Below are positions 1 through 64,000 of a stretch of DNA of 64,000 bases, piece after piece. Positions within the stretch are counted from its first letter, which is position 1. Every line of letters begins with the position of its first letter. The stretch comes from Candidatus Sulfomarinibacteraceae bacterium. GTDB taxonomy: Bacteria > Acidobacteriota > Thermoanaerobaculia > Thermoanaerobaculales > Sulfomarinibacteraceae. The translations under genes and the position numbers were made by a program. The notes beneath the pieces were generated by a model. That model did no database searches, was not told the origin of the DNA, and worked only from the letters and a program-made list of their open reading frames with translations. The DNA lies in NCBI GenBank assembly GCA_963823345.1, contig CAWGLE010000013.1, forward strand, positions 65,438 to 129,437. Direction: 5' to 3'.

Positions 1-1
1 T

Positions 2-2569
2 GTCGGCGTGTGGGACGCCGCGACCGGCGAAAATGTCCGGTTTCTGCGCGGCCACAAGGGGGCTGCGACCGTCGTTCTCCCGGTGGGCGGGTCGATCGCC
101 GCCGGTGGCGAGGACGGCACCATCCGGTTGTGGTCGCTCGACAAGGGCGAATCCCAGCGGGTGATCCGGCTGGACAACCCGATCCATGATCTGGCGGCGA
201 AGGCCGACGGCTCGGGGCTGATCGCGGCCCTCGGCTCCCACGTCAACCTGGTGCCCTTGAGCGAGCCCTCAGCCTCGCCCCTGCCGCTGGTCCTCGCCGA
301 GTCGGCGGCGTCCGGCGAGCTCGCCCGTCGAGAGCGCCAGTTTCAAGAGCACCTGGGTCGGGCGCGCGAGCTCCTGCGCACGGAGGCGGTGGCGGAGGCG
401 GTGGGTCCGTTGCGACAGGCCCGGGCGGTGCCGGGATACGAGCTCCACGAGGAGGCACTCGACCTGTGGAACGGAGTGCTGGCCCACTTCCCGAAGGCCG
501 AGTCCCGCGCCGTCGTCGAGCTGCGCAGATTCAGCGGCGGACGCGGTCCTTTGACCGCATGCGGTCTGACGCCGGACGGGTCGAAGATACTGGTCGGCGG
601 CGCCGACGGGTCGCTGATCGCGTTCGACTCGCACACCGGGGACGAGATCTTCGCCGTTGCGGCCCACCCTCAGAGCGTGACCGCCCTCGCCGTGAGCGCG
701 GACGGCGAAATGGCGGCGACCGCATCGCGAGACGGTTCGGTCGGGGTGTGGCGGATTGCTGACGGCGAGAGACGTTACCGTTTCGGAGGCGGCGACGCGG
801 CGGTGCGGTCGGTAGTTTTTGCGCGGGGCGACCGGGCGGTGATCGCCGCCGGCGACGACAAGGTCGTCCGCGTGTGGCGGCTGGACGAAACCGCACGCGC
901 CGAGACGGTCGGCGGGTGCGACGACGCGGTCTCGGATCTCGACGTGAGCGCGGACGGACGGTTTCTGGTCGGTGGCGGGTGGGACAATCTGGTCACGGTG
1001 TGGAACCTCGGTCGGCGGGTCGAGCTGCGGCGGATGGAAGGCCACGAGGGGATGGTTCACGCCGTCGCCGTCAGCCCCGATTGCCGGCTCGTGGCGTCGG
1101 CCGGAGACGACGGCACGGTGCGCCTCTGGGACCTCGAAAACGGCAGAATCTGGCGCACCCTTTCCGGTCACGATGATGCGGTGCTGGCGGTGGCGTTCAC
1201 ACCCGATGCGCGCCACCTCCTTTCGGCCGGCAAGGACGCCACCGTTCGTCTCTGGGACGCCCGCACGGGAAGCGCGGTCCGGGTGGTCAAGGGCCACGCG
1301 GGGGGCGTCGCCGATCTGGTGGTCGGTCGCGACGGCGGGACGGCGGTCTCGGTCGGATCGGATGGAAGTGCGCGTCTCTGGTTTCTCGACTGGGAGCCGG
1401 AGCTCGCCGAACGCGGCCCGTGGGACGACCGGGTCCGTCCCTTCCTGCAGGTGTTTCTGAGACAGCGTGAAGGAGATTCCCCGGAGGGGGCGCCGCCGAC
1501 GTGGTCGGACCAAGAGCTCGCAGAGCTGCTCGAGGACCTGGGGCGGCGCGGGTTCGGCTGGCTCGCCCGTGAACGCGTCGAGCAGGAGCTCGAGAGGCTC
1601 GTCGCGTTCCGCGGCGAGAGCCGGGCCGAGGAGCAGGAAAAGGCCCGCGAGCAGGCCAGGCGAAGGGCTCGGCAGGTCAGGGTTGCGCCGGTCAAGGAGA
1701 TCGCCGAGGGTCTCTCGCGGAATCTCGGGCTCAAGGCGGCGGCGGTAGCGGCGGCGGTGATTGTGGTCCTGGTTGCGCTGTGGAGCCTGACCTCACCCTC
1801 CGGATCGGTGAAGTACGGCCGTGCCTACCACGAGATCGGTGCGACGGTCGAAGGCCGCGCGCTCCGGGTGGACCAGGGGACCGTGGTCGCCTACCAGACC
1901 GGAGTTTCGGGGGGCTCGCGTGACTGCGGTCAGGAGGAGTTCTCGGACCTCGTGCGGGTGGCGCTCAATGCCGAGAGCCTCCGCACGCCGCCGCCGGACC
2001 CCGGCGTCGGCGCCGACAAGGGGTTTCGGGAACGCTACGCCAACGCCGTCAACTGCGTCGGCAAGCTGGGCGAGAAGGATCTGATCCCGCAGGTGTTGCA
2101 ACGTGCCGCCAAAGGGCTCCACCCGAAGAGGACGGAGGACCTGGTCGGAGTGCTGGTCGGCATCGGCGCCGCGCAGGATCCCCGGATCGAGAGCGCACTT
2201 ACCGATCCGTCGGCGTCGGTGCGGCACCTCGCCGCGCTGACCCTGGTCTATGGCAGCGATGACCACGGTGCGGCAGTCCTCTTCAAGGCGCTTGAGGGGG
2301 ACGACCGGCGCGGGGTCGAGGCCGCGGCGTCGGTGCTGACCGATTTGATGTGTCTCGGTGTGATCAACGAAGACGAGGCCTTCGAAACGGCGCGCAGGTT
2401 CTGTCAGAACATCGACCCCGAGGTCCGGCGGAACGCCGTCCGGACGCTGGTTCTTTTCGAGTACGAGAAACCCGTCCGCGAACTGCTCGAAGGCGCCCTC
2501 GACGACTCGGATGCCGAGGTCGCAGCGGCCGCCCGCGAGGTCAGAGACACCATCGAGAGGGTGGATTAG
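2..2569 (+). CDS. WD40-repeat protein (5' end outside the window) with a charged linker, one predicted TM helix and C-terminal HEAT-like repeats
   Basis: ORF track gives 8..2569, but the frame stays open to base 2 (VGVWDAATGE), so the N-terminus lies upstream. Repeated WD endings: IRLWSL, VGVWRI, VRVWRL, VTVWNL, VRLWDL, VRLWDA, ARLWFL. An E/R-rich stretch is followed by the hydrophobic segment AAAVAAAVIVVLVALWSL. HEAT-like units follow (DPSASVRHLAALTL, DPEVRRNAVRTLV, DSDAEVAAAAREV). Confidence 0.8.
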   Translation, partial: VGVWDAATGENVRFLRGHKGAATVVLPVGGSIAAGGEDGTIRLWSLDKGESQRVIRLDNPIHDLAAKADGSGLIAALGSHVNLVPLSEPSASPLPLVLAESAASGELARRERQFQEHLGRARELLRTEAVAEAVGPLRQARAVPGYELHEEALDLWNGVLAHFPKAESRAVVELRRFSGGRGPLTACGLTPDGSKILVGGADGSLIAFDSHTGDEIFAVAAHPQSVTALAVSADGEMAATASRDGSVGVWRIADGERRYRFGGGDAAVRSVVFARGDRAVIAAGDDKVVRVWRLDETARAETVGGCDDAVSDLDVSADGRFLVGGGWDNLVTVWNLGRRVELRRMEGHEGMVHAVAVSPDCRLVASAGDDGTVRLWDLENGRIWRTLSGHDDAVLAVAFTPDARHLLSAGKDATVRLWDARTGSAVRVVKGHAGGVADLVVGRDGGTAVSVGSDGSARLWFLDWEPELAERGPWDDRVRPFLQVFLRQREGDSPEGAPPTWSDQELAELLEDLGRRGFGWLARERVEQELERLVAFRGESRAEEQEKAREQARRRARQVRVAPVKEIAEGLSRNLGLKAAAVAAAVIVVLVALWSLTSPSGSVKYGRAYHEIGATVEGRALRVDQGTVVAYQTGVSGGSRDCGQEEFSDLVRVALNAESLRTPPPDPGVGADKGFRERYANAVNCVGKLGEKDLIPQVLQRAAKGLHPKRTEDLVGVLVGIGAAQDPRIESALTDPSASVRHLAALTLVYGSDDHGAAVLFKALEGDDRRGVEAAASVLTDLMCLGVINEDEAFETARRFCQNIDPEVRRNAVRTLVLFEYEKPVRELLEGALDDSDAEVAAAAREVRDTIERVD

Positions 2570-2787
2570 TCGGCGGCGAGGAGAGACTGCTCGACGTCGT
2601 CCCAGTCGAGGAGGAGAACTTCGGCGGGGGGCAGGGCCAGAGACCTCGTGAACTCGTCATCCAGGTCCGCGAGGTAGGACTCGAGCGCGTGGCGGAAGAT
2701 CTGCGCCCGCGACGAGTCGAAGGCCTTTGCCGCGCGGTCGACGCCGTCGACCAGCGAGTCGGGCAGTGTCGCGCTGATCTTCTTCAT
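2566..2787 (-). CDS. Ribbon-helix-helix (CopG-like) DNA-binding protein, antitoxin-like, no partner seen
   Basis: The internal ATG at 2787 gives a 73-aa product, MKKISATLPDSLVDGVDRAAKAFDSSRAQIFRHALESYL..., with a strand-helix-helix pattern. The longer 2566..2931 ORF reads through REP repeats. The 3' end overlaps the WD40 gene stop by 4 nt (convergent). Confidence 0.6.
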   Translation of the reverse strand: MKKISATLPDSLVDGVDRAAKAFDSSRAQIFRHALESYLADLDDEFTRSLALPPAEVLLLDWDDVEQSLLAAD

Positions 2788-2872
2788 ACGAAGCCCCTCC
2801 AGGCTTCTGAGTGATAGCAGCTTCACCGGGGGTGCTGATGTGATGCGGGTCACTTTCCCCGCCTTCCAGTCC

Positions 2873-3036
2873 TCGTGTGGGGCACGCGTCCCGCGTGCCG
2901 GGCGGGTGGGGTTGGGCGTGGGGGAGCCCACACGAAATTCAAAGGTTTTCCCCTCTCAACCGCCCGCCCGGCAGCCGGGACGGCTGCCCCACAACCGCTT
3001 CAGGATCTGGCCACTTGTGGGGCACGCGTTTCGGTG
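2873..3036. repeat. Cluster of three REP-like hairpin units (forward, reverse, degenerate forward)
   Basis: First unit, about 2875-2912: GTGGGGC-ACGCG-TCC-CGCGT-GCCGGGCGGGTGG. Second unit, about 2958-2996, is the reverse-complement type CCCGGCAGCCGGGACGGCTGCCCCACAA. Third unit from 3013 is the partial TTGTGGGGCACGCGTTTCGG. The same family recurs at 5.45, 12.2, 14.3, 21.8, 50.0 and 63.9 kb. Confidence 0.85.
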
Positions 3037-3051
3037 ACTGGCGGCACGGGG

Positions 3052-3180
3052 TTATTTCCGGGTTTTCGGCCGGTCCTTGTCGGGCGGATCCTGGAACTCC
3101 TGCCGGAGGTAACGGAAGACGCCGCCCACCAGAAAGAGGGCGATGATCACGAGGACCGCGATGAGCAGACCGAAGTGCAC
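3052..3180 (-). CDS. Possible 42-aa single-TM peptide (speculative)
   Basis: The GTG at 3180 gives VHFGLLIAVLVIIALFLVGGVFRYLRQEFQDPPDKDRPKTRK, 27 nt after the S41 gene stop. It has a hydrophobic helix and a charged tail. The only SD-like GAAGG abuts the start codon, so support is weak. Confidence 0.2.
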   Translation of the reverse strand: MHFGLLIAVLVIIALFLVGGVFRYLRQEFQDPPDKDRPKTRK

Positions 3181-3206
3181 CCTTCGATGGTAGCAGCAGC
3201 CGGTAG

Positions 3207-4826
3207 TCAGGGCTGCCGTCGAGCCGTCGGACGCCGCGGCCAGCGGCCCTCGATCCATCGCTTCGCGGCCTCCACAACGGTGTCCCGGCCCGCGGCGACA
3301 TCGTCGCGATCGAGCCAAACGTCCTCGTCGGGCTGGACGCCGGTGTGGGCGAGGTAGTGGTGGCCGTCTATCAGATAGCCGCTGCCGGTGGCTTTCGTGA
3401 AATACCAGTCGTCTCCCAGGTCGGGAAAATCCGACAGGGTGAAGGCCCCGTTGGTCGGCTTGCCGAAGGTGCGGACCATGGGGTGGAGGCCCATGCGCAG
3501 CGACTCCCAATCGCCGTTGCTGACCGCTCCGGGCCCGAACAGGACAGCGACAGGCTTGTCGTAGTAGGTGTCGGATTCGCCGGGAATTGTGAACATCGCG
3601 GCGGTGTGGGTAGGTGACGGGACCATGTCGAGGTGTTCTTCAGGGTCACCGCGGACATCGAAGGAGACCGCGGTGATCCTCTCGTTAAACAAAAGGCGGT
3701 AGCCATTGTGTGCCTCGCGCATGTCGCCGCCATAGTTGAGTCGGAAGTCGACGATGAGGCCGATCGTCTCATGGTGGTTCATCAGCTCGTCCAGCGCCTC
3801 GTACCACTGCTCGCTGATCCGGTACTGGTCGTCCCAATGCCACGAGGCAACGTAGATGTAGCCGATCTGCGTGTCCTCGATGACGCCCCATGTGATGTAG
3901 TCCTCGTTCACGAAGTCCGGCATCTCGACGCCGGGGATCGGCATTTGTTCGTTGCCCCAGATCGTGTCGTGCGGCTGGTTGAGAAGGAGGTCGGTGGGCA
4001 GGCTCACGATCTCGTCGGACCCGTGTTTCTGGATGTCAATGGTGTCGAAGAGGTGCCAGTTCATGCCGGCGCTCGTGAGCATACAGTGCTGCATCGAGTC
4101 ATCGGTGCTCCCCCATGACCCTCGGAGCTGGATGGGGAGTTCAGCCGCGAGCAACTGGGGGTAGAGGTCCTTCCACGGTACGCCGTCATAGCCGAGCACC
4201 AGGTCGCCGGGCTCGAGACCGAGGACGTGGTTCGGAAGCACTCGATAGACCAGCAACGACCCGTCCGGCATGGGCGTTAGAGCGGCGCCGAAGGGTGAGT
4301 GGTCGACCCAGGCGCCGACGATGAAGAGAGGAGTGTCGACGTTGATTCTGTTGGTCCAGTTCACCACGTCGTTCATGATCACTGTGTGAGCGTCCTTCAT
4401 GGCAAGCGACAGATGGTTCATGAGGGCCGCAAGTCGGCCCGCGCTCACGCCCTCCCGGATCTCCTGCCTGTACTGGCGGCGCAATACCTGCATGTCGACC
4501 TCGAGGTTCATATAGGCGCCGTAGTCGCGGTCGAGGTTGTCCCATGCGGCGTCGAAGATCGCCACCTGTTCGGCAGGCGTTGATCCGGGACCCCAATAGG
4601 CATCCACCATCTCGCGCCACTCCTCGACCGTGTGCCTGCCGACCTTTGTGAGGGGAGAGATCGCTGACCGGGAGATCGTCGCGCTCGTTCGCGGCTGATC
4701 GGCGTCGACCGGTGGCGCCGTCTGAGATCCCGATGACGCGGCGATCAGCAACGACGATGCCGCAACGGCACCCAGGGCGGCGGCCCGCGAGGCGGTCAAC
4801 CACGTTGTGATGCTTGGGGGCTTCAC
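3207..4826 (-). CDS. Secreted S41-family (C-terminal processing / tail-specific type) serine peptidase
   Basis: The ORF track extends to 4994, but that overlaps the divergent bfr start. The GTG at 4826 gives VKPPSITTWLTASRAAALGAVAASSLLIAASSG, which is signal-like. S41-type motifs: VDFRLNYGGD and GPGAVSNGDWESLRM...GKPTNGAF. Confidence 0.75.
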   Translation of the reverse strand: MKPPSITTWLTASRAAALGAVAASSLLIAASSGSQTAPPVDADQPRTSATISRSAISPLTKVGRHTVEEWREMVDAYWGPGSTPAEQVAIFDAAWDNLDRDYGAYMNLEVDMQVLRRQYRQEIREGVSAGRLAALMNHLSLAMKDAHTVIMNDVVNWTNRINVDTPLFIVGAWVDHSPFGAALTPMPDGSLLVYRVLPNHVLGLEPGDLVLGYDGVPWKDLYPQLLAAELPIQLRGSWGSTDDSMQHCMLTSAGMNWHLFDTIDIQKHGSDEIVSLPTDLLLNQPHDTIWGNEQMPIPGVEMPDFVNEDYITWGVIEDTQIGYIYVASWHWDDQYRISEQWYEALDELMNHHETIGLIVDFRLNYGGDMREAHNGYRLLFNERITAVSFDVRGDPEEHLDMVPSPTHTAAMFTIPGESDTYYDKPVAVLFGPGAVSNGDWESLRMGLHPMVRTFGKPTNGAFTLSDFPDLGDDWYFTKATGSGYLIDGHHYLAHTGVQPDEDVWLDRDDVAAGRDTVVEAAKRWIEGRWPRRPTARRQP

Positions 4827-4923
4827 GTCACTGGATATACGGCGGGCGGGGTGAAAAGGGTTTGTTCCGCGCCGCTCAGGTTGGAGGGTGTAGAATTCGA
4901 CGACGAGCGAAGGAGGATCACCG

Positions 4924-5415
4924 ATGTACGAAAAGAGTATCGAGCTTCTCAATACCGCGATCGCCGATGAGCTGGCGGCCATCCACCAGTACATGTACTT
5001 CCACTTCCGGTTGGACGACCTCGGTTACGCGCCGCTCGCCAATCTGTTGAAGATGACCGCGATCCAGGAAATGCAGCACGCCGAGATGATCGCCGAACGC
5101 ATCCTCTTTCTCGGCGGCGACGTCGAGATGAAGGTCGGTCGCGAAATCGAAAAGATCCACGACGCGGAGGGCATGCTCAAGAAGGCCGACGCATTGGAGC
5201 AGGACGCCATTCAAATGTACAACCGCTTCGCCAACGAGTGCGCTCAGAATGCGGACTCGGGGACCAAGAAGCTCTTCGAAGAGCTGGTGGCCGCCGAGGA
5301 AGGCCACTGGGACCAGTTCGACCAGCAGTCGGAGCACGTCAAGCGCTTCGGCGAACAGTACCTCGCGCTGCAGTCCTTCCAGAGCGGCCCGCCGGAGGGT
5401 GGTGCCGCGCAGTAG
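4924..5415 (+). CDS. bfr: Bacterioferritin
   Basis: 163 aa with a ferritin-like four-helix pattern: ELAAIHQYMYFHF and IQEMQHAEMIAERILFLGG. This includes the Met aligned with the Bfr haem ligand and the di-iron E..H motifs. GAAGGAGG lies 6 nt upstream of the ATG. Confidence 0.9.
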   Translation: MYEKSIELLNTAIADELAAIHQYMYFHFRLDDLGYAPLANLLKMTAIQEMQHAEMIAERILFLGGDVEMKVGREIEKIHDAEGMLKKADALEQDAIQMYNRFANECAQNADSGTKKLFEELVAAEEGHWDQFDQQSEHVKRFGEQYLALQSFQSGPPEGGAAQ

Positions 5416-5417
5416 CA

Positions 5418-5615
5418 GCGTTGCACGTTAAAACGTTAGAACGTGAGAACGTTCCCGCCACCCACCCGGCAGCCGGGACGGCCGCCCCACAAAGGTCCTC
5501 AATCCCGATGATGCATTGTGGTGCGGGCGTCCCGCCCGCACTTCTTCTTGAATACCTATGAGCGTGGGGCGGTTCGGCGGAACGTTCTAACGTGTAACGT
5601 TCCAACGTTTCAACG
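5418..5615. repeat. Composite intergenic element: octamer array, REP pair, inverted octamer array
   Basis: Left ACGTTNNN x4 array at 5418-5455. Reverse REP at 5454-5494 (CCCACCCGGCAGCCGGGACGGCCGCCCCACAA). Forward REP at 5514-5541 (TTGTGGTGCGGGCGTCCCGCCCGCAC). Right array at 5579-5615. The right array is close to the reverse complement of the left one. The element lies between the convergent bfr and cytochrome genes. Confidence 0.9.
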
Positions 5616-5688
5616 ATTCTCCCGCTTTCCGGCCTGTACGAAAAAGCGGGCGCCGCAGCGCCCGCTGTTTCGATTCGGTGCCTGAAGC

Positions 5689-6103
5689 TCAGTGCTTGCC
5701 GGGCTCGAGTGCGACGCCTCGCCTTTCATACGTCGCGTAGGCCTCGAGCGCGATCATCTGGCGGTCGTCGAGGGCGAGGGTCTCCCCCTCGAGCGGGTTC
5801 ATGATGCACCAGTTGATCATTTCGCGGAAGGTCGCGACCCGGCCCAGCTGCTGCTGGAACTTGGGGTAGGTCTCGGGGTGGGTGTTGGTTGCGTTGGGGT
5901 GGCACTGGCCGCAAGCGACGCCGTTGGTGCCGAGCTTCGGGCTGCCCCACAGCGCGCGGCCCTCGGTGACGACCGTCATGAACTCGCCCTCCCAGCGTTC
6001 CAGGTCCTTGTCGGTGAACTCGTCGGCCTGGAGGCCGTAGCCGACCAGGATACGACGCGGCGGCCACGAAGGCGATCGCGACCCACAGGTCTTTCTTGAA
6101 CAT
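5689..6103 (-). CDS. Periplasmic monohaem c-type cytochrome, apparent +1 frameshift
   Basis: The ATG at 6103 has AGGAGG 7 nt upstream and encodes the signal peptide MFKKDLWVAIAFVAAAS. The mature part with CGQCH is in the 5689..6108 frame. The frames have to be joined near 6052-6058. Length is 415 nt = 3n+1. Confidence 0.75.
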
Positions 6104-6113
6104 GGCAAACCTC

Positions 6114-7193
6114 CTAGTACTGCGTTTGCGGCGGGATCCGGTCTGCCGGGTCCTGGAATTTGGTGTCTTCAGGCTGCCCGGTCTCCCGGTTGAACGCCAC
6201 CGTCCGATTGGTGTTGTTGTAGAGGTTGTACTCGAGATCGACGCGCCCGGTCTTGACGTTGATGAACTGCCATCCGGTGGCGTCGCGCTCGAAGAACGGG
6301 TTGGCCCGGTTCATCGGCACCGTGATCTTCGGCATGTGGCTTTCCGCCTGCGCGTAGGCCCGCGGGTAGGGCCACGGCCAGGCGGTGGCCATCACCGCGT
6401 TGAAGCTGATGTTGCCGATCTGGTTGTACTGGATCTGGTGGACGTGGCCGTACACCACCGAGGCGTCGTTGAAGGGTTGGAGCAGGGCCTGCACATCTTC
6501 GGCGTCCTCGGTCCAGAAGTTCCAGCCTTTATAGATCTTCTGGATGGGGGAGTGGGAGAAGACGACCACCGGAGTGCTCTTGGCCACCCCCGACAGGTCC
6601 TTGGCGAGCCACTGGCGCTGCTTCTCGCCGACCATGAAGGGTGATCCGTTGGGGTTGTCGAGACCGGCCATCTCGAGCATCCGCTGCTCAGGCGTGGGCC
6701 AACGATCGAAGGTCCACTCGTCGTAGGTGAGGATGCTGTTCAAGACCACGAAGTGGACCCCCTTGTGGTCGAAGCTGTACCAGTGGGGGCCGAAGAGCTC
6801 CGACCAGTACTCGCCGAGGTCGAGATAATAGTCGTGCTCTCCCATGACCATGTGGGTCGGGTAGTTCAGCTTCGCGAGCATTTCGGCGCCGTGGTCGAGC
6901 TCCGGCTTGCTGCCGAGCTGGGCGAGGTCGCCGCCGAACATCACGAAGTCCGGTTTGGGTTGCAGGAGATTGGTCTCGGCGACCGCACGGATCAGACCGC
7001 GGTCCCAGTTGTAGACGAAACGTGCGCCCGAGATGTGCTGAATGTGGGCGTCTGAGATATAGGCGAACGTGAAGTTTTTCGTGGGGTCGGCGAAGGCCAA
7101 CTCCACCATGCTGACGGGCAGGGCGCTGGCCGCAGCGACGGCGCCGGCACCTTTGATGAATCCGCGTCGGGTCAGTTTTGAGTCAGTCATCAT
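6114..7193 (-). CDS. Tat-exported calcineurin-like metallophosphoesterase
   Basis: Twin-arginine signal MMTDSKLTRRGFIKGAGAVAAASALP. Metallophosphoesterase motifs: ISDAHI, GGDLAQ, GEHD, VVLNS, GHVHQ. Confidence 0.85.
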   Translation of the reverse strand: MMTDSKLTRRGFIKGAGAVAAASALPVSMVELAFADPTKNFTFAYISDAHIQHISGARFVYNWDRGLIRAVAETNLLQPKPDFVMFGGDLAQLGSKPELDHGAEMLAKLNYPTHMVMGEHDYYLDLGEYWSELFGPHWYSFDHKGVHFVVLNSILTYDEWTFDRWPTPEQRMLEMAGLDNPNGSPFMVGEKQRQWLAKDLSGVAKSTPVVVFSHSPIQKIYKGWNFWTEDAEDVQALLQPFNDASVVYGHVHQIQYNQIGNISFNAVMATAWPWPYPRAYAQAESHMPKITVPMNRANPFFERDATGWQFINVKTGRVDLEYNLYNNTNRTVAFNRETGQPEDTKFQDPADRIPPQTQY

Positions 7194-7199
7194 CCACCT

Positions 7200-8351
7200 C
7201 TACTTCCCGCCGTCGGCAGGGTCGGTCGGCTTCTCGAATTCGGGGCTGGTCAGCGCCTCCATGAACGCCACCAGATCGTCGATCTGATCCTCGTCGAGAT
7301 TGAGGGGCCGGATGCCCCCGGACAGGAAGTCGTTGACGGGATCGCCGACGTCGGTCACGCCACCGTTGTTGTAGTGAATGACCACATCCTTGAGGGTCTC
7401 GATGCTGCCGTCGTGCATGTAGGGGGCGGTGACGGCGATGTTGCGCAGGGTCGGGGTCTTGAACGACCCGAGGTCGTCAAAGCCGTGGCTGATGGCGAAA
7501 CGACCGAGCTCGGACGTCTTCGGGTCGGTCAGCACCTCGACATCAACCTCGGACAGATTCATGTCGGCTTCGAGAAAATTCGCCGCGAGCTTGGGCACGT
7601 CCGATTGAATGTTGTTGATGCCGACGCCGATGTTGTGGAAGCGGTTGTCGGTGAAGAGAGCCTGGGTCTGCTCGACGACGTGGCAGGAGACGCAACGGCC
7701 CTGGTTGACGAACAGGTCGAAGCCGCGAATCTGCTGCTCGGTCAGGGCGTCCGTTTCGCCGGCGAAGTAGTAGCGGTCGAAGGGCGAGTTCCCGGAAATC
7801 ACGGTTCTCTCGAAAGAGGCGATCGCGAGGGTGACCTCCCGCATCGTGATGTCCTCGCCCGATTTCCCGAAGACCTCCTTGAATGCCGCGGCGTACTCCG
7901 GGTCGGTGCGCACGATCTCGAGAATCGGGTCGTGGCTCGGGAGCCCGTGCTCCACCGGGTTGATGAACGGGTGCAACGCCTGGTTTTCGAGATCCGCCGA
8001 GCGGCCGTCCCAGAACTGGGTCGTGAAGTAGGCGGAGTTGATCACGGTGGGGGCATTGCGGGTGCCGGTGAGTTTGTTGATGCCCTCAGACGTCTTGAGA
8101 GGACTGTCCGTGAAGGCCTTTTTCTGGTCGTGGCAGGTGAAACACCCCACCTCACCCGTGGTGCTGAATCGAGTCTCGTTGTAGAGCTTCTCCCCGAGCG
8201 CGATCTTTTCCGGAGTCTGCGGATTGTCCTCCGGGATCGGCACCGGTGGAAGACCCAGCGGCGTCCCGTGCTGCTGACCGGCGTTGCTGAGGGCTCCCGC
8301 CGCGGCCAGCAGAGCGGCGCCCAGGATCACGATGAATACACCTTTCCTCAT
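7200..8351 (-). CDS. ccp: Di-haem cytochrome c peroxidase (CcpA/MauG family)
   Basis: The ATG at 8351 has AAGGAGG upstream and gives the signal peptide MRKGVFIVILGAALLAAAGA. Two CxxCH motifs are present (CFTCHD, CVSCHV). The start overlaps the upstream stop as ATGA. The longer 8573 start in the ORF track would overlap the regulator gene. Confidence 0.9.
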   Translation of the reverse strand: MRKGVFIVILGAALLAAAGALSNAGQQHGTPLGLPPVPIPEDNPQTPEKIALGEKLYNETRFSTTGEVGCFTCHDQKKAFTDSPLKTSEGINKLTGTRNAPTVINSAYFTTQFWDGRSADLENQALHPFINPVEHGLPSHDPILEIVRTDPEYAAAFKEVFGKSGEDITMREVTLAIASFERTVISGNSPFDRYYFAGETDALTEQQIRGFDLFVNQGRCVSCHVVEQTQALFTDNRFHNIGVGINNIQSDVPKLAANFLEADMNLSEVDVEVLTDPKTSELGRFAISHGFDDLGSFKTPTLRNIAVTAPYMHDGSIETLKDVVIHYNNGGVTDVGDPVNDFLSGGIRPLNLDEDQIDDLVAFMEALTSPEFEKPTDPADGGK

Positions 8352-8809
8352 TTCGAAACCTCCTTCTTTCCCTTTTCTCGGCAGGTTCGGCACGTCCCCC
8401 GGAGCTGCACGCGATAGTCGCGGACCTCGAAGCCGAAGGCCGAGGTGTCGGGCAGCGGCAGCCCGGCCAGGGCTTCGTCTTCGAAGTCGATGAAGTCGTT
8501 GCAGTGGAGGCACACCAGGTGGTGGTGGATGTCGGTGCGCGGGTCGAATCTCGCGACCGCGCCCGGGTGGCACGCCTTGGTGATGACGCCCATGCGGGCG
8601 AGTTGTTCGAGGGTGCGGTACACCGTCGTCCGGGCGATGCCGGGAACGCGGGCCTCGACCGCTTCGAATATCCGGTCAGCCGAAGGGTGGTTGTCGAGAT
8701 CGAGGACCGTTTCGAGGATGACCTGGCGCTGCACCGTGACGCGCTCTCCGCGCTCACGGCACAACCGTTTGAACTCCCGGATCCGGTCTTCTTTTGTCGT
8801 GACGTCCAT
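8348..8809 (-). CDS. Fur-family metalloregulator (PerR/Fur-like)
   Basis: 153 aa. Winged-helix part is RVTVQRQVILETVL...TTVYRTLEQLARMGVI. The metal-binding part has HHHLVCLHCNDF and CRTC. It is the first gene of the peroxidase operon. Confidence 0.85.
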   Translation of the reverse strand: MDVTTKEDRIREFKRLCRERGERVTVQRQVILETVLDLDNHPSADRIFEAVEARVPGIARTTVYRTLEQLARMGVITKACHPGAVARFDPRTDIHHHLVCLHCNDFIDFEDEALAGLPLPDTSAFGFEVRDYRVQLRGTCRTCREKGKKEVSK

Positions 8810-8836
8810 GTTCCGCCCAGGTCCCGGGCCACGCCG

Positions 8837-8881
8837 AGATTGTCTAAATGCTAATATGTAGCGTTAACGACAATCTGTCAA
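8837..8881 (-). promoter_or_regulatory. Predicted sigma70-type promoter with overlapping inverted-repeat operator for the Fur-family/ccp operon
   Basis: On the minus strand: TTGACA (8876-8881), 17 nt, CATATT (8853-8858), preceded by a T8 tract. The inverted repeat AGATTGTC-N24-GACAATCT (8837-8876) spans the -35 to past the -10. The stretch is locally AT-rich within a GC-rich genome. Confidence 0.55.
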
Positions 8882-9032
8882 CAAAAAAAATCTGAATCTC
8901 AGTACGAAATCAAGAGTGAGAATCAGTTCACAGGGAAACCGTATAATCCGGAAGCGCTGGATCTTCGTGGCGGGCCGCGGCCCCGTGATCACCCGGAGGA
9001 CCTGCCGCGACCGGCGCGAGAGGTGGCCCCGG

Positions 9033-10358
9033 ATGACTGACAACGACATGATCACGTCGGCCTTTCGCCGTTTCGTCACGCTCGGCGGGTTGGCCGGGCG
9101 GGTGGGGGTCTCGGTGATCGGCGGCCAGGTCGCCGACGTGGCGCGGTCGGGGCCGGCCAGACAGATCAAGAGAACGGAAAACCTGGTGCGCAACGCCGCG
9201 CGCATCGTCGAGACCCTCGGCGAGATGAAGGGCGCGGCCATGAAGGTCGGCCAGATGCTCAGCCTCCACGACGGCATGATGCCGCCGGAGGTCGCCGAGG
9301 TCTTGCGGAGCCTGCAGCAGTCGGCGCCGAAGGTTCCGGCCGAGGTGATGGAGTTCGAGATCCGGGGCGCCCTCCCCGACTTCGACGACCTCTTCGAGGA
9401 GCTCGACTTCGAGGCGTTCGCCGCCGCATCCATCGGCCAGGTGCACCGCGGCAGGCTGCGGGACGGCCGCGACGTCGCGGTCAAGATCCAGTACCCGTTG
9501 ATCGACGAGATCGTCAAGGCCGATCTGAAAAACCTCAAGGCCCTGGTCAGGACGCTGCTCGCCATGATCTCGGACATCGAGTTCGACCCGATCTGGGGGG
9601 AGCTCCACGACCGACTGCTCGAGGAGCTCGACTACCACCACGAGGCGGCCAGCATCCGCCGCATGGCCGGGCTCCACGAGGGGGTGCCTGAGATCGTCAT
9701 CCCACGGGTTGTCGAAGAGGCCACGACCCGGAACGTGCTGACGCTCGAGTACGTGGGCGGTCGTTCACCCGAGGAAGCCTGCGGCGACGAGACCGATCAG
9801 GAGCTGCGGGACCGGTGGGGAGTGGTGCTGGCGGAGTTCGTGCTGCGCGGGCTCCTCGAGCACAGATTCCTGCACGCCGACCCCAACCTGGCGAACTTCG
9901 CTTTTCTCGACGACGGGCGGGTGGTGGTATACGACTTCGGCAGCGTCAAAGAGGTGCCTGAGGCCATGGCCCTCCGATACGCCGAGCTGCTGGCGGCCAC
10001 CGCCACCGGGAGGGGTGACGCCATCCCGCCCATCTTGAAAGAAATGGGGATCTTCATGAGGGACGGTTCGTTGATGCCGGCCGAAGCGGTCGAGCCGTAC
10101 CTCGAGATTTTCGGGACCGTCCTCAGGGCTTCGCCGCCCTACACCTTCGGCGAGGACCCCGAGATCTACCGGCGCGTCATCGAGACCGGCATGAACAACT
10201 GGCAGTACTCGATGGACATGCAGTTTCCCGAGGACGCCATCTTCATCAACCGGGCGTTGGGCGGGCATTTCGGGAATCTCGCACGATTGGGTGCCACGGG
10301 ACCGTGGCGTGACCTGGTGTTCGCCGCCGTGGCTCGACTGGGCGTCGACACGGCGTGA
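9033..10358 (+). CDS. ABC1/UbiB-family atypical protein kinase
   Basis: The ATG at 9033 has GAGGTGG upstream. Motifs: AAASIGQVHRGRL...VAVKIQYP, HADPNLANFAF, DFG. The 8916 start in the ORF track lies in the AT-rich promoter region. Confidence 0.85.
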   Translation: MTDNDMITSAFRRFVTLGGLAGRVGVSVIGGQVADVARSGPARQIKRTENLVRNAARIVETLGEMKGAAMKVGQMLSLHDGMMPPEVAEVLRSLQQSAPKVPAEVMEFEIRGALPDFDDLFEELDFEAFAAASIGQVHRGRLRDGRDVAVKIQYPLIDEIVKADLKNLKALVRTLLAMISDIEFDPIWGELHDRLLEELDYHHEAASIRRMAGLHEGVPEIVIPRVVEEATTRNVLTLEYVGGRSPEEACGDETDQELRDRWGVVLAEFVLRGLLEHRFLHADPNLANFAFLDDGRVVVYDFGSVKEVPEAMALRYAELLAATATGRGDAIPPILKEMGIFMRDGSLMPAEAVEPYLEIFGTVLRASPPYTFGEDPEIYRRVIETGMNNWQYSMDMQFPEDAIFINRALGGHFGNLARLGATGPWRDLVFAAVARLGVDTA

Positions 10359-10388
10359 GGGTGCAGTCGCTCCGGGCGGAGCGGCGCC

Positions 10389-10634
10389 CTACTGGACCGG
10401 GGCGCCGGCGGTCTGCATCGCCACCAGGGCGTCGATCTGCCGTTGGAGGTCCGCGTTGATCTGCTGCTGTTCAGCGAGGGCCACCTTCGCCCTTGCCAGC
10501 TGATAGCGGGCCTCCTTGCGGAAGGTCGTGGTCTCGTCGCCGAATTGGTTGATCCTGAGGGTGTTGAAGAGGGTCGTCGCCAGCAGGAACAGGATGACGA
10601 TCGACAACAGCCTGGAATTCGTATTTTCGGGCAT
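10389..10634 (-). CDS. Small membrane-anchored coiled-coil protein (FtsB/DivIC-like architecture, uncertain)
   Basis: 81 aa, with AAGGAGG 6 nt upstream of the ATG at 10634. N-terminal TM helix LLSIVILFLLATTLF, then a heptad-like region KVALAEQQQINADLQRQIDAL. Confidence 0.6.
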   Translation of the reverse strand: MPENTNSRLLSIVILFLLATTLFNTLRINQFGDETTTFRKEARYQLARAKVALAEQQQINADLQRQIDALVAMQTAGAPVQ

Positions 10635-10733
10635 CTGGCCTCCTTGGGTTGCGCCGCTTTGGGCCGGTCCGGCCGGACCGGCTGTTCCGTCTTTCGCTCC
10701 ATCATACCTCGTGAAAACCTGGATGGTGACCTT

Positions 10734-11148
10734 TCACATCGGCCCGCTGCACTGGGCGCGCTCGCCCACCAGCCGGAGGTAACGGTCCTCGAGTGATCGC
10801 AATTCCTCGATGCGGTCGGGATCGGGTTCGGCCACGCGCCGATCCGTCGCCTTGACGGTGACGGTCACCGGTTGCAGGGTCCCGGGTTGGTGGTCGGGTA
10901 GCCGGCTCAAGCTGATATGGAGATCGATCTCGGTGCCGAGCACGTCCGAGTCGAGTCGCCCGAGGATGGCGCCGGAGCTGCTGTTGGCGCTCACGACGCG
11001 TGCCGCCGAGCCGGCCCACCGCGGTTTGAGCGGCGACCCACACCGTGTCGTAACGGTCATCGCAGTCCTGACGCAGGGTCGGGATACCGTCCGAGGACGC
11101 GCATCCGGCGGCCGCGCAGAACACGAAAAACAGGGCAAGGTGTCGCAT
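10734..11148 (-). CDS. Small lipoprotein, apparent +1 frameshift
   Basis: The ATG at 11148 has AAGGAGG upstream and encodes MRHLALFFVFCAAAGCASSDG, with a lipobox. After about residue 48 this frame degenerates into R-rich sequence. The frame ending at 10734 instead reads protein-like: GAILGRLDSDVLGTEIDLHISLSRLPDHQPGTLQPVTVTVKATDRRV.... The join is near 10995-11012. Length is 415 nt = 3n+1. Confidence 0.55.
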
Positions 11149-11204
11149 CGAGTGCCTCCTTGGCGGTAGCCGGGACAGCGTACACTGATCGCCGGGAGGG
11201 TGCC

Positions 11205-12098
11205 ATGGCGGAGATCCGGACCCTGGACCTCGAGTTTTTCGGAGCGACGGAGATCATCGCGTCGTTTCTGGTGCCGGTTGGAAACGGTTTCGTGCTCTTC
11301 GAGTCGGGCCCGGCCAGCTCGGTGGGAGCACTCGAGCGGCGGGTGAACGAGGAGGGCTTCGATCTCGACGATCTGCAGGCGGTGTTCGCGACCCACGTTC
11401 ACCTCGACCATGCGGGCGGCGCCGGCGTCCTCGCGCGCAGAACCGGGTGCACGGTTTTTTCGCACCCGCTCGGCGCGCCTCACCTTGCGAACCCGGGGGA
11501 CAAGCTCCTGCCTTCGGCCGAGAGGATCTACAAGGACATGATGGTGCCGTTGTGGGGCGTCACCGACGGCGTTCCCGAGGCCCAGCTCCGGGCGGTCGAC
11601 GATGGAGAGTCGGTCAGCGTGGGCGGTCTCGAGGTCGTCGCCCACTTCACCCCGGGTCACGCGGTCCACCACGTCGCCTGGCAGATCGGAGACGCGGTGG
11701 CCACCGGCGACGTGGGAGGCGTTCGCTTCCGCGGCGCGACCCACGTCCTGCCGCCGATGCCTCCACCCGACATCGACGTCGACGACTGGTGCGCGAGCCT
11801 CGCGCTCCTGCGCCGACTCGAACCTTCGCGGCTGCTGCTCACGCACTACGGGGCGTTCGACGATCCCGCCCGCCATCTCGACGAGCTCGAGGACCGATTG
11901 CTGCGCTGGACAGGATTCGCCCGGCAGGTCGTGGCCGATGGCGGCGACCGCGAGGCGCTGGGAGCGGCTCTGTTGGAGTTGGACGAGCGCGAGATGGACG
12001 CCTCGGGCGTTCCGCCGGAGGCGGCAGCGCGCTACCGCAAGTTGTGCCCCGTGAAGGAGAGTTCCGCCGGGCTGTACAGGTACTGCTCGAAGCAGTGA
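11205..12098 (+). CDS. MBL-fold metallo-hydrolase
   Basis: The ATG at 11205 has GGGAGGG upstream. HVHLDHAGG (HxHxDH) is followed by downstream TPGH and H residues. The part of the 10917 ORF upstream of this ATG is R-rich non-protein-like sequence. Confidence 0.85.
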   Translation: MAEIRTLDLEFFGATEIIASFLVPVGNGFVLFESGPASSVGALERRVNEEGFDLDDLQAVFATHVHLDHAGGAGVLARRTGCTVFSHPLGAPHLANPGDKLLPSAERIYKDMMVPLWGVTDGVPEAQLRAVDDGESVSVGGLEVVAHFTPGHAVHHVAWQIGDAVATGDVGGVRFRGATHVLPPMPPPDIDVDDWCASLALLRRLEPSRLLLTHYGAFDDPARHLDELEDRLLRWTGFARQVVADGGDREALGAALLELDEREMDASGVPPEAAARYRKLCPVKESSAGLYRYCSKQ

Positions 12099-12155
12099 AC
12101 CGGATGTCGATGTCCACGGTGCTCGAAGAGCATCCCGTTTCGGGGGTGGCTGGGT

Positions 12156-12414
12156 GGAAACGTTTGAACGTTGAAACGTTTGAACTTTGCAACGTTGCGT
12201 CCCACCCACTTGGTAGCCGGGACGGCTGCCCCACAGGGGAGGAACCACCGCGACAATTGTGGGGCACGGGTCCCGCGTGCCGGGTGGGTGGTGACTGGTT
12301 CCAACAGCTCTGAGCACTCGAGCGGCTATTCTCGGTGGGGGGTTGGTCGGAAAATCCGAAATCCGAAATCCGAAATCCGAAATCCTAATTCCCAATTCCT
12401 AATTCCTCGTTCCT
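12156..12414. repeat. Composite intergenic element: octamer array, REP pair, heptamer array
   Basis: AACGTTNN-type array at 12156-12197. Reverse REP at 12199-12238. Forward REP at 12254-12293 (TTGTGGGGCACGGGTCCCGCGTGCCGGGTGGGTGG). AAATCCG/AATTCCT heptamers at 12351-12414. Confidence 0.9.
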
Positions 12415-12447
12415 CCCTGCTACCATGACCGTGTTCGGAGGTGGTCG

Positions 12448-14178
12448 ATGGCCAAGGCGCGGACGGTTTTTCTGGGTGCCGGATGCCTGCTGGTATTTCT
12501 CGGCGTGATCATTTTCGCGATGCTCGTGCGGGGGCTTTCGGTCCCGTCGCTGCCCGACGAGATGGTGGTGTCACTGCGGCTCGCAGGCCCGATCGCCGAG
12601 GTCACGGCGGAGGACCCGTTGTCGGAGCTCATGGGCGATCAGCCCACCAGCATGAGCAATCTGCGCAAGGCGCTGACCCGCGCCGCCGAGGATGACCGGG
12701 TGCGCGGACTGCGGCTGCGGATCGACAGCATCGGCGGAGGCTTCGCCACCGCGGCGGAGCTGCGCACGCTGATCGCGAGAGTCGGCGCTGCGGGCAAGTG
12801 GACCGCTGCCTACCTGGACACCGCCGGAGAGTTCGCTCCGGGCAACCTGGTCTATTACGTTGCCTCGGCCTGCGACGAGGTGTCGATGAACCCGCAGGGC
12901 GACCTCAACCTGATCGGCCTCTCGTCGAGGACGCCGTTCATCCGCGGCACCTTCGACAAGCTGGATATCCAGGCCGAGTTCCCCGGTCGCGGCGATTACA
13001 AGACCGCGCGGTTCATGTACACCGAAACCGGGTTCACGCCCGCGCAGCGGGAAATGACGGAGTGGTTGATCGACTCGCTGATGGAGCGGCTGACCGGCGA
13101 CATCGCGAGCAGCCGCGGGTTGTCAGCCGAAGAGGTGCGCAGCCTGATCGACCGCGCGCCGTTTCTCGGTGACGAGGCGGTCGAGGCCGGGTTGATCGAC
13201 CGGCTCGAGAACCTGGGAGAGTTTGACGATCGCCTCGAAGAGCGCGCGCCCGACGCCAGGTCGGTGGGTGTTCGTGCCTATTTGCATCAGGGTCGATTCG
13301 CGCCCAGGGGCTCGAAGATCGCGGTGGTGACCGCGGTCGGATCGATCATGCGCGGTTCCAGCGGCGAGAGCTTCAACCCGCTTTTCGGCGGCCAGGTCAT
13401 GGGGGCGGATACGATCTCGAATGCCTTCAAAGACGTTCGTGAGACCGCCGGTATCGAGGCGGTCGTGTTCCGTATCGATTCGCCCGGCGGCAGCGCCGTG
13501 GCGTCCGAGATCATCCGTCAGGAGATGGTGCGGACCGCGCTCGAAGTGCCCGTGGTCGTGTCGATGGCGAACGTGGCGGGCTCCGGCGGGTACTGGATCA
13601 CCTGCGGCGCGCAGCGGATCGTCGCCGAACCGGTGAGCCTTACCGGCTCCATCGGCGTGTTCGCGGGGCACCTCAACACCTCGGGTTTCTGGTCGGGCAA
13701 GCTGGGTGTGACCTACGGTCGCATCGACGAAGGTGCGAACGCCAACATCTACGGCGATCTCGAGAACTGGACCGACGAACAGCGCGCCATCGTCGATCGC
13801 ATGCTGGATCGGATCTACGACGACTTCGTGGCGCGCGTGGCGGCCTCGCGGGGTATGACTCCGGAGGCGGTGGACGCGATCGGCCGCGGCCGGGTGTTCA
13901 CGGGCGTCCAGGCCGTGGAGAACGGTCTGGTGGACGTCCTGGGCGGTTTCGACGTCGCGTTGGCCGAGGCCAAGAGGCTGGCGGATATCGACGCCGATGC
14001 GGAGGTCGAGCTGGTGCAGTTTCCGCGGCCGGTGCCGTGGTGGCAGGAGCTGACACGGAAGCGCGGATCCGACCAGGTGGCCCTCGAGGCCAAGGTCGAT
14101 TTCCTCCAGAATTGGATCACCAGCGGCACCCTCGACACCCCGGGCGTGGTGTGGATGCCGCCGATACTGATTCAATAG
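12448..14178 (+). CDS. sppA: Signal peptide peptidase SppA (protease IV, S49, two-domain 67K type)
   Basis: 576 aa with an N-terminal TM helix (FLGAGCLLVFLGVIIFAML). Two ClpP/crotonase-like S49 halves are present. The second half contains VVVSMANVAGSGGYWITCGA...SIGV. GGAGGTGG lies upstream of the ATG. Confidence 0.85.
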   Translation: MAKARTVFLGAGCLLVFLGVIIFAMLVRGLSVPSLPDEMVVSLRLAGPIAEVTAEDPLSELMGDQPTSMSNLRKALTRAAEDDRVRGLRLRIDSIGGGFATAAELRTLIARVGAAGKWTAAYLDTAGEFAPGNLVYYVASACDEVSMNPQGDLNLIGLSSRTPFIRGTFDKLDIQAEFPGRGDYKTARFMYTETGFTPAQREMTEWLIDSLMERLTGDIASSRGLSAEEVRSLIDRAPFLGDEAVEAGLIDRLENLGEFDDRLEERAPDARSVGVRAYLHQGRFAPRGSKIAVVTAVGSIMRGSSGESFNPLFGGQVMGADTISNAFKDVRETAGIEAVVFRIDSPGGSAVASEIIRQEMVRTALEVPVVVSMANVAGSGGYWITCGAQRIVAEPVSLTGSIGVFAGHLNTSGFWSGKLGVTYGRIDEGANANIYGDLENWTDEQRAIVDRMLDRIYDDFVARVAASRGMTPEAVDAIGRGRVFTGVQAVENGLVDVLGGFDVALAEAKRLADIDADAEVELVQFPRPVPWWQELTRKRGSDQVALEAKVDFLQNWITSGTLDTPGVVWMPPILIQ

Positions 14179-14400
14179 TTTTGAGTTTTCAGTTTTGAGT
14201 TCTGAGTTCCCGCCCCAATTGCAGCCGGGAGCCGGCTTCGCCTTTGGCTGCGCCGAGACAGGCAGATTGCCTGACAGTTCTTCATGATCGGTCCTTGTGG
14301 TGCGGCCGTCCCGGCCGCACGTGCGGGCGGGACGCCCGCACCACAACGGGTCGAACCGCGTGTGGCGGAGGTGCCCGGCATCCTCTCGGGAAGCGCGCCC
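14177..14400. repeat. Composite intergenic element: AGTTTTG heptamer array, back-to-back REP hairpins, short copy of the 85-bp element
   Basis: AGTTTTG x5 at 14177-14210. TTGTGGTGCGGCCGTCCCGGCCGCAC is immediately followed by GTGCGGGCGGGACGCCCGCACCACAA (14293-14347). 14358-14400 matches the ends of the 39936-40105 repeat unit but lacks its central hairpin. Confidence 0.85.
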
Positions 14401-14428
14401 TGAGAACCGGGTCCGGCAATTGTGATTC

Positions 14429-14900
14429 TTAGCCGGTTTTTCCGATCACGACCGTGACCCGCCCTCGCGTGACGTCGTCGCCGGCGGCATCGCGCACGAC
14501 CACCGCTGCCTGCAACTCGCCCGTAAACCCCGACGGCGGCGGTTCGCAGCTGCCTTCGGCGGTCACCGTCCCGCGCGCCTTCTTCACGAAACTCCGACTC
14601 CAACCGGACCGGGATCATCCGTGTTCCGGGGTGCATGGAGGCGATGATGGAGAGGCTGCCTGAAAGCTCGATCAGGTTGGTCAAAGCCACGGCGTGGACC
14701 GATCTCAGGTGGTTGCGAACCGCCTTGCGGTCGCGCATGGTCACCACGGCTCGACCCGGCTCCAACACCGCGATCCGGGCGCCGATGGTGCCGGTGTAGG
14801 GGGCGAACCGGCCCACCGCACGGCTGAAGAGCCAGCGGCCGAAGCTCGAGCCTTTCGCACGATTCCACCTCTCGACAACGGCCTGTTCCATCCCAGCCAT
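14429..14900 (-). CDS. Hotdog-fold thioesterase-like protein (DUF4442/PaaI-like), apparent +1 frameshift
   Basis: The ATG at 14900 has GGGAGG upstream and gives MAGMEQAVVERWNRAKGSSFGRWLFSRAVGRFAPYTGTIGARI...RLESEF. Removing one base near 14588 continues the protein as VKKARGTVTAEGSCEPPPSGFTGELQAAVVVRDAAGDDVTRGRVTVVIGKTG*. Length is 472 nt = 3n+1. Confidence 0.7.
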
Positions 14901-15006
14901 GCAGCCTCCCTGAGCTCGTCTCTGCCATGCTACGCGAGCCCGCCGGGGTCGACAATGAGCGCTCGTTGACACCGGGGAGCGCCCGTGGTCCCATGGAATC
15001 GATCAG

Positions 15007-18000
15007 ATGCACCCTCCTTCCGACACCCACCCCCGGGTCATCGTCTGCCGCGGCGCCCGCGCCGCTGAGAGGCGCCTGCTCGAGGAGATCGACGGGCTGT
15101 CCGGCACGCATCTCGCGGACCTCTCGAGACCGCTTCGCGTGGTCGTCCCTTCGCGAAGTCTCCGCAGACACCTCCTCCGCGCCGTGGCGCGGCGGCGGGG
15201 GGCTGCAGCCGGGGTCCAGGTCCAGACCCTGTTCGGTCTCGCCCTCGAGATCGTGACCAGGAGTGGGCTCGCAGCGCCCAGAGCGGACGCCGCCTTCGAG
15301 GTCCAGGTCCGGCGCCTCGCCGCGGCCGAACCGACGTTGCACTCCAGCCTCGATGGGATGACCGACGGGTACGACGCCGTGGTGGGCGCGGTCCGCGACC
15401 TTCTGGACGCCGGCTTTCTCCCCGGCAACGAGGAGGGGGTGCTCGAGCGGCTCGAGGACGTGGCCGGAGAGGTGGCGCCCGAACGCCTCGGTCGATCGGC
15501 TGCCCTGGTGCGGCTGGCAGCCGCGGCCTTCGACGAGGGTGAGGAACGGGACCTGCTGCGGTCCATGCGCTCGTTGCAGATGGCCGAGGACGCCATCAGG
15601 ATGGGCGGTCCCGACCTTCTGCCCACCCGAGCCCTTCTGGTGCACGGTTTTGCCGATGTCACCGGGGTCGTGGCCGACCTTCTGGTGGCGCTGGTCCGGG
15701 TGCTCGGCGGTACGGTCATCCTCGATCGCCCGCCGGACCCGGCTGCGCCGGACCGAGACGATCTCGGCGGGGCGTATCTGTCCCGGCTCGAAGAAAGAAT
15801 GGCTCACCTCGACCGCGTGGACGACGGGCGAACGGATCCACCGCCCGAGATCGAACTGGCGGAGGCGCCCGACATCGAGGCCGAGGCGCGGTGGGTGGCC
15901 GAACGGGTTCGTGATCTGCTCGACGACGGGGTCGAGCCGGAAGACGTGGGAGTGGTGGGGCGGACGCTCGACTCGATGGCCCTGCCGCTGCGGCGCCACT
16001 TCCGGCGGCTCGGTGTGCCGTTTTCGGGCGCCGGTGCGACGGTCCCGGGGGCCGGCCCGAGACGGCGGCTGCGTCGCCTGACCGGGGTCCTGCGCCGCGG
16101 GTCGTCGGCCGATGTCGAGCTGTGGATCGAAGCTCGGGCGCGGCAGGCCGGTTCGGCGGAACTGCTGCTCGGGCTGCGGGTTCTCGGCCTCAAGAAGTTG
16201 ACCGACCTGGCCGATCTGGCGGTCGGCGGGGTGCCGCGGTCCGGGGTTCGCCTCCCGGTGGCGATCGGTCCCGAAGACGAGGCCGACGGCGACGGCTCCC
16301 CGTCGCGGTACCTGGCTCAGGATGCACTTCGGCGTGCAATCGCCGAAGCCCGGCACCTGGTCTCGGTGCTCGACGCCCGCCCCGCGGCCGCTCCGGCGGT
16401 CCTCCACCGCCGGCGCACGGCGGCGGTTCTCGCCGCCCTCGGGTGGGACGCGGAAACGCCGGAGTTGCGGACCGTCTCCGAGACCCTCGACGGGCTGACG
16501 AGAGAGTTGCCCGACGACTACGAGCTGACGCAGGCGGAGTGGTTGAAGCTCATCGGCGATCGCCTCGACCGGGTCGGTGAGGTGCCCCTGGGAGGAGATG
16601 GCGCCGGGGTTCAGGTCCTGACCGTCATGGAGGCCCGCGCCCGCACCTTTCTCCACGTGTTGGTGGTGGCAGTCAACCGCGGTGTGTTTCCGCGTGTCGG
16701 GCACGAAGACCCGATGCTCCCCGAGGCGGTTCGCGCACGTCTCGCGGCCGACGTCCTGCCGGAGATGCCGATCAAGGGCCGCAGCGCGGACGAGGAGCGG
16801 TACCTCTTTGCCCAGCTGCTGTCGAGCGCCCCGTCCGCGACCCTGTCGTGGCACGTCTACGGCGCCGATGGGACGGCGACGCCGTCGCCCTTCGTCGATC
16901 GGCTGGGCTGGCGCGACGGCATCGGCGCGCCCATCACGGTCGCCCGGTTGTGGTCAGGCGGCGAGATCGACTCCAGACCGAGACCCGCCTACGAGTTGGC
17001 GGTGCTGGCTGCACCGTCGGTGCCTGCCGACGGCATCAGAGGGGTCCTCGGGGCGGCGATAGCCGAAGGGCGCGCCGATGCCGGCTCGATCGCCTGGTCG
17101 GTGGCGCCGGAGGCGGTTGCGGCCGCCCGAGCCGATCTCCTGGCCGCGGTGGAACGGCCGCCGGGGTCGGTCGCGGCGTCGCCGTGGTTCGGATTCTCGG
17201 GCGCGGGCGTTCGGGTCGACGATCAGGTTCTGTGGGTCACCCACGCCGAGAGCATCGGGACCTGCCCGTGGCGGGCGTTCGTCCAGCGGCGCCTCGGGGT
17301 GCAACCGATGCCCGACCCGCTGCTCGGTCTCCCGGGGATCGACGGGCCGATGGTGGGGCAGGTGGTGCACGCTGTCCTCGAGGCGGTCGTGGCTGAAGCG
17401 GTCGACAACGGGCGCGACCTCGCCGATGTCCTCTCCAACGAACCCACCCGCGTCGCGTGGCCGGATGCCGGCCGGTTGAACGAGCTTGTGGAGCGGGAGG
17501 CCGGCCGCGTGGCCGACCGCGAGGGTCTCGGGCCCATGGGAATGGCGCCCTTGCTGGCGGCGCGGGCACGACAGTTTTTGGAGGTCGAGCGTGCCCTCGA
17601 GTGGAGCGGCGGGGCACTGTCCGGCGTCCTCGGCACCGAGGTCGAGGGGCGGGCCACCGTGCCCGGTGTCGACCACGTGGTGCGGTTTCGCGCGGATCGG
17701 GTGGATACGGACGGAGAGGTCACGTCGCTGGTCGACTACAAGGCCGCACAACCCGCGGTGGATGCCTCCACCGAACCCTTTCGGAGCGCCAACATCCGCA
17801 GGCTGATCGCCCGCGGCAGAATGTTGCAGGCGGCGGCCTATGCGCGGGCCGAGGGTGTCCGCAACGGAGTCGGCAGGTACCTCTATCTCAGACCGAAGGA
17901 GGACTGTAAAGAGGAGATCCGCGAGATCACGATCGCTGGCGATGCTGCCGATTTGGTGCAGCCCTTCGAGGAGGCCGTCGGCGCGATCGCGGCCGGCCGA

Positions 18001-18222
18001 TCCAGCGGTATCGCCTTCCCGCGGGTCGAGGAAGCGGATGGGCGTGCGGCGGAGCACTGCTCGTACTGCGCCGTCGCGGAGGCCTGCCGCAGAGACGACT
18101 CCGCATTCCGCCGCGATCTCGTGCGCTTCATGGCGTGCGGTCAGGGCTCGGGCGATCCCATGATCGATGCGGCGCGTTCGCTGTGGTGGCTCGGCCATGA
18201 CCGCCCGGTGGTCGACGAATGA
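15007..18222 (+). CDS. addB: AddB-type subunit of helicase-nuclease (RecB-family nuclease domain with Fe-S cysteines, no intact Walker A seen)
   Basis: 1071 aa. The C-terminal region has CPWRAF...RADRVD...LVDYKAA...CSYCAVAEAC, i.e. four Cys plus a D...(D/E)xK nuclease pattern. The stop overlaps the addA start as ATGA. Confidence 0.7.
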   Translation: MHPPSDTHPRVIVCRGARAAERRLLEEIDGLSGTHLADLSRPLRVVVPSRSLRRHLLRAVARRRGAAAGVQVQTLFGLALEIVTRSGLAAPRADAAFEVQVRRLAAAEPTLHSSLDGMTDGYDAVVGAVRDLLDAGFLPGNEEGVLERLEDVAGEVAPERLGRSAALVRLAAAAFDEGEERDLLRSMRSLQMAEDAIRMGGPDLLPTRALLVHGFADVTGVVADLLVALVRVLGGTVILDRPPDPAAPDRDDLGGAYLSRLEERMAHLDRVDDGRTDPPPEIELAEAPDIEAEARWVAERVRDLLDDGVEPEDVGVVGRTLDSMALPLRRHFRRLGVPFSGAGATVPGAGPRRRLRRLTGVLRRGSSADVELWIEARARQAGSAELLLGLRVLGLKKLTDLADLAVGGVPRSGVRLPVAIGPEDEADGDGSPSRYLAQDALRRAIAEARHLVSVLDARPAAAPAVLHRRRTAAVLAALGWDAETPELRTVSETLDGLTRELPDDYELTQAEWLKLIGDRLDRVGEVPLGGDGAGVQVLTVMEARARTFLHVLVVAVNRGVFPRVGHEDPMLPEAVRARLAADVLPEMPIKGRSADEERYLFAQLLSSAPSATLSWHVYGADGTATPSPFVDRLGWRDGIGAPITVARLWSGGEIDSRPRPAYELAVLAAPSVPADGIRGVLGAAIAEGRADAGSIAWSVAPEAVAAARADLLAAVERPPGSVAASPWFGFSGAGVRVDDQVLWVTHAESIGTCPWRAFVQRRLGVQPMPDPLLGLPGIDGPMVGQVVHAVLEAVVAEAVDNGRDLADVLSNEPTRVAWPDAGRLNELVEREAGRVADREGLGPMGMAPLLAARARQFLEVERALEWSGGALSGVLGTEVEGRATVPGVDHVVRFRADRVDTDGEVTSLVDYKAAQPAVDASTEPFRSANIRRLIARGRMLQAAAYARAEGVRNGVGRYLYLRPKEDCKEEIREITIAGDAADLVQPFEEAVGAIAAGRSSGIAFPRVEEADGRAAEHCSYCAVAEACRRDDSAFRRDLVRFMACGQGSGDPMIDAARSLWWLGHDRPVVDE

Positions 18223-21200
18223 CGGTTCCGCAGACCGATCCGCTGGCGCTTGACGAGCAGAGCCGCCGGTCGGCGCAGAGCGAGTTCGACCGCCCGGTGG
18301 TGGTGGTGGCGGGCGCCGGTACCGGCAAGACGGCACTGTTGGTGGCGCGGGTCGCAGCCTGGTGCATCGGCCCGGGGTGGGAGCGCCACGCCGGCGCCGG
18401 GCCCGAGGCCCAGGCCGTTGCGCGGAGCGTGATCGAACGGGTGGTGGCCATCACCTTCACCGAGGCGGCGGCGGCCGAGATGGCGCACAAGATCGGGTCC
18501 GCTCTCCTTGATCTCGCCAGGGGCCTGCAACCGGTGGGATGGGACCCGGAACCGGGAACGGTGCCGGGTGATTCAGGAGAAGTGATTCGGCGCGCCAGGG
18601 CCCTTTCCGAGGAGAGCCACCGTTTGACGGTCTCCACCATCCACGCGTTCTGCCAACGGTTGCTCGCGACCTACCCCCTCGAGGCCGGGCTCCATCCGCG
18701 CTTCGAGGTCGATGCCGACGGCACACGCATCGAGGCGCTGGCCGAGGCGGTGGTGGAAGAGACCCTGCGGGATCTGCATGCGGATCCTGACCGTGGCGCC
18801 TGGGAAGAGCTGGCGGTCGAGGGCGTGTCGCCGACCCGAGTGGTCGAGGCCCTGGTCGAATTGGTGGAAGCCGGTTCCGGTCCGGATCTCTTCCGAGACG
18901 ACCCCTTCAGCGACAGCGCGGTGGTCGCGGCGCGGCTGCGGTCGGCGATCGAGGTATTCGAGGGCGTCCTGGGTGATCGTCTCGACGGCGTCAAGGCCGA
19001 GGTGATCGCCGCGACCCGGGACGTGCCCGCGGTGCTGGCGTCTCTGACGGCGGAGGGCGTCGCCGCGCCGTCGATGGACGAGCTCGGAGCCGTGGCCGCG
19101 GCAGTCGATCCAAGGGCGTTGAAACGGCTCAAGGACTGGTCGAGGCTGAAGTTCAACAAAACCGAGGGGCAGCGCCTGGAGGGGGTGGAGCACGAGGTGG
19201 CAGCGGCTGCGGGTCGGCTGGAGGCGGTTCTGGCGCCTCTGACCGATCTCCATCGCCCCCAGTTGACCGCGGCGCGCCGGGTGGTGGGTCCCCTCCTGGA
19301 AGCCGTGGAGAAGCGGCGGAGCGCGGAAGGCCTCGTGACCTTTGCAGACCTTCTCCGGCGCGCCGAGTCCCTGCTCGCATCGTCGCCCGGTGTCCGCCGC
19401 GAGGTGGTGGCCGGGATCGATCATCTGTTGGTCGACGAGTTTCAGGACACCGACGATGTCCAGTGCCGGCTGGTGGAGGCGCTGGCCCTGAGCGGCGATC
19501 GCGAGCGGCGGCCCTCGCTGTTCATCGTCGGTGATCCCAAACAGTCGATCTACGCCTGGCGCAGCGCCGACCTCGCGGCCTACGATGCCTTCGTCCGCAA
19601 GGTGGTGAATGCCGGCGGCATCACGGTGGATCTGGTGCGCAACTTCCGCTCGGTGACACCGATTCTCGACGAGGTGGAGCGTCTGGTGGCGCCGGTGATG
19701 CGGCCCGAGCAGGGGATCCAGCCGCCGTTCCAGCGCCTCGAGGCCACCGACGAAAGGCGAGGCGTACCCGGTGTGGATGAAGGGCCGTGGAAGACCGTCG
19801 AACACTGGGTGGCGTGGCAGCTCGGCGAGGACGGCGTGGGCCCCGAAAAGGGCAACTCCGACAGCCAGACCACCGCGCTCGAGGCCGCCGCCCTGGCCGC
19901 CGACATCCGCCGTCTGCACGATGAGGCAGTGATCTCGAGGTGGGGTGACGTCGCGGTGTTGTTGCGGGTCACGACGTCCCAGGAAGAGCTGTTGGAGGCC
20001 TTTCGCGAGGCGGGGGTGCCGTACGAGGTGGCGCGGGAGCGCGACTACTACCGTCAGCGAGAGGTCGTCGAGATGGCGGCCCTGATCCGCTGTGTTCTCG
20101 AGCCCACCGACGCCCTCGCCCTGTTGACCGTGATGCGCAGCGACGTGGTGGGGGTGCCTGACGCGGCGCTCGCGCCCCTGTGGGACGCCGGCTTTTCCGG
20201 CCGGATGGCGCGGCTGACGACCCCGGGTTCGACGGCGGCGGACGAGGTCAGAGCGTGCATCGAGGCGGCCCGCACCGCCGCGCCGACCGGTCTCCCCGGC
20301 AGTGATTCCGTGCCCAACTGGGCGGATGCGGTCTCGACCGCGGTCGAGATCATCGCCGAGCTGCGGTCGTCGCTGCGGGAGGACCCTCCCGATGTCTTTG
20401 TCGAAAAGGTCCGGACCCTGTGGCTCGCCGAGGTGACCGCGGCAGCGCGCTACCTCGGGGGTTTTCGCCGCGCGCGGGTCGACCGCTTCCTCGCTGATCT
20501 CGAGCAGACGCTGGTGGCGGGAGAGGGCGGTGATGCGGAACTCGCGAGGTTCCTTCGACAGGCGGTGGAGACGGGCAAGGAGAGCCGGGTCCCGGTTCCG
20601 CCCGACCTCGAGACCGACGCGGTTCACGTCATGACGATCCACCGCGCCAAGGGGCTCGATTTCGAACACGTCTACGTCGCCCAGATCCACAAGGGCGGCC
20701 GCAGCGGATCCAATCGGAAAGCGGCCGGTGTCAGCACTCTCGTCGACAGCCGCGAGTACCGGCTGTTCGACTGGTCGACCCCGGGTTACCAGACCGCTGA
20801 GTGGGAGCAGACGCGGAAGACCCGGGCCGAGCTGGTCCGTCTGCTCTACGTCGCCGCCACCAGGGCGAAGAAGCGTCTGGTGGTGTCGGGTGGGTGGCAG
20901 GAGGCCGGCAAGGAGGTTCCTCCCGAATCGGCCGCGGACTTCGCCGATCTCCTCGGGCGCCGTCTCGACCCGGGTGCGGTTGCGCGCCAGGTGGCCGCGA
21001 GAGCCGAACGCCACGACGACGAGGCGCCGCACGTGGTGCGGGTGATGCCGGTCTTTGCGGACCTGCCGACGGCGGGAACGCCCGAAGTCGGTGGCAGGGG
21101 TGGGTGGTCGGTGCCCTCCGGCGCGCTCGAACGGGCTGCGGATCTGGCCGCACAGCGGCGCGAAGCGGCCGGACGGATGGCGCAGCCGGTCTTCCGGTCG

Positions 21201-21785
21201 GCCTCCGCAGAGGCCCACGACCGGATGCGCAGCGCCGAAGCCGATGACGCGGAATCGATGGGGGAGCGCTCATCGGATCGAAGCCTGGCGATGGCCCTCG
21301 GTACCGCAGTGCACTCCATGATGGAGAATCTCGACCTGACCGCCGCCCTCGCGCCGCAGATCGCCGGGCACCGCGAGCGGATTCTCGCGGAGCTTGCGTC
21401 CTTCGATGACGGGAAGGCCCAGGTTGATGCCGTCCTGTCCGGGGTGGTCAGGGGCTCGTGTCTCGAACGGCTCGAGGGCATCGCCGCTCATGTGGTGGCG
21501 CGCGAGCTGCCGGTGATGCTGTGGTCGGAAGCGCCGGGCGCCCCGGGCGCGGTTGTGTCCGGTATCGTCGATCTCGTCTACCGCGACCCCGACGACGGGC
21601 GCATCGTGGTGGCCGACTACAAGACCGACGCGCTGCCGGATCAAGCCGCCATCGACGAGAGGGTCGTGGTGTACGAGCCGCAGGTACGCACGTACGCCCG
21701 GGCCCTCTGCGAGGCCCTCGACCTCGACTACGGGCCCCACGTCGAGCTGTGGTTCCTTGCCGCCGACCGCATTGTCAGACTGTGA
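18219..21785 (+). CDS. addA: AddA/RecB-like UvrD-family helicase with C-terminal PD-(D/E)XK nuclease
   Basis: 1188 aa. Motifs: AGAGTGKTALL (Walker A), ITFTEAAAAEM, TIHAFCQRLL, LVDEFQDT. C-terminal nuclease pattern: GIVDLVYRD...VVADYKTD. Confidence 0.85.
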   Translation: MTVPQTDPLALDEQSRRSAQSEFDRPVVVVAGAGTGKTALLVARVAAWCIGPGWERHAGAGPEAQAVARSVIERVVAITFTEAAAAEMAHKIGSALLDLARGLQPVGWDPEPGTVPGDSGEVIRRARALSEESHRLTVSTIHAFCQRLLATYPLEAGLHPRFEVDADGTRIEALAEAVVEETLRDLHADPDRGAWEELAVEGVSPTRVVEALVELVEAGSGPDLFRDDPFSDSAVVAARLRSAIEVFEGVLGDRLDGVKAEVIAATRDVPAVLASLTAEGVAAPSMDELGAVAAAVDPRALKRLKDWSRLKFNKTEGQRLEGVEHEVAAAAGRLEAVLAPLTDLHRPQLTAARRVVGPLLEAVEKRRSAEGLVTFADLLRRAESLLASSPGVRREVVAGIDHLLVDEFQDTDDVQCRLVEALALSGDRERRPSLFIVGDPKQSIYAWRSADLAAYDAFVRKVVNAGGITVDLVRNFRSVTPILDEVERLVAPVMRPEQGIQPPFQRLEATDERRGVPGVDEGPWKTVEHWVAWQLGEDGVGPEKGNSDSQTTALEAAALAADIRRLHDEAVISRWGDVAVLLRVTTSQEELLEAFREAGVPYEVARERDYYRQREVVEMAALIRCVLEPTDALALLTVMRSDVVGVPDAALAPLWDAGFSGRMARLTTPGSTAADEVRACIEAARTAAPTGLPGSDSVPNWADAVSTAVEIIAELRSSLREDPPDVFVEKVRTLWLAEVTAAARYLGGFRRARVDRFLADLEQTLVAGEGGDAELARFLRQAVETGKESRVPVPPDLETDAVHVMTIHRAKGLDFEHVYVAQIHKGGRSGSNRKAAGVSTLVDSREYRLFDWSTPGYQTAEWEQTRKTRAELVRLLYVAATRAKKRLVVSGGWQEAGKEVPPESAADFADLLGRRLDPGAVARQVAARAERHDDEAPHVVRVMPVFADLPTAGTPEVGGRGGWSVPSGALERAADLAAQRREAAGRMAQPVFRSASAEAHDRMRSAEADDAESMGERSSDRSLAMALGTAVHSMMENLDLTAALAPQIAGHRERILAELASFDDGKAQVDAVLSGVVRGSCLERLEGIAAHVVARELPVMLWSEAPGAPGAVVSGIVDLVYRDPDDGRIVVADYKTDALPDQAAIDERVVVYEPQVRTYARALCEALDLDYGPHVELWFLAADRIVRL

Positions 21786-21793
21786 GCAGTCGC

Positions 21794-21862
21794 GGTGCAG
21801 GCGGGACGCCCGCACCACAAAACCGCGCATTCAACGTTTTTGTGGGGCAGTCGCCCGGGCGG
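21794..21862. repeat. REP pair (reverse unit plus degenerate forward unit)
   Basis: GGTGCAGGCGGGACGCCCGCACCACAAAACC, then TTTTGTGGGGCAGTCGCCCGGGCGG. It starts directly after the addA stop. Confidence 0.8.
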
Positions 21863-21865
21863 ATG

Positions 21866-21890
21866 AAAAAACCCGGCGGAACCGCCGGGC
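21866..21890 (-). terminator. Rho-independent terminator (minus strand)
   Basis: The minus strand reads CCCGGCGG-TT-CCGCCGGG followed by TTTTTT. It could terminate sucCD read-through or a short independent transcript (see findings). Confidence 0.7.
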
Positions 21891-22007
21891 CATCGCAGAG
21901 AGAAACTCCTCCTCCCTCACTACGAAGCTGGAATTATAGCGGTATTTTCCCGACTTCAAGATGTTTCACTTCGTGTTGCATGCTTCGGAGCCCTTCACGT
22001 TCCAGCA

Positions 22008-22160
22008 GTTAGCTTTTAGCTGTTAGCTGGATTCCAATCCCAATACGGCACATCTGAAATGAAGAAACGCCCCTGGATTCCCGGGGGCGTGAGTTGATTA
22101 TTTCGTCCGTCCGAAAGCTAACAGCCAACCGCTGACAGCTAATAGCTAACAGCTAACCGC
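22008..22160. repeat. Inverted heptamer arrays (GTTAGCT / AGCTAAC) flanking a core with a GC hairpin
   Basis: Left array GTTAGCT-TTTAGCT-GTTAGCT at 22008-22030. Right array AGCTAAC-AGCCAAC-CGCTGAC-AGCTAAT-AGCTAAC-AGCTAAC at 22116-22160. Core hairpin ACGCCCC...GGGGCGT at 22067-22090. The element ends 2 nt from the sucD stop. Confidence 0.85.
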
Positions 22161-22162
22161 TC

Positions 22163-23043
<881 letters not shown>

Positions 23044-23047
<4 letters not shown>

Positions 23048-24211
23048 GCCGCACCTCCGACCGCCGCCACGACTTTTGCGGCGGCATCCGCCATCCCGTC
23101 GCCCACGATCAGGTCGATCCCGGATTCGGCAAGCACGCGCCGGCCCTCCTCGACGTTGGTCCCCTCGAGCCGGACCACCAGCGGGATGCTGAGCTTGACC
23201 TCCTCGGCCGCCGCGACCACGCCGCGGGCCACCATGTCGCAGCGCACGATGCCGCCGAAGATGTTGACCAGCACGCCCTTGACCGAGGGATCCGAGAGCA
23301 GAATGCGGAAGGCCGCGGCCACCCGCTCCTGGGAGGCGTCGCCGCCGACATCGAGGAAGTTGGCGGGCTCGCCGCCGCAGTGCTTGATGATGTCCATGGT
23401 CGCCATCGCGAGACCGGCGCCGTTGACCATGCAGCCGATGTTCCCGTCCAATTTGATGTAGTTGAGGTCGAACTTCGAGGCCTCGACCTCGAGCGGCTCC
23501 TCCTCGTGGATGTCGCGCATGGCGGCGATGTCGGTGTGTCGGAAGAGGGCGCTGTCGTCGACGTTCATCTTGGCGTCGAGGGCGATCACCCGGCCGTCGG
23601 TAGTGGTGACCAGGGGGTTGATCTCGAGCAGCGAGGCATCGGTATCACCATAGGCCTTGGCCAGGGCGTGCCATGAACTTGGTGCCCGACTTGAAGGCCT
23701 CGCCCTCGAGCCCGAGCCCGAAGGCGAGCTTGCGGCACATGTAGGGGTGGAGCCCCACGTCGGGGTCGAAGTGGGCCTTGAGGATGGCGTCCGGGTTCTC
23801 GGCGGCGACCTCCTCGATCTCCATGCCGCCGAACTTGGAGGCCATCATCACCGGGAAGCCCTCGGAGCGGTCGAGCACCACGCCGAGGTAGAGCTCGCGC
23901 TCGATCGGCAGCGCCTCTTCGATGAGAACGGTGCGCACCAGCTTGCCCTCGGGGCCGGTCTGTTTGGTGACCAGGGTCATGCCGAGGATCTCGCCCGCCA
24001 GCTTGACCGCCTCGTCGGGGTTTGCGGCGAGCTTGACGCCGCCGCCCTTGCCGCGACCGCCGGCGTGGATCTGCGCCTTGACGACGACCCGTCCGCCGAG
24101 CTGCTCGGCCGCCGCCCGCGCCTCCTCGGCCTTGGTGATGACGATGCCGCGCGGCACGGGTACTCCGTGCGCCGCCAGCACCTGTTTGCCTTGGTACTCG
24201 TGAATCTTCAT
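23044..24211 (-). CDS. sucC: Succinyl-CoA synthetase beta subunit, apparent +1 frameshift at about 23671
   Basis: The N-terminal ORF 23645..24211 ([20 protein letters not shown]...) and the C-terminal ORF 23044..23589 are the two halves of SucC. Deleting one base after ...GTKFM (plus-strand C at 23671) reads on as [39 protein letters not shown]. Length is 1168 nt = 3n+1. AAGGAGG lies upstream of the ATG at 24211. Confidence 0.95.
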
Positions 24212-24320
24212 CTCGCCTCCTTAGGGACTGCCCGTTGCGGGCCGGGCTATTTTGTACCATCTTTCACGAGCGGGCAAGGGCGGCGGGAGAATGAGAGAAT
24301 CGAGGAGGCGAGGCGGGCTG

Positions 24321-24370
24321 GGAATTTCGGATTTCGGATTTCGGATTTCGGATTTTGCCCCACCCGCCCT
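24321..24370. repeat. GGATTTC heptamer array plus C-rich box in a divergent promoter region
   Basis: GGAATTTC-GGATTTC x3-GGATTTT, then GCCCCACCCGCCC. Confidence 0.85.
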
Positions 24371-24415
24371 GGACACGGGCCACAGAAATCGGAAGGAACG
24401 GGCGAGGTGAAGGGC

Positions 24416-25066
24416 ATGGAGCGACGCGATGTGAGGCACGTCTGGCGGTGGACGGCGGCGGAGGCGAGGGTCTTCGACAGGCTCGATTCGCCGCGGGCGA
24501 TCCAGGACTTTCTCGACGGGGTGCCGTACAACGCCGAGCCGGTGTGCCGGTCGCCGCGGGAGGTCCTGCGGGTGCGGCGCGCGCACTGCATGGAAGGGGC
24601 GTTGTTCGCGGCGGCGGCGCTGAGCCACCACGGGCGGCCGCCGCTGCTGGTGGATCTCCGCGCACACAACGACGACGACCACGTGATCGCGCTGTTTCGC
24701 GAAGACGGTCTGTGGGGAGCCGTCGCCAAATCCAACACCACGGCGCTCAGGATGCGCGACCCCGTGTACCGGTCGGTGCGCGAGCTCGCGATGTCGTACT
24801 TCCCCTATTACTTCAACCTCGACGGTTTCAGCGCGCTGCGCGAATACTCGGTGCCCTTCGATCTCACCCGATACGACGACCTCGGCTGGAGGTTCACGAC
24901 CGACGACCTGGAGTACCTCGGCGATGCCCTCGACCGGCTGCGCCACACCCGCCTCGTCGACGAGGAGACCGCGCGGCGCCTGCCGAGGGCGCCGCGCTAC
25001 CTCATGGATGCGTGCTTCCTGGGCGCCGACCCGGACGGGCTCTTCAAGCCTTCGAAGACCCCGTGA
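24416..25066 (+). CDS. Transglutaminase/papain-fold-like protein (predicted Cys-His hydrolase), function unknown
   Basis: The ATG at 24416 has GAGGTGA upstream; 216 aa. The candidate catalytic arrangement is RRAHCMEGALFAAAAL ... DDDHVIALF ... WGAVAKSN. The 3' end overlaps the convergent GNAT gene by 23 nt. Confidence 0.5.
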   Translation: MERRDVRHVWRWTAAEARVFDRLDSPRAIQDFLDGVPYNAEPVCRSPREVLRVRRAHCMEGALFAAAALSHHGRPPLLVDLRAHNDDDHVIALFREDGLWGAVAKSNTTALRMRDPVYRSVRELAMSYFPYYFNLDGFSALREYSVPFDLTRYDDLGWRFTTDDLEYLGDALDRLRHTRLVDEETARRLPRAPRYLMDACFLGADPDGLFKPSKTP

Positions 25067-25577
25067 GTGTCGCCGGATCGAGCACTTTGAGAAAGGTCAC
25101 CCTGGCGTCGCCGGGTGCGTAGAAGTCCGTGAGCTCGGCCGCCACGTGATAGCCGCAGGCGAGATAGAAGGCGCGGGTCGGTGTGTAGAGCTCGCGGCCG
25201 GCGGTTTCCAGATAGACCCGGACCCGTGCCGACTCGGCCATCCACCGCTCGGCGGCAGTGAGCAGGGTGCGGCCGACGCCGAGGCCCTGGCTCCGCGGGT
25301 CGACGGCGATCCAGTAGAGATCGGCGGATTCGACGGTCCCGGGGATCGGGCCCCAGCACGCGTAGCCGACCACTGCGCCGCCGTGCTCACCGACCAGAAA
25401 TCGGTAGTGGCTGTCCTCGCCGAGGGCGAGACGGTCGTCCACCAGCTCCATCGCGACCTGGAGCTCCTCCGGGTTGAAGAACCCGGTCGCATGGAGAAGG
25501 CTCCGCACGGGCTCCCGATCCGCCGGTTGCAGGCCGCGGCGGACTTCGATTCCAGACGCGCTGTTTGCCGCGGTCAT
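25044..25577 (-). CDS. GNAT-family N-acetyltransferase
   Basis: 177 aa with the acetyl-CoA motif A, IAVDPRSQGLGVGRTLL. The start overlaps the upstream ATP-grasp stop as ATGA. Confidence 0.85.
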   Translation of the reverse strand: MTAANSASGIEVRRGLQPADREPVRSLLHATGFFNPEELQVAMELVDDRLALGEDSHYRFLVGEHGGAVVGYACWGPIPGTVESADLYWIAVDPRSQGLGVGRTLLTAAERWMAESARVRVYLETAGRELYTPTRAFYLACGYHVAAELTDFYAPGDARVTFLKVLDPATLTGSSKA

Positions 25578-26554
25578 GCGGTCCACCCGGCGGCGGTCAG
25601 GATCCGGCCCACGACTTCGGCGGGTGCGAGACCCGCCGCGGAGGCGGCCGCCGCGAACCCGGCGTCCGCCGAGATGCACGGGTTGGCGTTGACCTCGAGC
25701 ACGCAGGGCTCTCCCTCTTCGTCGAGACGGATGTCGATCCGGCCGTAGCCTGAAAGACCGCAGGCGGACCACGCGGTCGCCGCCACCTCGTCGAGCCGGT
25801 TGCGGAGCGGCCATTCGGAGCCGTTGAGGAACACCCGCACGGTGTTCCGGTAGGCAAACGAGCCCTCGTCCCACTTTGCCTCCCAGCCGAGGATGCGCGG
25901 GCGGTCGGCCGGATAGTCGACGTAGGTCATCTCGGCCGGCGGCAGAACATCGAATCCGCCCGGTTTGGCGAGCACCGAAATGTTGAACTCCCGCCCCGGC
26001 AGCAGGTGTTCGACGAGCACGGGCTGGCCGTGAAAAAGCCGCCGGAGCTCCCGGGCGCGGGTGACGGCGCCGGTCCTGTCCGAGGTGACGGCGTCGTCGT
26101 CGAGACCGAGGGAGGCGTCCTCGAGGGCCGGCTTGAGAATCCACGGCGGCGGCACGAGGTCGAGGATGTCCGGGCGGTCGGGGTCGAGCAGCCCGCCCGG
26201 CGCCACATCCACGCCGTGGCCGGCGAGGGTCTTCCGGGTCCCATCCTTGTCGGTCGTGGCGCGGATGACTGAGGCGGACGAACCGGTGACCTTGAGGCCC
26301 GCCCGCTCGAAGGCGGCCGCGGCCTCGACCTGGAAGGTCGGACGCCCCGGAGGCGACTCGACGAGATTGAAGACCGCACCGACCTTTTCAAGCGACGCGG
26401 CGTCGACCCCCCCGTCCCCGACCGCAAGGATGCGGTAGGGGAGATGGAGGGCGTCGAGAGCAGCGGTTACGAAGCCGACCTGGGCGAGGACGTCGCGCGT
26501 CGACGGGTCGTCTGCGGCCGCGACAGCGTTGTGGGCAACAAGGATGTCGGACAT
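25574..26554 (-). CDS. ATP-grasp ligase (second, divergent copy)
   Basis: The ATG at 26554 gives 326 aa: MSDILVAHNAV.... ATP-grasp signatures: ILKPALEDASLG, VLVEHLLPGREFNISVL, GYGRIDIRLDEEGEPCVLEVNANPC. Confidence 0.8.
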   Translation of the reverse strand: MSDILVAHNAVAAADDPSTRDVLAQVGFVTAALDALHLPYRILAVGDGGVDAASLEKVGAVFNLVESPPGRPTFQVEAAAAFERAGLKVTGSSASVIRATTDKDGTRKTLAGHGVDVAPGGLLDPDRPDILDLVPPPWILKPALEDASLGLDDDAVTSDRTGAVTRARELRRLFHGQPVLVEHLLPGREFNISVLAKPGGFDVLPPAEMTYVDYPADRPRILGWEAKWDEGSFAYRNTVRVFLNGSEWPLRNRLDEVAATAWSACGLSGYGRIDIRLDEEGEPCVLEVNANPCISADAGFAAAASAAGLAPAEVVGRILTAAGWTA

Positions 26555-27543
26555 GTCTCGGAGTCGTACCTTTCTTTGGCTGCGGTGACGATCTCGCCGA
26601 GGAGCTCGTCGTAGCGGAGACCCGCCATGCGGGCCATGATCGGGAGGTCGGAGCGCACCGGGTGGAGACCCGGCAGCGGGTTGACCTCGATAAAGGAGAG
26701 CCGGCCGGCCGCGTCGCACCGCATATCCACGCGGGCGGCATCGCGGCAATCCAGCGCCTCCACGACTGCCAGTGCAAGCTCCGCCGCCTCGTCCGCCAGG
26801 GGTTCTCCCGCGACCAGACGGTAGTCCATCCGGTCGAGATACTCGTCCTTGTTGAGCTGGGTGTAGGCCTCGACCTCGGAACGGCTGGTCCACACCACTT
26901 CCATCACGGCGACGACGCGAGCGCGCAGACCGTTGCCGATCACACCGACCGTGACCTCGCGGCCCGGCAGAAGCTCCTCGACCAGGAGACCCGTCGGGAA
27001 GTCGGGGAGCAGGCGGGTGCAGGTCTTGATCAGCTGCTTTCGGTTCGAAACGATCGAGTAGGCGCCGACGCCCTTCGAGCTGCCTTCGGCGAGAGGTTTG
27101 ACGAACATCGGGTTGCCGTTGACCCGGGAGTCGATGTCGGTCAGTGACCGCACCACGATGAAACCGGGGGTCGGCAGGCCCTTGTCGCGCACGATGCGCT
27201 TGGCGAGCGACTTGTCGAGGGTGAGGCCGCACGTCACCGGATCGGAAAAGGTGTAGGGCTGGTCGAAGAGCTCGCAGAGAGCCGGCACCTGGGCCTCGCG
27301 GGCGCGGCCGCGCAGCCCTTCGGTGACGTTGAACACGAGGTCCCAACGGTCGCCGGCGACCAGGCGCGCAGCCAGGGCGCGGCCGCGGCCGACCCTCTCG
27401 ACGCGGTAGCCGAGACCGGACAGGGTGTTCTCGAGCCCGGAAATCACGCCTTCATCATCGAACTCGGCCACTTCGAGCTTGCTGTGACCGGCGGCGAGGT
27501 ACTCCTCTTTGCTGTCGTAACAGAGAGCGATCGAGAGGTTCAT
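26467..27543 (-). CDS. ATP-grasp ligase, D-Ala-D-Ala-ligase-like
   Basis: The ATG at 27543 has GAGGTGA upstream and lies 5 nt after the kamA stop. Motifs: MFVKPLAEGSSKGV, LLVEELLPGREVTVGVIG, ARVDMRCDAAGRLSFIEVNPLPGL. The ORF continues 88 nt past the next gene's ATG with a non-conserved-looking tail, so the true 3' end is uncertain. Confidence 0.75.
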   Translation of the reverse strand: MNLSIALCYDSKEEYLAAGHSKLEVAEFDDEGVISGLENTLSGLGYRVERVGRGRALAARLVAGDRWDLVFNVTEGLRGRAREAQVPALCELFDQPYTFSDPVTCGLTLDKSLAKRIVRDKGLPTPGFIVVRSLTDIDSRVNGNPMFVKPLAEGSSKGVGAYSIVSNRKQLIKTCTRLLPDFPTGLLVEELLPGREVTVGVIGNGLRARVVAVMEVVWTSRSEVEAYTQLNKDEYLDRMDYRLVAGEPLADEAAELALAVVEALDCRDAARVDMRCDAAGRLSFIEVNPLPGLHPVRSDLPIMARMAGLRYDELLGEIVTAAKERYDSETCPTSLLPTTLSRPQTTRRRATSSPRSAS

Positions 27544-27548
27544 CGGGT

Positions 27549-28712
27549 TCACCTCATTTCCGGTGGGTCGATGTAGGTGTAGACCTCGCCGGCCCAGTTC
27601 TTCAGCTGCCAGGTGCCGCCTTCCCGTCCCACCACCGTTTCCGGTTGGACCGGGATTTTGCCGCCGCCGCCGGGAGCATCCACCACGTATGTGGGCACCG
27701 CGTAGCCGCTGGTGTGCCCGCGAAGCTGACTCATGATCTCGATGCCTTTGCCGATCGAGGTGCGGAGGTGGGCCGTGCCGACCACCGGGTCGGCCTGGTA
27801 GAGGTAGTAGGGGCGGACCCGCAGCATCAGCAGGCCGTGGAAGAGCTTTTTGAGGACCGCGGGGTCGTCGTTGATGCCGCGCAGGAGGACGGTCTGGCTG
27901 CCGAGCGGGATGCCGGCGTCGGCGAGCAGGTCGCAGGCGGCCGCAACTTCGGGCGTCAGCTCGGCGGGGTGTGAGAAGTGGAGGGACAGCCACACCCTGT
28001 TGCGCCGCAGCACTGCCGCGAGCTCGGGCGTGATCCTCTGCGGCAGGAAGCCGGGCACGCGGCTGCCGATGCGCACGAACTCGATGTGTTCGATCTCGCG
28101 GATCGATGACAACAGGCTGTCGAGGCGATCCTCCGACATCAGCAAGGGGTCGCCGCCCGACAGCAGCACATCCCTCACCTCGGTGTGGGCTCGCAGGTAC
28201 TCCAGGATCGCGTCCATCCGGCGGGGCAGCGGATCGAGAGAGCCCTGGCTGACCAGCCGCGAGCGGGTGCAGTAGCGGCAGTAGGCGGCGCAGGTGTCGA
28301 GGGCGAGCAACAACACGCGGTCCGGGTAGCGGTGGACCAGGCCCTCGACCGTGGACGAGTGGTCCTCGCCGCACGGGTCTTCCATGTCGCCGGCGCTGAC
28401 CACGAACTCCTCCGCGGTGGGGATCACCTGGCGGCGGATGGGGCACTGGGGGTCGAATGGGTTCATCAATGCCGCGAAGTGCGGCGTCACCGACACGGCA
28501 AAACGCTCGGCGCCCATGGCGAGGCCGAGCCTCTCGGTTTCGGTGAGTTCGAGATACGCCTCGAGGTGTTCGAGGCGGGTCAGGCGGTGGCGAAGCTGCC
28601 AACGCCAATCAGCCCAGGTGGCCGGGTCGTAACTCTCACCGAACACCTGACACAGGCGCTGGCGGAGATCGGGCGCAACTTTCCTTGCCGCCGAGCGGCG
28701 GGTTCTAGGCAT
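27549..28712 (-). CDS. kamA: Lysine 2,3-aminomutase family radical-SAM enzyme (KamA/AblA-like)
   Basis: The ATG at 28712 is preceded by AAGGAGGAA. The in-frame upstream ATG at 28838 has no SD. Motifs: HRYPDRVLLL, CAAYCRYCTR (CxxxCxxC), VLLSGGDPL, RVRPYYLYQAD, YVVDAPGGGGK. Confidence 0.9.
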   Translation of the reverse strand: MPRTRRSAARKVAPDLRQRLCQVFGESYDPATWADWRWQLRHRLTRLEHLEAYLELTETERLGLAMGAERFAVSVTPHFAALMNPFDPQCPIRRQVIPTAEEFVVSAGDMEDPCGEDHSSTVEGLVHRYPDRVLLLALDTCAAYCRYCTRSRLVSQGSLDPLPRRMDAILEYLRAHTEVRDVLLSGGDPLLMSEDRLDSLLSSIREIEHIEFVRIGSRVPGFLPQRITPELAAVLRRNRVWLSLHFSHPAELTPEVAAACDLLADAGIPLGSQTVLLRGINDDPAVLKKLFHGLLMLRVRPYYLYQADPVVGTAHLRTSIGKGIEIMSQLRGHTSGYAVPTYVVDAPGGGGKIPVQPETVVGREGGTWQLKNWAGEVYTYIDPPEMR

Positions 28713-29037
28713 CTGAGGTTTCCTCCTTTGGAAAACGGGGTTGGGTTTGGCGATGGGCGAGACTTCACCCTGCTCGCTTGATTGAGCGGGTGCCGATTGC
28801 GTCACACGCGCGGAATGCCCATTGGGGCGCGACGACATGGTCGACCTATCCTTGGGTGTAGGGTTCCCGATGCCACTGACGTGGCTGGGTCATGGGGCAA
28901 CCGAAGGTTGATCCATGGGGGGTGAGAGGCCGGGGGCGCCAACGGCGGGCCGTCAGCCGGAGTCGGCGGCGACTTCCGGAGATCGGCCCGAACCTACTGG
29001 GGGGCTCGTCGGATTTCGTATCAACTCTCACAATTCG

Positions 29038-29065
29038 AAAGTACCGCCAAATGAAACTGTGTCAA
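29038..29065 (-). promoter_or_regulatory. Predicted sigma70-type promoter about 320 nt upstream of kamA
   Basis: On the minus strand: TTGACA (29060-29065), 16 nt, TACTTT (29038-29043). It sits in the only AT-rich patch of this gap, just after the upstream gene stop. Confidence 0.5.
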
Positions 29066-29079
29066 GTTATTTTTGACGC

Positions 29080-30861
29080 TCAGGCGGATTTTTTTCCTGA
29101 GGGGGTTCCGGCGCCGAGTCCGAATGCCGTTTCCCACAGTCCGGTGAAGAACGATCGTGCGTTGACGCCGATGCTGCGGATTCGATAACCGCCTTCCTGG
29201 ACTACCAGCGTGGGCAGGCGCAACTCCCCGATCATCCGACCGTTGGCGGTGAAATCGGAGGAACCGAGGTCCCACGTCCCGGTGGGGTCTTTGCGCCCGG
29301 TGTCGAGGCCAAGCGCCACAACCAGGATTTCGGTGCCGTGCGTCTCGACTCTCCGCAGGGCGCGGGCGAGAACCTCGCGGTATCTCGAACCGTCGACATG
29401 CTCCTCGAGCGGGTAGTTGCGGTTGGCGCCGAGGCCGGGTCCCGCCCCGCGCTCGTCGGCGAAACCGGAGAAGTAGGGGTAGGCGAAGTTCGGGTGGCCG
29501 TGGATCGAGACCGTGAGCACGTCGCCGCGCTCCCAGAAGATGTCCTGCTGGCCGTTGCCGTGGTGGTAGTCGAGGTCGAGGATCGCCACTTTGGCGTGGC
29601 GGGCCAACTCCTCCGTGGCGATGGCGGCGTTGTTGAAATAACAGAACCCGCCGAACGCTCGGCGCTCGGCGTGGTGACCCGGTGGCCTCACCAGCGCGTA
29701 GGCCAGTCGCCGCCCCTCGGACAACGCGTGGGCTGCGGTGAGGGCGCAGTCGACTGCACGTCGGGCGGCGAGGTACGAGTTGCGGTTGAGGGGCGTGAAC
29801 GTGTCGATGCAGTAGTAGCCGGCCCGGACCTCGAGCTCCTTTGGCGGGCGGGCGACGTTGCGGATCGGGAACACGTAGGGGTACACCGCCCGGCCCTCGC
29901 CGACCCGTTCGCACACCCGCTTCAGATAACGGACATAGCCCGGATCGTGAACCTCGAGGAGGTGCCGGTCCGGGAATTCGCGAGGCTCGATCTCCTCGAA
30001 CAGCGACGTCTGGTCGATCTCCCGACGGATCGCCTTGATCCGAACCGGAGACTCCACGTATCCCTGCTCCCGCACGTGGTGGATGAGGTGCCGGTCGTTG
30101 ACGACCAGTGCGATGCGCCGGTCGGGAGGGGGGACGGGAGGGCGAACCGCCTCGGCGCGCGACGGTTCGGTGAGGTACTTGAATGGTCGCAGCTGGACCG
30201 GATTGTCGCGGATCGATGCCACGACGCTTTCCACATACTCCTGGGGACACAGGCTCTTGTACTTTCGTTCGAGGATCGCCCTCACCGCCGCGCGCATGGC
30301 CGTGCGTCCCGGCGCCTTGCCGGTGCCGAGGTCGTCCACCACCAGGTACGGCGGTTCGTCGTCGCCCGGTTTGACCGGGGTTTCGTACTCGGTACCGATC
30401 ACCGGTCTGGCGCCGAAGCCTTCATAGAAACGGAGCCGGGCCGCGTTCTGCCGTCGCTTCGTCGGGTCGGGGCACAGCGCCGGATCGTCGGGCAGGCACT
30501 CGAAGAGCACCGCCCAGGCGCCGAGCTCGAGGGCGTCGCTGCGCACGCGGTCGTACAGGGTGCCGCCGAGGCCGCGCCCGCCGCTGCCGGACCCGCTGGC
30601 GAGGTAGTCCAGCCACGCAAATCCCAGGTCGGCCTCGTAGTAGACCAGTGCGAAGGCCTTGACCGTCCGCCGCTGGTTTTCGGCAACGTACAGGATCGCC
30701 CGGAAGCCGTGGCTGACCGGCCGCCGGAGCTTGTCGGGAAGAGCCGTCACGTCCCCGGAGTCGAGCCCGGGAATACGGTCGACGAGCATCGCCTGGACCT
30801 GTTTGATGGCGGCCTGGTCGGCCGACAGAATGTTGTCGTAGACCCTTCGGATGCGAAACAC
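29080..30861 (-). CDS. Fusion protein: N-terminal GNAT-like domain plus C-terminal histone-deacetylase/acetylpolyamine-amidohydrolase-family domain
   Basis: HDAC-family motifs: LVRPPGHHAERRAFGGFCYFNN, AILDLDYHHGNGQQ, VVQEGGY. The N-terminal about 230 aa contains a GNAT-like stretch (FAWLDYLASGSGSGGRGLGGTLYDRV). The ORF track start at 31020 reads through a heptamer array. The GTG at 30861 (VFRIRRVYDN, with GGAG upstream) is my preferred start but is uncertain. Confidence 0.75.
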   Translation of the reverse strand: MFRIRRVYDNILSADQAAIKQVQAMLVDRIPGLDSGDVTALPDKLRRPVSHGFRAILYVAENQRRTVKAFALVYYEADLGFAWLDYLASGSGSGGRGLGGTLYDRVRSDALELGAWAVLFECLPDDPALCPDPTKRRQNAARLRFYEGFGARPVIGTEYETPVKPGDDEPPYLVVDDLGTGKAPGRTAMRAAVRAILERKYKSLCPQEYVESVVASIRDNPVQLRPFKYLTEPSRAEAVRPPVPPPDRRIALVVNDRHLIHHVREQGYVESPVRIKAIRREIDQTSLFEEIEPREFPDRHLLEVHDPGYVRYLKRVCERVGEGRAVYPYVFPIRNVARPPKELEVRAGYYCIDTFTPLNRNSYLAARRAVDCALTAAHALSEGRRLAYALVRPPGHHAERRAFGGFCYFNNAAIATEELARHAKVAILDLDYHHGNGQQDIFWERGDVLTVSIHGHPNFAYPYFSGFADERGAGPGLGANRNYPLEEHVDGSRYREVLARALRRVETHGTEILVVALGLDTGRKDPTGTWDLGSSDFTANGRMIGELRLPTLVVQEGGYRIRSIGVNARSFFTGLWETAFGLGAGTPSGKKSA

Positions 30862-30907
30862 GAAAACTCCAGTCGCCCTGTCGGAGGGCAACACGGTAGC
30901 ACCATTC

Positions 30908-31069
30908 GAGAATTTCGAATTTCGGATTTCGGAATTCCACCCTCCCTCCCGCATTGGATTCAGGGTCTCTGGACGCCCATTTTCCGAGATCTGCTGTTCC
31001 TCGATCGTGTTGACCCGCACGAGAGATGGGCCGAAAAATCCGAAATCCGAAATCCGAAATCCGAAATAT
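30908..31069. repeat. Inverted heptamer arrays (GAATTTC/GGATTTC and GAAATCC) flanking a roughly 90-bp core
   Basis: Left array at 30908-30938, followed by the C-rich box ACCCTCCCTCCCGC. Right array AAATCCG x4 at 31031-31069. The right array is the reverse complement of the left unit. Confidence 0.9.
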
Positions 31070-31093
31070 AAAAGCCCGGGCCGAGGCCCGGGC
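31066..31093 (-). terminator. Rho-independent terminator after the M16 peptidase pair
   Basis: The minus strand reads GCCCGGGCC-TC-GGCCCGGGC followed by TTTTATATTT, 28 nt after the TAA at 31121. Confidence 0.75.
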
Positions 31094-31120
31094 GATCGAA
31101 GTTGCAGGTTGATGTGATGG

Positions 31121-32599
31121 TTACTTGTCGATCGGCTCCAGGGTCATCGGGTCGCGCAGCGGAAGCTCCGTGATCTTCCCGAAGTCCGAGAGCCTGGCCT
31201 CGTGCTCGGGGTGGCCCTTGGTGATCTCCTCGATATTGCCGACGACCAGGACGACCATCGTGTCCGGGTCGAGGCCGGCTGCCATCGCCTTCTGGATGTC
31301 GTCGCCGGTAACAGCCGCCACCTTGTCGCGGTAGTCGGTCCAGTAGGAATGGGGCCGTCCGAGGAGCTCGTCCGTGGCGAACAGTCCAACCACCTGGCCC
31401 GCACTCGCGAACCGGCGCGGGAAGGTCTCGATGAAGGAGGCCTTGGCCGTGCGCAACTCCTCGTCGGTGGGCGGGGCGGTTCGCATGCTCTTCAGGAGCC
31501 CGAAGAAGATCTCTGCGGCAAAGGCGCAGGTCGAAGACTTGGACTGGTAGTAGGCCCGGAACGTCCCCGGCATGGTGACGGGAAAGCTGAGGCTCGAGTA
31601 GGCGCTGTAGGCGAGACCCTCGTCGGATCGGATCGTCTTCATCATGCGGGCGGTGAATCCGCCGCCACCGAGGATGTCGTTGCCGATCATCAGGGGGAAC
31701 TCGTTCGGCGTTCCCTGCTGGTAGCCGATTTTTCCGATACTCACCCGACCCTGGTTGACGTCGGGTTTGTTGACGACGTAGACGCCCTTCGCGGTCGGCG
31801 CGGTCGGTTGCGGGATCGAGGGCAGGGTGCCCTCGAGCTTCGGAAGGGTGGCGATGGTGCGGTTGAGCAGAGCCTCCATGTCGGCCTGTTGGAAATCGCC
31901 CGCCACCGCGACCACGAGATTGCCCGAACGCACCAGCGAACTGACGAAGGCCTTGCAGTCGGCGGCGGTGATTTCGTTCACCGAGGCCTGGGTCGCCAGA
32001 CGGTTCATCCAGTAGCCGTCGCCGTAGATCAGCCGGTCCCACTCCCGGCTTTCGATATCGGCGGTGTCGTCGTTGCGCTGCTTCATCGCCTGCAGCATGT
32101 TCTCCTTGGTCTTGGCGAAGCGGTCCTCCTGGAAGCGTGGCTTCGTGAGGACGTCCATCAAGATGGCCATGGCCGCGTCGAGATCTTTGGACAGGACGTT
32201 CAGGTTCACCGAACCGGTGACGTCGCCGACGCTGGTGTTGAGATTCGCAGCGAGGTAGTCGAGCTCCTCGTCCAGCTCTTGAGCGGTTCTCTCGCCGGCT
32301 CCCCCTGAGCGCCACGCGTCACCGGTGATGGCGGCCAGACCGGCTTTGCCGTCGGGCTCGAGATAGCGGCCGCCACGGAAGGAGACGGTGATGTTGACCA
32401 GTGGAAACTGGCTGTCCTGTTTGGCGTAGACCGGCGTGCCGTCGGCCAGCTCGAAACGCAGGGAATCGGCGTCCGGCACCTCGAAGGTGAGGTCCGGGTA
32501 GACCAGTTTCTCGGGCCGATCCGGGATATCCGCGGCGGAGACTGTCGCCGCGGCAACCATCAGAGCCAACGTAGCAACGGAAATCATCAAGCGGCGCAT
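31121..32599 (-). CDS. M16-family peptidase, non-catalytic (beta-type) subunit, secreted
   Basis: 492 aa with the signal peptide MRRLMISVATLALMVAAATVSA. It has the M16 fold pattern but I saw no HxxEH motif. It starts 1 nt after the upstream M16 stop. Confidence 0.8.
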   Translation of the reverse strand: MRRLMISVATLALMVAAATVSAADIPDRPEKLVYPDLTFEVPDADSLRFELADGTPVYAKQDSQFPLVNITVSFRGGRYLEPDGKAGLAAITGDAWRSGGAGERTAQELDEELDYLAANLNTSVGDVTGSVNLNVLSKDLDAAMAILMDVLTKPRFQEDRFAKTKENMLQAMKQRNDDTADIESREWDRLIYGDGYWMNRLATQASVNEITAADCKAFVSSLVRSGNLVVAVAGDFQQADMEALLNRTIATLPKLEGTLPSIPQPTAPTAKGVYVVNKPDVNQGRVSIGKIGYQQGTPNEFPLMIGNDILGGGGFTARMMKTIRSDEGLAYSAYSSLSFPVTMPGTFRAYYQSKSSTCAFAAEIFFGLLKSMRTAPPTDEELRTAKASFIETFPRRFASAGQVVGLFATDELLGRPHSYWTDYRDKVAAVTGDDIQKAMAAGLDPDTMVVLVVGNIEEITKGHPEHEARLSDFGKITELPLRDPMTLEPIDK

Positions 32600-32600
32600 G

Positions 32601-34371
32601 TCACTCCCCCTCTCCGGCCGACGCCTTGAGCTCTTCGAGCCGTTCGGTGGCCTTTTTGATCACCAGTTCGATGGCGGGTTTGTATTCGGGCGGCGCCTGG
32701 GCGGCCATCGCCTGCATCTGCGCCAACCCCTGTTGAAGCTCGGCGGGATCGGTCACCTGGTTGATCTGCGCGAGGGCCTGTTTGGCCATCGCCTTGCCCT
32801 GGGCCGACAGTGCGGCCAGCTCGGGGTCCTCTTCGCTGCCCTCCTTGCGGAAGTACCAGAGGGCGTTCAAGCCGCTCTCGGTGAAGTAGGTATTGGCGAC
32901 CCGCTGGACATCCTCGGCCGTCACGGCCTGAATCCGGGCCGCAGACTCGTTGAGGAAGCTCCAGTCCTCCCACACGTCGTAGAGGAGGAGCTGCAGCAGC
33001 AGGAAGAAGTCGGACTGGAGACGGCGGTAGGAACCGGCCAGGGCCTGGTTCTTGACCTTCTGCAGCTCGCGCTCGCCGACCGGTTCTTCCTTCAGGCGTG
33101 CGATCTCGAAGATCAGCGCGTCCTCCACCAGTTGGTGATCCACCCCGTCCGCGAGCTCGGCGCCGACCTCGACGAAGCCGCCGTACTTCAACGCGTCGTG
33201 GTTCGAGTAGGGCTCGCCGGTGGCGATCTTCTTCTCCTCGACGAGGCTCTTGTAGAGCCTTCCGGTGCGGTCGTTGAGGATCGAGTCCATGACCTCGAGG
33301 GCGTAGAAGTCCTTGCTCCCGAAGGGTACGGTGTGCCAGCGAAGGTGGACCGACGGGTTGGTGTCGGCCTCGGCGATCATGCGCCGTTCGGCGAGCTGCT
33401 CGATCTCCTCGGTGACCACCGGCGGCGGCTGCCTTGGCCCCGCGCGGAATGCGGCCCAGGTATTTCTGAGCCAGAGCCAGCGCCTGTGCGGGGTCGAAAT
33501 CGCCGACCAGCGCAGTCGTGATGTTGTTGGGCGCGTAGTAGGTGGCGAAGAACTCCTCCGCTTGAGCGCGCGTGATCGACTCGACATCGGAGGGCCAACC
33601 GACCACCGGGTGGTGGTAGGGGATGGAGCCCCAGAACATCATGTCGAACTGCTCCTGGAACTTCGCGGTCGGGTCGGATTCGGTCCGCACGCGGCGCTCT
33701 TCACGGACCACGTCGCGCTCGGTGTAGAACTCTCTGAAGACCGCGTTGAGGAGCCGCTCGGACTCCATCCAGAACCACAGCTCGAGCTTGTTGGCCGGCA
33801 CTGTGATGAAGTAGATCGTGAAGTCGTTGCTGGTGCCCGCGTTCATCCCCGAGGCGCCGGCCTCGGTGTAGATCTGGTCGAACTCGTCCTTGACGATGAA
33901 CTGCTTCTGCTGGGCCTCGAGCTCCTGCATCTTCTCGCGAAGTGCCGCCAGCTTCTCGGTCTGATTCTCGGGCAGGTAGATGCTGCCCTCGATCTTGCCG
34001 GCTCGTTTCATCTCCCGCATGACCTCGTACTCGGCCTCCATCTCGAGCCGGAGCTCGTCGAGCTGGGCCATGATCGCGGCCTCTTTCTCGAAGTCGGAGG
34101 TGCCGATGGTCGGGCTGCCCTTGAACATCATGTGTTCGAAGAGATGGGCGATGCCGGTGGCGCCGGCCTCCTCGTTGACCGACCCGACATGGGTCACCCA
34201 ACCGGCCGAGACCGTCGGGCTTTCGTGGCGTTCGACCATCAGTATTTTCATGCCGTTGTCCAGAAAGACCTCCTGGACGGGGACCTTGGCCTCCTGGGCT
34301 GCGACGGCAAAGGTGCTCAAGAGCACCACCGTCAGCAGCCCGGCGACCGTCAGATGACGCCGAAGACTCAT
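32601..34371 (-). CDS. M16-family zinc peptidase (HxxEH), secreted, apparent +1 frameshift near 33438-33441
   Basis: The ATG at 34371 has GGAAGGAG upstream. Signal peptide: MSLRRHLTVAGLLTVVLLSTFAVAA. Catalytic motif: GIAHLFEHMMFKG. After ...AQKYLGRIPRG the frame must shift into the 32601..33587 ORF (PRQPPPVVTEEIEQLAERRM...). An extra G lies in a GGGG run. Length is 1771 nt = 3n+1. Confidence 0.9.
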
Positions 34372-34596
34372 CGTTTCGCTCCTTCCGTGTTGGTGTTGCG
34401 GTTGTCGCACTTCCGGTGAAGTTGTTCCCCGGACCGTATTCTGTAACGATTCACGGACTCTCCCGAGATCTGCTCGCGGTGCGCAGATGATACTACGGCG
34501 CGAGGCGGTTTGGGTTCGGATCGGGTCCCGTGAGCGGCCTCCCGGCAACTGGACAGCACCCCGGAGGGGCTGTACCGTGGCGCTGTCGGAGGCAGA

Positions 34597-35379
34597 ATGA
34601 ACAACCTGCTGTTGGCCCTCGATGTGGGCAACACCAACACCGTAGTCGGTCTGTTCGAAGGCGACCGGTTGCGCACCCACTGGCGTCTGACAACCCACGC
34701 GGAACGTACGGCGGACGAGGTTGGCATGTGGCTGCTGCAGCTTCTGCGGTGGGAGAAGGTGGACCCGGCCGACCTCGCGGCGGTGGCGATCTCCTCGGTC
34801 GTGCCGCCGATCGATCCGCGGCTCGACGAGGGAGTGCGCCGGTTCCTCGACGTGGTCCCTTTCTTTGTCGAACCGGGCGTCAAGACCGGGATGCCGCTGC
34901 TCGTGGACGCACCGCATGAGCTCGGGGCGGATCGGCTCTGCGATGCCGTGGCCGCCTATGCCGAACACGGTGGGCCGTGCCTGGTGCTCGACTTCGGGAC
35001 CGCCGTCACCTGGGAAGTGGTGTCTGCACGTGGCGAGTACCTGGGAGGCGCCATCGCCCCGGGGCCCGGCGTCACCGCCGACGCTTTGGCGTTGAAGACC
35101 GCCAAGCTGCCCAGGGTGGCCATGGCGCCGCCCGATCGGGTGATCGGGAAGGGCACGGTGGACAGTATCCAGATCGGCCTCTTCTACGGCTATCTCGGTT
35201 TGATCGAGGGCGTGACGCGGAGGATCCTCGAGGAACTGGGCGAAGCGACGGTCATCGCGACGGGTGGCTTGGCGGGGGCTTTTGCGGCGCACACCGAACT
35301 GATCCACCACGTGGAACCCGACCTCACTCTGCACGGACTGAGGATGCTCTGGCAGCTCAACCGCGGAGAGGTCGCGTGA
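34597..35379 (+). CDS. coaX: Type III pantothenate kinase
   Basis: 260 aa: MNNLLLALDVGNTNTVVGLF..., GADRL, LDFGTA, GGLA. Confidence 0.9.
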   Translation: MNNLLLALDVGNTNTVVGLFEGDRLRTHWRLTTHAERTADEVGMWLLQLLRWEKVDPADLAAVAISSVVPPIDPRLDEGVRRFLDVVPFFVEPGVKTGMPLLVDAPHELGADRLCDAVAAYAEHGGPCLVLDFGTAVTWEVVSARGEYLGGAIAPGPGVTADALALKTAKLPRVAMAPPDRVIGKGTVDSIQIGLFYGYLGLIEGVTRRILEELGEATVIATGGLAGAFAAHTELIHHVEPDLTLHGLRMLWQLNRGEVA

Positions 35380-35444
35380 GCCCCAGGGGACGCGAAGCCC
35401 GCAGGGAGGCGCGGCAGCGAATCCGCCGGCGGGTCGAGGAGAAG

Positions 35445-36074
35445 ATGCGGCCGATCACGCTGCCGAACTTCATCACCCTGACCCGGATGGCGATGGTGCC
35501 CGTGTTCGTGATCGCGGTTTCGGACCGGGACTTCCGCCTCGCGTTGTGGATATTCATCGTTGCAGGTCTCACGGATGCTTTCGACGGCTTCCTGGCGCGG
35601 CGTATGGACATGAAGAGCCGTTTCGGCGCCTACCTCGATCCCATCGCCGACAAGATGCTGATCACCGTCGCCTACATCGCCCTGACCTTTCCGCAGGGCC
35701 AGGCGGTGGTGATTCCGCTGTGGCTGACCATCCTGGCTCTCTTTCGCGATTTCGTGATCATGGTGGTGGCCGGAGTGTTGTACATGGTCGAAGGTCTCAG
35801 GGAGTTCCCGCCGTCGCCCTTGGGCAAGGCCACCACCTTCGCCCAGGTCGTGACCGTGGCGGTGGTCCTGCTGGCCAACGTGTTCGAGGTGTCTCCGTGG
35901 ATCCCGACGGTGTGCTTCTACCTGTCCTTCGTTCTCGTGATCGGGTCGGCCTTCAACTACATCTACCGCGTCAGCCGGTTCGTCGAAGAAGCCCGGCAGG
36001 CACGGGAGAGCGAAGGAGGAAGTGGATGGGAGTGCGAATTCGGATTCGGAATTGAATGTGGAATTAGGAATTAG
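35445..36074 (+). CDS. pgsA: CDP-alcohol phosphatidyltransferase (PgsA-like)
   Basis: The CDP-alcohol motif is DAFDGFLARRMDMKSRFGAYLDPIADK, and there are multiple TM helices. The ATG at 35445 gives the usual short N-terminus (MRPITLPNFITLTRM). An alternative GTG at 35376 overlaps the coaX stop. The last about 13 codons (ECEFGFGIECGIRN) are encoded by the heptamer array. Confidence 0.85.
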   Translation: MRPITLPNFITLTRMAMVPVFVIAVSDRDFRLALWIFIVAGLTDAFDGFLARRMDMKSRFGAYLDPIADKMLITVAYIALTFPQGQAVVIPLWLTILALFRDFVIMVVAGVLYMVEGLREFPPSPLGKATTFAQVVTVAVVLLANVFEVSPWIPTVCFYLSFVLVIGSAFNYIYRVSRFVEEARQARESEGGSGWECEFGFGIECGIRN

Positions 36075-36160
36075 GAATGCCACCCCACCGCCAGGAACCC
36101 GAAAATGGGCCGGTTGGGATGGCCGAAATTCCTCAATTCCTAATTCCTCATTCCTAATTT
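36036..36160. repeat. Inverted heptamer arrays (GGAATTA / TAATTCC type) flanking a short C-rich core
   Basis: Left array GAATTCG-GATTCGG-AATTGAA-TGTGGAATTAGGAATTAGGAATG at 36036-36079. Core: CCACCCCACCGCC.... Right array GAAATTCCTCAATTCCTAATTCCTCATTCCTAATTT at 36125-36160. Confidence 0.9.
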
Positions 36161-36173
36161 GGGACGTGGCCGG

Positions 36174-37430
36174 CTAGGTCACCGTTTCCGGCGGGTTGAA
36201 GGTCGGCATGATGTTGTTGAGGACCCGGATCACGTCGCGGGCGATGGTCTTCTCCTCATTGGTGGGGACCACCAGCACCCTGACCCGGGAGTCGTCGGTC
36301 GTGATCTCTCCTTCGCCGTCGGTGAGGGCGGCGTTGCGGTCCCGGTGGAGCACGATACCCATGAACTCGAGACCGACGAGGGCCGCCTCCCGGACCTCGG
36401 GCGACTTCTGCCCGATGCCTCCCGTGAACAGCACCGCATCCACACCGCCCATGGCCGCCGCATAGGCGGCGAGGTACTTCTTGATCCGGTAGCAGAACAT
36501 GCGGAACGCGACGTCGGCGCGCTGGTTACCGTCGGCGCGGGCGGCCAACAACTCACGCATATCGGAGGAAACGCCCGACACGCCGTACAGCCCAGAATGC
36601 TTGTTGAGCATGGTGTTGACCTGGTGGAGCGTCATCTCTTCCATCGCCATCAACCAGGGAACGATCGCAGGGTCCATGTCGCCGGAACGGGTTCCCATGA
36701 CGAGCCCCTCGAGCGGAGTGAACCCCATCGATGTGTCGATGCTCTTTCCGTGATCGACCGCCGCCAACGAGCACCCGTTCCCGAGGTGGACGCTGATCAG
36801 CTTCTTGTTTTGGCGTTCCCAGCCGAGGATCTGACTGCCCCTGAACGTCACGTAGCGGTGGGACGTGCCGTGGAACCCGTACTTGCGGAGATGGTGCTTC
36901 TTGTAGAGCTGGAACGGGATTCCGTACAGGAAGGCGTGAGCCGGCATGGTCTGGTGAAAGGCGGTATCGAACACCGCCAGGTGCGGAATGCCGGGCATCG
37001 CGGCGTAGGCCGCGTAGTAGCCGCGAAGGTTGGGTGGGTTGTGGAGGGGGGCCAGCACGGAACACGACTCGATCTGTTCCACGACCTCCGGCGTGATCAG
37101 CACGGACGACGCAAAGGCCTCGCCGCCGTGCACCACCCGGTGGCCGACCGCGCCGATTTCCTCGACCGAGCCGAGGATGCCGTGCTCGGGGTCCGTCAGG
37201 ATGCGCAGAACCCACTCGATGGCCGTCCGGTGCTCGAGAATCTCCCGGTAATCCTGGTACTTCTTGCGGTCGGGAACCTCGAGGACCAAGCGCGAGTCGG
37301 AGAGACCGATCTTTTCGACCAGCCCCACCGCCAGGGTCTGGTCCTGGTGGGCGTTCATGCGTTCGAGATCTGTCTCGATAATCTGGAACTTGACCGATGA
37401 CGATCCGCTGTTGAGGACGAGAATTTTCAT
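36174..37430 (-). CDS. ackA: Acetate kinase
   Basis: 418 aa: MKILVLNSGSSSVKFQ..., HRVVHGG, GFHGTSH, FTGGIG. Confidence 0.95.
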   Translation of the reverse strand: MKILVLNSGSSSVKFQIIETDLERMNAHQDQTLAVGLVEKIGLSDSRLVLEVPDRKKYQDYREILEHRTAIEWVLRILTDPEHGILGSVEEIGAVGHRVVHGGEAFASSVLITPEVVEQIESCSVLAPLHNPPNLRGYYAAYAAMPGIPHLAVFDTAFHQTMPAHAFLYGIPFQLYKKHHLRKYGFHGTSHRYVTFRGSQILGWERQNKKLISVHLGNGCSLAAVDHGKSIDTSMGFTPLEGLVMGTRSGDMDPAIVPWLMAMEEMTLHQVNTMLNKHSGLYGVSGVSSDMRELLAARADGNQRADVAFRMFCYRIKKYLAAYAAAMGGVDAVLFTGGIGQKSPEVREAALVGLEFMGIVLHRDRNAALTDGEGEITTDDSRVRVLVVPTNEEKTIARDVIRVLNNIMPTFNPPETVT

Positions 37431-37454
37431 ATGGAACTCCGGAAACCGCTGCGG

Positions 37455-38363
37455 TCACGCCATGCGCGGTTTGTCATCGGGCAACCGGTCGGTACGGTGC
37501 CGGTTCTCGTCATAGGTGAAGAAGCCGCGCCCCGTCTTGGCGCCGAACAGCCCGGCGCGGACCAGCCTCTTGAGCAGCGGGCAGGGCCTGAACCTGGGCT
37601 CGCCGCTTTCGGCGTACATGTGCTGCAACCAGTTGAGGACCCGGTCGAGACCGGTACGGTCAGCCCACTCGAGGGGGCCGCTGCGGAAGCCGTAACCGAG
37701 CTTGAGCGCGAGGTCGACCTCGGCCGCCTCGGCGACGCCTTCCATCACGACGTGAATGGCCTCGTTGATCAGCGGCAGGATGATCCTGGTGGTGACGAAG
37801 CCGGGCATCTCGAAGACCTTGATCGGGACCTTGCCGAGAAGGCGCGCGAAATCGATCGCCTGCTGATAGACCTCGTCGGTCGTCAGCTGGCCCCGCACCA
37901 CCTCGACCACCTGGGTGGTCGTCACGGGGTAGAGAAAATGCATACCCACGATGCGCTGCGGCTGGGTGTTCTGGGCCGCGAGCTCGGTGATCGAAAGGGT
38001 GGAGGTGTTGATGACGATCGGGTGGTCGGGCGCCATGCGTTTGTCGAGCTCCCGCAGGATCTGCCGCTTGAGGCCGAAATCCTCCTGAACGGCCTCGATC
38101 GCGAGCTCGCAGTCGGTGGCGCAGTCGAAATGAGTCACCCAGGTAATGCGGGAGAGGATGGCCTTTTTCTCGGAGTTCGTGAGGCCGAACCGGGCGATCT
38201 CGTGATCGAGGGCTTCCTCGAGCTCGCTCCGGGCCGCGTCGACGGCTTCGGCCGAGACCTCCTTGAGGTAGACGTTGATGCCCTCCTGGGCGACCTTGGT
38301 GGCGAGGGACCTTCCCATCATCCCTCCGCCGACGATCACGACGCGGTGCAGTTCCTTGCTCAT
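37455..38363 (-). CDS. hbd: 3-hydroxyacyl/3-hydroxybutyryl-CoA dehydrogenase
   Basis: The ATG at 38363 gives MSKELHRVVIVGGGMMG, a Rossmann GxGxxG. Other motifs: NTSTLSIT, GMHFLYPV, GFVTTRI, C-terminal GFFTY. Confidence 0.85.
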   Translation of the reverse strand: MSKELHRVVIVGGGMMGRSLATKVAQEGINVYLKEVSAEAVDAARSELEEALDHEIARFGLTNSEKKAILSRITWVTHFDCATDCELAIEAVQEDFGLKRQILRELDKRMAPDHPIVINTSTLSITELAAQNTQPQRIVGMHFLYPVTTTQVVEVVRGQLTTDEVYQQAIDFARLLGKVPIKVFEMPGFVTTRIILPLINEAIHVVMEGVAEAAEVDLALKLGYGFRSGPLEWADRTGLDRVLNWLQHMYAESGEPRFRPCPLLKRLVRAGLFGAKTGRGFFTYDENRHRTDRLPDDKPRMA

Positions 38364-38472
38364 CGGCAGAGTGTAGCAAAAGATCGGCGAACCGGCACCC
38401 ATTTGTACAAAATTTCACAAAACCGTGACGCGGGCCGGATCGCCCCCGATTCCGGTGGTGTATGATGAGTCC

Positions 38473-39006
38473 ATGAGACGAGTTCTCGCAGTTACGGCAG
38501 TTCTCATCGCGGCCGCTTTCGGCGGTGGAGGCGCGTCCGGCGCCGAAACGTCCGAAATCCCGCGATTCCCGAATCTGACCTTCCTGTCGGTCGACGGCTC
38601 GACGCGGATCGACCTCGAATCCCTGCGCGGCCGCCCGGTGCTGTTGACGTTCTGGGCGAGCTGGTGCGGGCCGTGCCGGATGGAGCTTCCCGAGCTTCAG
38701 AAACTGGCGGTCGAGCTCGAGGACGAGGGCCTGGCGCTGGTCACGGTGAACATGGATCGATCGCCGGCGATGGGCATGAAATTCCTCGAGCGCTACAACA
38801 TCGATGTCCCGGTGTTCCTGATGAGCAGCCGCGATCTCCAGACGCTCGGTGTCGGCGCCCTGCCCACCAACGTCCTGCTCGACCGCGATGGCCGCCCCGC
38901 CCAGATTTTCGAAGGGTACTCGCCGGAAGTGCCGATGGAGATCCGTCGGCTGGTGCTCGGTATGAAGGGCGGCCCACCGGCCACGGACTCGTCGACCGTC
39001 AGATGA
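38473..39006 (+). CDS. Secreted TlpA/ResA-like thioredoxin-fold thiol:disulfide oxidoreductase
   Basis: The ATG at 38473 gives the signal peptide MRRVLAVTAVLIAAAFGGGGASG. The redox motif is TFWASWCGPC. Confidence 0.85.
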   Translation: MRRVLAVTAVLIAAAFGGGGASGAETSEIPRFPNLTFLSVDGSTRIDLESLRGRPVLLTFWASWCGPCRMELPELQKLAVELEDEGLALVTVNMDRSPAMGMKFLERYNIDVPVFLMSSRDLQTLGVGALPTNVLLDRDGRPAQIFEGYSPEVPMEIRRLVLGMKGGPPATDSSTVR

Positions 39007-39836
39007 GGTCGCCCGTACGAAACCCGGTCATCCTGGCCGTGACAGCCGCGATCTTGAGCGTCGGCTGGAGCGAGACGACGATCCGGCACGTGGCGTGGAC
39101 GGCGGTCGACTTCGTCCCACCGGACCTCGCCCGCCAGATCCATCGTCACGACGATCGATTCAACGCGGGAATACGTCGCGGCGTCGCGGCGCCGCCGGCG
39201 TGGCGGGCCGGGCCTCCGGGCAACCTGCCGCAGGCGCTCGAGGCCCAGATCCAGCGGTGCGCGGACGACTTGCGGAGACCGGTGGCTCTCGACGACCTGG
39301 TGGAGGAGCTGGGCGTGCTGGCGGTGTTGGTGCTCGATGCCAACGACCCGCTCGCCGTGTCCCACGATGACGCCCGCGAAGCGGCGTACGCGGAGAGCTA
39401 CCAGCGATACGTCGATTCCGTGCTGGGTCGAATCAAGCTCGTCTTTTACGGACAGGACCACGACCTCATCCATGGCGGGGCGGTAACGGCTGCGGTCGAC
39501 GCGGCCGTCGCCCGCAGCGCCTCCCTCTACCCCTTCGTGGGTCAGGAGTTCTACCGCACCGGCGAGCTGCGGGGGTGGCAGGGTCTCGACGACCGGGCGG
39601 TGACCTTCGGTGTCGCCGGCGTCACGCTGTCACGCGCTCTCACCGATTTCGCGAACATCACTTCCTACATCTGGCGCCAGGGGGGCGGTCAGGTGCCGAC
39701 GCCGCGACCGACACCGTTAGGCCACACGGGTCCGACCATCACCCGCACTCTCGACGGCGGGTTCCCGGAACGCGACCAGCCGGCGCGCGGCAAACCCGCG
39801 ATGCCGAACCCCGGGCTGCGGTTGCCGCCACCCTGA
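39003..39836 (+). CDS. Secreted hypothetical protein (weak resemblance to zinc phospholipase C / P1-nuclease N-terminus)
   Basis: The ATG at 39003 overlaps the upstream stop as ATGA; 277 aa. A signal-like N-terminus is followed by GWSETTIRHVAWTAV and later VLVLDANDPLAVSHDD, reminiscent of W...H...A and D..PLH metal-ligand motifs. This is a by-eye observation only. Confidence 0.45.
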   Translation: MRSPVRNPVILAVTAAILSVGWSETTIRHVAWTAVDFVPPDLARQIHRHDDRFNAGIRRGVAAPPAWRAGPPGNLPQALEAQIQRCADDLRRPVALDDLVEELGVLAVLVLDANDPLAVSHDDAREAAYAESYQRYVDSVLGRIKLVFYGQDHDLIHGGAVTAAVDAAVARSASLYPFVGQEFYRTGELRGWQGLDDRAVTFGVAGVTLSRALTDFANITSYIWRQGGGQVPTPRPTPLGHTGPTITRTLDGGFPERDQPARGKPAMPNPGLRLPPP

Positions 39837-39837
39837 C

Positions 39838-39897
39838 GGGATTTCGGATTTCGAATTTCGGATTTCGGATTTCGGATTTCCCGCCCACCCCCCCCAC
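39838..39897. repeat. GGATTTC heptamer array plus C-rich box
   Basis: GGGATTTC-GGATTTC-GAATTTC-GGATTTC x3, then CCGCCCACCCCCCCCAC. It starts 2 nt after the preceding stop. Confidence 0.9.
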
Positions 39898-39935
39898 AGA
39901 CGATAAGCACTCGAGTGCTCTGGGTGGGTGGGACG

Positions 39936-40105
39936 GCGTGCGGCGGAGGTGCCTGGCTCCCGGCCCGTCCGACGGGCCGGCGTGCCTGGCATCCTCCCGG
40001 GAAGCGCGTGCGGAACGTCAGCGTGCGGCGGAGGTGCCTGGCTCCCGGCCCGTCCGACGGGCCGGCGTGCCTGGCATCCTCCCGGGAAGCGCGTGCGGAA
40101 CGTCA
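39936..40105. repeat. Perfect tandem duplication, 2 x 85 bp
   Basis: 39936-40020 and 40021-40105 are identical by eye. The unit is GCGTGCGGCGGAGGTGCCTGGCTCCCGGCCCGTCCGACGGGCCGGCGTGCCTGGCATCCTCCCGGGAAGCGCGTGCGGAACGTCA. Each unit contains the hairpin CGGCCCG-TCCGA-CGGGCCG. The last 3 nt of copy 2 are the stop codon of the 40103..41413 gene. Confidence 0.95.
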
Positions 40106-41413
40106 GATTTCCGCGGCCCAGCTCTTGCCCTGTTTGCGAACGCCGCCCTCGAGGGTCTTGAGGAAACGCGACCGCAGCTGGTCCGACAAGAGGGCCTTCT
40201 TGACCGGTGGGAGTTTGAGAAAGCCGCCGACCAGGCCGCGGAGAAAGGCCTGGCTTCCGCTCGCGGGGTTGTCGAAGAGCTGGTGCTGCAGGGTCCCGCG
40301 ATCCAGGGCCGACAGGATCACGCGCTGGAACGTGCTTTCCGGTGGGATCACCCGTTGCGCGCGCTTCTCGAGCTTCATGGCGCCGGTCGTGCAGGCGTTG
40401 GCGCAGACGCCGCACCCGAGACAGAATTCCAGGTCGACGGCGGGCTTCTTTTTCTTTCGTGTCCCGGGGTTGTCGTCCGCGACCATCGTGATGGCGTCGA
40501 TCGGACACGCCTTCTCGCAGTGGTTGCACCCTTTGCAGATTTCGTCGTCGGTGGAGGCGATGAAGCTCGAGGTGACGACGACGGAGGTGTAGCCGTGATC
40601 GGTGAGGCCGGCCAGGGCGTTGCAGCAGCACCCGCAGCAGTGGCAGATGAAGGTGACGTTGCGCTGCACGTTGTCGGCATTGAGGACCAGACCGAGTTCG
40701 CGGGACCGTTCGACGTTGTCCAGCATCTCGGACTTCGAGACCTCGCGGGCGAGATCGTGCCGGATCAGGTAGTCGGCCGAGTACCCCATTGACGAGCAGT
40801 TGTCCATCGGGGCGTCGCAGGCATGGCCGAGGTGGTGCTTCTCGTGCCGGCACGAGCACAGACCCATCGAAAACCGTTCGTGCCGGTCGATGATCTCCTT
40901 CGCCTTCTCGTAATCGAGGATCTCGACGTGCTCTTCGTCGCGGATGGTGCCCTCGTACGGCAGGGCGCGCATGATGGTGGTGGTCTCGCCGTGCCCGAAG
41001 TTCGCGTCGAAATACACACCGTCGGGGCCCATGTACTGGTGGAAGAGCCCGGCGATCTTCGTGCGGTCGAGATCGGGGCCGGTGCGCATCATCGTCAGCT
41101 CGAAGATGCCGATCACCAGCGGCGACACGGTATAGCGGTACGAGCCGTGGATCTCGATGTCCATCACCAGGCCCTTGTCGCAGAGACGGTCGAGGCGGTG
41201 TCGGAGAGCGGTCGGGTCCTCGCCGGTCACGGCAGCGAGCCGGCGCAGAGTGGACAGGCCGTTGGGCATGCGGGTGATCAGGTCGGCCTCTTCCGGTGTG
41301 TAGAGCTCCCGCAGGATCTCACCGAGGGTTTCGTTCCACGGCGTGCGGGTGGCCAGGCTGTCGATCTTGCGGCCCAGCTCGCGATAGACGTCTTTGCCGA
41401 CGAGGTGTCCCAT
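40103..41413 (-). CDS. Multi-cluster 4Fe-4S ferredoxin-domain protein, function unknown
   Basis: 436 aa with Cys clusters CSCRHEKHHLGHAC, CHCCGCCC, CKGCNHCEKACP and CLGCGVCANAC. Confidence 0.75.
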   Translation of the reverse strand: MGHLVGKDVYRELGRKIDSLATRTPWNETLGEILRELYTPEEADLITRMPNGLSTLRRLAAVTGEDPTALRHRLDRLCDKGLVMDIEIHGSYRYTVSPLVIGIFELTMMRTGPDLDRTKIAGLFHQYMGPDGVYFDANFGHGETTTIMRALPYEGTIRDEEHVEILDYEKAKEIIDRHERFSMGLCSCRHEKHHLGHACDAPMDNCSSMGYSADYLIRHDLAREVSKSEMLDNVERSRELGLVLNADNVQRNVTFICHCCGCCCNALAGLTDHGYTSVVVTSSFIASTDDEICKGCNHCEKACPIDAITMVADDNPGTRKKKKPAVDLEFCLGCGVCANACTTGAMKLEKRAQRVIPPESTFQRVILSALDRGTLQHQLFDNPASGSQAFLRGLVGGFLKLPPVKKALLSDQLRSRFLKTLEGGVRKQGKSWAAEI

Positions 41414-41554
41414 GAGCCTCCTGAGGGGTCCATCCTACTCGATTCTCAGAGGCGTCATTCCCTTGAAGAATGGCACTCCGCCGCACGCGACATAGCCGAG
41501 CGGCACTCGAACGTATCGTATCAGCTGGGTGAGGGGAGCGTGTGGCCAACAATG

Positions 41555-41584
41555 TCGAAATCGCGAACTCCGAAATCCGAACGG
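41555..41584. repeat. Short degenerate AAATCCG-type heptamer array
   Basis: TCGAAATCGCGAACTCCGAAATCCGAACGG, between the Fe-S protein start and the mutM stop. Confidence 0.6.
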
Positions 41585-41593
41585 TCTACCGTC

Positions 41594-42415
41594 TCAGCGC
41601 TGACAGCGCGGGCACCAGGCGGTGGTGCGGCCGCCGATGACGTCGGAGCGGAGGATGGTTTCGCATCGCAGGCAGGGTTGTCCCTGGCGGCCGTAGACCG
41701 CGAGGTGAACGGCGAAGTAGCCGAAGTCGCCGTCGGGCGTGGCGTAGTCGCGAATCGTCGTGCCACCCTGTTCGACGGCTTCGGTGAGGACCGACCGGAC
41801 GTCGCGAGTCAACGCGGTCAGGCGGTCGAGCGATGTTCGATGGCCTGACCGGTGAGGTCGAACGCCGGCGCGCCACAGGGCCTCGGCGGCGTAGATGTTG
41901 CCGACCCCCGCCACCAGGTGCTGGTCGAGCAGCAGCGACTTGAGGGGGGCGCGCCGTGCCTTGAGCAGAGGCGGGAGCCGGTCTTCGAGGCCAGGGTCGA
42001 GCGGCTCGATCCCGAGGGCCGCGAGCGCAGGGTCAGCCGCTTCCTCTCCCGGAGCCAACCACACCATCATGCCGAACCTCCGCGGGTCGACGAACCGCAG
42101 CTCCCGCCCGTCGTCGAGCGCGAGGGTGACGTGGGTGTGGGGCAGGACCGGTGCCGAGGCGTCGGTGATGGTGAGCCGGCCCGACATCCCGAGGTGGTTG
42201 AGCACCGTGCCCGGCGGGTCGAGGTCGATCAGCAGGTACTTCCCCCGCCGCCGCGGCGTCGTGAGCCGGCGGCCGGGGAGGACAGCCGACAACTGCTCCA
42301 CGTCGAGCGGGCGGCGCATCGAGATGGAGATCCCGCGGACGGACGTGATGCGGCGCCCTGAAAGCTCGAGATCGAGCGCTCGCCGGACGGTCTCGACCTC
42401 GGGCAACTCGGGCAT
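41594..42415 (-). CDS. mutM: Formamidopyrimidine-DNA glycosylase
   Basis: The ATG at 42415 gives MPELPEVETVRR (catalytic Pro2/Glu3). It has the H2TH region and the C-terminal zinc finger CLRC...CPRCQ. Confidence 0.9.
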   Translation of the reverse strand: MPELPEVETVRRALDLELSGRRITSVRGISISMRRPLDVEQLSAVLPGRRLTTPRRRGKYLLIDLDPPGTVLNHLGMSGRLTITDASAPVLPHTHVTLALDDGRELRFVDPRRFGMMVWLAPGEEAADPALAALGIEPLDPGLEDRLPPLLKARRAPLKSLLLDQHLVAGVGNIYAAEALWRAGVRPHRSGHRTSLDRLTALTRDVRSVLTEAVEQGGTTIRDYATPDGDFGYFAVHLAVYGRQGQPCLRCETILRSDVIGGRTTAWCPRCQR

Positions 42416-42456
42416 CAGATCCGCCCGCCACGCCCTTGCGAAGGGATCTGGGCTGG

Positions 42457-42491
42457 CATTCCTAATTCCTAATTCCGAATTCCTAATTCCG
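42457..42491. repeat. TTCCTAA heptamer array
   Basis: CATTCCTAATTCCTAATTCCGAATTCCTAATTCCG. The xth stop codon (42483-42485) lies inside the array. Confidence 0.85.
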
Positions 42492-43274
42492 ATCGAGCTC
42501 CAGCTCGATCGGACAGTGATCGCTGCCACGCACATCGGCGTGGATCCGCGCGTCGACCACCCTCTTTTCGAGATCGGGCGAGATGATGAAGTAATCGATG
42601 CGCCAGCCGACGTTGCGTTCGCGGACGCCGGGCCGGTTGCTCCACCAGGTGTAGGCGCCGGCGGTGTCGGGGTTCCTCTTCCGGAAGATGTCGATGTAGC
42701 CGTGGTCGAGCAGGCGGGTGACCCACTCCCTCTCCTCGGGCAGGAAGCCGGTGTTCTTCTTGTTGGATTTGGGATTCGCGAGGTCGATCTCCTGGTGGGC
42801 GGTGTTGACGTCGCCGCAGATGACGATGCTCTTTCCTTTGCGCCGCTGCACCTCGGCGTGCTGGAGGACGGCCTCCGAGAACTCGAGCTTGTAGGGGACG
42901 CGGCTGAGGTCGTTGCCGCCGTTGGGAAAGTACCCCGTGTAGAACAGAAAGTCACCGTAGTCGGCGATGATGAGCCGCCCCTCCGAATCGAACGCGGGGT
43001 TGCCGAGCCCGCCGAGGACCACGCTCTTCGGTTCCACCCGGGTGTACAGGCCGACCCCGGAGTATCCCTTCTTCTCCGCCGGGTGAAAGTAAACCGCATA
43101 GCCGTCCGGGTTGCGGATCGGCTCGTCCAGTTGTTCGGGCAGCGCCCGCGTCTCCTGGAGGCCCAGAATGTCCGGTCGTGCGGTCGCCAGCCAGTCGAGA
43201 AAACCACTCCGTCCGCAGGCCCGCAGGCCGTTGACGTTCCAGCTGAAGAGACGGAGAGTCCTGTCCTTTGCCAT
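42483..43274 (-). CDS. xth: Exodeoxyribonuclease III (AP endonuclease)
   Basis: 263 aa: LRLFSWNVNGLRA, ILGLQETR, GDVNTAH, SDHCPIELEL. Confidence 0.9.
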   Translation of the reverse strand: MAKDRTLRLFSWNVNGLRACGRSGFLDWLATARPDILGLQETRALPEQLDEPIRNPDGYAVYFHPAEKKGYSGVGLYTRVEPKSVVLGGLGNPAFDSEGRLIIADYGDFLFYTGYFPNGGNDLSRVPYKLEFSEAVLQHAEVQRRKGKSIVICGDVNTAHQEIDLANPKSNKKNTGFLPEEREWVTRLLDHGYIDIFRKRNPDTAGAYTWWSNRPGVRERNVGWRIDYFIISPDLEKRVVDARIHADVRGSDHCPIELELDRN

Positions 43275-44072
43275 TCACACTCCCTTGAAAACGGTCCTGT
43301 CGAGATCGTCGAGTTGCGCCACCTCGAAACCGAGTCGGCGCGCCGCGACGCGCTCGCGGTCGGTGTTGAAACCCCAGCCGGCAAGAACGCAGCGGACGCC
43401 GAGAGGCTCGACTTTGACCAGGTGGTTCAGCTTGTCGTCGACAAACGTGATGTCGTCGAAATCCACTCCGGTCCGCCGCTGCAGCTCGCGAAGGTGGACG
43501 GTCTTTTCGATACCGGTCTCCTTGTCGAGGATGAGGCGCGTCTCGAAGACGCCGGTCAGGCCGAGCTCGGCGAGCAGGAGTCGGACCGATCGCGAATCCT
43601 TCGCGGTCGCCACCGAAGGGAGGACCCCTCCCCGGTGCCGCTCGAGAGCCCCGACGAGTTCCGGGTAGGGGAGGTGGAGCGCCAGCCAGCGGTCCGGGTC
43701 GGCCTCGCGCAGCCGGGTCCGCGCCTCGTAGAATCCGCGGTGAAAAAGGTCCCTCCAGGTTGCCGGCAGCTCGGCGTAGAAGGCGTCGTAGCCGGCCTGG
43801 TCGGAGATTGCTTTCGATGCCTCGATCGCCCGCAGCGCCACGCCGAAGTCCTCGGCACGGTTGCCGAGGGGCAGCAGGTCGGAGAAACGTCGATAGGCCT
43901 CGTGGTTGCGAAAGCGGTCGCCGCCCGCCAGCGCCTCCTCGCGCAGGGGCCCAAGGACACCGAGCAACTCGGCTCGAGGCTCGAGAACGGAAAAGGTGTC
44001 GACCGCCACCACGAACACCTCTCGCGAGGAGTCGCACAGCACACCGTCGAAGTCGAATGCCAAAACGCGCAT
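43275..44072 (-). CDS. HAD-superfamily hydrolase
   Basis: The ATG at 44072 gives MRVLAFDFDGVLCDS (DxDG motif I). A later SVATAKD matches motif II, and FVDDK matches motif IV. The stop abuts the xth ATG (TGAATG). Confidence 0.8.
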   Translation of the reverse strand: MRVLAFDFDGVLCDSSREVFVVAVDTFSVLEPRAELLGVLGPLREEALAGGDRFRNHEAYRRFSDLLPLGNRAEDFGVALRAIEASKAISDQAGYDAFYAELPATWRDLFHRGFYEARTRLREADPDRWLALHLPYPELVGALERHRGGVLPSVATAKDSRSVRLLLAELGLTGVFETRLILDKETGIEKTVHLRELQRRTGVDFDDITFVDDKLNHLVKVEPLGVRCVLAGWGFNTDRERVAARRLGFEVAQLDDLDRTVFKGV

Positions 44073-44151
44073 GAGCGGAAAGTGTAACCCAGCGATTCGG
44101 ATGTTGCGGCTGGACGCCGCAACTTCCGAATCGCCGGGATACACTTCATCA

Positions 44152-44841
44152 GTGATCCGGTTGGAGAACGTCCGCAAGCGCTACCCCGGCGCCGAGGTCG
44201 ATGTGTTGGGCGGCATCGACCTGAGTGTCGGTGCCGGAGAGTTCGTGTCGATCGTCGGCCGCTCGGGTTCCGGTAAGACCACCCTTCTCAATCTGATCGG
44301 CGGCCTCGACTCCTCCTTCGAAGGGTCGGTCGAAGTCGACGGCAGGGCCCTGCGGGGGCTGACGGACGGCGACATCGCCGCCTTCCGCAACCGTCGGGTC
44401 GGTTTCGTCTTCCAGGCCTACCACCTGCTGGACCACCTGAGCTGCGGCGAAAACGTGGCGTTGGCGGCGATGTTCGCCCGCGGCGAGGCGCGCCGCGACG
44501 CGTCGTGGATCCGCTGTCGGGCGGCCGAGGTGCTGGCGTCCGTCGGGCTCGCGGCTGCGGAACGGCGGAGTCCGACCACCCTGTCGGGCGGCGAGCGCCA
44601 GAGGGTGGCGGTGGCGCGGGCCCTGTTTCACGAACCGGCGATCCTGTTGTGCGACGAACCGACCGGGAACCTCGATGCAGCCACCGGTCGCGAGATCGTC
44701 GGTCTCCTGGGTGAGGTCCACCGCAGGTACGGGTTGGCGATCGTCGCCGCGACCCACGACGACGCCGTCTCGGATGCCGGCGACCGGGTGGTGCGGCTGA
44801 TTGACGGGCGCCTCGTGAACGGGCGCGAGGACGCGGCGTGA
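44152..44841 (+). CDS. ABC transporter ATP-binding protein (MacB/LolD/FtsE type)
   Basis: The GTG at 44152 gives VIRLENVRKRY.... Motifs: GRSGSGKTT, LSGGERQRVAVARAL, LLCDEPTGNLD. Confidence 0.85.
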   Translation: MIRLENVRKRYPGAEVDVLGGIDLSVGAGEFVSIVGRSGSGKTTLLNLIGGLDSSFEGSVEVDGRALRGLTDGDIAAFRNRRVGFVFQAYHLLDHLSCGENVALAAMFARGEARRDASWIRCRAAEVLASVGLAAAERRSPTTLSGGERQRVAVARALFHEPAILLCDEPTGNLDAATGREIVGLLGEVHRRYGLAIVAATHDDAVSDAGDRVVRLIDGRLVNGREDAA

Positions 44842-46205
44842 TCGGCCGCGGGCGGGTACGGGCGGTGACGGCGGATCTCCGCCGGCACTGGCGTCACTTC
44901 GCTGCTGCTGCTCTCGGCATCGTTTTCGGAACGGCGGCTCTGGCGTTTTTTCTGGCGCTCGGCCTCCAGGTTCGCCAGGTCCTCCTCGACCGGGTCTTTC
45001 CGTCCGACGGGATCGAGGTCGCGCCGCGAAGCGCAGATCTCGACGTCTTCGCGCTGCGGATCGATCTCGGGCGGGACGCGCTGACGGAGTCGGATCTGGC
45101 AGAACTGACTGAGATCGACGGCGTTTCGGCGGTGTTCCCGAAGATGCGTCTCACGGTCCCCGCGCTGGCCTCCGGCGGGGAGTCGCTCTTCGGTGCCGCG
45201 ATGCAGACCGAAATCGTCGCCGACGGGATCGAGCCGTCGTTGGTGGAGCGAGAGGTCGGCCCCGGCTTCCGCGACCCCGGCATCGGCATGAACGACCGGC
45301 CGTGTACGAACGACCGCCAGTGCGGCGAAGGCGCGTATTGCGACGCCTCGCGGCGTGGGGCGGAAGGGGTGTGTCGGCCCTATCTGCCGGTGGTGGTGTC
45401 GCCGTATGTCATCGAGCTCTACAACGGCGCCTTCCGGCGCGCCTATCGTCTGCCGAAGCTCAACCCGGACGCTCTGACGGGGTTGACGTTCGAGATGACG
45501 TTCGGCGCCTCGACCTTCCGCCAGTCGCCACGGCCGCCGATCCGCCGGCGGGCGCGGCTGGTCGGGGTGTCGGACCGGGCGATCCCGCTCGGCGTGACCC
45601 TGCCGTTGGCCGAGGTGCGGCGGCTCAACCAGGCCCTGGACTCCGAGGAGGCGGGAAGGCGGTTCCACTCGGCCGTCGTCGAGGTGGCGTCGCAGTCCGC
45701 CATGCCCCGGGTCGTGGAGGCGGTCGAGGCCAGGGGTCTCGAGGTCCTCGACCACGGCGCCCGGCGTGCCGCATTCGGGACCGCGGTCGTGACCGCGGTG
45801 CTCGGTCTCGCGGCGGTGGTCCTCATCTCGCTTTCGGCGGCGCACATCATGCACGTTTTTTCACTCGTGGTCATGATGAGACGCCACGAGATCGGAGTCT
45901 TGCGCGCGGTCGGTGCGCGCACGTCGGACATTCGTACTCTGCTCCTGACCGAAGCGGCGGTGGTCGGCGCGCTGGCCGGCTCGGCCGGCGTCGTCGTCGC
46001 TCTCGTCGGGGCGGCGGTCGCGGACCGCCTCGCGGCGGCCCACGTCCCCGACTTTCCGTTCAAACCGGAGAGCCTCTTCGCCTTCTCGCCGCTGCTGGTG
46101 GCTGCGGCGGTCGCGCTCGCGGTTGCTGCATGCGTCGCCGGCGTCGCGCCCGCGGCATCGCGGGCAACCGCCGGCGACCCTTCGGACGCTCTGGCCGGGC
46201 GCTGA
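44838..46205 (+). CDS. FtsX/MacB-type ABC permease with a large extracytoplasmic loop
   Basis: The GTG overlaps the upstream stop as GTGA. An N-terminal TM helix is followed by a loop of about 290 aa containing a 4-Cys module. The C-terminal FtsX region is MRRHEIGVLRAVGARTSDI.... Confidence 0.8.
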   Translation: MIGRGRVRAVTADLRRHWRHFAAAALGIVFGTAALAFFLALGLQVRQVLLDRVFPSDGIEVAPRSADLDVFALRIDLGRDALTESDLAELTEIDGVSAVFPKMRLTVPALASGGESLFGAAMQTEIVADGIEPSLVEREVGPGFRDPGIGMNDRPCTNDRQCGEGAYCDASRRGAEGVCRPYLPVVVSPYVIELYNGAFRRAYRLPKLNPDALTGLTFEMTFGASTFRQSPRPPIRRRARLVGVSDRAIPLGVTLPLAEVRRLNQALDSEEAGRRFHSAVVEVASQSAMPRVVEAVEARGLEVLDHGARRAAFGTAVVTAVLGLAAVVLISLSAAHIMHVFSLVVMMRRHEIGVLRAVGARTSDIRTLLLTEAAVVGALAGSAGVVVALVGAAVADRLAAAHVPDFPFKPESLFAFSPLLVAAAVALAVAACVAGVAPAASRATAGDPSDALAGR

Positions 46206-46208
46206 CTT

Positions 46209-47153
46209 CTACTCCGTTTCGTCGGTTCCGGGTTCCTCGTCGTCGGTCCCGGTCATATCCGGCATGAAATTACCGATATTCCCCATCAGCCCCTGGAGCA
46301 TCGGCCCCACCGTGGCGTCGAACTCCTGCGACGTTTTGATCGTCTCGAGCTGGCCGACAAAGCCCTCGGCCATCGCGAGTCCGAACATCGCCTGGCCCTT
46401 GAGCTCCTGCACCTCTTCCGGCGTGAGCTCGTCGAGTCGGGCATGAGCCTCCGCCACCTTGGCCTGCCACTGTTCCGCCATCTCCGACGGCACCCAGCGG
46501 TTTTCGACCCGCGTCAAAGAGATCTCTTCGGGGTCCTCGCCGGCTGCGGTGACTCTGAGCCGGGCGGTGTCTCCGGCTTCCTCGAGGACCTCGATCTGCA
46601 GCGAGTCGAACAGAACGAACGGATCCTTGCCCTCCTCGGCCGGGATGGCATCCGCCTGGGCCATGATCTGAGCGCCGGTGCCCGCGAGATACGCCTGCCA
46701 GTCAATCGCGGCGAGGCCGGCGAGGGTCGAGATCTCGCTCCCGAAAAACGTCCGCACGACGGCCAACGTCGGGGTCATTTTGGCCTCGATGGCGGCGACG
46801 TCAGCACCGGTGTTCTGCACCGTTTCGCTCGCCAGGATGATGTCCTGTTTGGACTGGATCACGTCGATGAATTTAAGGGCGAGGGCCATCGAGCGGTCGT
46901 AGAGCTCGGGGTCCATCTTGGCCGCGAAGCTCGCGGTGAGCCCGCTGATGTCGGCGCGGTAGCTTTCGGGCAGAGCCTCCCAGATGATCTCCGGGTGGTT
47001 GTCGGCGAAGCCCTGGGCCACGGCCGTGATGGTGCCGTCCGGCGTGGACGGGAAGGCGGGCTGGGCAGCGACGATCTCGGTTTCCTGGGCGCAACCGAGT
47101 GCCACAACGCACACAAACACGGCGATCACGGGTCGGCGAAACATCGTCAGCAT
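46209..47153 (-). CDS. Lipoprotein, function unknown
   Basis: The ATG at 47153 has GGAGGTGA upstream and gives MLTMFRRPVIAVFVCVVALGCAQE, with a lipobox. The tail is acidic. The ORF track's 504-aa version reads through upstream repeats. Confidence 0.75.
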   Translation of the reverse strand: MLTMFRRPVIAVFVCVVALGCAQETEIVAAQPAFPSTPDGTITAVAQGFADNHPEIIWEALPESYRADISGLTASFAAKMDPELYDRSMALALKFIDVIQSKQDIILASETVQNTGADVAAIEAKMTPTLAVVRTFFGSEISTLAGLAAIDWQAYLAGTGAQIMAQADAIPAEEGKDPFVLFDSLQIEVLEEAGDTARLRVTAAGEDPEEISLTRVENRWVPSEMAEQWQAKVAEAHARLDELTPEEVQELKGQAMFGLAMAEGFVGQLETIKTSQEFDATVGPMLQGLMGNIGNFMPDMTGTDDEEPGTDETE

Positions 47154-47270
47154 TTTCGTCACCTCCAAGTAGGCGGAGATTATCGCACACAGTTGGCCGG
47201 GCCCGGTCGTCTGGCCTGTGGTCGGGTGTGCGGTACAGGTTTCTGGGAAGCAATTCAGGCCTCTTTGAGT

Positions 47271-47471
47271 GTCATCCCGAGGGAGCGAAGCGAGTCGAGG
47301 GATCTGGGGGGCGGCTACCGGAAGGGCCTCGACTGAAGCCACCGCCCAGATTCCTCCGCTCGCTCCCTTCGTTCGCTCGGTCGGAATGACAGCGACAAGG
47401 GCGCCCATCTGCTCGCTCGGTCGGAATGACAGCGACAAGGGCGCCCATCTGCTCGCTCGGTGGGAATGACC
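47271..47471. repeat. GTCATYCC..GAGCGA element: inverted copy plus 40-bp tandem repeats (about 2.5 units)
   Basis: 47271-47303, GTCATCCCGAGGGAGCGAAGCGAGTCGAGGGATC, faces its imperfect reverse complement at about 47349-47390. The tandem unit GCTCGCTCGGTCGGAATGACAGCGACAAGGGCGCCCATCT occurs at 47371-47410 (first base differs), at 47411-47450 (exact), and as a partial copy to 47471. Confidence 0.9.
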
Positions 47472-47536
47472 TCTGGCTGAAATGACCGTATCGGTCAGGG
47501 CAGGCTTTTCGCAGGTGGCTCTCTGGAAATCCAGCC

Positions 47537-47716
47537 TAACCCGCATTATTCGCGAGGATTCGTCGCGAGAGGCGCGAGGTGCAAGCGGGGTGGCGATTTC
47601 GCAAGATGAGGGAGCGGAGGCGTACTTGCAGTACGTCGAGCGAGCGAATCGAGAAAGCGCCGCCACGCGCAGCGGATCGCGCCTCGCAGTAGAAGACTCG
47701 AGAATAATGCGGGCTA
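47537..47716. other. Long imperfect hairpin (about 180 nt), candidate structured RNA or MITE-like element
   Basis: Outer arms: TAACCCGCATTATTC / GAATAATGCGGGCTA. Inner pairings: GAGGCGCG / CGCGCCTC. Apical perfect hairpin: CGTACT-TGC-AGTACG at 47621-47635. The arms align along most of their length when one is reverse-complemented. Confidence 0.7.
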
Positions 47717-47732
47717 ACGCCATTCCCAGCGG

Positions 47733-48797
47733 TCACCAGATATGGGGCGAGGCGTGATCCTGGCGGACGTAGACGTCGGTCCGCGGGCGGTCGACCTTGA
47801 CCTTGATGGTGTAGGCCCCGGGGAGATCGGGCGGCGGAATGATCGAGAGTTCGTAGTAACTCGAGATGACGCGGGTCAGCCTCGACATCGCCGCCTCGGG
47901 AAAGATGTGGGTCTGCACGTAGAAACCCCCGGTGTCCTCCGCGACCCGACGCAGTCCCACGGCCAGCGAGTGGGCGTCGGCGTGGGTGACGTCGAGTGAG
48001 AACACGGATGTCCGCGCATCTGAGAGTGCCTCCATCGCCCTCGGATAACTGTCGTCGATCGTGACGCGGGGACCGGCACTCATCTGACCGAGCCCATAGC
48101 CGAAAAAGACCAGGGACTTCGCGCCCGGGATCTCGTGGAGGCCCCTCCCGATCAGCTCGAGGGCGTCGGCCATCGTTGCGGCGTCACGCATCTCCCCGGG
48201 GGCGAGATGTGCGGCCAGGGAAGGACCGTCGGGGTCGGGCGGTTCGGTCCGGCCCTGGAGGATCTCGGTCGGGGTCAACAATTCGGCGACGGCCGGGTGG
48301 TTGCCGGTGAAATCCGCCCGAAGTTCGAGGTGGCTTCCGAACACCAGAACCGCCACCCGGTCCCCGGGCCCGAGGTTGGCGACAAACTCCGAGGCGCGCG
48401 GCGCCATCCGCACCAGGCCGACGGTTCGCGAAGAGTGAAGCCCGAAATCGATCTGGAACAGGATCACGATCAACCGGCCCTCGGCGGGGCGTGCGGCATC
48501 CTCCGGACTCGGCCCCGCTGCCGTCGCGGCGGAGCCGAGTTCTACCGCCTCGGAGGTCGCGGGGATCCACAGCACCGACTCCACCTCGGCCGGATCGCCG
48601 CTGATCGTGACCCGGAAGTCTTCGGGCCCGAGACCGAGCACGGGCGACCCGTCGTAGTCGACGACGCGTACCTCGGTGACGATCCGCCGGACCTCGATCG
48701 TGGAACCGAAGGGCGTCGGCACCGGTTCCTGGGCGGCGGCCGCCGCCGCGAACACTACCAGCGTTACGACGGCAATCCTGAGTCGCACGGGCTGCAT
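47733..48797 (-). CDS. Secreted VWFA-related protein (acidobacterial VWFA-type family)
   Basis: 354 aa with a signal peptide. Conserved blocks are shared with the next gene: EPxPTPFGxTxEVxRIxTEVRVVD, RLIVxxFQxD, SVFSLDxT, TGGxYxxT, SSYYELSIxPPPDL, VKVxRPxTxVYVRQ. Confidence 0.75.
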   Translation of the reverse strand: MQPVRLRIAVVTLVVFAAAAAAQEPVPTPFGSTIEVRRIVTEVRVVDYDGSPVLGLGPEDFRVTISGDPAEVESVLWIPATSEAVELGSAATAAGPSPEDAARPAEGRLIVILFQIDFGLHSSRTVGLVRMAPRASEFVANLGPGDRVAVLVFGSHLELRADFTGNHPAVAELLTPTEILQGRTEPPDPDGPSLAAHLAPGEMRDAATMADALELIGRGLHEIPGAKSLVFFGYGLGQMSAGPRVTIDDSYPRAMEALSDARTSVFSLDVTHADAHSLAVGLRRVAEDTGGFYVQTHIFPEAAMSRLTRVISSYYELSIIPPPDLPGAYTIKVKVDRPRTDVYVRQDHASPHIW

Positions 48798-48853
48798 GAT
48801 TGATTCTACGCAGACGTCCCGCCATGGTTCTGCAGCGTGTGAAAAGACCTGCC

Positions 48854-48891
48854 CGAAACTTTCACACGTTCAACGTTCTAACGTTCAACGG
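48854..48891. repeat. ACGTT-type 7-8 bp array
   Basis: CGAAACTTTCACACGTTCAACGTTCTAACGTTCAACGG, between the two VWFA paralogues. Confidence 0.8.
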
Positions 48892-48901
48892 CTTCGGCCG
48901 A

Positions 48902-49972
48902 TCACCACCTCGCGAGGTTGTTCTGGCGGACGTAGACCTCGGTTGCCGGGCGCTTGACCTCGACCTTGATTCCGTAATCTTCAGCCAGGTCGGGCGGCGG
49001 GACGATCGACAGCTCGTAGTAGCTGGTGATCATGCGGGTGAGCTTGTCGATGGCGGTGCCCGGGAAGCGGTTGGTCTTGATGTACAGACCGCCGGTGTCG
49101 GCGCTGATCCGCCGCAGACCGTGCTCGAGCGTGTGGTAGTCGGCGGTCGTGATGTCGAGCGAAAAGACCGACGCGCGGGCGGCTGCGAGCATCGCGACCG
49201 CCGGTCCATAGCGGTGCTTCTCGATGATCGGCTGGCCCACGTTGTACCGCCCCAGTCCCCACCCGAACAACACGACGGTCTTGGGGCCGGGGATCGGGAT
49301 CAGCGACCTGCCGATGATCTCGAGGGCACGGGTCAGGGTCGCCGCCTTGATGGCCATTGCGAAATCGAAGGTCTCGGCGAGCGACGGCGACGCGGGCGTG
49401 GGCGGGTCCATCCGGCCGTTGAGGATCTCCCTGGTGGTGAGCATGTTCGCCACCGCATCGTGGTCGGCGGTGAAGTCGGACCTGAGTTCGAGGTGCGATT
49501 CGAAAGCGAAGAGCGCGACCCGGTCGCGGGGACCCAGGTTCCGCACGAATGCAGCCGCCTCCGGGGCCATCCGGACCACTCCCTTGATCTTGTAGAGGTT
49601 GATGTCGGTCTGAAAGACGACCACGATCAGCCGCGGTTCGGCGAGAGGTTTCAAAGTTCCATCGCCGACGGTGATCGCCGAGGGCGGTAATTCAGACGTG
49701 GTTTCGCCCGACGTCGGGACCCACGACACCGACTCGACGGTCGCCGGCCGTCCATCGAGCCTGACGTGAAAATCTCCGGCCGCCAGCCCCCGGACCGGCT
49801 CGCCAGATCGATCCACGACGCGGACCTCGGTCAGAATCCGGGTTACCTCGACCGTGGCGCCGAACGGTGTCGGGGTCGGCTCCTGCGCGGTGGCGAAAAG
49901 GCCACCGAGAACGACCGCCAACGTCAAAGCTGCGGCCACGATGGCGGTTCGTCGGTCGGCCGGGGAAACCAT
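48902..49972 (-). CDS. Secreted VWFA-related protein, tandem paralogue
   Basis: 356 aa, colinear with 47733..48797 and sharing the same conserved blocks. Confidence 0.75.
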   Translation of the reverse strand: MVSPADRRTAIVAAALTLAVVLGGLFATAQEPTPTPFGATVEVTRILTEVRVVDRSGEPVRGLAAGDFHVRLDGRPATVESVSWVPTSGETTSELPPSAITVGDGTLKPLAEPRLIVVVFQTDINLYKIKGVVRMAPEAAAFVRNLGPRDRVALFAFESHLELRSDFTADHDAVANMLTTREILNGRMDPPTPASPSLAETFDFAMAIKAATLTRALEIIGRSLIPIPGPKTVVLFGWGLGRYNVGQPIIEKHRYGPAVAMLAAARASVFSLDITTADYHTLEHGLRRISADTGGLYIKTNRFPGTAIDKLTRMITSYYELSIVPPPDLAEDYGIKVEVKRPATEVYVRQNNLARW

Positions 49973-50022
49973 GCGTGATTGTACGCCGCCGTTCCGAAAC
50001 GGTTCCGGATACAGGTATATCC

Positions 50023-50175
50023 GAGGTGCAGCCGGGACGGCCGCACCACACGTCGCTCGGCTTCGGTCTCGCGGTGAAGGGTTTGTAGGAAAGCCGTCCC
50101 GGTCGCCGGGTTCCAGCCTCGCCCGTAAACGGCGAACGTTTCAACGTTCCGACGTTCTCACGTTGAAACGTTGAG
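50023..50175. repeat. Composite element: REP unit(s) plus ACGTTNNN octamer array
   Basis: GAGGTGCAGCCGGGACGGCCGCACCACACG at 50023-50052. A degenerate unit, AGCCGTCCCGGTCGCCGGG, lies at about 50090. The array GAACGTTTCAACGTTCCGACGTTCTCACGTTGAAACGTTGAG is at 50131-50175. Confidence 0.85.
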
Positions 50176-50181
50176 ATGTCA

Positions 50182-53100
50182 TCACCACGCTCCGGCCCTC
50201 GGGTCGTTCTCGAGGTCTTCGAGGAGCAGCTCCACCGCTCGTTGCAGCTGGGTGTCCCGGGTCGCCGATGCGTCCTCGGCCGGCGGCTGCCACACCAGGA
50301 CGTCGGGTTGGGCGCCGTTGTGTTCCATGTTGAGCCCGTTGGAGGCGACGTACCACCCCCGGCCCGGGAGCCGCACGGTCGAACCGTCGAGGGTCCTCGT
50401 GCCGCCGGTCGAAATCACGGCCCCGAAGGTCGGGGAACCGACGAGCGTGCCCCGTCCGAGCGTCTTGAAGGCGTGCGAGAAGATCTCGGCGTTGGAGTAG
50501 GAATCCTCGTTGCAGATCGTGACCGCAGGCCGGGTCCAGGCGGCGAGCGGCAGCCTGCTCTGCGGGTACGCCCGGATATCGGGATCGGCACCGCGCGGGA
50601 CTGTGAACGCGTGGCGCTGCACCATCAGCACGGCCATCAGGTAGTCGGTCGTCCACCCGCCGCCGTTGGAGCGCACGTCGATGAGGAGACCCTGCTTGCC
50701 GTCGGCGGCCGCGAACAGCATGCGTTCGAACTCCTCGAAGCTGGGGATGTCCATGCCCTGGATGTGGATGTACCCGAGGCGGCCGTTCGACCAACGGTCG
50801 GTGAGGGCTCGGCGCTGGCGGACCCATTCGTTGTAGCGGAGATCACGTTGCTCGAAATAGCTCACCGGCTCGACGACGACGGTGCGGTCGGCGCCGTCGG
50901 CGCCGCGGACCGTGACCGGCGTGCGTTCCCCGACCGTGTCGACGAACAGCTCGAAGATGTTGGTGGAGTCGCCGACCGCCACGCCGTTGACAGCGATCAG
51001 GCGTTCACCCGGTTGGATGGCGACGTCGGCGCGCCACGCCGGGGAGTCGGGCAGGACCTCGAGGACCGACACACCGGGCCCTCCGGCCGACGGGTCGAAG
51101 GTGACGCCTATCCAGCCCGTGCTGTCGCCGGAGGCGGTCGCTCTTCCGCGGGTGCCCGGGGGGTAATAACCCATGTGCGAGGCGTTGAGCTCGCCGAGCA
51201 TGAGGTTCACGATGTCCGCGAAGTCCGCCTTGGTCGAGGCCTCAAGCGCCCACGGCCGGTACTTCACCCGTTGTGCGGGCCAGTCGACGCCGTGAAAACC
51301 CGGGTCGTAGAAGTTCTCGTTGAGGGCGCGCCACGCCTCGTCGAAAACGGCCGCGCGTTCGAGGCGGTTGTCGACCACGTATCGCGCCTTGAAGGGGATG
51401 GGGTCGCCTGGCTTGCCGTCGACCGCGATGCGTTTGATGCGGCCCTTGCCGTCGAGAAAGAAGATCGTCTTGCCCTTGGAGTCGAACACGAACTGCTCGG
51501 GCTCGGTGCCTTCCTTGGTGAGCCGTTCGAGGCTCTCGCCGTCCCACCGCACGCTGTAGAGGTCTTCTTCGCCTTCGTGCTCGGCGGTGAAGATGATCGT
51601 CTTGCCGTCGGGGCTGACCCGCGCCGCGCCCTCGTCGCCCTTGAGGTCGGTGATCCGGTGCACCCGCTCCCACAGCCGTTCGAAATCGATCGAGACCTTC
51701 GGCGCCGCGGTTTTCTCGTCTTCGTCGTCGGACTCGTCGTCGTCATCCTTGCCCTTCGGCTTCTTCTTGTCGCCGCCCTTTTCGTTCCACAGCTTGAGCC
51801 ACTGCGCGGCCGTTCTCTCGTTGTCAGCGCGGGTCAGCCACACCCCCCAGACGTCGAAGGTGTTGTCGGCGCGCTTCGCGGTCCACACGAGACGGCGCCC
51901 GTCAGGCGACCACCGGGGGGCGATATCGTCGTCGGGATGGCGGCTGACGTTGTAGCGCTCGCCGCCCGCCGACGGGATGATCCAGACTTCAGAGTTGAAG
52001 TGCTCGTCGGTTGACGAGTAGGCGATCCAGGCGCCGTCGGGAGACCACTCGTAGTTCGGCGCATCCCAGTGATCGAGGATCAAAGATTCGGAGCCCCCAT
52101 TGATCGGACGCACCACGAGCGCGCCGAGTCCGCGGACAAAGGCGATCCTCTCGCCGTCCGGCGAAAACGTCGCGGCGTACTCTTCGGCCGGTTGATCGGT
52201 GACGCGGGTGAGCTCGAACTCGAACGCCTCGACCCACGGCGTGCTCTCGAGCCTGGGGCGGGCGAGATAGATGTCGTCGTTCCCGTTGACCGCTGATGAG
52301 AAGAGAAGGGATTTTCCGTCCGGCGACCAGCTCAGGTCGCGTTCGCGCTCGGGGCTGGTGGTAACTCTCGCGGTCGGAGGCTTGGCGATCTCCTGATCGT
52401 CCTTGTCGACGATCGCGGTGACAAAGATGTCGCCGTGGACGATGAACGCCGCGAGTTTGCCGTTGGGGCTGACGGCGAGCTCGTCGGCGCCGTCGGTCGC
52501 AGTCACCCTTTGGATGGGGTTGTTGACCTGGTCGGCCGGCACCTGGATCGACAGGCGGGTGGAGTCGCCGCCGCCGGGGGCCACCGTCCAGATGCCGTCC
52601 TCGAACTCGTAGGCGATGACGCTGCCGTCCGCCGCGGCGCGTGGAAAACGCACCGCCGAGCCCTCGTGGAACGTGAGCTGGGTCGCCGTCTTCGCTGCGA
52701 CGTCGAGACGGTAGACGTTCTTGCGCCCGTTTCGGGATGACAGGAAGGCGATGTTTCCGCCGTCGATCCAGGTCGGACAGTCGTCGGTGCCGTCGAAGTC
52801 CGTCAAGCGCGTGTACTCGTCGGCAGCCGTCCTCAGCCACAGGTCGCGGCTCGCCGATCCACGGTAACCGCGACGGGTCCACTTGGTCTGGCCGCGCACG
52901 AAGACCAGCGCCTCGCCGTCCGGCGAGAATGCGGCCGCCTCACCGAAGGCCTCCTGAGCCAGGGCCGGCGTGCCGCTGGTCAGCGGCACGGTCCACAGCT
53001 GAGTGCCCCACTTGACGCTCTGGGCGCGGTTGCTGGTGAACAGGACGGCGCGGCCGTCCGGGGTGAAATCGTCGGGCAGGTCGGGCGTCGAGGCGAAGGT

Positions 53101-53415
53101 CAGGCGCGTGGGCTCTGCGCTGCCGTCGACGGGCATCACGAACACGTCATCGTTGCCGAAGCGGTTGGAGGCGAAGGCGAGCGAACGGCCGTCTGAGGAC
53201 CACACCGGAAAACGTTCGGTGGCGGGGTTGGCGGTGATCCGCCGCGCCTCGCCGCCGGCCGCCGGAACCAGCCACAGGTCTCCCTGCCAGGAAAAGGCGA
53301 TCAGGGTTCCGTCGGGCGACGGCGCCGGGTGGCGGGGCAGCGGCGCCTCGACTGCTGAAGCGGTTGCGCACACCAAGAAAGCGATGATGGTTGCGGCTGC
53401 CGAGCGACGAAACAT
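50182..53415 (-). CDS. Tricorn-protease-like secreted peptidase (beta-propellers + PDZ + S41 domain)
   Basis: Repeated TolB-like PSPDG/FSPDG/WSPDG blades. The C-terminal S41 block is GYIHIQGM...LLIDVRSNGGGW. The ATG at 53415 (MFRRSAAATIIAFLVCATASA) has GGAGGGG upstream. An alternative ATG lies at 53427. Confidence 0.85.
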   Translation of the reverse strand: MFRRSAAATIIAFLVCATASAVEAPLPRHPAPSPDGTLIAFSWQGDLWLVPAAGGEARRITANPATERFPVWSSDGRSLAFASNRFGNDDVFVMPVDGSAEPTRLTFASTPDLPDDFTPDGRAVLFTSNRAQSVKWGTQLWTVPLTSGTPALAQEAFGEAAAFSPDGEALVFVRGQTKWTRRGYRGSASRDLWLRTAADEYTRLTDFDGTDDCPTWIDGGNIAFLSSRNGRKNVYRLDVAAKTATQLTFHEGSAVRFPRAAADGSVIAYEFEDGIWTVAPGGGDSTRLSIQVPADQVNNPIQRVTATDGADELAVSPNGKLAAFIVHGDIFVTAIVDKDDQEIAKPPTARVTTSPERERDLSWSPDGKSLLFSSAVNGNDDIYLARPRLESTPWVEAFEFELTRVTDQPAEEYAATFSPDGERIAFVRGLGALVVRPINGGSESLILDHWDAPNYEWSPDGAWIAYSSTDEHFNSEVWIIPSAGGERYNVSRHPDDDIAPRWSPDGRRLVWTAKRADNTFDVWGVWLTRADNERTAAQWLKLWNEKGGDKKKPKGKDDDDESDDEDEKTAAPKVSIDFERLWERVHRITDLKGDEGAARVSPDGKTIIFTAEHEGEEDLYSVRWDGESLERLTKEGTEPEQFVFDSKGKTIFFLDGKGRIKRIAVDGKPGDPIPFKARYVVDNRLERAAVFDEAWRALNENFYDPGFHGVDWPAQRVKYRPWALEASTKADFADIVNLMLGELNASHMGYYPPGTRGRATASGDSTGWIGVTFDPSAGGPGVSVLEVLPDSPAWRADVAIQPGERLIAVNGVAVGDSTNIFELFVDTVGERTPVTVRGADGADRTVVVEPVSYFEQRDLRYNEWVRQRRALTDRWSNGRLGYIHIQGMDIPSFEEFERMLFAAADGKQGLLIDVRSNGGGWTTDYLMAVLMVQRHAFTVPRGADPDIRAYPQSRLPLAAWTRPAVTICNEDSYSNAEIFSHAFKTLGRGTLVGSPTFGAVISTGGTRTLDGSTVRLPGRGWYVASNGLNMEHNGAQPDVLVWQPPAEDASATRDTQLQRAVELLLEDLENDPRAGAW

Positions 53416-53532
53416 GGACCCCTCCATCCTTGATTTGAATCGCTTGTCTCGAAATCCCGTGCCGTTCCCACCGGGTCTCGAGACGCCCGCGCGAGCATAG
53501 CAGAAGCCGCCGTGTTAACCTGACCGCCGATC

Positions 53533-54912
53533 GTGGAGAACCGTTACACGAAACTCTGGCTGCCGCGGGTTGGATGGTCGGTGATCGCCCTCCTGCTGGT
53601 CTTCTTCATCTGGGGTCTGAGGCACCGGTCACAGCTCGAAATGAAGGGCCAGAAGGCGGTCCAGATGTTGTTCGTGCCGTCGGTGGAGCAGGGCACCCTG
53701 GTCCGGCGCGGCGACGAGCTCGCGCGGTTTGTCCGCGCCGACAGCGGCATCACCCTCCGCTCGCAGGTTCCCACCAGCTACGCCGCGGTGATCCAGGCCC
53801 TGGGGGCGGGGCAGGCCGATGTCGCGTGGATCCCGGCCTTCGCCTATGTTCTCGCCAACGCGCGGTACGGCGCCGAAGCCCGGCTGCAGGTCGTGCGGTC
53901 GGTGGATCGGTACTCGATCGTCATCACACGATCCGGTGCGGGCGAGCCGCAGCGGCTCGAAAACCTGGTCGACAAGCGGATCGCCGTGCCGGCCTCCATC
54001 AGCGGACGTTTGCGCGCCGCTCTTGTCGAGCTGCTGGACGCGCATGCGCCCGGCTGGGTCGAGGTCCCGGTGGGCAGCGACCGGGAAGCCGTGTGGCTGT
54101 TGGTGAAAGACCGGTCCGTGGATGCCGCGGCCAGCCGTTACGTCTATTCGGGACCTCACGATCTGGTGGGCGACGGGCGCAAGGAGCTCGAGTACGACAG
54201 GCCCGGGACCCTTCTCGAAACCCGGGTCATCCACACCAGCGAACAGTCCCAGCCCGAGCTTTCCAGCGTCTACTTCGGGTGTGTCATGAGCCGCACCGAT
54301 TCCGGCGTCAGCCGTCTCGAAGACCTCAACGGCGGCACCTTCGCCTTTTCGGACGAGACTTCCACCTCGGGTCATATTTTCGCGCGGGCGCTGCTGCAGC
54401 GATCCGGCGTGGCGCTCGGCCACGTGTTGTTTGCCGGCGGCCACCCGAACGTCGTGCAGGCGGTCCGGGACGGCAAGGTGGCGGGCGGTTCGGCCTTCTA
54501 CTCGCCGCCGTCGGAGGCCAACCTCCGGGACGGCACGCTGGTGGGCGACGCCCGCTTTTTGATCCTCAAAAACATGGCGACCCAGTCCGAACGCGAGCAG
54601 CTTCTCGACGAGGTTCGCATTCTCGCTCTGACCGACCCGATCCCGAACGACGTGTGCTGCGTGCGGCGGGGTTTCCCCGAGGCCGTGTGGCAACAGTTCG
54701 AGGCCTCCCTGCAGCGCTTCCTCGAGACCCCCGACGGACGCGGCGCGTACTACGACCTGGTGGCCGGGGTCGCTGCGTCGCCCTGCGACGACGGCGACTT
54801 CGACGACTTCCGTGCGGCGCTGACCGATGCCGGGGTGAGCGCGTCGGCCCTGCTCGACGCCGCCGAGGCGAGGTTGGAGAAGGAGCGGGCGCGCACGAGT
54901 GGTGGCTCGTGA
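53533..54912 (+). CDS. phnD: PhnD-type phosphonate/phosphite ABC substrate-binding protein, membrane-anchored and unusually long
   Basis: GTG start. N-terminal TM helix: VGWSVIALLLVFFIWGL. PhnD-like blocks: SYAAVIQALGAGQADVAWIP and FAFSDETSTSGHIFARALL. At 459 aa it is longer than the roughly 300-340 aa I remember for PhnD. Confidence 0.7.
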   Translation: MENRYTKLWLPRVGWSVIALLLVFFIWGLRHRSQLEMKGQKAVQMLFVPSVEQGTLVRRGDELARFVRADSGITLRSQVPTSYAAVIQALGAGQADVAWIPAFAYVLANARYGAEARLQVVRSVDRYSIVITRSGAGEPQRLENLVDKRIAVPASISGRLRAALVELLDAHAPGWVEVPVGSDREAVWLLVKDRSVDAAASRYVYSGPHDLVGDGRKELEYDRPGTLLETRVIHTSEQSQPELSSVYFGCVMSRTDSGVSRLEDLNGGTFAFSDETSTSGHIFARALLQRSGVALGHVLFAGGHPNVVQAVRDGKVAGGSAFYSPPSEANLRDGTLVGDARFLILKNMATQSEREQLLDEVRILALTDPIPNDVCCVRRGFPEAVWQQFEASLQRFLETPDGRGAYYDLVAGVAASPCDDGDFDDFRAALTDAGVSASALLDAAEARLEKERARTSGGS

Positions 54913-55712
54913 GCGGCGCACCCGCACCCGCACCGTCGCCCGCGATCGCCGTCCGCGTTGAAAAACTGGGGATGGTCTACCCGGGTGGGATCCGCGCCCT
55001 CGAGGGCGTCGACCTCGAGGTCAGGGAAGGCGAGTTTCTGGCCGTGCTCGGCCTCTCGGGTTCCGGCAAATCGACCCTTCTGCGGTGTATCAACCGGCTC
55101 ATCAACCCCACCGAAGGCAGGGTGTGGATCTTCGGCGACGAGATCACCGCCCTGAGCGGAGGCGATCTGCGCGGCGTGCGCCGCCGGGTCGCGATGATCT
55201 TCCAGCAGTTCAACCTGGTGCGCCGACACACGGTGCTTGCAAACGTGCTGTCGGGTTCGCTGGGCCGCGCCCGCCTGCTGCCGAGCCTGATGCTGACTTT
55301 CCCTCAGTCGGAACGGGATCGCGCCCTGGCCAATCTCGCGAGGGTGGGTCTCGAGGACCGGGCGGGCAGCCGGGCTGACGCCCTTTCCGGCGGCCAGCAA
55401 CAGCGGGTCGCGGTGGCCCGCGCGCTGATGCAGGAGCCGCGTCTGATCCTGGCCGACGAACCGGTGGCTTCGCTCGACCCCGCGCTCCGCCATTCGGTGA
55501 TGCGCCACATCGAGGCCCTCAACCGCGAGGAGGGGCTGACCGTGATCTGCTCGCTGCACGACATCGACCTGGTGGAGCGTTACGCGACCCGGTTGGTCGC
55601 GCTGCGCGCCGGCGCCGTGGTCTGGGAGGGTCTGCCGGACCAGTTCGACCGCACCACCTTCAAAGAGATCTACGGCGAGGACGCGGAACCGGCGTCCAAC
55701 ACGGGGTTCTGA
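54909..55712 (+). CDS. phnC: Phosphonate ABC transporter ATP-binding protein
   Basis: The GTG at 54909 overlaps the phnD stop as GTGA. Motifs: GLSGSGKSTLLRCINRL, LSGGQQQRVAVARAL, ILADEPVASLD. Confidence 0.85.
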   Translation: MSGAPAPAPSPAIAVRVEKLGMVYPGGIRALEGVDLEVREGEFLAVLGLSGSGKSTLLRCINRLINPTEGRVWIFGDEITALSGGDLRGVRRRVAMIFQQFNLVRRHTVLANVLSGSLGRARLLPSLMLTFPQSERDRALANLARVGLEDRAGSRADALSGGQQQRVAVARALMQEPRLILADEPVASLDPALRHSVMRHIEALNREEGLTVICSLHDIDLVERYATRLVALRAGAVVWEGLPDQFDRTTFKEIYGEDAEPASNTGF

Positions 55713-56776
55713 TGGCTCCCTGGCGCAAAGGCCTGGCGCGGCTGCAGTCGATCGGAATCGACGCGGTGCTGATCGCGACGCTGCTCCTGATGGCCGAGCT
55801 CCTGGTGGTGGCGTTTTCCGGCAGGCGCGGCGCCACCGGATTGCTGCTCACAGCGGAACAGATCCTCGATCTCCTCCACTATGTGTGGGCCGCCCTCGCC
55901 GGGGTGGTCCTGGGTCTTCTGTGGAACCTCTTCTATCGCTGGACGGGGGCGTCGCCCGGGCGCGCCCTGGTGCGTGGCGTTCCCGAGTGGGAGCGTGATC
56001 TGGAGTGGACCCAGACCCTTCGCGGGTGGTTCACGGCGGTCTTCATCGAGTTCACGTTCTTCGCCGGTTGGCTGATCACCGAGCTCGATCTGTACGACTT
56101 CCTGACCAAATTCGGCAAGGCCGCCGACATCGTGCGCGGGCTGGCCCACCCGTCGGCGAGCGTGCTCCACGAGGGGCTCGTGCTGCTGGTTCAGACCATC
56201 TTCCTGGCCTTCATGGCGACCGCCTTCGCGATTCCGGTGGCCTTCGTGCTGGCTTTCCCGTCGGCGCGCAACCTGACCCGGGGAACGTTTCTCGCGCGGA
56301 CCGCCTACACGGTTTCGCGGACCCTCATGAACTTCGTGCGCGCTGTGGAACCCCTGGTGTGGGCCCTGATCTTCATCTCGTGGGTCGGCATCGGCCCCTT
56401 CGCCGGCGTCCTCGCCCTGTGGGTCCACTCGGTGGCCGCCCTGACCAAGCTCTACTCCGAGCAGATCGAGTCGATCGACACCGGGCCGATGGATGCCATC
56501 ACAGCCACCGGCGCGGGCACCCTCCAGGTCCTGCGCTATGGGGTCGTTCCCCAGGTCGTCCCGCCCTTCCTCTCGTTCACCATCTACCGCTGGGACATCA
56601 ACGTGCGGATGTCGACCATCATCGGTTTTGTCGGCGGCGGCGGTATCGGCTACATTCTCAAACCCAGGGTCGATTTGGGCGAGTGGGGCGAGGTCGGAAC
56701 CCTGGTGCTGCTGATCGCCGCCACCGTGTGGCTGATGGACATCATCTCCGCCAAGATACGGGAGAGAATCGTCTAG
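55712..56776 (+). CDS. phnE: Phosphonate ABC transporter permease
   Basis: 354 aa, multi-TM. It has an EAA-like loop, ESIDTGPMDAITATGAG, and the ending GGGGIGYIL typical of PhnE. The ATG shares one base with the phnC TGA. Confidence 0.85.
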   Translation: MAPWRKGLARLQSIGIDAVLIATLLLMAELLVVAFSGRRGATGLLLTAEQILDLLHYVWAALAGVVLGLLWNLFYRWTGASPGRALVRGVPEWERDLEWTQTLRGWFTAVFIEFTFFAGWLITELDLYDFLTKFGKAADIVRGLAHPSASVLHEGLVLLVQTIFLAFMATAFAIPVAFVLAFPSARNLTRGTFLARTAYTVSRTLMNFVRAVEPLVWALIFISWVGIGPFAGVLALWVHSVAALTKLYSEQIESIDTGPMDAITATGAGTLQVLRYGVVPQVVPPFLSFTIYRWDINVRMSTIIGFVGGGGIGYILKPRVDLGEWGEVGTLVLLIAATVWLMDIISAKIRERIV

Positions 56777-56840
56777 CTGCAATTCGTGGCCGTGCAACCA
56801 ACGGACATGGTCCGTTGCGTTGCACGGCCACGAATTGCTA
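56774..56840. terminator. Very long GC-rich hairpin spanning both stop codons of convergent genes (bidirectional terminator candidate)
   Basis: GCAATTCGTGGCCGTGCAAC-CAACGGAC-ATG-GTCCGTTG-C-GTTGCACGGCCACGAATTGC, about 28 paired positions with one bulge. The phnE TAG is at 56774-56776 and the minus-strand TAG at 56838-56840. No U-tract is present. Confidence 0.65.
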
Positions 56841-57722
56841 GAAGTCGTAGAACCAGCCGATGGCGACCCACGACTCGTCGTAATGGGCGAACTGCCCCAT
56901 GACCGACCGTCCCAGTCCCGCCTCGATCGCGATCCGGTGGACGGAGCTGCGGTTTCCGACCGGGATCATGTAGCCCGTCTGGATCGTCACCCGGGTGCGC
57001 CAATCGGACTCCTCGTAGCTGATCGAGTCGAACGCGACGAAGTACGATGCCCGGTTCTTCCAGTACGTCTGCTCGGTGTTGTACTGGGTGCCGACCTGGA
57101 TGGTCGCGGTCACAGATCCTGCGTATCCGTTGCCATAGCCGAGTTCGGAGTAGAGGACCCACCGGGGCATCATCTCCCAGCTGACTCCGAGGATCGCGTC
57201 CTCCCGCGTGTAGTGGATCCGTTGTTGGCCGGTCCGCACGGAATATTCGTCGCCGATGTGCGACGAGTCGTGCTTGGATCCGATACGAAAACCGAGGTTG
57301 TGCTTCGGCTTCCACGCCAGGATGAGTCCGTAAAACCCATCCCACCCCGTGTTGTCAAAGCTGTATCCGATGTCGAACTGGGCGGACATCCCGCCTTCGA
57401 ACGACAGCTGCCATCCACGTTTCGTATCGCCCTGCGGGTGCCAGCGGTAGATACCGAGGGTGCCCCCGGTCCTCAGTCCGAAACGACTGGCGTTGGTATC
57501 TGGAATCTCCGTATGCGGGAGCCACTGGATAGTCAGAGCGTTCTGCGGGCGGAGTGGGTCTGCGACATAGCGGGGGTAGAAATCGTTGGGCGGAAACCAG
57601 ATCCCGGCCTTTTTCGGTTTCGAGGTTTCCGGGAGCTCGACATCACCTGCGGACGAGGTTGATGAAAAGAGAAACATCACCAGCGATCCCGTGAGCAGGG
57701 CCCGAAAAACGTATCTGCACAT
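56838..57722 (-). CDS. Outer-membrane beta-barrel protein (DUF1207-like)
   Basis: 294 aa with a signal peptide. Features: WFPPNDFYPRYVADPLRPQ, alternating beta-strand pattern, and the C-terminal aromatic end WFYDF. Confidence 0.65.
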   Translation of the reverse strand: MCRYVFRALLTGSLVMFLFSSTSSAGDVELPETSKPKKAGIWFPPNDFYPRYVADPLRPQNALTIQWLPHTEIPDTNASRFGLRTGGTLGIYRWHPQGDTKRGWQLSFEGGMSAQFDIGYSFDNTGWDGFYGLILAWKPKHNLGFRIGSKHDSSHIGDEYSVRTGQQRIHYTREDAILGVSWEMMPRWVLYSELGYGNGYAGSVTATIQVGTQYNTEQTYWKNRASYFVAFDSISYEESDWRTRVTIQTGYMIPVGNRSSVHRIAIEAGLGRSVMGQFAHYDESWVAIGWFYDF

Positions 57723-57763
57723 GGCGCGGGAGTATACCCCACGTCGTGACGGATTTCCCGGGA

Positions 57764-58693
57764 TCAGTGCGCCTCACCGTGGTACTTTTCGCCGGCTTCG
57801 ATGGCGATGCTGAGCGCATTCTGCGGCGGCGGCAGAGGACAGGTGGCGTACGGAGTGAACGCACACGGCGGGTTGTACGCGAGGTTGAAATCGAGCACGG
57901 TGGTGCCGTCGCCACCGGGAGCGTCCGCCGAGAGGAACCTGCCGGCGCCGTAGGTCGTGACGCCGCTGGTCTCATCGCGGAAGATCAGAAACAGGCTGTC
58001 GTCATCGGGGCTGTCGACGTAGGGTTCAAGGACCAGCTCCACGCCCTTGATCGAAAAGCGGAGAATGCCCGTCGCGAGCATGGACGTGTCCTGGCCGAGC
58101 ACGGTCGGGATGGCCACCCGCCTGGGTTCGGCGTAGGGCTCGAAGCGCGCCTGGACCCGGTAGGCCGGGTCGATGTCGAAGTTGTCGATCCCGGCGAAGG
58201 TCAGTCGCGTCATCGCCTCGGGGTCTTTGACCCGCGCGGCGAGCCTGCCTTCCCGATCGATGACGTAGAACGAGATGCGGCCGGCCGTCACCGTATCAGG
58301 GGCGCCCTGGGCGTCGGTCGCGAGGAGGGCATTGGTCAGTGGTTGGCCGTTGACCGCGACGCCCGCACCCTCTTCGCCGAAGGCGACCACGGTCCCGTCC
58401 GCGGCGACCACCAGCATGCCCGCGATCTCCGGCACGCTGTCGTCGGGGAGCACCACCGCGCCGTCCGCCGCCGAACCGAAGCGGTTTTCACCCGGCTCGA
58501 GCCAGTACAGCCCGGTCAGCGTCAGCCAGCCGTCGTCCGAGGTCAGCCGCTCGAGGCGCTGGGTGCGCCACGCGCCGACTTCGGCGGCGTAGGCCGGATC
58601 GAGGGGCTCCGGGGCCTCGGTGCAGGCGACGGCGATGACGACGAGCGCGGCGAGGGCCGCACCACGGGTGACCAGTGGTGAGCGGTACATCAT
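57764..58693 (-). CDS. DUF1684-family protein, lipoprotein-like signal
   Basis: The ATG at 58693 gives MMYRSPLVTRGAALAALVVIAVACTE. The C-terminal block is LDFNLAYNPPCAFTPYATCPLPPPQNAL...AGEK, as I remember for DUF1684. Confidence 0.7.
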   Translation of the reverse strand: MMYRSPLVTRGAALAALVVIAVACTEAPEPLDPAYAAEVGAWRTQRLERLTSDDGWLTLTGLYWLEPGENRFGSAADGAVVLPDDSVPEIAGMLVVAADGTVVAFGEEGAGVAVNGQPLTNALLATDAQGAPDTVTAGRISFYVIDREGRLAARVKDPEAMTRLTFAGIDNFDIDPAYRVQARFEPYAEPRRVAIPTVLGQDTSMLATGILRFSIKGVELVLEPYVDSPDDDSLFLIFRDETSGVTTYGAGRFLSADAPGGDGTTVLDFNLAYNPPCAFTPYATCPLPPPQNALSIAIEAGEKYHGEAH

Positions 58694-58734
58694 CGGGGTG
58701 TTGTAGCACACCTTCGTTCGCCCATCCAGGGCGA

Positions 58735-58966
58735 GATGAAGGATGAAAGATGCAGGATGCAGGATCTGAAAACACTGGAGTTGAGGATCGGTCAATGCCA
58801 TTGTCAGAACGAGGTCCCTAACGACAGAAAACGGCTGTCCAGGTCGTCTACTGAGACACGGGTAAACCGAGATGCTGGGAACATCTCTGAAGGTGGGCCA
58901 AGGCCCACCCTACGAACCCGCTCGAAACTTGGGTCCGAAGTAGGGTGGGCCTTGGCCCACCTTCAG
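58735..58966. repeat. GATGMAG heptamer array plus perfect 27-bp inverted repeat of the GGTGGGCC hairpin family
   Basis: Array GATGAAG-GATGAAA-GATGCAG-GATGCAG-GATCTGA at 58735-58772. CTGAAGGTGGGCCAAGGCCCACCCTAC (58887-58913) and its exact reverse complement (58940-58966) are present. Each arm is itself a GGTGGGCC..GGCCCACC hairpin. Confidence 0.9.
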
Positions 58967-59058
58967 ACCCGCCGCGGTCGGGGTGGAGCCTGAATGTGAT
59001 TTCGAGCAGTCCACTTTGCCGTCTTGGACACGAGTGATCCTGGATTCTGAATCCTCCA

Positions 59059-60123
59059 TCAGCGCTTCGCGATCGCCTCGTCGAGCTGTTGATCAAAAAG
59101 CGCTCCCAACTCCGCCAACGACCGAAGATCCGTGGGTTCATCGGGAAGGAGGGGGATCTCCACCACCGGGTGGCTGTCGCCCACGAGATCCCTGAGCTCG
59201 GCGACGCCCCGGTTGTCCCGTTGCCCGAGCCACGAGAGCAGGCGCCAGCCCTCTCTCGCGGTGTCGCGCACCGGCGGCAGTTCGGGGTGGACGCGGTTGA
59301 CCACGATGGGTCCCAGGTGGTAGCCGGCCTCTGTCAGGCGCCGGGCGAAAAACAGGGTGTCGGCGACCCGACCGCTGCCGGGCCCTGAGACGAGGACGAA
59401 CAGGGTGTCGGGTGCGCGCAGCCGCTCCTGGACCTCGAGGGCTCTTTCGCGAAACCCGTCGAAGAGGGGTGCGAAGGCCTGGAAGAACTCGGCCATGTCG
59501 CGCAGCAGCTCCAACCCCACCATGCGGTCGAAGAAGCTCTCCACGTTGCGGCCGAGAATCCCCAGCCGCGAGGTCACCTTGAGTTGGCCGTCGGCGTCGA
59601 ACCACGGTTTGAGGGCGATTCGAAGGGCGCCGCTGTCGAGGAAGCCGACGATGCGTTGAGGTGCCCCGAGAAAGTCCAGGGCCTGGCGGGTCGGCGGTGT
59701 GTCGAGAATGATGGTGGAGTAGGCGCCCGACGCGGCGACTTCAAAAAGCCTCTCCGACGCCATGTACTCGAGGACGCCGGCGAGATTGCCCGACAACCGG
59801 TCGTAGAAGCGGTTGGTGAGGATTCTCTGACGTGCCGCCTCGTCCGGAGCGTAGCGGAGGATGAGGCGGTCGAACGTCCGTCGGGCATCCAGCAGGCTGG
59901 CCCACAACCGGCCTTTGCCGCCCGTGAGGACCTCGGTCTCGGCATCGAGTGCCTCGTCCCCGACGCCGAGAGCGTCCTTGAGCCGCAGCGACGGGTCGAA
60001 GGTCATCACCAGGGCGTTGTCGCCGCGCTGGGCCGCGCGCAGCCCCATCGCCGCTGCAAGGGTGGTCTTGCCCACGCCGCCCGCACCGACGACGATGATG
60101 AGAGGTTTGCGGCGGGGATCCAT
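59059..60123 (-). CDS. ArsA/Get3-family ATPase (second of a pair)
   Basis: The ATG at 60123 gives MDPRRKPLIIVVGAGGVGKTTLAAA (P-loop) and DTPPT. It shares one base with the upstream stop (TGATG). Confidence 0.75.
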   Translation of the reverse strand: MDPRRKPLIIVVGAGGVGKTTLAAAMGLRAAQRGDNALVMTFDPSLRLKDALGVGDEALDAETEVLTGGKGRLWASLLDARRTFDRLILRYAPDEAARQRILTNRFYDRLSGNLAGVLEYMASERLFEVAASGAYSTIILDTPPTRQALDFLGAPQRIVGFLDSGALRIALKPWFDADGQLKVTSRLGILGRNVESFFDRMVGLELLRDMAEFFQAFAPLFDGFRERALEVQERLRAPDTLFVLVSGPGSGRVADTLFFARRLTEAGYHLGPIVVNRVHPELPPVRDTAREGWRLLSWLGQRDNRGVAELRDLVGDSHPVVEIPLLPDEPTDLRSLAELGALFDQQLDEAIAKR

Positions 60124-61049
60124 CAGCGATCCTTCAGGGCCTTCGCCAGATGCTCGCCGACGACCCCCACCAACGCAGGACCCGCATCGATGGGTTCCAG
60201 GGGGATCTCCACCAGGGGGCCCTCCCACCGTTCGGCGAGGCGTGCGAGTTGGTGTTCGTTGACCGCGCGGCGGCGGGCCCACAGCCGTGTCGAGGCATCG
60301 CGCCCGGCGCGCGCCGGGAGCGGCGGATAGACGGCGTTGACGACCACCAGTTCCGGTTGCCGGTCGAGCCGCTCGCCCATCGCCACGATGAGCTCCAGCG
60401 ACTCCTGCACCGGCATCTCTTCCGCAGTGGTCACCACCACGCTGCCGAAACGGTTGCGGTCCTCGAGGAAGGCGGCGATCTCCGTCGCCATGTGGCCGAT
60501 GGGGCCGCTCGAAATGACCTCGGAAACCAGTTGCGGAGCGGCCATCCACGCGATCCCGTGGCCTGACGCGGGGGCGTCGAGAATGACGACATCCGGCCGC
60601 CGCAGCTGTTTCGGCCCGTGCCCTTCGACGAGACGCAGTGCGCGGCCGAACACCGCCGTCTGTTTGAGCCCGGGTGCGCCCTCGGTGAAGTGGAGGTGCA
60701 CCGGGCTCGACAACACTTTGCGAGCCAGGGCCCCGACCTTGAGCTTTTCCATGATGAGGTCGTCGAGCAGCCGACGGGGCTCGAGGTGCTGGAGCCAGAG
60801 GTTGGACGCGGCTTCGACGATTTCACCCCCCGACGGCGGGGTGTCGAGGAGGAGGTGGAGGTTCTCTCTCGGATCGACTTCGATCAGCAGAACCCGCCGG
60901 CCGCGGTTGGCCAGCACGGCGCCGAGGGCCGCCGTGACGGTGCTCTTGCCGACGCCGCCTTTGCCGGTGACCACGATCAACTGGAGTTGTTCGAGCCGGC
61001 CCAGGACGCCCACGACTCCCCCTCGGTAAATCTTGCAGGAGCTTAGCAC
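60123..61049 (-). CDS. ArsA/Get3-family ATPase (first of a pair)
   Basis: Deviant Walker A: IVVTGKGGVGKSTVTAALG. Also DAPASGH. The GTG at 61049 abuts the upstream TAG. Internal GTG starts a few codons downstream are also possible. Confidence 0.75.
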   Translation of the reverse strand: MLSSCKIYRGGVVGVLGRLEQLQLIVVTGKGGVGKSTVTAALGAVLANRGRRVLLIEVDPRENLHLLLDTPPSGGEIVEAASNLWLQHLEPRRLLDDLIMEKLKVGALARKVLSSPVHLHFTEGAPGLKQTAVFGRALRLVEGHGPKQLRRPDVVILDAPASGHGIAWMAAPQLVSEVISSGPIGHMATEIAAFLEDRNRFGSVVVTTAEEMPVQESLELIVAMGERLDRQPELVVVNAVYPPLPARAGRDASTRLWARRRAVNEHQLARLAERWEGPLVEIPLEPIDAGPALVGVVGEHLAKALKDR

Positions 61050-61325
61050 CTACCGCCGCAGCACGGCCTCGGCAAAGCCATGGTGCTCGGCCGGACCTCC
61101 GCCATGCCGGTGCTCGGGGCCGAGGCCTTCCCACGAGTGGACGATTTCGAAACCGGGGAAGAGCCGTGTCAGTTCGCCGGGTTCGAGATAGGTTCGAAGT
61201 TCGCTGCCGATATCGAGCACCGGCAGGCGTGTGTCGAGGTCGGCGAGATGGGCGACCAGCGTCCTCTCGGGATGGTCCCCGAAGTATCCGTCGCCCGAAG
61301 TGTAGATGCCGTCGAAGGAAATCAC
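61050..61325 (-). pseudogene. Remnant of a TehB-like SAM-dependent methyltransferase (core deleted)
   Basis: From the GTG at 61325: VISFDGIYTSGDGYFGDHPERTLVAHLADLDTRLPVLDIGSE. This is joined directly to LRTYLEPGELTRLFPGFEIVHSWEGLGPEHRHGGGPAEHHGFAEAVLRR. The N-terminal lead-in up to the LDxG motif and the C-terminal tail are present. The Rossmann core of about 100 aa between them is absent. Confidence 0.45.
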
Positions 61326-61416
61326 GGGCGAAGAGTAACAGCGAACGGGAATTGTTGAATTGTGGTCCCGGGTTGTAAAGGACGGCGGGTGAAGTGCGCC
61401 CGCGGCGGAGGAATGA

Positions 61417-61824
61417 ATGGACCGACGAGCAGACAACCCTTTCAACATCGCGGCGGCCCCCGAGCCCGCCGGCGGCCTCGGGCAGCCGGTGGTCGAAACC
61501 GACGCTTCAGCGGACCCGAAGACCCGCGTCAAGAAAATGGTCGCGTCGTCGCCGATGTTCGTCTTCATCAAAGGAACCCCGCAACGACCGATGTGCGGTT
61601 TTTCGGCCAACACCGTCGCCGTGATGGACTCGTTGGATGTGCCGTACCGGACCTTCGACGTGCTGTCCGACGAGGCGATCCGCACCGCGGCCAAGGAGGT
61701 CGCCGGTTGGCCGACCTTCCCCCAGGTCTATGTCCGTGGAGAGTTCATCGGCGGCAACGACATCGTGACCGAGATGCACGCCAGCGGCGAACTGCAGTCG
61801 ATGGTCACCGGGGACGGATCGTGA
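61417..61824 (+). CDS. grxD: Monothiol (CGFS) glutaredoxin
   Basis: Motifs: FVFIKGTPQRPMCGFS and WPTFPQVYVRGEFIGGNDI. GGAGGA lies upstream of the ATG. The N-terminal extension is long. Confidence 0.85.
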   Translation: MDRRADNPFNIAAAPEPAGGLGQPVVETDASADPKTRVKKMVASSPMFVFIKGTPQRPMCGFSANTVAVMDSLDVPYRTFDVLSDEAIRTAAKEVAGWPTFPQVYVRGEFIGGNDIVTEMHASGELQSMVTGDGS

Positions 61825-62174
61825 GCGCCCCCGCAGCCGGGACCGGTTCCATCGTGACCCTCAGTGAGCGGGCCCAGCGCGAGGTGCGCTCCATCTTCCA
61901 GAGAGAGGGGATGGGAGCGGAGAAAGGTCTGCGGCTGAGCGTGGTCGGCGGTGGCTGCTCCGGTCTGTCCTACGACATGGACTTCTCCGACGTTCGCCCG
62001 AATGACACCCGCATCGAGTTGGAGGGTTTCACGGTTCTGCTCGACCCCAAATCGACCATTTACCTCAAGGGCGTCACCCTCGACTTCCAGGACGGCCTGC
62101 AGGGCAAGGGCTTCGTCTTCTCCAACCCCAACGCGACCAACACCTGCGGCTGCGGTGAGTCCTTCAGCGTCTGA
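61821..62174 (+). CDS. erpA: A-type Fe-S cluster carrier (IscA/ErpA/HesB family)
   Basis: The GTG at 61821 overlaps the grxD stop as GTGA. Motifs: GLRLSVVGGGCSGLSY and the C-terminal NPNATNTCGCGESF. Confidence 0.85.
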   Translation: MSAPAAGTGSIVTLSERAQREVRSIFQREGMGAEKGLRLSVVGGGCSGLSYDMDFSDVRPNDTRIELEGFTVLLDPKSTIYLKGVTLDFQDGLQGKGFVFSNPNATNTCGCGESFSV

Positions 62175-63762
62175 TCAGCTCCTCTTCGAAGGGGGCGAGG
62201 CACGGCTCGACGGGTGGGTCGTGGTCGCCGTGGAGGGCGGCCACCGGGAACGTTTTCTCCACAGCCAGCTGACCTCGGACGTCAGGGGCCTCGACCGGGG
62301 GGCGTCGCAGATGACCGCGCTGCTCGACCGTGCCGGTCGGCTCCAGGCTTTCGGTTTTCTCCACAAGCTCGCGGACCGCATCGACCTCCTCCTTCCGGCG
62401 GCTGCCGCGGCGTCGGCGATGTCCGTTCTCGAGGACCACATCATCGCCGACGACGTCAGCCTGCGGCTGGTCGAGACCGGGGAGCTCGCGCTCCTGCTCG
62501 GAGCGGAGGCGGTGCGGCTGAGGTCCCAGCTCCGGCCCGACTCGACGTTTCCGATCGAAGGGTGGGGGAGCCGGGGGTGCGTCACGTGGGACCCCTCACT
62601 GAGGGCGTTCTCCACCATTGACGACGACGAGCTCGAAGCGCGCCGGATCCTGTCGGGAATTCCCCTGTGGGGGGTCGAGGCAGTTCAGGGGCAGCTGATC
62701 CACGAAACGTCACTGATCGGACCCGCGGTGTCGCTCACCAAGGGATGTTTCCTCGGCCAGGAAACGGTGGCCAAGGTGGCGAGCGGCCGCGGTGCGGCCC
62801 GCGCGCCGGTGCTGCTGGAGATCATGGCCGGGGATCCGGATGATGCCGCGGGTGTCGCCGGGGAGTTCGCAACCGAGGACCACTCCCGTGCCGGTTCCGT
62901 GTCGGCGGTGGCGCGGTGGGAGGGCCGGACCTATCTGCTGGCCTCCGTCATTCGCGAGATTCGGGTCGAGAACCGGGAAGTGGAGTGCCGGTGGGGCGAT
63001 GGTGCGTCGTGCACCGTCAGGGTGCGGGCGCTGCCGTTGCTGGCGGCGCCGGAACCCGGCTATTGGGCGACGCGGCTCCAGCTGCGGGCGGTGGAGGCTT
63101 TTTCGTACGATCGCGAGGAGGAAGCGGTGAAACTCCTCGAACGGGCGATCGCGGTGTGCCGCGACCACGCCGACTCGTACGAATCCCTGGGAGTCATCCT
63201 CGGGCGGCACCACCGGTATGACGAGGCCATCGCCCTGATGCGGCGTCTGCTCGAGGTCAACCCCTCGTCGGTCATGGCCCACACCAACCTGTCGCTGTAC
63301 TACAACCGGCTGGGGCGGATCGAAGACGCCGAGCGCGAGGCGGGCGAAGCGCTGCGCGCCAAGATGAACCGCGAGCGCGACCAACGTCAGCGCGCCGAAG
63401 CTCTCCGCGAGAAGACGAACACCGCGGCGTCGGATCGCAAACGACGGGGCGAGATGTTCCGTCAGGTGCTCGAGCTCGATCCGGATGACGCCCTCGCCAA
63501 CTTCGGGCTCGGCGAGCTGTTGCTGGAAGAGGGGAGGCACGCCGACGCCATTGCCCGCCTCCAGCGTGCCTTGAGGGCGGACCCAAGGTACTCGGCCGCC
63601 TTTCTCGCGCTGGGGCGCGCATTCGAGGGCGCGGACGACCTTGACGCCGCCGCCACTACCTACCGCGAGGGCATCAAGGTGGCCGCCGCTAGGGGCGACC
63701 TGTCGACCGCCAACAAGATGCAGGAGCGCCTCGCGAACCTGCAGACGGGCTCCGACTCCTGA
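62155..63762 (+). CDS. ygfZ: YgfZ/GcvT-like folate-binding Fe-S maintenance protein fused to C-terminal TPR repeats
   Basis: The signature KGCFLGQETVAKV and the N-terminal VAVEGGHRERFLHSQLTSDV are present. The C-terminal about 200 aa is TPR-like (YESLGVILGRHHRYDEAIALMRRLLEVNP, ANFGLGELLLEEGRHADAIARLQRALRADP). No start codon lies after the erpA stop, so the GTG at 62155 (20-nt overlap) is proposed. Confidence 0.7.
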   Translation: MSPSASDQLLFEGGEARLDGWVVVAVEGGHRERFLHSQLTSDVRGLDRGASQMTALLDRAGRLQAFGFLHKLADRIDLLLPAAAAASAMSVLEDHIIADDVSLRLVETGELALLLGAEAVRLRSQLRPDSTFPIEGWGSRGCVTWDPSLRAFSTIDDDELEARRILSGIPLWGVEAVQGQLIHETSLIGPAVSLTKGCFLGQETVAKVASGRGAARAPVLLEIMAGDPDDAAGVAGEFATEDHSRAGSVSAVARWEGRTYLLASVIREIRVENREVECRWGDGASCTVRVRALPLLAAPEPGYWATRLQLRAVEAFSYDREEEAVKLLERAIAVCRDHADSYESLGVILGRHHRYDEAIALMRRLLEVNPSSVMAHTNLSLYYNRLGRIEDAEREAGEALRAKMNRERDQRQRAEALREKTNTAASDRKRRGEMFRQVLELDPDDALANFGLGELLLEEGRHADAIARLQRALRADPRYSAAFLALGRAFEGADDLDAAATTYREGIKVAAARGDLSTANKMQERLANLQTGSDS

Positions 63763-63771
63763 TTGGCGATT

Positions 63772-64000
63772 CTGAAGGTGGGCCAAGGCCCACCCTACGG
63801 GTTCGCCCGATATGTGGGTTCGGGGTGGGGTGGGCCTCGGCCCAGCCTACGGGTTCGCCGGATATGTGGGTCCGGGGTGGGGTGGGCCCTGGCCCACCTT
63901 CAAAGTCTGCTCCCGGCAGCCGGGACGGCTGCCCCACAAACGATACCGACAGGCTGGCTTGTGGGGCACGCGTCCCGCGTGCCGGGTGGGTGGGTGGCAA
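63772..64000. repeat. GGTGGGCC-hairpin direct repeats followed by a REP pair (runs to window edge)
   Basis: 63772-63905 holds three GGTGGGCCnnGGCCCAsC hairpins, separated by two copies of TACGGGTTCGCCsGATATGTGGGTyCGG. 63911-63952 is a reverse REP. 63957-63998 is a forward REP (TTGTGGGGCACGCGTCCCGCGTGCCGGGTGGGTGGGTGG). Confidence 0.9.

Follow-up and report, generated by a model that had tools for sequence, protein, structure and literature searches.

What kind of element is the short GC-rich hairpin that recurs between the genes of this acidobacterial contig, and which known class of repeats does it belong to? We addressed this question for the whole analyzed stretch of 64,000 nt (hereafter the window; GC content 66%) and for the matching loci of related genomes. 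Very probably, the units are REPs of the GTAG superfamily that bear the variant tag GTGG, are arranged in inverted pairs similar to BIMEs and REPINs, represent two systems, and are linked to RAYT genes.

Read on its own strand, each unit comprises the head TTGTGG, an 8-nt arm, the loop TCC, and a complementary 8-nt arm, and in some units a G-rich tail (GGGYGGGTGG) is found 3' of the second arm. The search pattern TGTGGKGC-N5-TCC-N5-GCM, which places no constraint on the five central positions of either arm and tolerates no more than one mismatch, yielded 12 matches in the window compared to 0.10 ± 0.30 in 100 shuffled sequences. Covariance model R1, built from these 12 copies (A1/R1) and run against the whole window with filters off, scored them at 43-54 bits, while the next match reached 15.5 bits. 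This gap of 28 bits between the intact copies and the background means that the repeat family is sharply bounded. The count of at least 14 copies given in the earlier note thus includes 12 intact units, the remaining two (at 3013 and 21837) being truncated or degenerate with 11.7 and 15.5 bits, respectively. Altogether, two or three degenerate units (21840-21867, 3015-3050, and possibly 50083-50115) lie beside intact ones as their decayed partners; the last of them, a weak match of 9.8 bits with a GTAG head, was missing from the earlier list. Flanks and loop had been described as conserved, which holds for TGTGG (invariant in 12 of 12 copies) and does not hold for the tail CCGGGTGGGTGG, confined to some of the G-type units defined below and missing from T-type units. 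A search of the whole window against Rfam gave no match at the gathering thresholds, and only chance-level matches at E ≤ 1 in the region 12100-14400.

The nucleotide that follows the head separates two types of units: (i) G-type units, in which the head is followed by G, the stems are GGCAGCCG and GGCACGCG, and the G-rich tail is found in most copies, and (ii) T-type units, in which it is followed by T and the stems are TGCGGGCG and TGCGGCCG. Reading the stems copy by copy, we recovered the same four stem types as previously described. All units are intergenic and fall into seven sites, each of which follows the 3' end of at least one gene and none of which is located between divergent genes, according to hand inspection of the gene contexts with Pfam.

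The first site (2875-3050) follows an S41 peptidase gene (-) and precedes a small RHH gene (-) in tandem. It includes a G-type unit at 2875..2911 (+; stem GGCACGCG/CGCGTGCC, a perfect 8-bp stem, loop TCC, tail GGGCGGGTGG; 50.1 bits), which is extra to the pair beside it, a G-type unit at 2958..2994 (-; stem GGCAGCCG/CGGCTGCC, tail GGGCGGGCGG; 54.2 bits), and its truncated partner at 3015..3050 (+), where only the head TTGTGG and the 5' arm GGCACGCG are left. The ORF 2566-2931 (-) at this site has a ribbon-helix-helix (CopG) domain at residues 52-88; since its first ~20 codons overlap the unit 2875-2911, translation probably begins downstream of this unit. At the second site (5456-5552), between the convergent genes for ferritin (+) and a cytochrome c (-), a G-type unit at 5456..5492 (-; stem GGCGGCCG/CGGCTGCC, one G·T pair, tail GGGTGGGTGG; 49.7 bits) and a T-type unit at 5516..5540 (+; stem TGCGGGCG/CGCCCGCA; 43 bits) form a mixed pair. 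The third site (12200-12293) lies between tandem genes for a metallo-β-lactamase-fold protein (+) and an S49 peptidase (+), and contains G-type units at 12200..12236 (-; stem GGCAGCCG/CGGCTACC, C·A mismatch; 47 bits) and 12257..12293 (+; stem GGCACGGG/CGCGTGCC, tail GGGTGGGTGG; 49.5 bits). Between the same S49 peptidase gene (+) and a convergent DUF4442 gene (-), the fourth site (14295-14346) has T-type units at 14295..14319 (+; stem TGCGGCCG/CGGCCGCA; 46.7 bits) and 14322..14346 (-; stem TGCGGGCG/CGCCCGCA; 46.9 bits).

The fifth site (21796-21867) is flanked by the convergent genes for an AddA-like helicase (+) and sucD (-). Its T-type unit at 21796..21820 (-; stem TGCGGGCG/CGCCTGCA, G·T pair; 45.8 bits) starts ~10 bp past the stop codon of the AddA-like gene, and the degenerate partner at 21840..21867 (+; TTGTGGGGCAGTCGCCCGGGCGG; E 0.42) completes a second mixed pair. 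After a Tricorn-like protease gene (-), in tandem context, the sixth site (50027-50115) comprises a T-type unit at 50027..50051 (-; stem TGCGGCCG/CGGCTGCA, G·T pair, head GTGTGG; 43.1 bits) and the possible decayed partner at 50083..50115 (+; TTGTAG GAAAGCCG TCC CGGTCGCC; E 5.7; inverted repeat I22). The seventh site (63903-63995) follows a TPR gene (+), with the next gene outside the window, and contains G-type units at 63903..63939 (-; stem GGCAGCCG/CGGCTGCC; 45.6 bits) and 63959..63995 (+; stem GGCACGCG/CGCGTGCC, tail GGGTGGGTGGGTGG; 54.1 bits). The three copies reported earlier to have G·T pairs indeed have them at 5468, 21796, and 50027, and the one copy of opposite sense carries C·A at 12212; the unit at 12258 has a G·G mismatch as well.

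The earlier description of mostly reverse-then-forward, BIME-like pairs is borne out at five sites, where the GTGG ends face each other at a distance of 19-23 bp. In the G-type pairs (2958/3015, 12200/12257, 63903/63959), the CAGCCG stem is invariably found in the left (-) unit and the CACGCG stem in the right (+) unit. The T-type pair 14295/14322 is arranged in the opposite order, forward-then-reverse, with the GTGG ends outside and 2 nt between the hairpins. The window therefore shows the arrangement of BIMEs, in which two REP types alternate in inverted orientation with short regular spacing. Folded as single-stranded DNA, a single unit has a minimum free energy of -10.5 to -11 kcal/mol, and unit pairs fold as long imperfect hairpins (for example, -30.4 kcal/mol with z = -6.8 for 14295-14346). 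A REPIN would be a doublet replicated together with a conserved spacer; in the window the spacers differ from site to site, those of four pairs (CCGCTTCAGGATCTGGCCAC, AGGTCCTCAATCCCGATGATGCA, GGGGAGGAACCACCGCGACAA, and ACGATACCGACAGGCTGGC) having no evident similarity by eye, and shared spacers were found only in local duplicates (loci L123 and L118). Since the spacers are not conserved between sites, the pair is unlike a single replicating REPIN unit.

Similar repeats are widespread in other genomes. A second pattern, TTGTGGKGC-N3-CGTCCCG-N3-GCM, matches at least 116 loci in species-representative genomes; it fixes the head, the loop, and five of the eight stem pairs, and the locus counts are thus no census. 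Among the matches listed, 25 loci belong to Candidatus Sulfomarinibacteraceae MAGs, 10 to other Acidobacteriota, and ~65 to Planctomycetota, and the remaining ones to Verrucomicrobiales, Hydrogenedentota, Fimbriimonadaceae, Scytonema, and others, as tallied by record titles, where MAG labels may include mis-binned contigs. The head TTGTGG and the apical CGTCCCG are almost unchanged among the matches listed from Acidobacteriota, Planctomycetota, Verrucomicrobiota, Cyanobacteria, and others. At the three free stem positions, almost all of the 158 listed matches are complementary, with eight complementary combinations. Identical units are present in other genomes. Locus L009 is collinear with window positions 61346-63844 at 85% identity, which places the window in a related Sulfomarinibacteraceae genome, and keeps the 63903/63959 pair at the orthologous site; both genomes carry units at this one orthologous site compared, without insertion polymorphism. 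The ferritin protein of the window had no exact match in an index of contigs. The REP elements may still be mobile.

Several further observations concern these related loci. Five loci with labels including Alphaproteobacteria, Chondromyces, Deltaproteobacteria, and Bathyarchaeia (L004, L102, L091, L108, and L082) carry units of this REP family; the flanks of L004, L102, and L091 are typical of Sulfomarinibacteraceae (as are the tails in L004 and L102), and all five may be mis-binned MAG contigs. In Pirellulales STL-PLA33, T-type units form head-to-tail arrays (L025 475-693, L067 6229-6335, and L096 2196-2337) with a 36-45-bp period and pyrimidine-rich linkers, an arrangement not found in the window. 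Other G-type units have an insert of ~27-33 nt at or near the loop (L105 2060-2128 and 4525-4560; L123 ~2870-2915; L009 ~2790-2850). L105 and L123 have nearly the same insert, and that of L009 has the 9-nt core GGCGTAGCT in common with them in opposite orientation; it may represent a small REP-loop-targeting element or a long-loop REP variant.

The link to RAYT genes emerged from the same loci. As had been stated before, the 64-kb window has no RAYT gene, according to homology searches with E. coli RayT and to searches with a clade profile. The E. coli protein (from NC_000913) was compared with all ORFs of the scanned loci using phmmer, and in the Sulfomarinibacteraceae MAG locus L014 we found an ORF with E 1.5e-12 and a match to Pfam Y1_Tnp. 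This RAYT gene, broken by a frameshift, is flanked by (+) units with the CACGCG stem upstream and three (-) units with the CAGCCG stem downstream. In the window, the DUF4442 gene 14430-14972 (-) also appears frameshifted (it matches positions 1-86 of the 132 in the Pfam model and then continues in another frame), and the two cases together suggest indel errors in long-read MAG assemblies. The repaired L014 RAYT has 3000 homologues of ~207 aa, many of them named 'REP element-mobilizing transposase RayT' by JGI, and we scanned the contigs of six of them (L118-L123) for REP units.

The RAYT expected by the earlier note was thus found in relatives, where the repeats lie close on both sides of the gene for an HUH/Tyr transposase of 204-210 aa in five loci (L014, L118, L119, L120, and L123). 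Of these loci, three belong to Sulfomarinibacteraceae, either with confirmation or as likely members. The flanking units are G-type in L014, L118, and L123 and T-type in L119. The Sulfomarinibacteraceae contig L118 (protein P0009) has 10 units upstream and 5 units downstream of the RAYT gene, all of them G-type, and L123 (P0071) has the same G-type pairs as the window. In L119 (P0065), TGCGGGCG (+) and TGCGGCCG (-) are the exact stems of the window pair 14295/14322, and in L120 (P0088) the units are TGGTGG-TGCAGCCG and TGCAGGCG. The two other contigs have TTGTAG-CGCCCGCG-TCC units of the same geometry with the canonical GTAG tag (L121, P0104) and GTAG-tagged hairpins with other stems (L122, P0112). 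L120 is syntenic with L118, both containing BlaI/M56 genes, RAYT, and then genes for isochorismatase, PALP, and LiaF. Four of the RAYTs score above the curated cutoff of NCBIfam NF047646 (REP_Tyr_transpos; 80.6-90.3 bits versus 80). The HxH and Y...NPV motifs are invariant, with the HUH histidines and the catalytic tyrosine aligned with H59, H61, and Y115 of E. coli RayT. In the relatives, each REP system flanks its own single-copy RAYT paralogue, and by this analogy the genome of the window would encode both RAYTs.

The identification of the units as REPs, made previously from the letters of the window, is therefore supported: they are short palindromes with an 8-bp stem and a 3-nt loop, an unpaired GT[A/G]G tag stands directly 5' of the GC-rich hairpin, they are multi-copy and extragenic (12 intact units per 64 kb), and the same units flank RAYT genes in relatives. 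As side observations, the nine same-orientation G-type units upstream of the L118 RAYT gene (5289-5975) are mostly 64 bp apart, and one unit of opposite orientation adjoins the gene. CRISPR was rejected as a reading of the repeats, since the arrays beside RAYT genes repeat every 64 bp with identical 'spacers' and the window sites have one to three units each. We also considered and rejected the RAYT of the Planctomycetales contig L020 as a link to the window REPs. The REP on its flanks is another GTAG-tagged one (GTAGCGCCGGGC...; at 6470-7170, GTAG CGCCGGGC CTCTGT GCCCGGCG). The same contig has a T-type TTGTGG unit 5 kb away, indicating that several REP/RAYT systems coexist.

The stems had been thought to vary by compensatory changes, and we assessed this on 72 copies from the window and the 25 listed Sulfomarinibacteraceae loci. 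In this set, 98.9% of stem cells are paired, compared to 26-56% when the 3' partner was shifted by 1-3 columns as a control, and four of the eight stem pairs show a double-sided change. The stem variants are a handful of stems that recur unchanged in different genomes, and each stem pair goes with one RAYT paralogue; judged by the refuting condition that the earlier note itself had set, the window variants are thus clonal subfamilies. The four stems of the window represent two systems, each consisting of two partner stems and tied to a RAYT paralogue of its own, and not independent compensatory events. Orthologous copies decay without compensation, as in L009, whose copy has an uncompensated A-to-C change in the stem. 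Covariation is real only between subfamilies and between RAYT lineages: among 80 metagenomic RAYT loci found with a RAYT profile, 30 have perfect hairpins with a GT[AG]G tag next to the gene, no fewer than 15 different, fully complementary stems occur across RAYT lineages, and the RAYT clusters follow the REP type in a rough UPGMA clustering. This covariation indicates that the hairpin is under constraint, with each RAYT lineage having its own version.

The strand on which the hairpin folds, left unassigned in the earlier note, could be assigned from the imperfect pairs. Across 265 copies collected by a strand-symmetric scan that required at least six Watson-Crick pairs, the non-Watson-Crick stem cells include 88 G·T and 7 A·C (27 and 7, respectively, when unique stems are counted). 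Because A·C on this strand is G·T on the opposite one, the TTGTGG strand is the one under selection to fold, either as single-stranded DNA or as RNA.

The RNA option leads to the strongest of the rival explanations, in which the hairpins are primarily RNA elements that stabilize or terminate the 3' ends of upstream genes, and the RAYT association is incidental. The location of seven of seven sites downstream of a gene 3' end and the tolerance for G·U-compatible pairs on one strand are consistent with it, and one unit (5520-5542) satisfies a simple terminator pattern. However, most sites have units in both orientations, hence any transcript would contain one GTGG-sense unit per pair. The G-type units are followed by G-rich tails and lack T-runs, and this single unit is the only one of 12 to fit even a lax intrinsic-terminator pattern. 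Separate canonical terminator-like hairpins with T-runs exist in the same intergenic regions (5645-5666 and 21870-21891), and the window has 12 terminator-like sites compared to 10.8 in shuffled sequences. With no such enrichment and with units lacking T-runs, the terminator reading was rejected. The invariant GTGG tag and the clustering around RAYT genes would also be left unexplained. We consider a primary RNA role improbable, though it is compatible with the units being RAYT-linked REPs.

A second rival regards the units as MITEs of a DDE-type insertion sequence, or as operator sites of a regulon, rather than as RAYT substrates. The inverted 10-bp G-rich outer ends of G-type pairs (CCACCCACCC ... 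GGGTGGGTGG) resemble what such MITEs would have; however, T-type units have no tails, the pair borders show no evident target-site duplications, no DDE transposase is associated with the units, the sites are at 3' ends and not in promoter regions, and five RAYT genes are flanked by units. This alternative is very improbable. Although random GC-rich hairpins are common at 66% GC, with many 7-of-8 matches and weak covariance model matches, an origin of the family as chance palindromes has a negligible probability given 12 matches versus 0.10 expected, the 28-bit gap between true copies and background, and identical units in other genomes.

The REP sites of the window are accompanied by other small repeats. 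Tandem arrays of 8-bp period (AACGTTNN) at 5425-5453, 5581-5619, 12157-12196, 48857-48890, and 50135-50172 adjoin REP pairs, flanking the 5456-5552 pair on both sides, and the AACGTTNN motif is also found 3' of G-type REP tails in the relatives L009, L102, and L123. AT-richer arrays of 7-bp period (AAATCCG/GGATTTC, AATTCCT, AGTTTTG, and AGCTAAC) occur in many intergenic regions (12352-12407, 14177-14208, 22004-22161, 24324-24355, 30910-30936, 31036-31067, 36060-36159, 39839-39880, 41556-41581, and 42458-42490); several of them start or end beside a stop codon, and they are present in related MAGs. The G-rich box (GGGYGGGTGG) is also found without a REP hairpin beside heptamer arrays (24356-24370, 30937-30946, 39881-39935, and 12293-12345), and at two sites the module GAGCACTCGAG ... 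GGTGGGGGG is located between the G-box and the array. The stretch 39880-39935 was considered as an excised REP pair and rejected, since it matches this module beside an AAATCCG array, which also occurs at 12293-12345 next to an intact pair. REPs, G-boxes, and arrays may form a mosaic. An organized 3'-end intergenic architecture with a host function, composed in this lineage of the REP units, the G-box next to them, and the 7-8-bp micro-arrays, is conceivable but doubtful.

In addition, the window has a perfect 85-bp tandem duplication at 39936-40106, with no significant Rfam match; a related 34-bp copy is located at 14364-14397, right after the REP pair ending at 14346, and L068, from a different MAG, has a stretch that matches the 85-bp unit at 96-97% identity. 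Another hairpin repeat family (58886-58973 and 63771-63898) has the form GGTGGGCC-NN-GGCCCACC in a 52-bp unit repeated 2.3 times in tandem; it is located immediately before the last REP pair, on its upstream side, is ~89% identical to a stretch of L078, and is partly kept in L009. A 40-bp tandem repeat at 47373-47470 (2.5 copies, 98% matches) is apparently inside the ORF 46209-47723 (-).

How RAYT-linked REPs of this kind might arise is suggested by E. coli TnpA(REP), which binds the REP strand with GTAG 5' of the hairpin and requires all four bases (PMC3479197). The excess of G·T over A·C on the TTGTGG strand agrees with this mode of binding, and is indirect support for a RAYT that would act on its REP as single-stranded DNA. 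By analogy with this system, the acidobacterial RAYT would bind the hairpin of the TTGTGG strand when it becomes single-stranded, and the 5' tetranucleotide would serve it as a guide. The RAYT would then cleave and rejoin single-stranded DNA, by which the units would be generated, spread, and kept uniform, and copies landing downstream of genes would be tolerated and so persist. Effects on mRNA 3' ends or on DNA topology would be possible secondary effects. Bases A3 and G4 of GTAG are thought to specify the CT cleavage site of TnpA(REP) (PMC3479197), and by the same analogy GTGG might specify CC cleavage. It is doubtful that the GTGG REP/RAYT clade represents a single system, either ancient or spreading horizontally, in which the A-to-G guide change moves the cleavage site of the RAYT from CT to CC (or to CT via G·T).

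Because the same repeats flank a dedicated RAYT gene in related genomes, they belong to an ordinary and well-understood kind of bacterial repeat, found here in a little-studied acidobacterial lineage, and the window repeats reveal no new kind of system. They extend REP/RAYT systems to an uncultured marine and soil family of Acidobacteriota and show, as clean examples from nature, two paralogous RAYTs that each go with a separate pair of REP stems. RAYT and REP stems change together over 40-70% RAYT identity, and this joint change offers useful material for studying how Y1 nucleases recognize their hairpins and guides. For annotation, the family accounts for a large share of the intergenic repeats of this genome, and its sites may cause assembly and binning errors.

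Among known systems, IS200/IS605 elements have a Y1 HUH transposase that recognizes a single-stranded DNA hairpin and a 5' tetranucleotide, as proposed here; in contrast to the two ends of a transposase-carrying IS, the hairpins described above would be hundreds of dispersed gene-less units. The E. coli REP/BIME system with RayT (TnpA-REP, 'REPtron') has two REP types (Y and Z) that alternate in inverted orientation as in the window, and its gene is likewise located amid its own REPs, as in the relatives, with an alignable HUH motif and catalytic tyrosine. It differs in its GTAG tag (GTGG here) and in a bulged stem (perfect here), and the acidobacterial RAYT, known from sequence alone, is ~25% identical to it with an N-terminus longer by ~40 residues. 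The Pseudomonas REPIN-RAYT systems (Bertels & Rainey 2011, PMC3116915) share inverted REP doublets that can fold into one long hairpin, several RAYT/REP systems per genome, and apparently vertical inheritance of the RAYT (here L118, L120, and probably L014 at a syntenic position). Unlike Pseudomonas REPINs, the spacers here vary by site, and the doublet thus seems not to be copied as a whole.

The closest match is the GTAG superfamily (Di Nocera et al. 2013, PMC3733652), whose 24 REP families with a GTAG tag were described from Proteobacteria, Cyanobacteria, Chloroflexi, and the PVC group. These REPs have subfamilies with alternative complementary stem residues and frequent G·T pairs, form inverted dimers that are often heterodimers, are located between unidirectional or convergent genes, and flank RAYT genes (PMC3733652). 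Most GTAG-20 elements of Opitutus terrae have a GTGG tag, and only TIR-flanked Y1 transposases have been reported for Acidobacteria (PMC3733652). The host of the window, a member of Sulfomarinibacteraceae (Acidobacteriota), is therefore outside the phyla listed in that study, and its G-type units differ by their 10-nt G-rich tail. Compared by description rather than by consensus sequence, hence with no numbered family assigned, the window units share with this superfamily, and especially with the GTGG-tagged GTAG-20 and the PVC families, the unpaired GT[A/G]G tag at one end, together with the 8-bp GC-rich stem and the 3-nt pyrimidine loop. The alternative-stem subfamilies, G·T pairs, heterodimers, gene-end location, and RAYT flanking all match as well. 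The window family thus matches a known class of REPs in every feature compared, and its novelty lies in the host lineage and in the stems themselves.

Follow-up and report, generated by a model that had tools for sequence, protein, structure and literature searches.

Fast-evolving, putatively hairpin-forming heptamer arrays at gene ends in Thermoanaerobaculia

An excess of heptamer repeats between bacterial genes has been noted since 1990, with the STRR sequences, and in genome surveys since 2007, and we know of no accepted function or origin for it. The STRR and related heptamers of heterocystous cyanobacteria are tandem and intergenic, with several unit types in each genome; those of Nostoc have mostly been described near starts or promoters, with few paired inverted arrays. 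REP and BIME elements are abundant extragenic hairpin repeats that occur inside operons as well as at gene 3' ends, and a role in protecting RNA 3' ends has been proposed for them; each REP is a fixed imperfect palindrome, about 20-40 nt long, conserved in sequence and associated with a RAYT (TnpA-REP) transposase. Closest to the repeats described here are the GGGAATC heptamers of Xanthomonas campestris and X. axonopodis (Rehm et al. 2015, PMC4692102). Typically of about four units in a high-GC genome, these arrays are 89-93% intergenic, lie 28 nt from the upstream ORF as against 160 nt from the downstream ORF, are rare between divergent genes and form 70-75 inverted 'convergent' pairs per genome; their position is conserved between species, their length is variable, and no function has been assigned to them (PMC4692102). 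Beggiatoaceae carry abundant intergenic arrays of another heptamer, TAACTGA, as direct repeats in 2-6 copies (PMC4679880).

Our starting point is a window of 64,000 nucleotides, by which we mean the whole stretch of DNA analysed, with a GC content of about 66%, from a member of the Acidobacteriota (Thermoanaerobaculia, "Sulfomarinibacteraceae"). Near 36.1 kb the gap between two convergent genes is occupied as follows:

35376 to 36074, plus strand: pgsA (CDP-alcohol phosphatidyltransferase), convergent with ackA
36036 to 36078: left arm, with outer degenerate units GAATTCG GATTCG GAATTGAATGT, then GGAATTA GGAATTA GGAATG
36080 to 36092: C-rich box CCACCCCACCGCC, flanking the left arm on the side that faces the gap interior
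36093 to 36106: apical region of the predicted hairpin, AGGAACCCGAAAAT
36107 to 36124: G-rich box GGGCCGGTTGGGATGGCC, pairing imperfectly with the C-box at 36080-36092
36125 to 36160: right arm, GAAATTCC TCAATTCC TAATTCC TCATTCC TAATTT, the reverse complement of the left arm
36174 to 37430, minus strand: ackA (acetate kinase)

The left arm covers the final 13 codons of pgsA, including its stop codon (TAG, 36072-36074), and the C-terminal tail of the protein, ...WECEFGFGIECGIRN*, is array-derived; the ackA stop codon lies 13 nt beyond the end of the right arm. With reverse-complementary arrays on both sides, the whole gap, when single-stranded, could form one long hairpin in which a repeat stem of 25-35 bp, rich in A and U, would carry the GC-rich boxes on top. 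Folding the locus as single-stranded DNA gives z = -5.6, and in the predicted fold the CCC of the apical region and the GGG that opens the G-box (36107-36109) make a small top stem.

Strong hairpins in convergent gaps directly after stop codons are what ordinary bidirectional intrinsic (Rho-independent) terminators would give, but we regard this explanation as very improbable. A terminator scan of positions 21001-41000 predicted no canonical terminator in the 36.0-36.2 kb gap, and on this ground the canonical reading of the 36.1 kb hairpin was rejected. Canonical terminators, with a GC stem and a T tract, do occur elsewhere in the genome, sometimes sharing a gap with arrays. The array stems greatly exceed terminator stems in length and in AT content. 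The T-rich arm is moreover 5' and the A-rich arm 3', the reverse of what a bidirectional intrinsic terminator requires, and no U tract comes after the hairpins.

The window holds 19 AT-rich arrays of period 7 or 8, against a mean of 0.07 in 30 dinucleotide shuffles (1-kb blocks); shuffles of the intergenic DNA alone gave 1.2. A sequence-only reading of the window had listed arrays at a series of positions, and TRF matches every one of them, as does direct reading of the sequence. By unit, these are ACGTTNNN arrays at 5425, 5581, 12157, 48857 and 50135, GGATTTC/AAATCCG arrays at 12352, 24324, 30910, 31036, 39839 and 41556, and GGAATTA/AATTCCT arrays at 36060 (with degenerate units from 36036), 36127 and 42458. 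The loci other than that at 36.1 kb are:

5419 to 5619: inverted pair of ACGTTNNN arrays (5419-5455 and 5579-5619) with a C-box, a REP doublet and a G-box between the arms, in the convergent gap between a ferritin-like gene and a cytochrome c gene
12157 to 12407: composite gap with, in this order, a G-box, a AACGTTTG array (12157-12196), a C-box, a REP doublet, a G-box, and arrays passing from AAATCCG to AATTCCT (12352-12407)
14177 to 14208: solitary AGTTTTG array with a C-box, starting within the stop codon of an S49 peptidase gene
22004 to 22161: inverted pair GTTAGCT/AGCTAAC (22004-22029 and 22116-22161), adjoining the sucD stop codon, with a terminator-like GC hairpin inside
24324 to 24355: solitary ATTTCGG array with a G-box on one side and a C-box on the other; fold not significant
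30910 to 31067: inverted pair GGATTTC/GAAATCC (30910-30937 and 31036-31067), which, read on the minus strand, starts directly after the T tract of a canonical terminator (31093-31074) downstream of an M16 peptidase gene
39839 to 39880: solitary array of six GGATTTC units, 3 nt past a stop codon, followed by C-box CCGCCCACCCCCCCC and G-box GGGTGGGTGGG
41556 to 41581: degenerate GGATTTC-type array, 13 nt past the fpg stop codon (minus strand)
42458 to 42490: GGAATTA/GGAATTC array with the stop codon of xth inside it (minus strand), where 67 nt separate xth from fpg
48857 to 48890: AACGTTC array whose core, AACGTT, is palindromic; weak self-fold
50135 to 50172: AACGTTTC array, 10 nt from a stop codon; weak self-fold
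58735 to 58765: GATGMAG array upstream of a DUF1684 gene

The 36.1 kb locus belongs to a family of microsatellites found genome-wide between genes in Thermoanaerobaculia, with heptamer and sometimes octamer units. Across the clade we collected 124 period-7 arrays (the dominant period) with a mean of 4.6 copies, 111 of them intergenic; their units have a mean GC content of 0.42 in a genome of 0.66. A stretch of 100 kb contains some 30 arrays, and an array has about 4-5 AT-rich units; at this density the repeats would make up some 1% of the genome. Units are not arbitrary from locus to locus: 104 of the 124 arrays belong to one cloud in which single substitutions connect the units, CGGATTT and CGGAATT being the most frequent, and which shares a loose GRNWTTN pattern. 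CGGATTT alone accounts for 29 arrays across 10 genomes and is found at six loci in the window, and units also change in situ by single-substitution steps (GGATTTC to GGAATTC to GGAATTA).

In their copy number and intergenic position, in their frequent inverted pairing and in their placement relative to genes (both below), these arrays are like the Xanthomonas heptamers, and GGAATTC and GGATTTC even resemble GGGAATC. The suggestion that the design was undescribed was too strong in view of the inverted intergenic pairs in Xanthomonas (PMC4692102). Several features nevertheless set the two apart. A single unit, with a G-quadruplex-forming G3 tract, is used throughout the genome in Xanthomonas, whereas in our clade unit variants number in the dozens and GGG is absent, as in CGGATTT, CGGAATT, GAGTTTT and CCTAATT. 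With at most two consecutive G within a unit, the arrays themselves cannot form a three-tetrad G-quadruplex; G3 tracts are found only in the adjacent G-box. Density is about eight-fold higher here (some 1500 per 5 Mb by extrapolation, against 186), the phylum is different, and unit turnover with matched arms across species is not reported in Xanthomonas. Like the cyanobacterial repeats, the family comprises several unit types per genome, though in Acidobacteriota (Thermoanaerobaculia) and with units that differ from those of STRR1-3. The TAACTGA repeats share with our arrays a fixed orientation relative to genes, but consist of a single unit immediately upstream of start codons and are direct repeats in all but one of 170 sets, the exception being inverted (PMC4679880). 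Rfam covariance models run against the whole window at gathering thresholds gave no matches, and a literature search on the unit strings and on Thermoanaerobaculia repeats found nothing relevant.

The narrow size range, the loose common pattern within a single cloud and the fixed orientation relative to gene ends could also indicate that the array, and not a hairpin, is the functional entity, serving as a row of sites for a loosely specific protein with a 7-nt footprint. Such a protein might be a single-strand binder of the cold-shock-domain type, with one molecule per heptamer, or a double-strand roadblock protein. There is a precedent in CspB, which binds heptamer repeats with one protein per unit (PMC4679880), and solitary arrays, which need no partner under this explanation, are the majority. 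We nonetheless find it improbable: widely different units occupy one and the same orthologous site, the polarity of the arrays is reversed in other taxa, the complementarity of arms is left unexplained, and no candidate protein was identified.

Not almost every intergenic gap carries an array, as had been stated; among gaps of at least 30 nt in the window the figure is 12 of 34, divided into 4 of 6 convergent, 8 of 19 tandem and 0 of 9 divergent gaps. Outside the ackA gap, 25 arrays adjoin 3' ends and 8 adjoin 5' ends, typically directly after or across the stop codon.

Gene 3' ends are also where REP/BIME elements reside, and the REP doublets of the window (…CCCCACAA/TTGTGGGG…) are genuine and are elements separate from the arrays, which accompany them in 4 of the 6 REP-bearing gaps. 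Unlike REPs, the arrays have arms that are tandem microsatellites of variable unit, with no conserved palindrome or core. The association with REP doublets, the dispersal of unit families over many loci and genomes, an identical 30-nt flank after three arrays in one genome (L001) and the wide occurrence of (GGATTTC)n in metagenomes would all be expected if the arrays were the terminal inverted repeats of miniature mobile elements (MITE-like or REP/REPIN-like), different families of which had repeatedly colonised the same gaps. Several observations make this improbable, however. The cores between arms have only low-complexity boxes in common, units change in situ by single-substitution steps, no transposase was linked to the arrays in the 64 kb and flanks covered, and in the orthologue comparisons neither target-site duplications nor clean empty sites were seen; in L001, for example, the xth gap holds unique sequence equal in length to the array of its relatives.

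The four inverted pairs with matched units proposed at 5.4, 22.0, 31.0 and 36.1 kb are real, with arm alignment scores of 34-42 and predicted RNA hairpins of z = -5.0, -6.7, -6.2 and -5.6, respectively; in the window, z-scores lie between -5 and -6.7 on both strands. More generally, 24 neighbouring array pairs are inverted and 4 direct, and within the same flanks 50 inverted partners were found as against 8 direct ones. Pairing is nonetheless a property of a minority, involving 8 of the 19 arrays in the window and 50 of 157 overall, about two thirds being solitary.

The ackA-pgsA gap, whose orthologues were retrieved by means of ackA, allows this complementarity to be followed through evolution. 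Such a hairpin is present in about 24 related species with at least 10 different units, among them CAGGGTC, ACGGCTTT, GGATATT and GATAGC, and at one locus (L009) a single self-complementary ACGTTGA array takes the place of the pair. The arms of one species match each other (mean score 30.8) much better than they match arms of other species (15.5), and none of 20,000 permutations reached the observed sum; all 11 orthologous gaps tested are predicted to fold (z from -2.3 to -6.1). Although its sequence turns over completely, the hairpin is kept between species whose ackA identity is 80-96%. The proposal that pairing rather than sequence is preserved is therefore borne out: a unit replaced at least ten times in one gap with the arms still complementary suggests that what persists is the ability of single strands to pair, either as RNA or as DNA during replication. 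Arrays are likewise kept in the corresponding gaps of relatives at the stop codons of xth, fpg, orf39 and the M16 peptidase gene, with changed units and copy numbers. The arrays recur at orthologous positions in numerous independently assembled MAGs, from long reads and from short reads, and so are not assembly artefacts.

We tentatively favour the explanation that these are fast-evolving, hairpin-forming heptamer satellites at gene ends, probably acting in read-through RNA as a 3'-end structure. Replication slippage would account for the fast turnover of copy number and unit, and arm complementarity would be kept either by selection or by fold-back template switching. Action at the level of RNA appears most likely, in that the 36.1 kb hairpin would form in transcripts leaving pgsA or ackA and, as a structure independent of sequence, could block 3' exonucleases as well as transcription running on into the convergent gene, in the manner of REP/BIME hairpins. 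Stems had been envisaged in read-through RNA or in extruded DNA; RNA hairpins are indeed predicted, but cruciform extrusion is unlikely because the spacers measure 49-260 nt, a judgement based on established biophysics. The asymmetry of G-U against A-C mismatches on sense strands, compared in order to separate an RNA from a DNA level of action, is too sparse to favour either: the six informative transitions in tandem gaps divide 5 against 1, are non-independent and come mostly from one orthologous locus.

Not all the data fit a 3'-end structure comfortably. Apart from the prevalence of solitary arrays and the missing U tract, no significant fold is predicted for solitary GGATTTC arrays (z 0.1 and -1.3), and arm lengths are uncorrelated (rho -0.30), although selection on stem length would predict matched arms. 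In the M16 gap a canonical terminator that is conserved (GCCCGGGC-loop-GCCCGGGC-TTTT) immediately precedes the arrays, and the next gene lies downstream of them. Transcription of these arrays may thus be low, but in four species their arms are complementary all the same; in two others (L003 and L005) the array pairs in this gap are non-complementary.

These same features, namely uncorrelated arm lengths, many solitary arrays, some non-complementary pairs and complementary arms even behind a terminator, are readily understood if the arrays are a mutational by-product without selected function, created by slippage and by fold-back (quasi-palindrome) template switching. We consider this possibility almost as likely as a role at RNA 3' ends. 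A replicative polymerase stalling at a G-rich or structured C-box template would slip, producing tandem duplications of about 7 nt 5' of the C-box, and the nascent strand would fold back and copy one arm into the other; arrays would expand until they met coding sequence, AT-rich units being favoured by easier melting and misalignment. The idea of a polymerase footprint has been cited for the heptamer excess (PMC4692102). The extension of arrays into stop codons is in keeping with such growth, and the C-rich box that the sequence-only reading saw adjoining arrays shows a strict polarity. With arrays oriented G-rich, 41 strong C-boxes and 4 G-boxes lie downstream, against 10 of each upstream, and outside the ackA gap the array is on the gene side and the box towards the gap interior in 33 of 33 cases. 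Motifs of the form GGGN(1-3)GGGN(1-3)GGG are eight-fold enriched near arrays (20 observed, 2.5 expected). No such box has been described for cyanobacterial heptamers.

Against a pure by-product, CGGATTT-type units recur at unrelated loci, so that local slippage alone is insufficient, and unit homogeneity shows no gradient towards the C-box (0.903 and 0.907) of the kind that box-proximal growth predicts. Metagenomic (GGATTTC)n pairs from other taxa lack the C-box and have the opposite polarity, with the partner upstream in 28 cases and downstream in 6, and a universal polarity of such pairs was accordingly rejected. Nor does a by-product account easily for the depletion of arrays from divergent gaps, or for the persistence of the ackA-pgsA hairpin through full sequence turnover. 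A conserved GC hairpin core as the constant element was also considered, and was dropped since C-box:G-box pairing downstream of solitary arrays does not exceed that of controls (13.0 and 12.7).

There are two bolder readings, which we think unlikely. One is a bidirectional gene-end element free of sequence and selected for structure, in which fast-slipping heptamer arms kept complementary would provide a tunable or evolvable 3'-end insulator some 1000 times per genome; the other is a dedicated enzymatic process that writes arrays beside a polar C-rich site. Either, if true, would explain the heptamer arrays of Xanthomonas and cyanobacteria too. The clade offers an unusually clean natural experiment, in that one orthologous gap can be followed through about 24 species and contrasts are available between paired and solitary arrays, between presence and absence of the polar C-box, and with the opposite polarity of other taxa.

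Units whose length is not a multiple of three might be thought to place a stop codon in every frame, but the commonest unit, GGATTTC, contains none in either orientation, and this purpose was rejected. The proposed overlaps with coding sequence do exist, in the pgsA tail and at the xth stop codon. Arrays reaching into stop codons add junk C-terminal tails to proteins, and annotation is visibly affected by false N-terminal extensions as well as by these array-encoded tails.

The AT-rich tandem arrays of 7-8 bp units are genuine and artefact is excluded. TRF recovered every array that a sequence-only reading had located, and the window holds 19 arrays of period 7-8 where dinucleotide shuffles in 1-kb blocks give a mean of 0.07 and intergenic-only shuffling gives 1.2; independent long- and short-read assemblies agree on the arrays, which are also found in related genomes. 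A wider survey took in the window and 39 related loci, 638 kb in all; here period 7 is prominent (112-124 arrays). These heptamers have a mean unit GC of 0.42, and 111 of 124 are intergenic though about 76% of the surveyed sequence is called coding, unlike 6-, 9- and 12-mer arrays, which are GC-rich and mainly coding. Sampled in the same way, the clade carries 29 arrays per 100 kb and other phyla carry 4.8.

Arrays had been claimed for almost every intergenic gap, which is overstated: of the window's 34 gaps measuring 30 nt or more, arrays are present in only 12 (4/6 convergent, 8/19 tandem, 0/9 divergent). From the window counts, a result of 0/9 has a hypergeometric probability of about 0.01, with the proviso that array 24324, in an ambiguously called region, might be one divergent-gap case. 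Many arrays contact a stop codon: the distance lies between -10 and +16 nt for 13/51 arrays in tandem gaps and 12/23 in convergent gaps (ackA gap excluded), and the xth stop codon falls inside array 42458-42490. Arrays persist past the orthologous xth, fpg, orf39 and M16 stop codons with unit or copy number altered. Presence in relatives, a preference for pairing and the agreement of assemblies together run counter to what the sequence-only reading had named as refuting it.

The strongest result comes from the orthologous ackA-pgsA gap. The window (GC about 66%) encodes an acetate kinase that shares 96% identity with those of long-read MAGs carrying the label Candidatus Sulfomarinibacteraceae (Acidobacteriota, Thermoanaerobaculia), and its 36.1 kb array pair lies in a 99-nt gap between convergent genes, the left arm containing the stop codon and last 13 codons of pgsA (…WECEFGFGIECGIRN*).

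Features of the 36.1 kb locus, in order
pgsA (CDP-alcohol phosphatidyltransferase), ends 36074
Left arm, outer part: degenerate units GAATTCG GATTCG GAATTGAATGT
Left arm, inner part: GGAATTA GGAATTA GGAATG
C-rich box after the left arm: CCACCCCACCGCC
Short apical region between the C-rich and G-rich boxes
G-rich box before the right arm: GGGCCGGTTGGGATGGCC
Right arm: GAAATTCC TCAATTCC TAATTCC TCATTCC TAATTT
ackA, 36174-37430, minus strand

An ackA scan of the genome collection returned 39 Thermoanaerobaculia loci, about 24 of which have an inverted array pair in this gap, with differing units; more distant relatives lack arrays in this gap (ackA identity at most 80%; e.g. L025-L027, L029, L035).

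Array units in the ackA-pgsA gap (L numbers denote related loci)
ATTTCGG: L001, L002, L004, L036, L038
AATTCGG: L003
AATTAGG: window; L006 similar
AATTCTC: L005, L015, L019
AGTTTTG: L021, L033
CAGGGTC: L007
ACGGCTTT: L012
GGAGTGA and GACGTTA types: L013, L016, L032, L034
GATAGC / 12-mer: L014
GGATATT: L018
8-9-mer: L020
Single self-complementary ACGTTGA array: L009

Left arms score a mean of 30.8 against their own right arm and 15.5 against those of other species (the observed sum was reached by none of 20000 permutations), and a gap-spanning hairpin is predicted in all 11 orthologous gaps folded (z -2.3 to -6.1). At 11400-11500 of L038, a duplication of about 60 nt comprising the core and first right-arm units (…ACAGCGTCCATCCACGGTTTGCTCTGGGGTCGGTGCGATGGAAAATTCGAAA x2) shows larger-scale slippage in this gap.

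The inverted pairs proposed at four window loci are present, and each has a predicted RNA hairpin.

Predicted hairpins of the window pairs
5.4 kb: z -5.6
22.0 kb: z -6.7
31.0 kb: z -6.2
36.1 kb: z -5.0, both strands (z -5.6 with DNA parameters)

Pairing preference extends to all loci: at a score of at least 30, an inverted partner occurs at 50 array flanks versus a direct partner at 8, and about one third of arrays are paired. No folding is predicted for solitary GGATTTC arrays (z 0.1 and -1.3), and AACGTT-type arrays, with a palindromic core, self-fold weakly. Because spacers measure 49-260 nt, established biophysics makes cruciform extrusion in duplex DNA unlikely. Our tentative preference is for a heptamer satellite that forms hairpins at gene ends; its arms would pair within read-through RNA and might there serve as a 3'-end barrier or insulator. 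That the pairs are ordinary terminators is very improbable. No U tract stands on the 3' side of their hairpins. A canonical intrinsic terminator does follow the M16 peptidase gene (31074-31093, minus strand; GCCCGGGC-(T/C)TCG-GCCCGGGC, then a T tract, TTTT); every species keeps it, it is orthologous in about 18 loci and still conserved where protein identity has fallen to about 60%, and heptamer arrays start directly past its T tract. Arms in the M16 gap are complementary in four species, and in L003 and L005 the two arrays there are unrelated to each other (AGTTTTG versus ATTCCTA or AATTCCG). In L013, L019, L021 and L023, GC-rich hexamer arrays, (CCGTGC)n or (CAGCGG)n, start past the T tract instead.

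Arrays are polar with respect to an adjoining C-rich stretch (C-box). In the G-rich orientation, the following 15 nt hold 42% C against 23% G, and the preceding 15 nt 29% C against 33% G; strong C-boxes lie downstream in 41 cases versus 4, 10 and 10 in the other three configurations. All 33 arrays that lie no more than 40 nt from a gene (ackA gap excluded; 25 at 3' ends, 8 at 5' ends) have the array on the gene side and the box towards the gap interior. Near arrays, G3-tract motifs show an eight-fold enrichment, and C-box pairing with a downstream G-box is not general. Nearly as likely as a gene-end satellite is a purely mutational product, in which polymerase would stall and slip where the C-box presents a G-rich template, with fold-back template switching copying arm to arm. 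Neither a correlation between arm lengths of pairs nor a homogeneity gradient along arrays was found.

The units are related rather than arbitrary. Among 124 arrays there are 48 canonical heptamers, and 104 arrays fall in one cloud joined by single substitutions; steps from GGATTTC through GGAATTC to GGAATTA can be seen both inside individual arrays (12352-12407; 36036-36078) and from one orthologue to another. The commonest unit, CGGATTT, accounts for 29 arrays in 10 genomes (next, CGGAATT, 15), and the return of one unit at many loci with no relation to one another is more than local slippage can account for by itself. Mobile elements and protein-binding arrays are both improbable explanations.

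In a metagenome scan, (GGATTTC)4 or longer occurs in at least 120 contigs of 31-67% GC, and the heptamer is therefore widespread outside the clade. There the inverted partner lies mostly upstream (5' of the G-rich array; 28/78 cases) rather than downstream (6/74), the reverse of the polarity in the clade, so that inverted pairing, not polarity, is common across taxa; C-box enrichment was not found in these contigs. Metagenome contigs L081-L160 also show recurrent interrupted forms, for example GGATTTC-CTTC-GGATTTC-GGGGCTTC. The M16 arrays, uncorrelated arm lengths, lack of a homogeneity gradient, lack of a U tract and metagenome polarity restrain a functional reading.

Heptamer arrays of this general kind are already known. 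The nearest are the GGGAATC repeats of Xanthomonas (PMC4692102), likewise intergenic, with about 4 units per array, close to the upstream ORF (mean 28 nt), scarce between divergent genes, conserved in position and variable in length, and with 70-75 pairs in inverted orientation in each genome. Further relatives in kind are the STRR and other heptamers of cyanobacteria, and the TAACTGA repeats of Beggiatoaceae. None of the papers searched mentions the unit strings, and an Rfam search of the window gave no match. New here are the phylum, the density, the variety of units in matched arms, the turnover of units recorded at orthologous positions and the polar C-box.

Several other repeats and motifs are present.

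REP-like doublets (…GCCCCACAA … TTGTGGGGC…, GC-rich stems): 2987/3015, 5485/5516, 12229/12257, 14295/14339, 21813/21840, 63932/63959

Heptamer arrays occur in the gaps of four of these six doublets; one doublet lies within the loop that the 5.4 kb pair encloses, and the window's REP also occurs inside the ackA gap of L013 and L023. In L001, an identical 30-nt sequence, GCTCGCGGCCTGAGGCCGCGGCGTCTACCC, follows the arrays at 5478, 7573 and 11538, to which it is attached as a second dispersed repeat of hairpin type. Directly past the 39839 array and its C-box/G-box, an 85-bp sequence is perfectly duplicated in tandem (39936-40106, 2.0 copies, 100% identity); it carries motif GCGTGCGGCGGAGGTGCCTGGC and a GGCCCGTCCGACGGGCC hairpin. 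The intergenic motif GCGGCGGAG(G)TGCC (14362, 39940 and 40025, plus strand; 41472, minus strand, about 60 nt upstream of a Fer4-protein start) also lies downstream of fpg/orf39 in L001, L002, L036 and L038, its position conserved in relatives, and may be a promoter or leader element. Between a right-hand array and the start of a histone-deacetylase-family gene (30890-30906, minus strand) stands TGGTGCTACCGT, a conserved TGnTAnnnT-like string and possibly an extended -10 promoter element, in which case some arrays would adjoin promoters on the upstream side; GCGYTACACT-like strings adjoin arrays in L001-L003 and L012. Longer tandem repeats comprise a GGTGGGCC…GGCCCACC palindrome (63777-63898, 52 bp x2.3) and a 40-bp repeat (47373-47470, x2.5, 98% identity).
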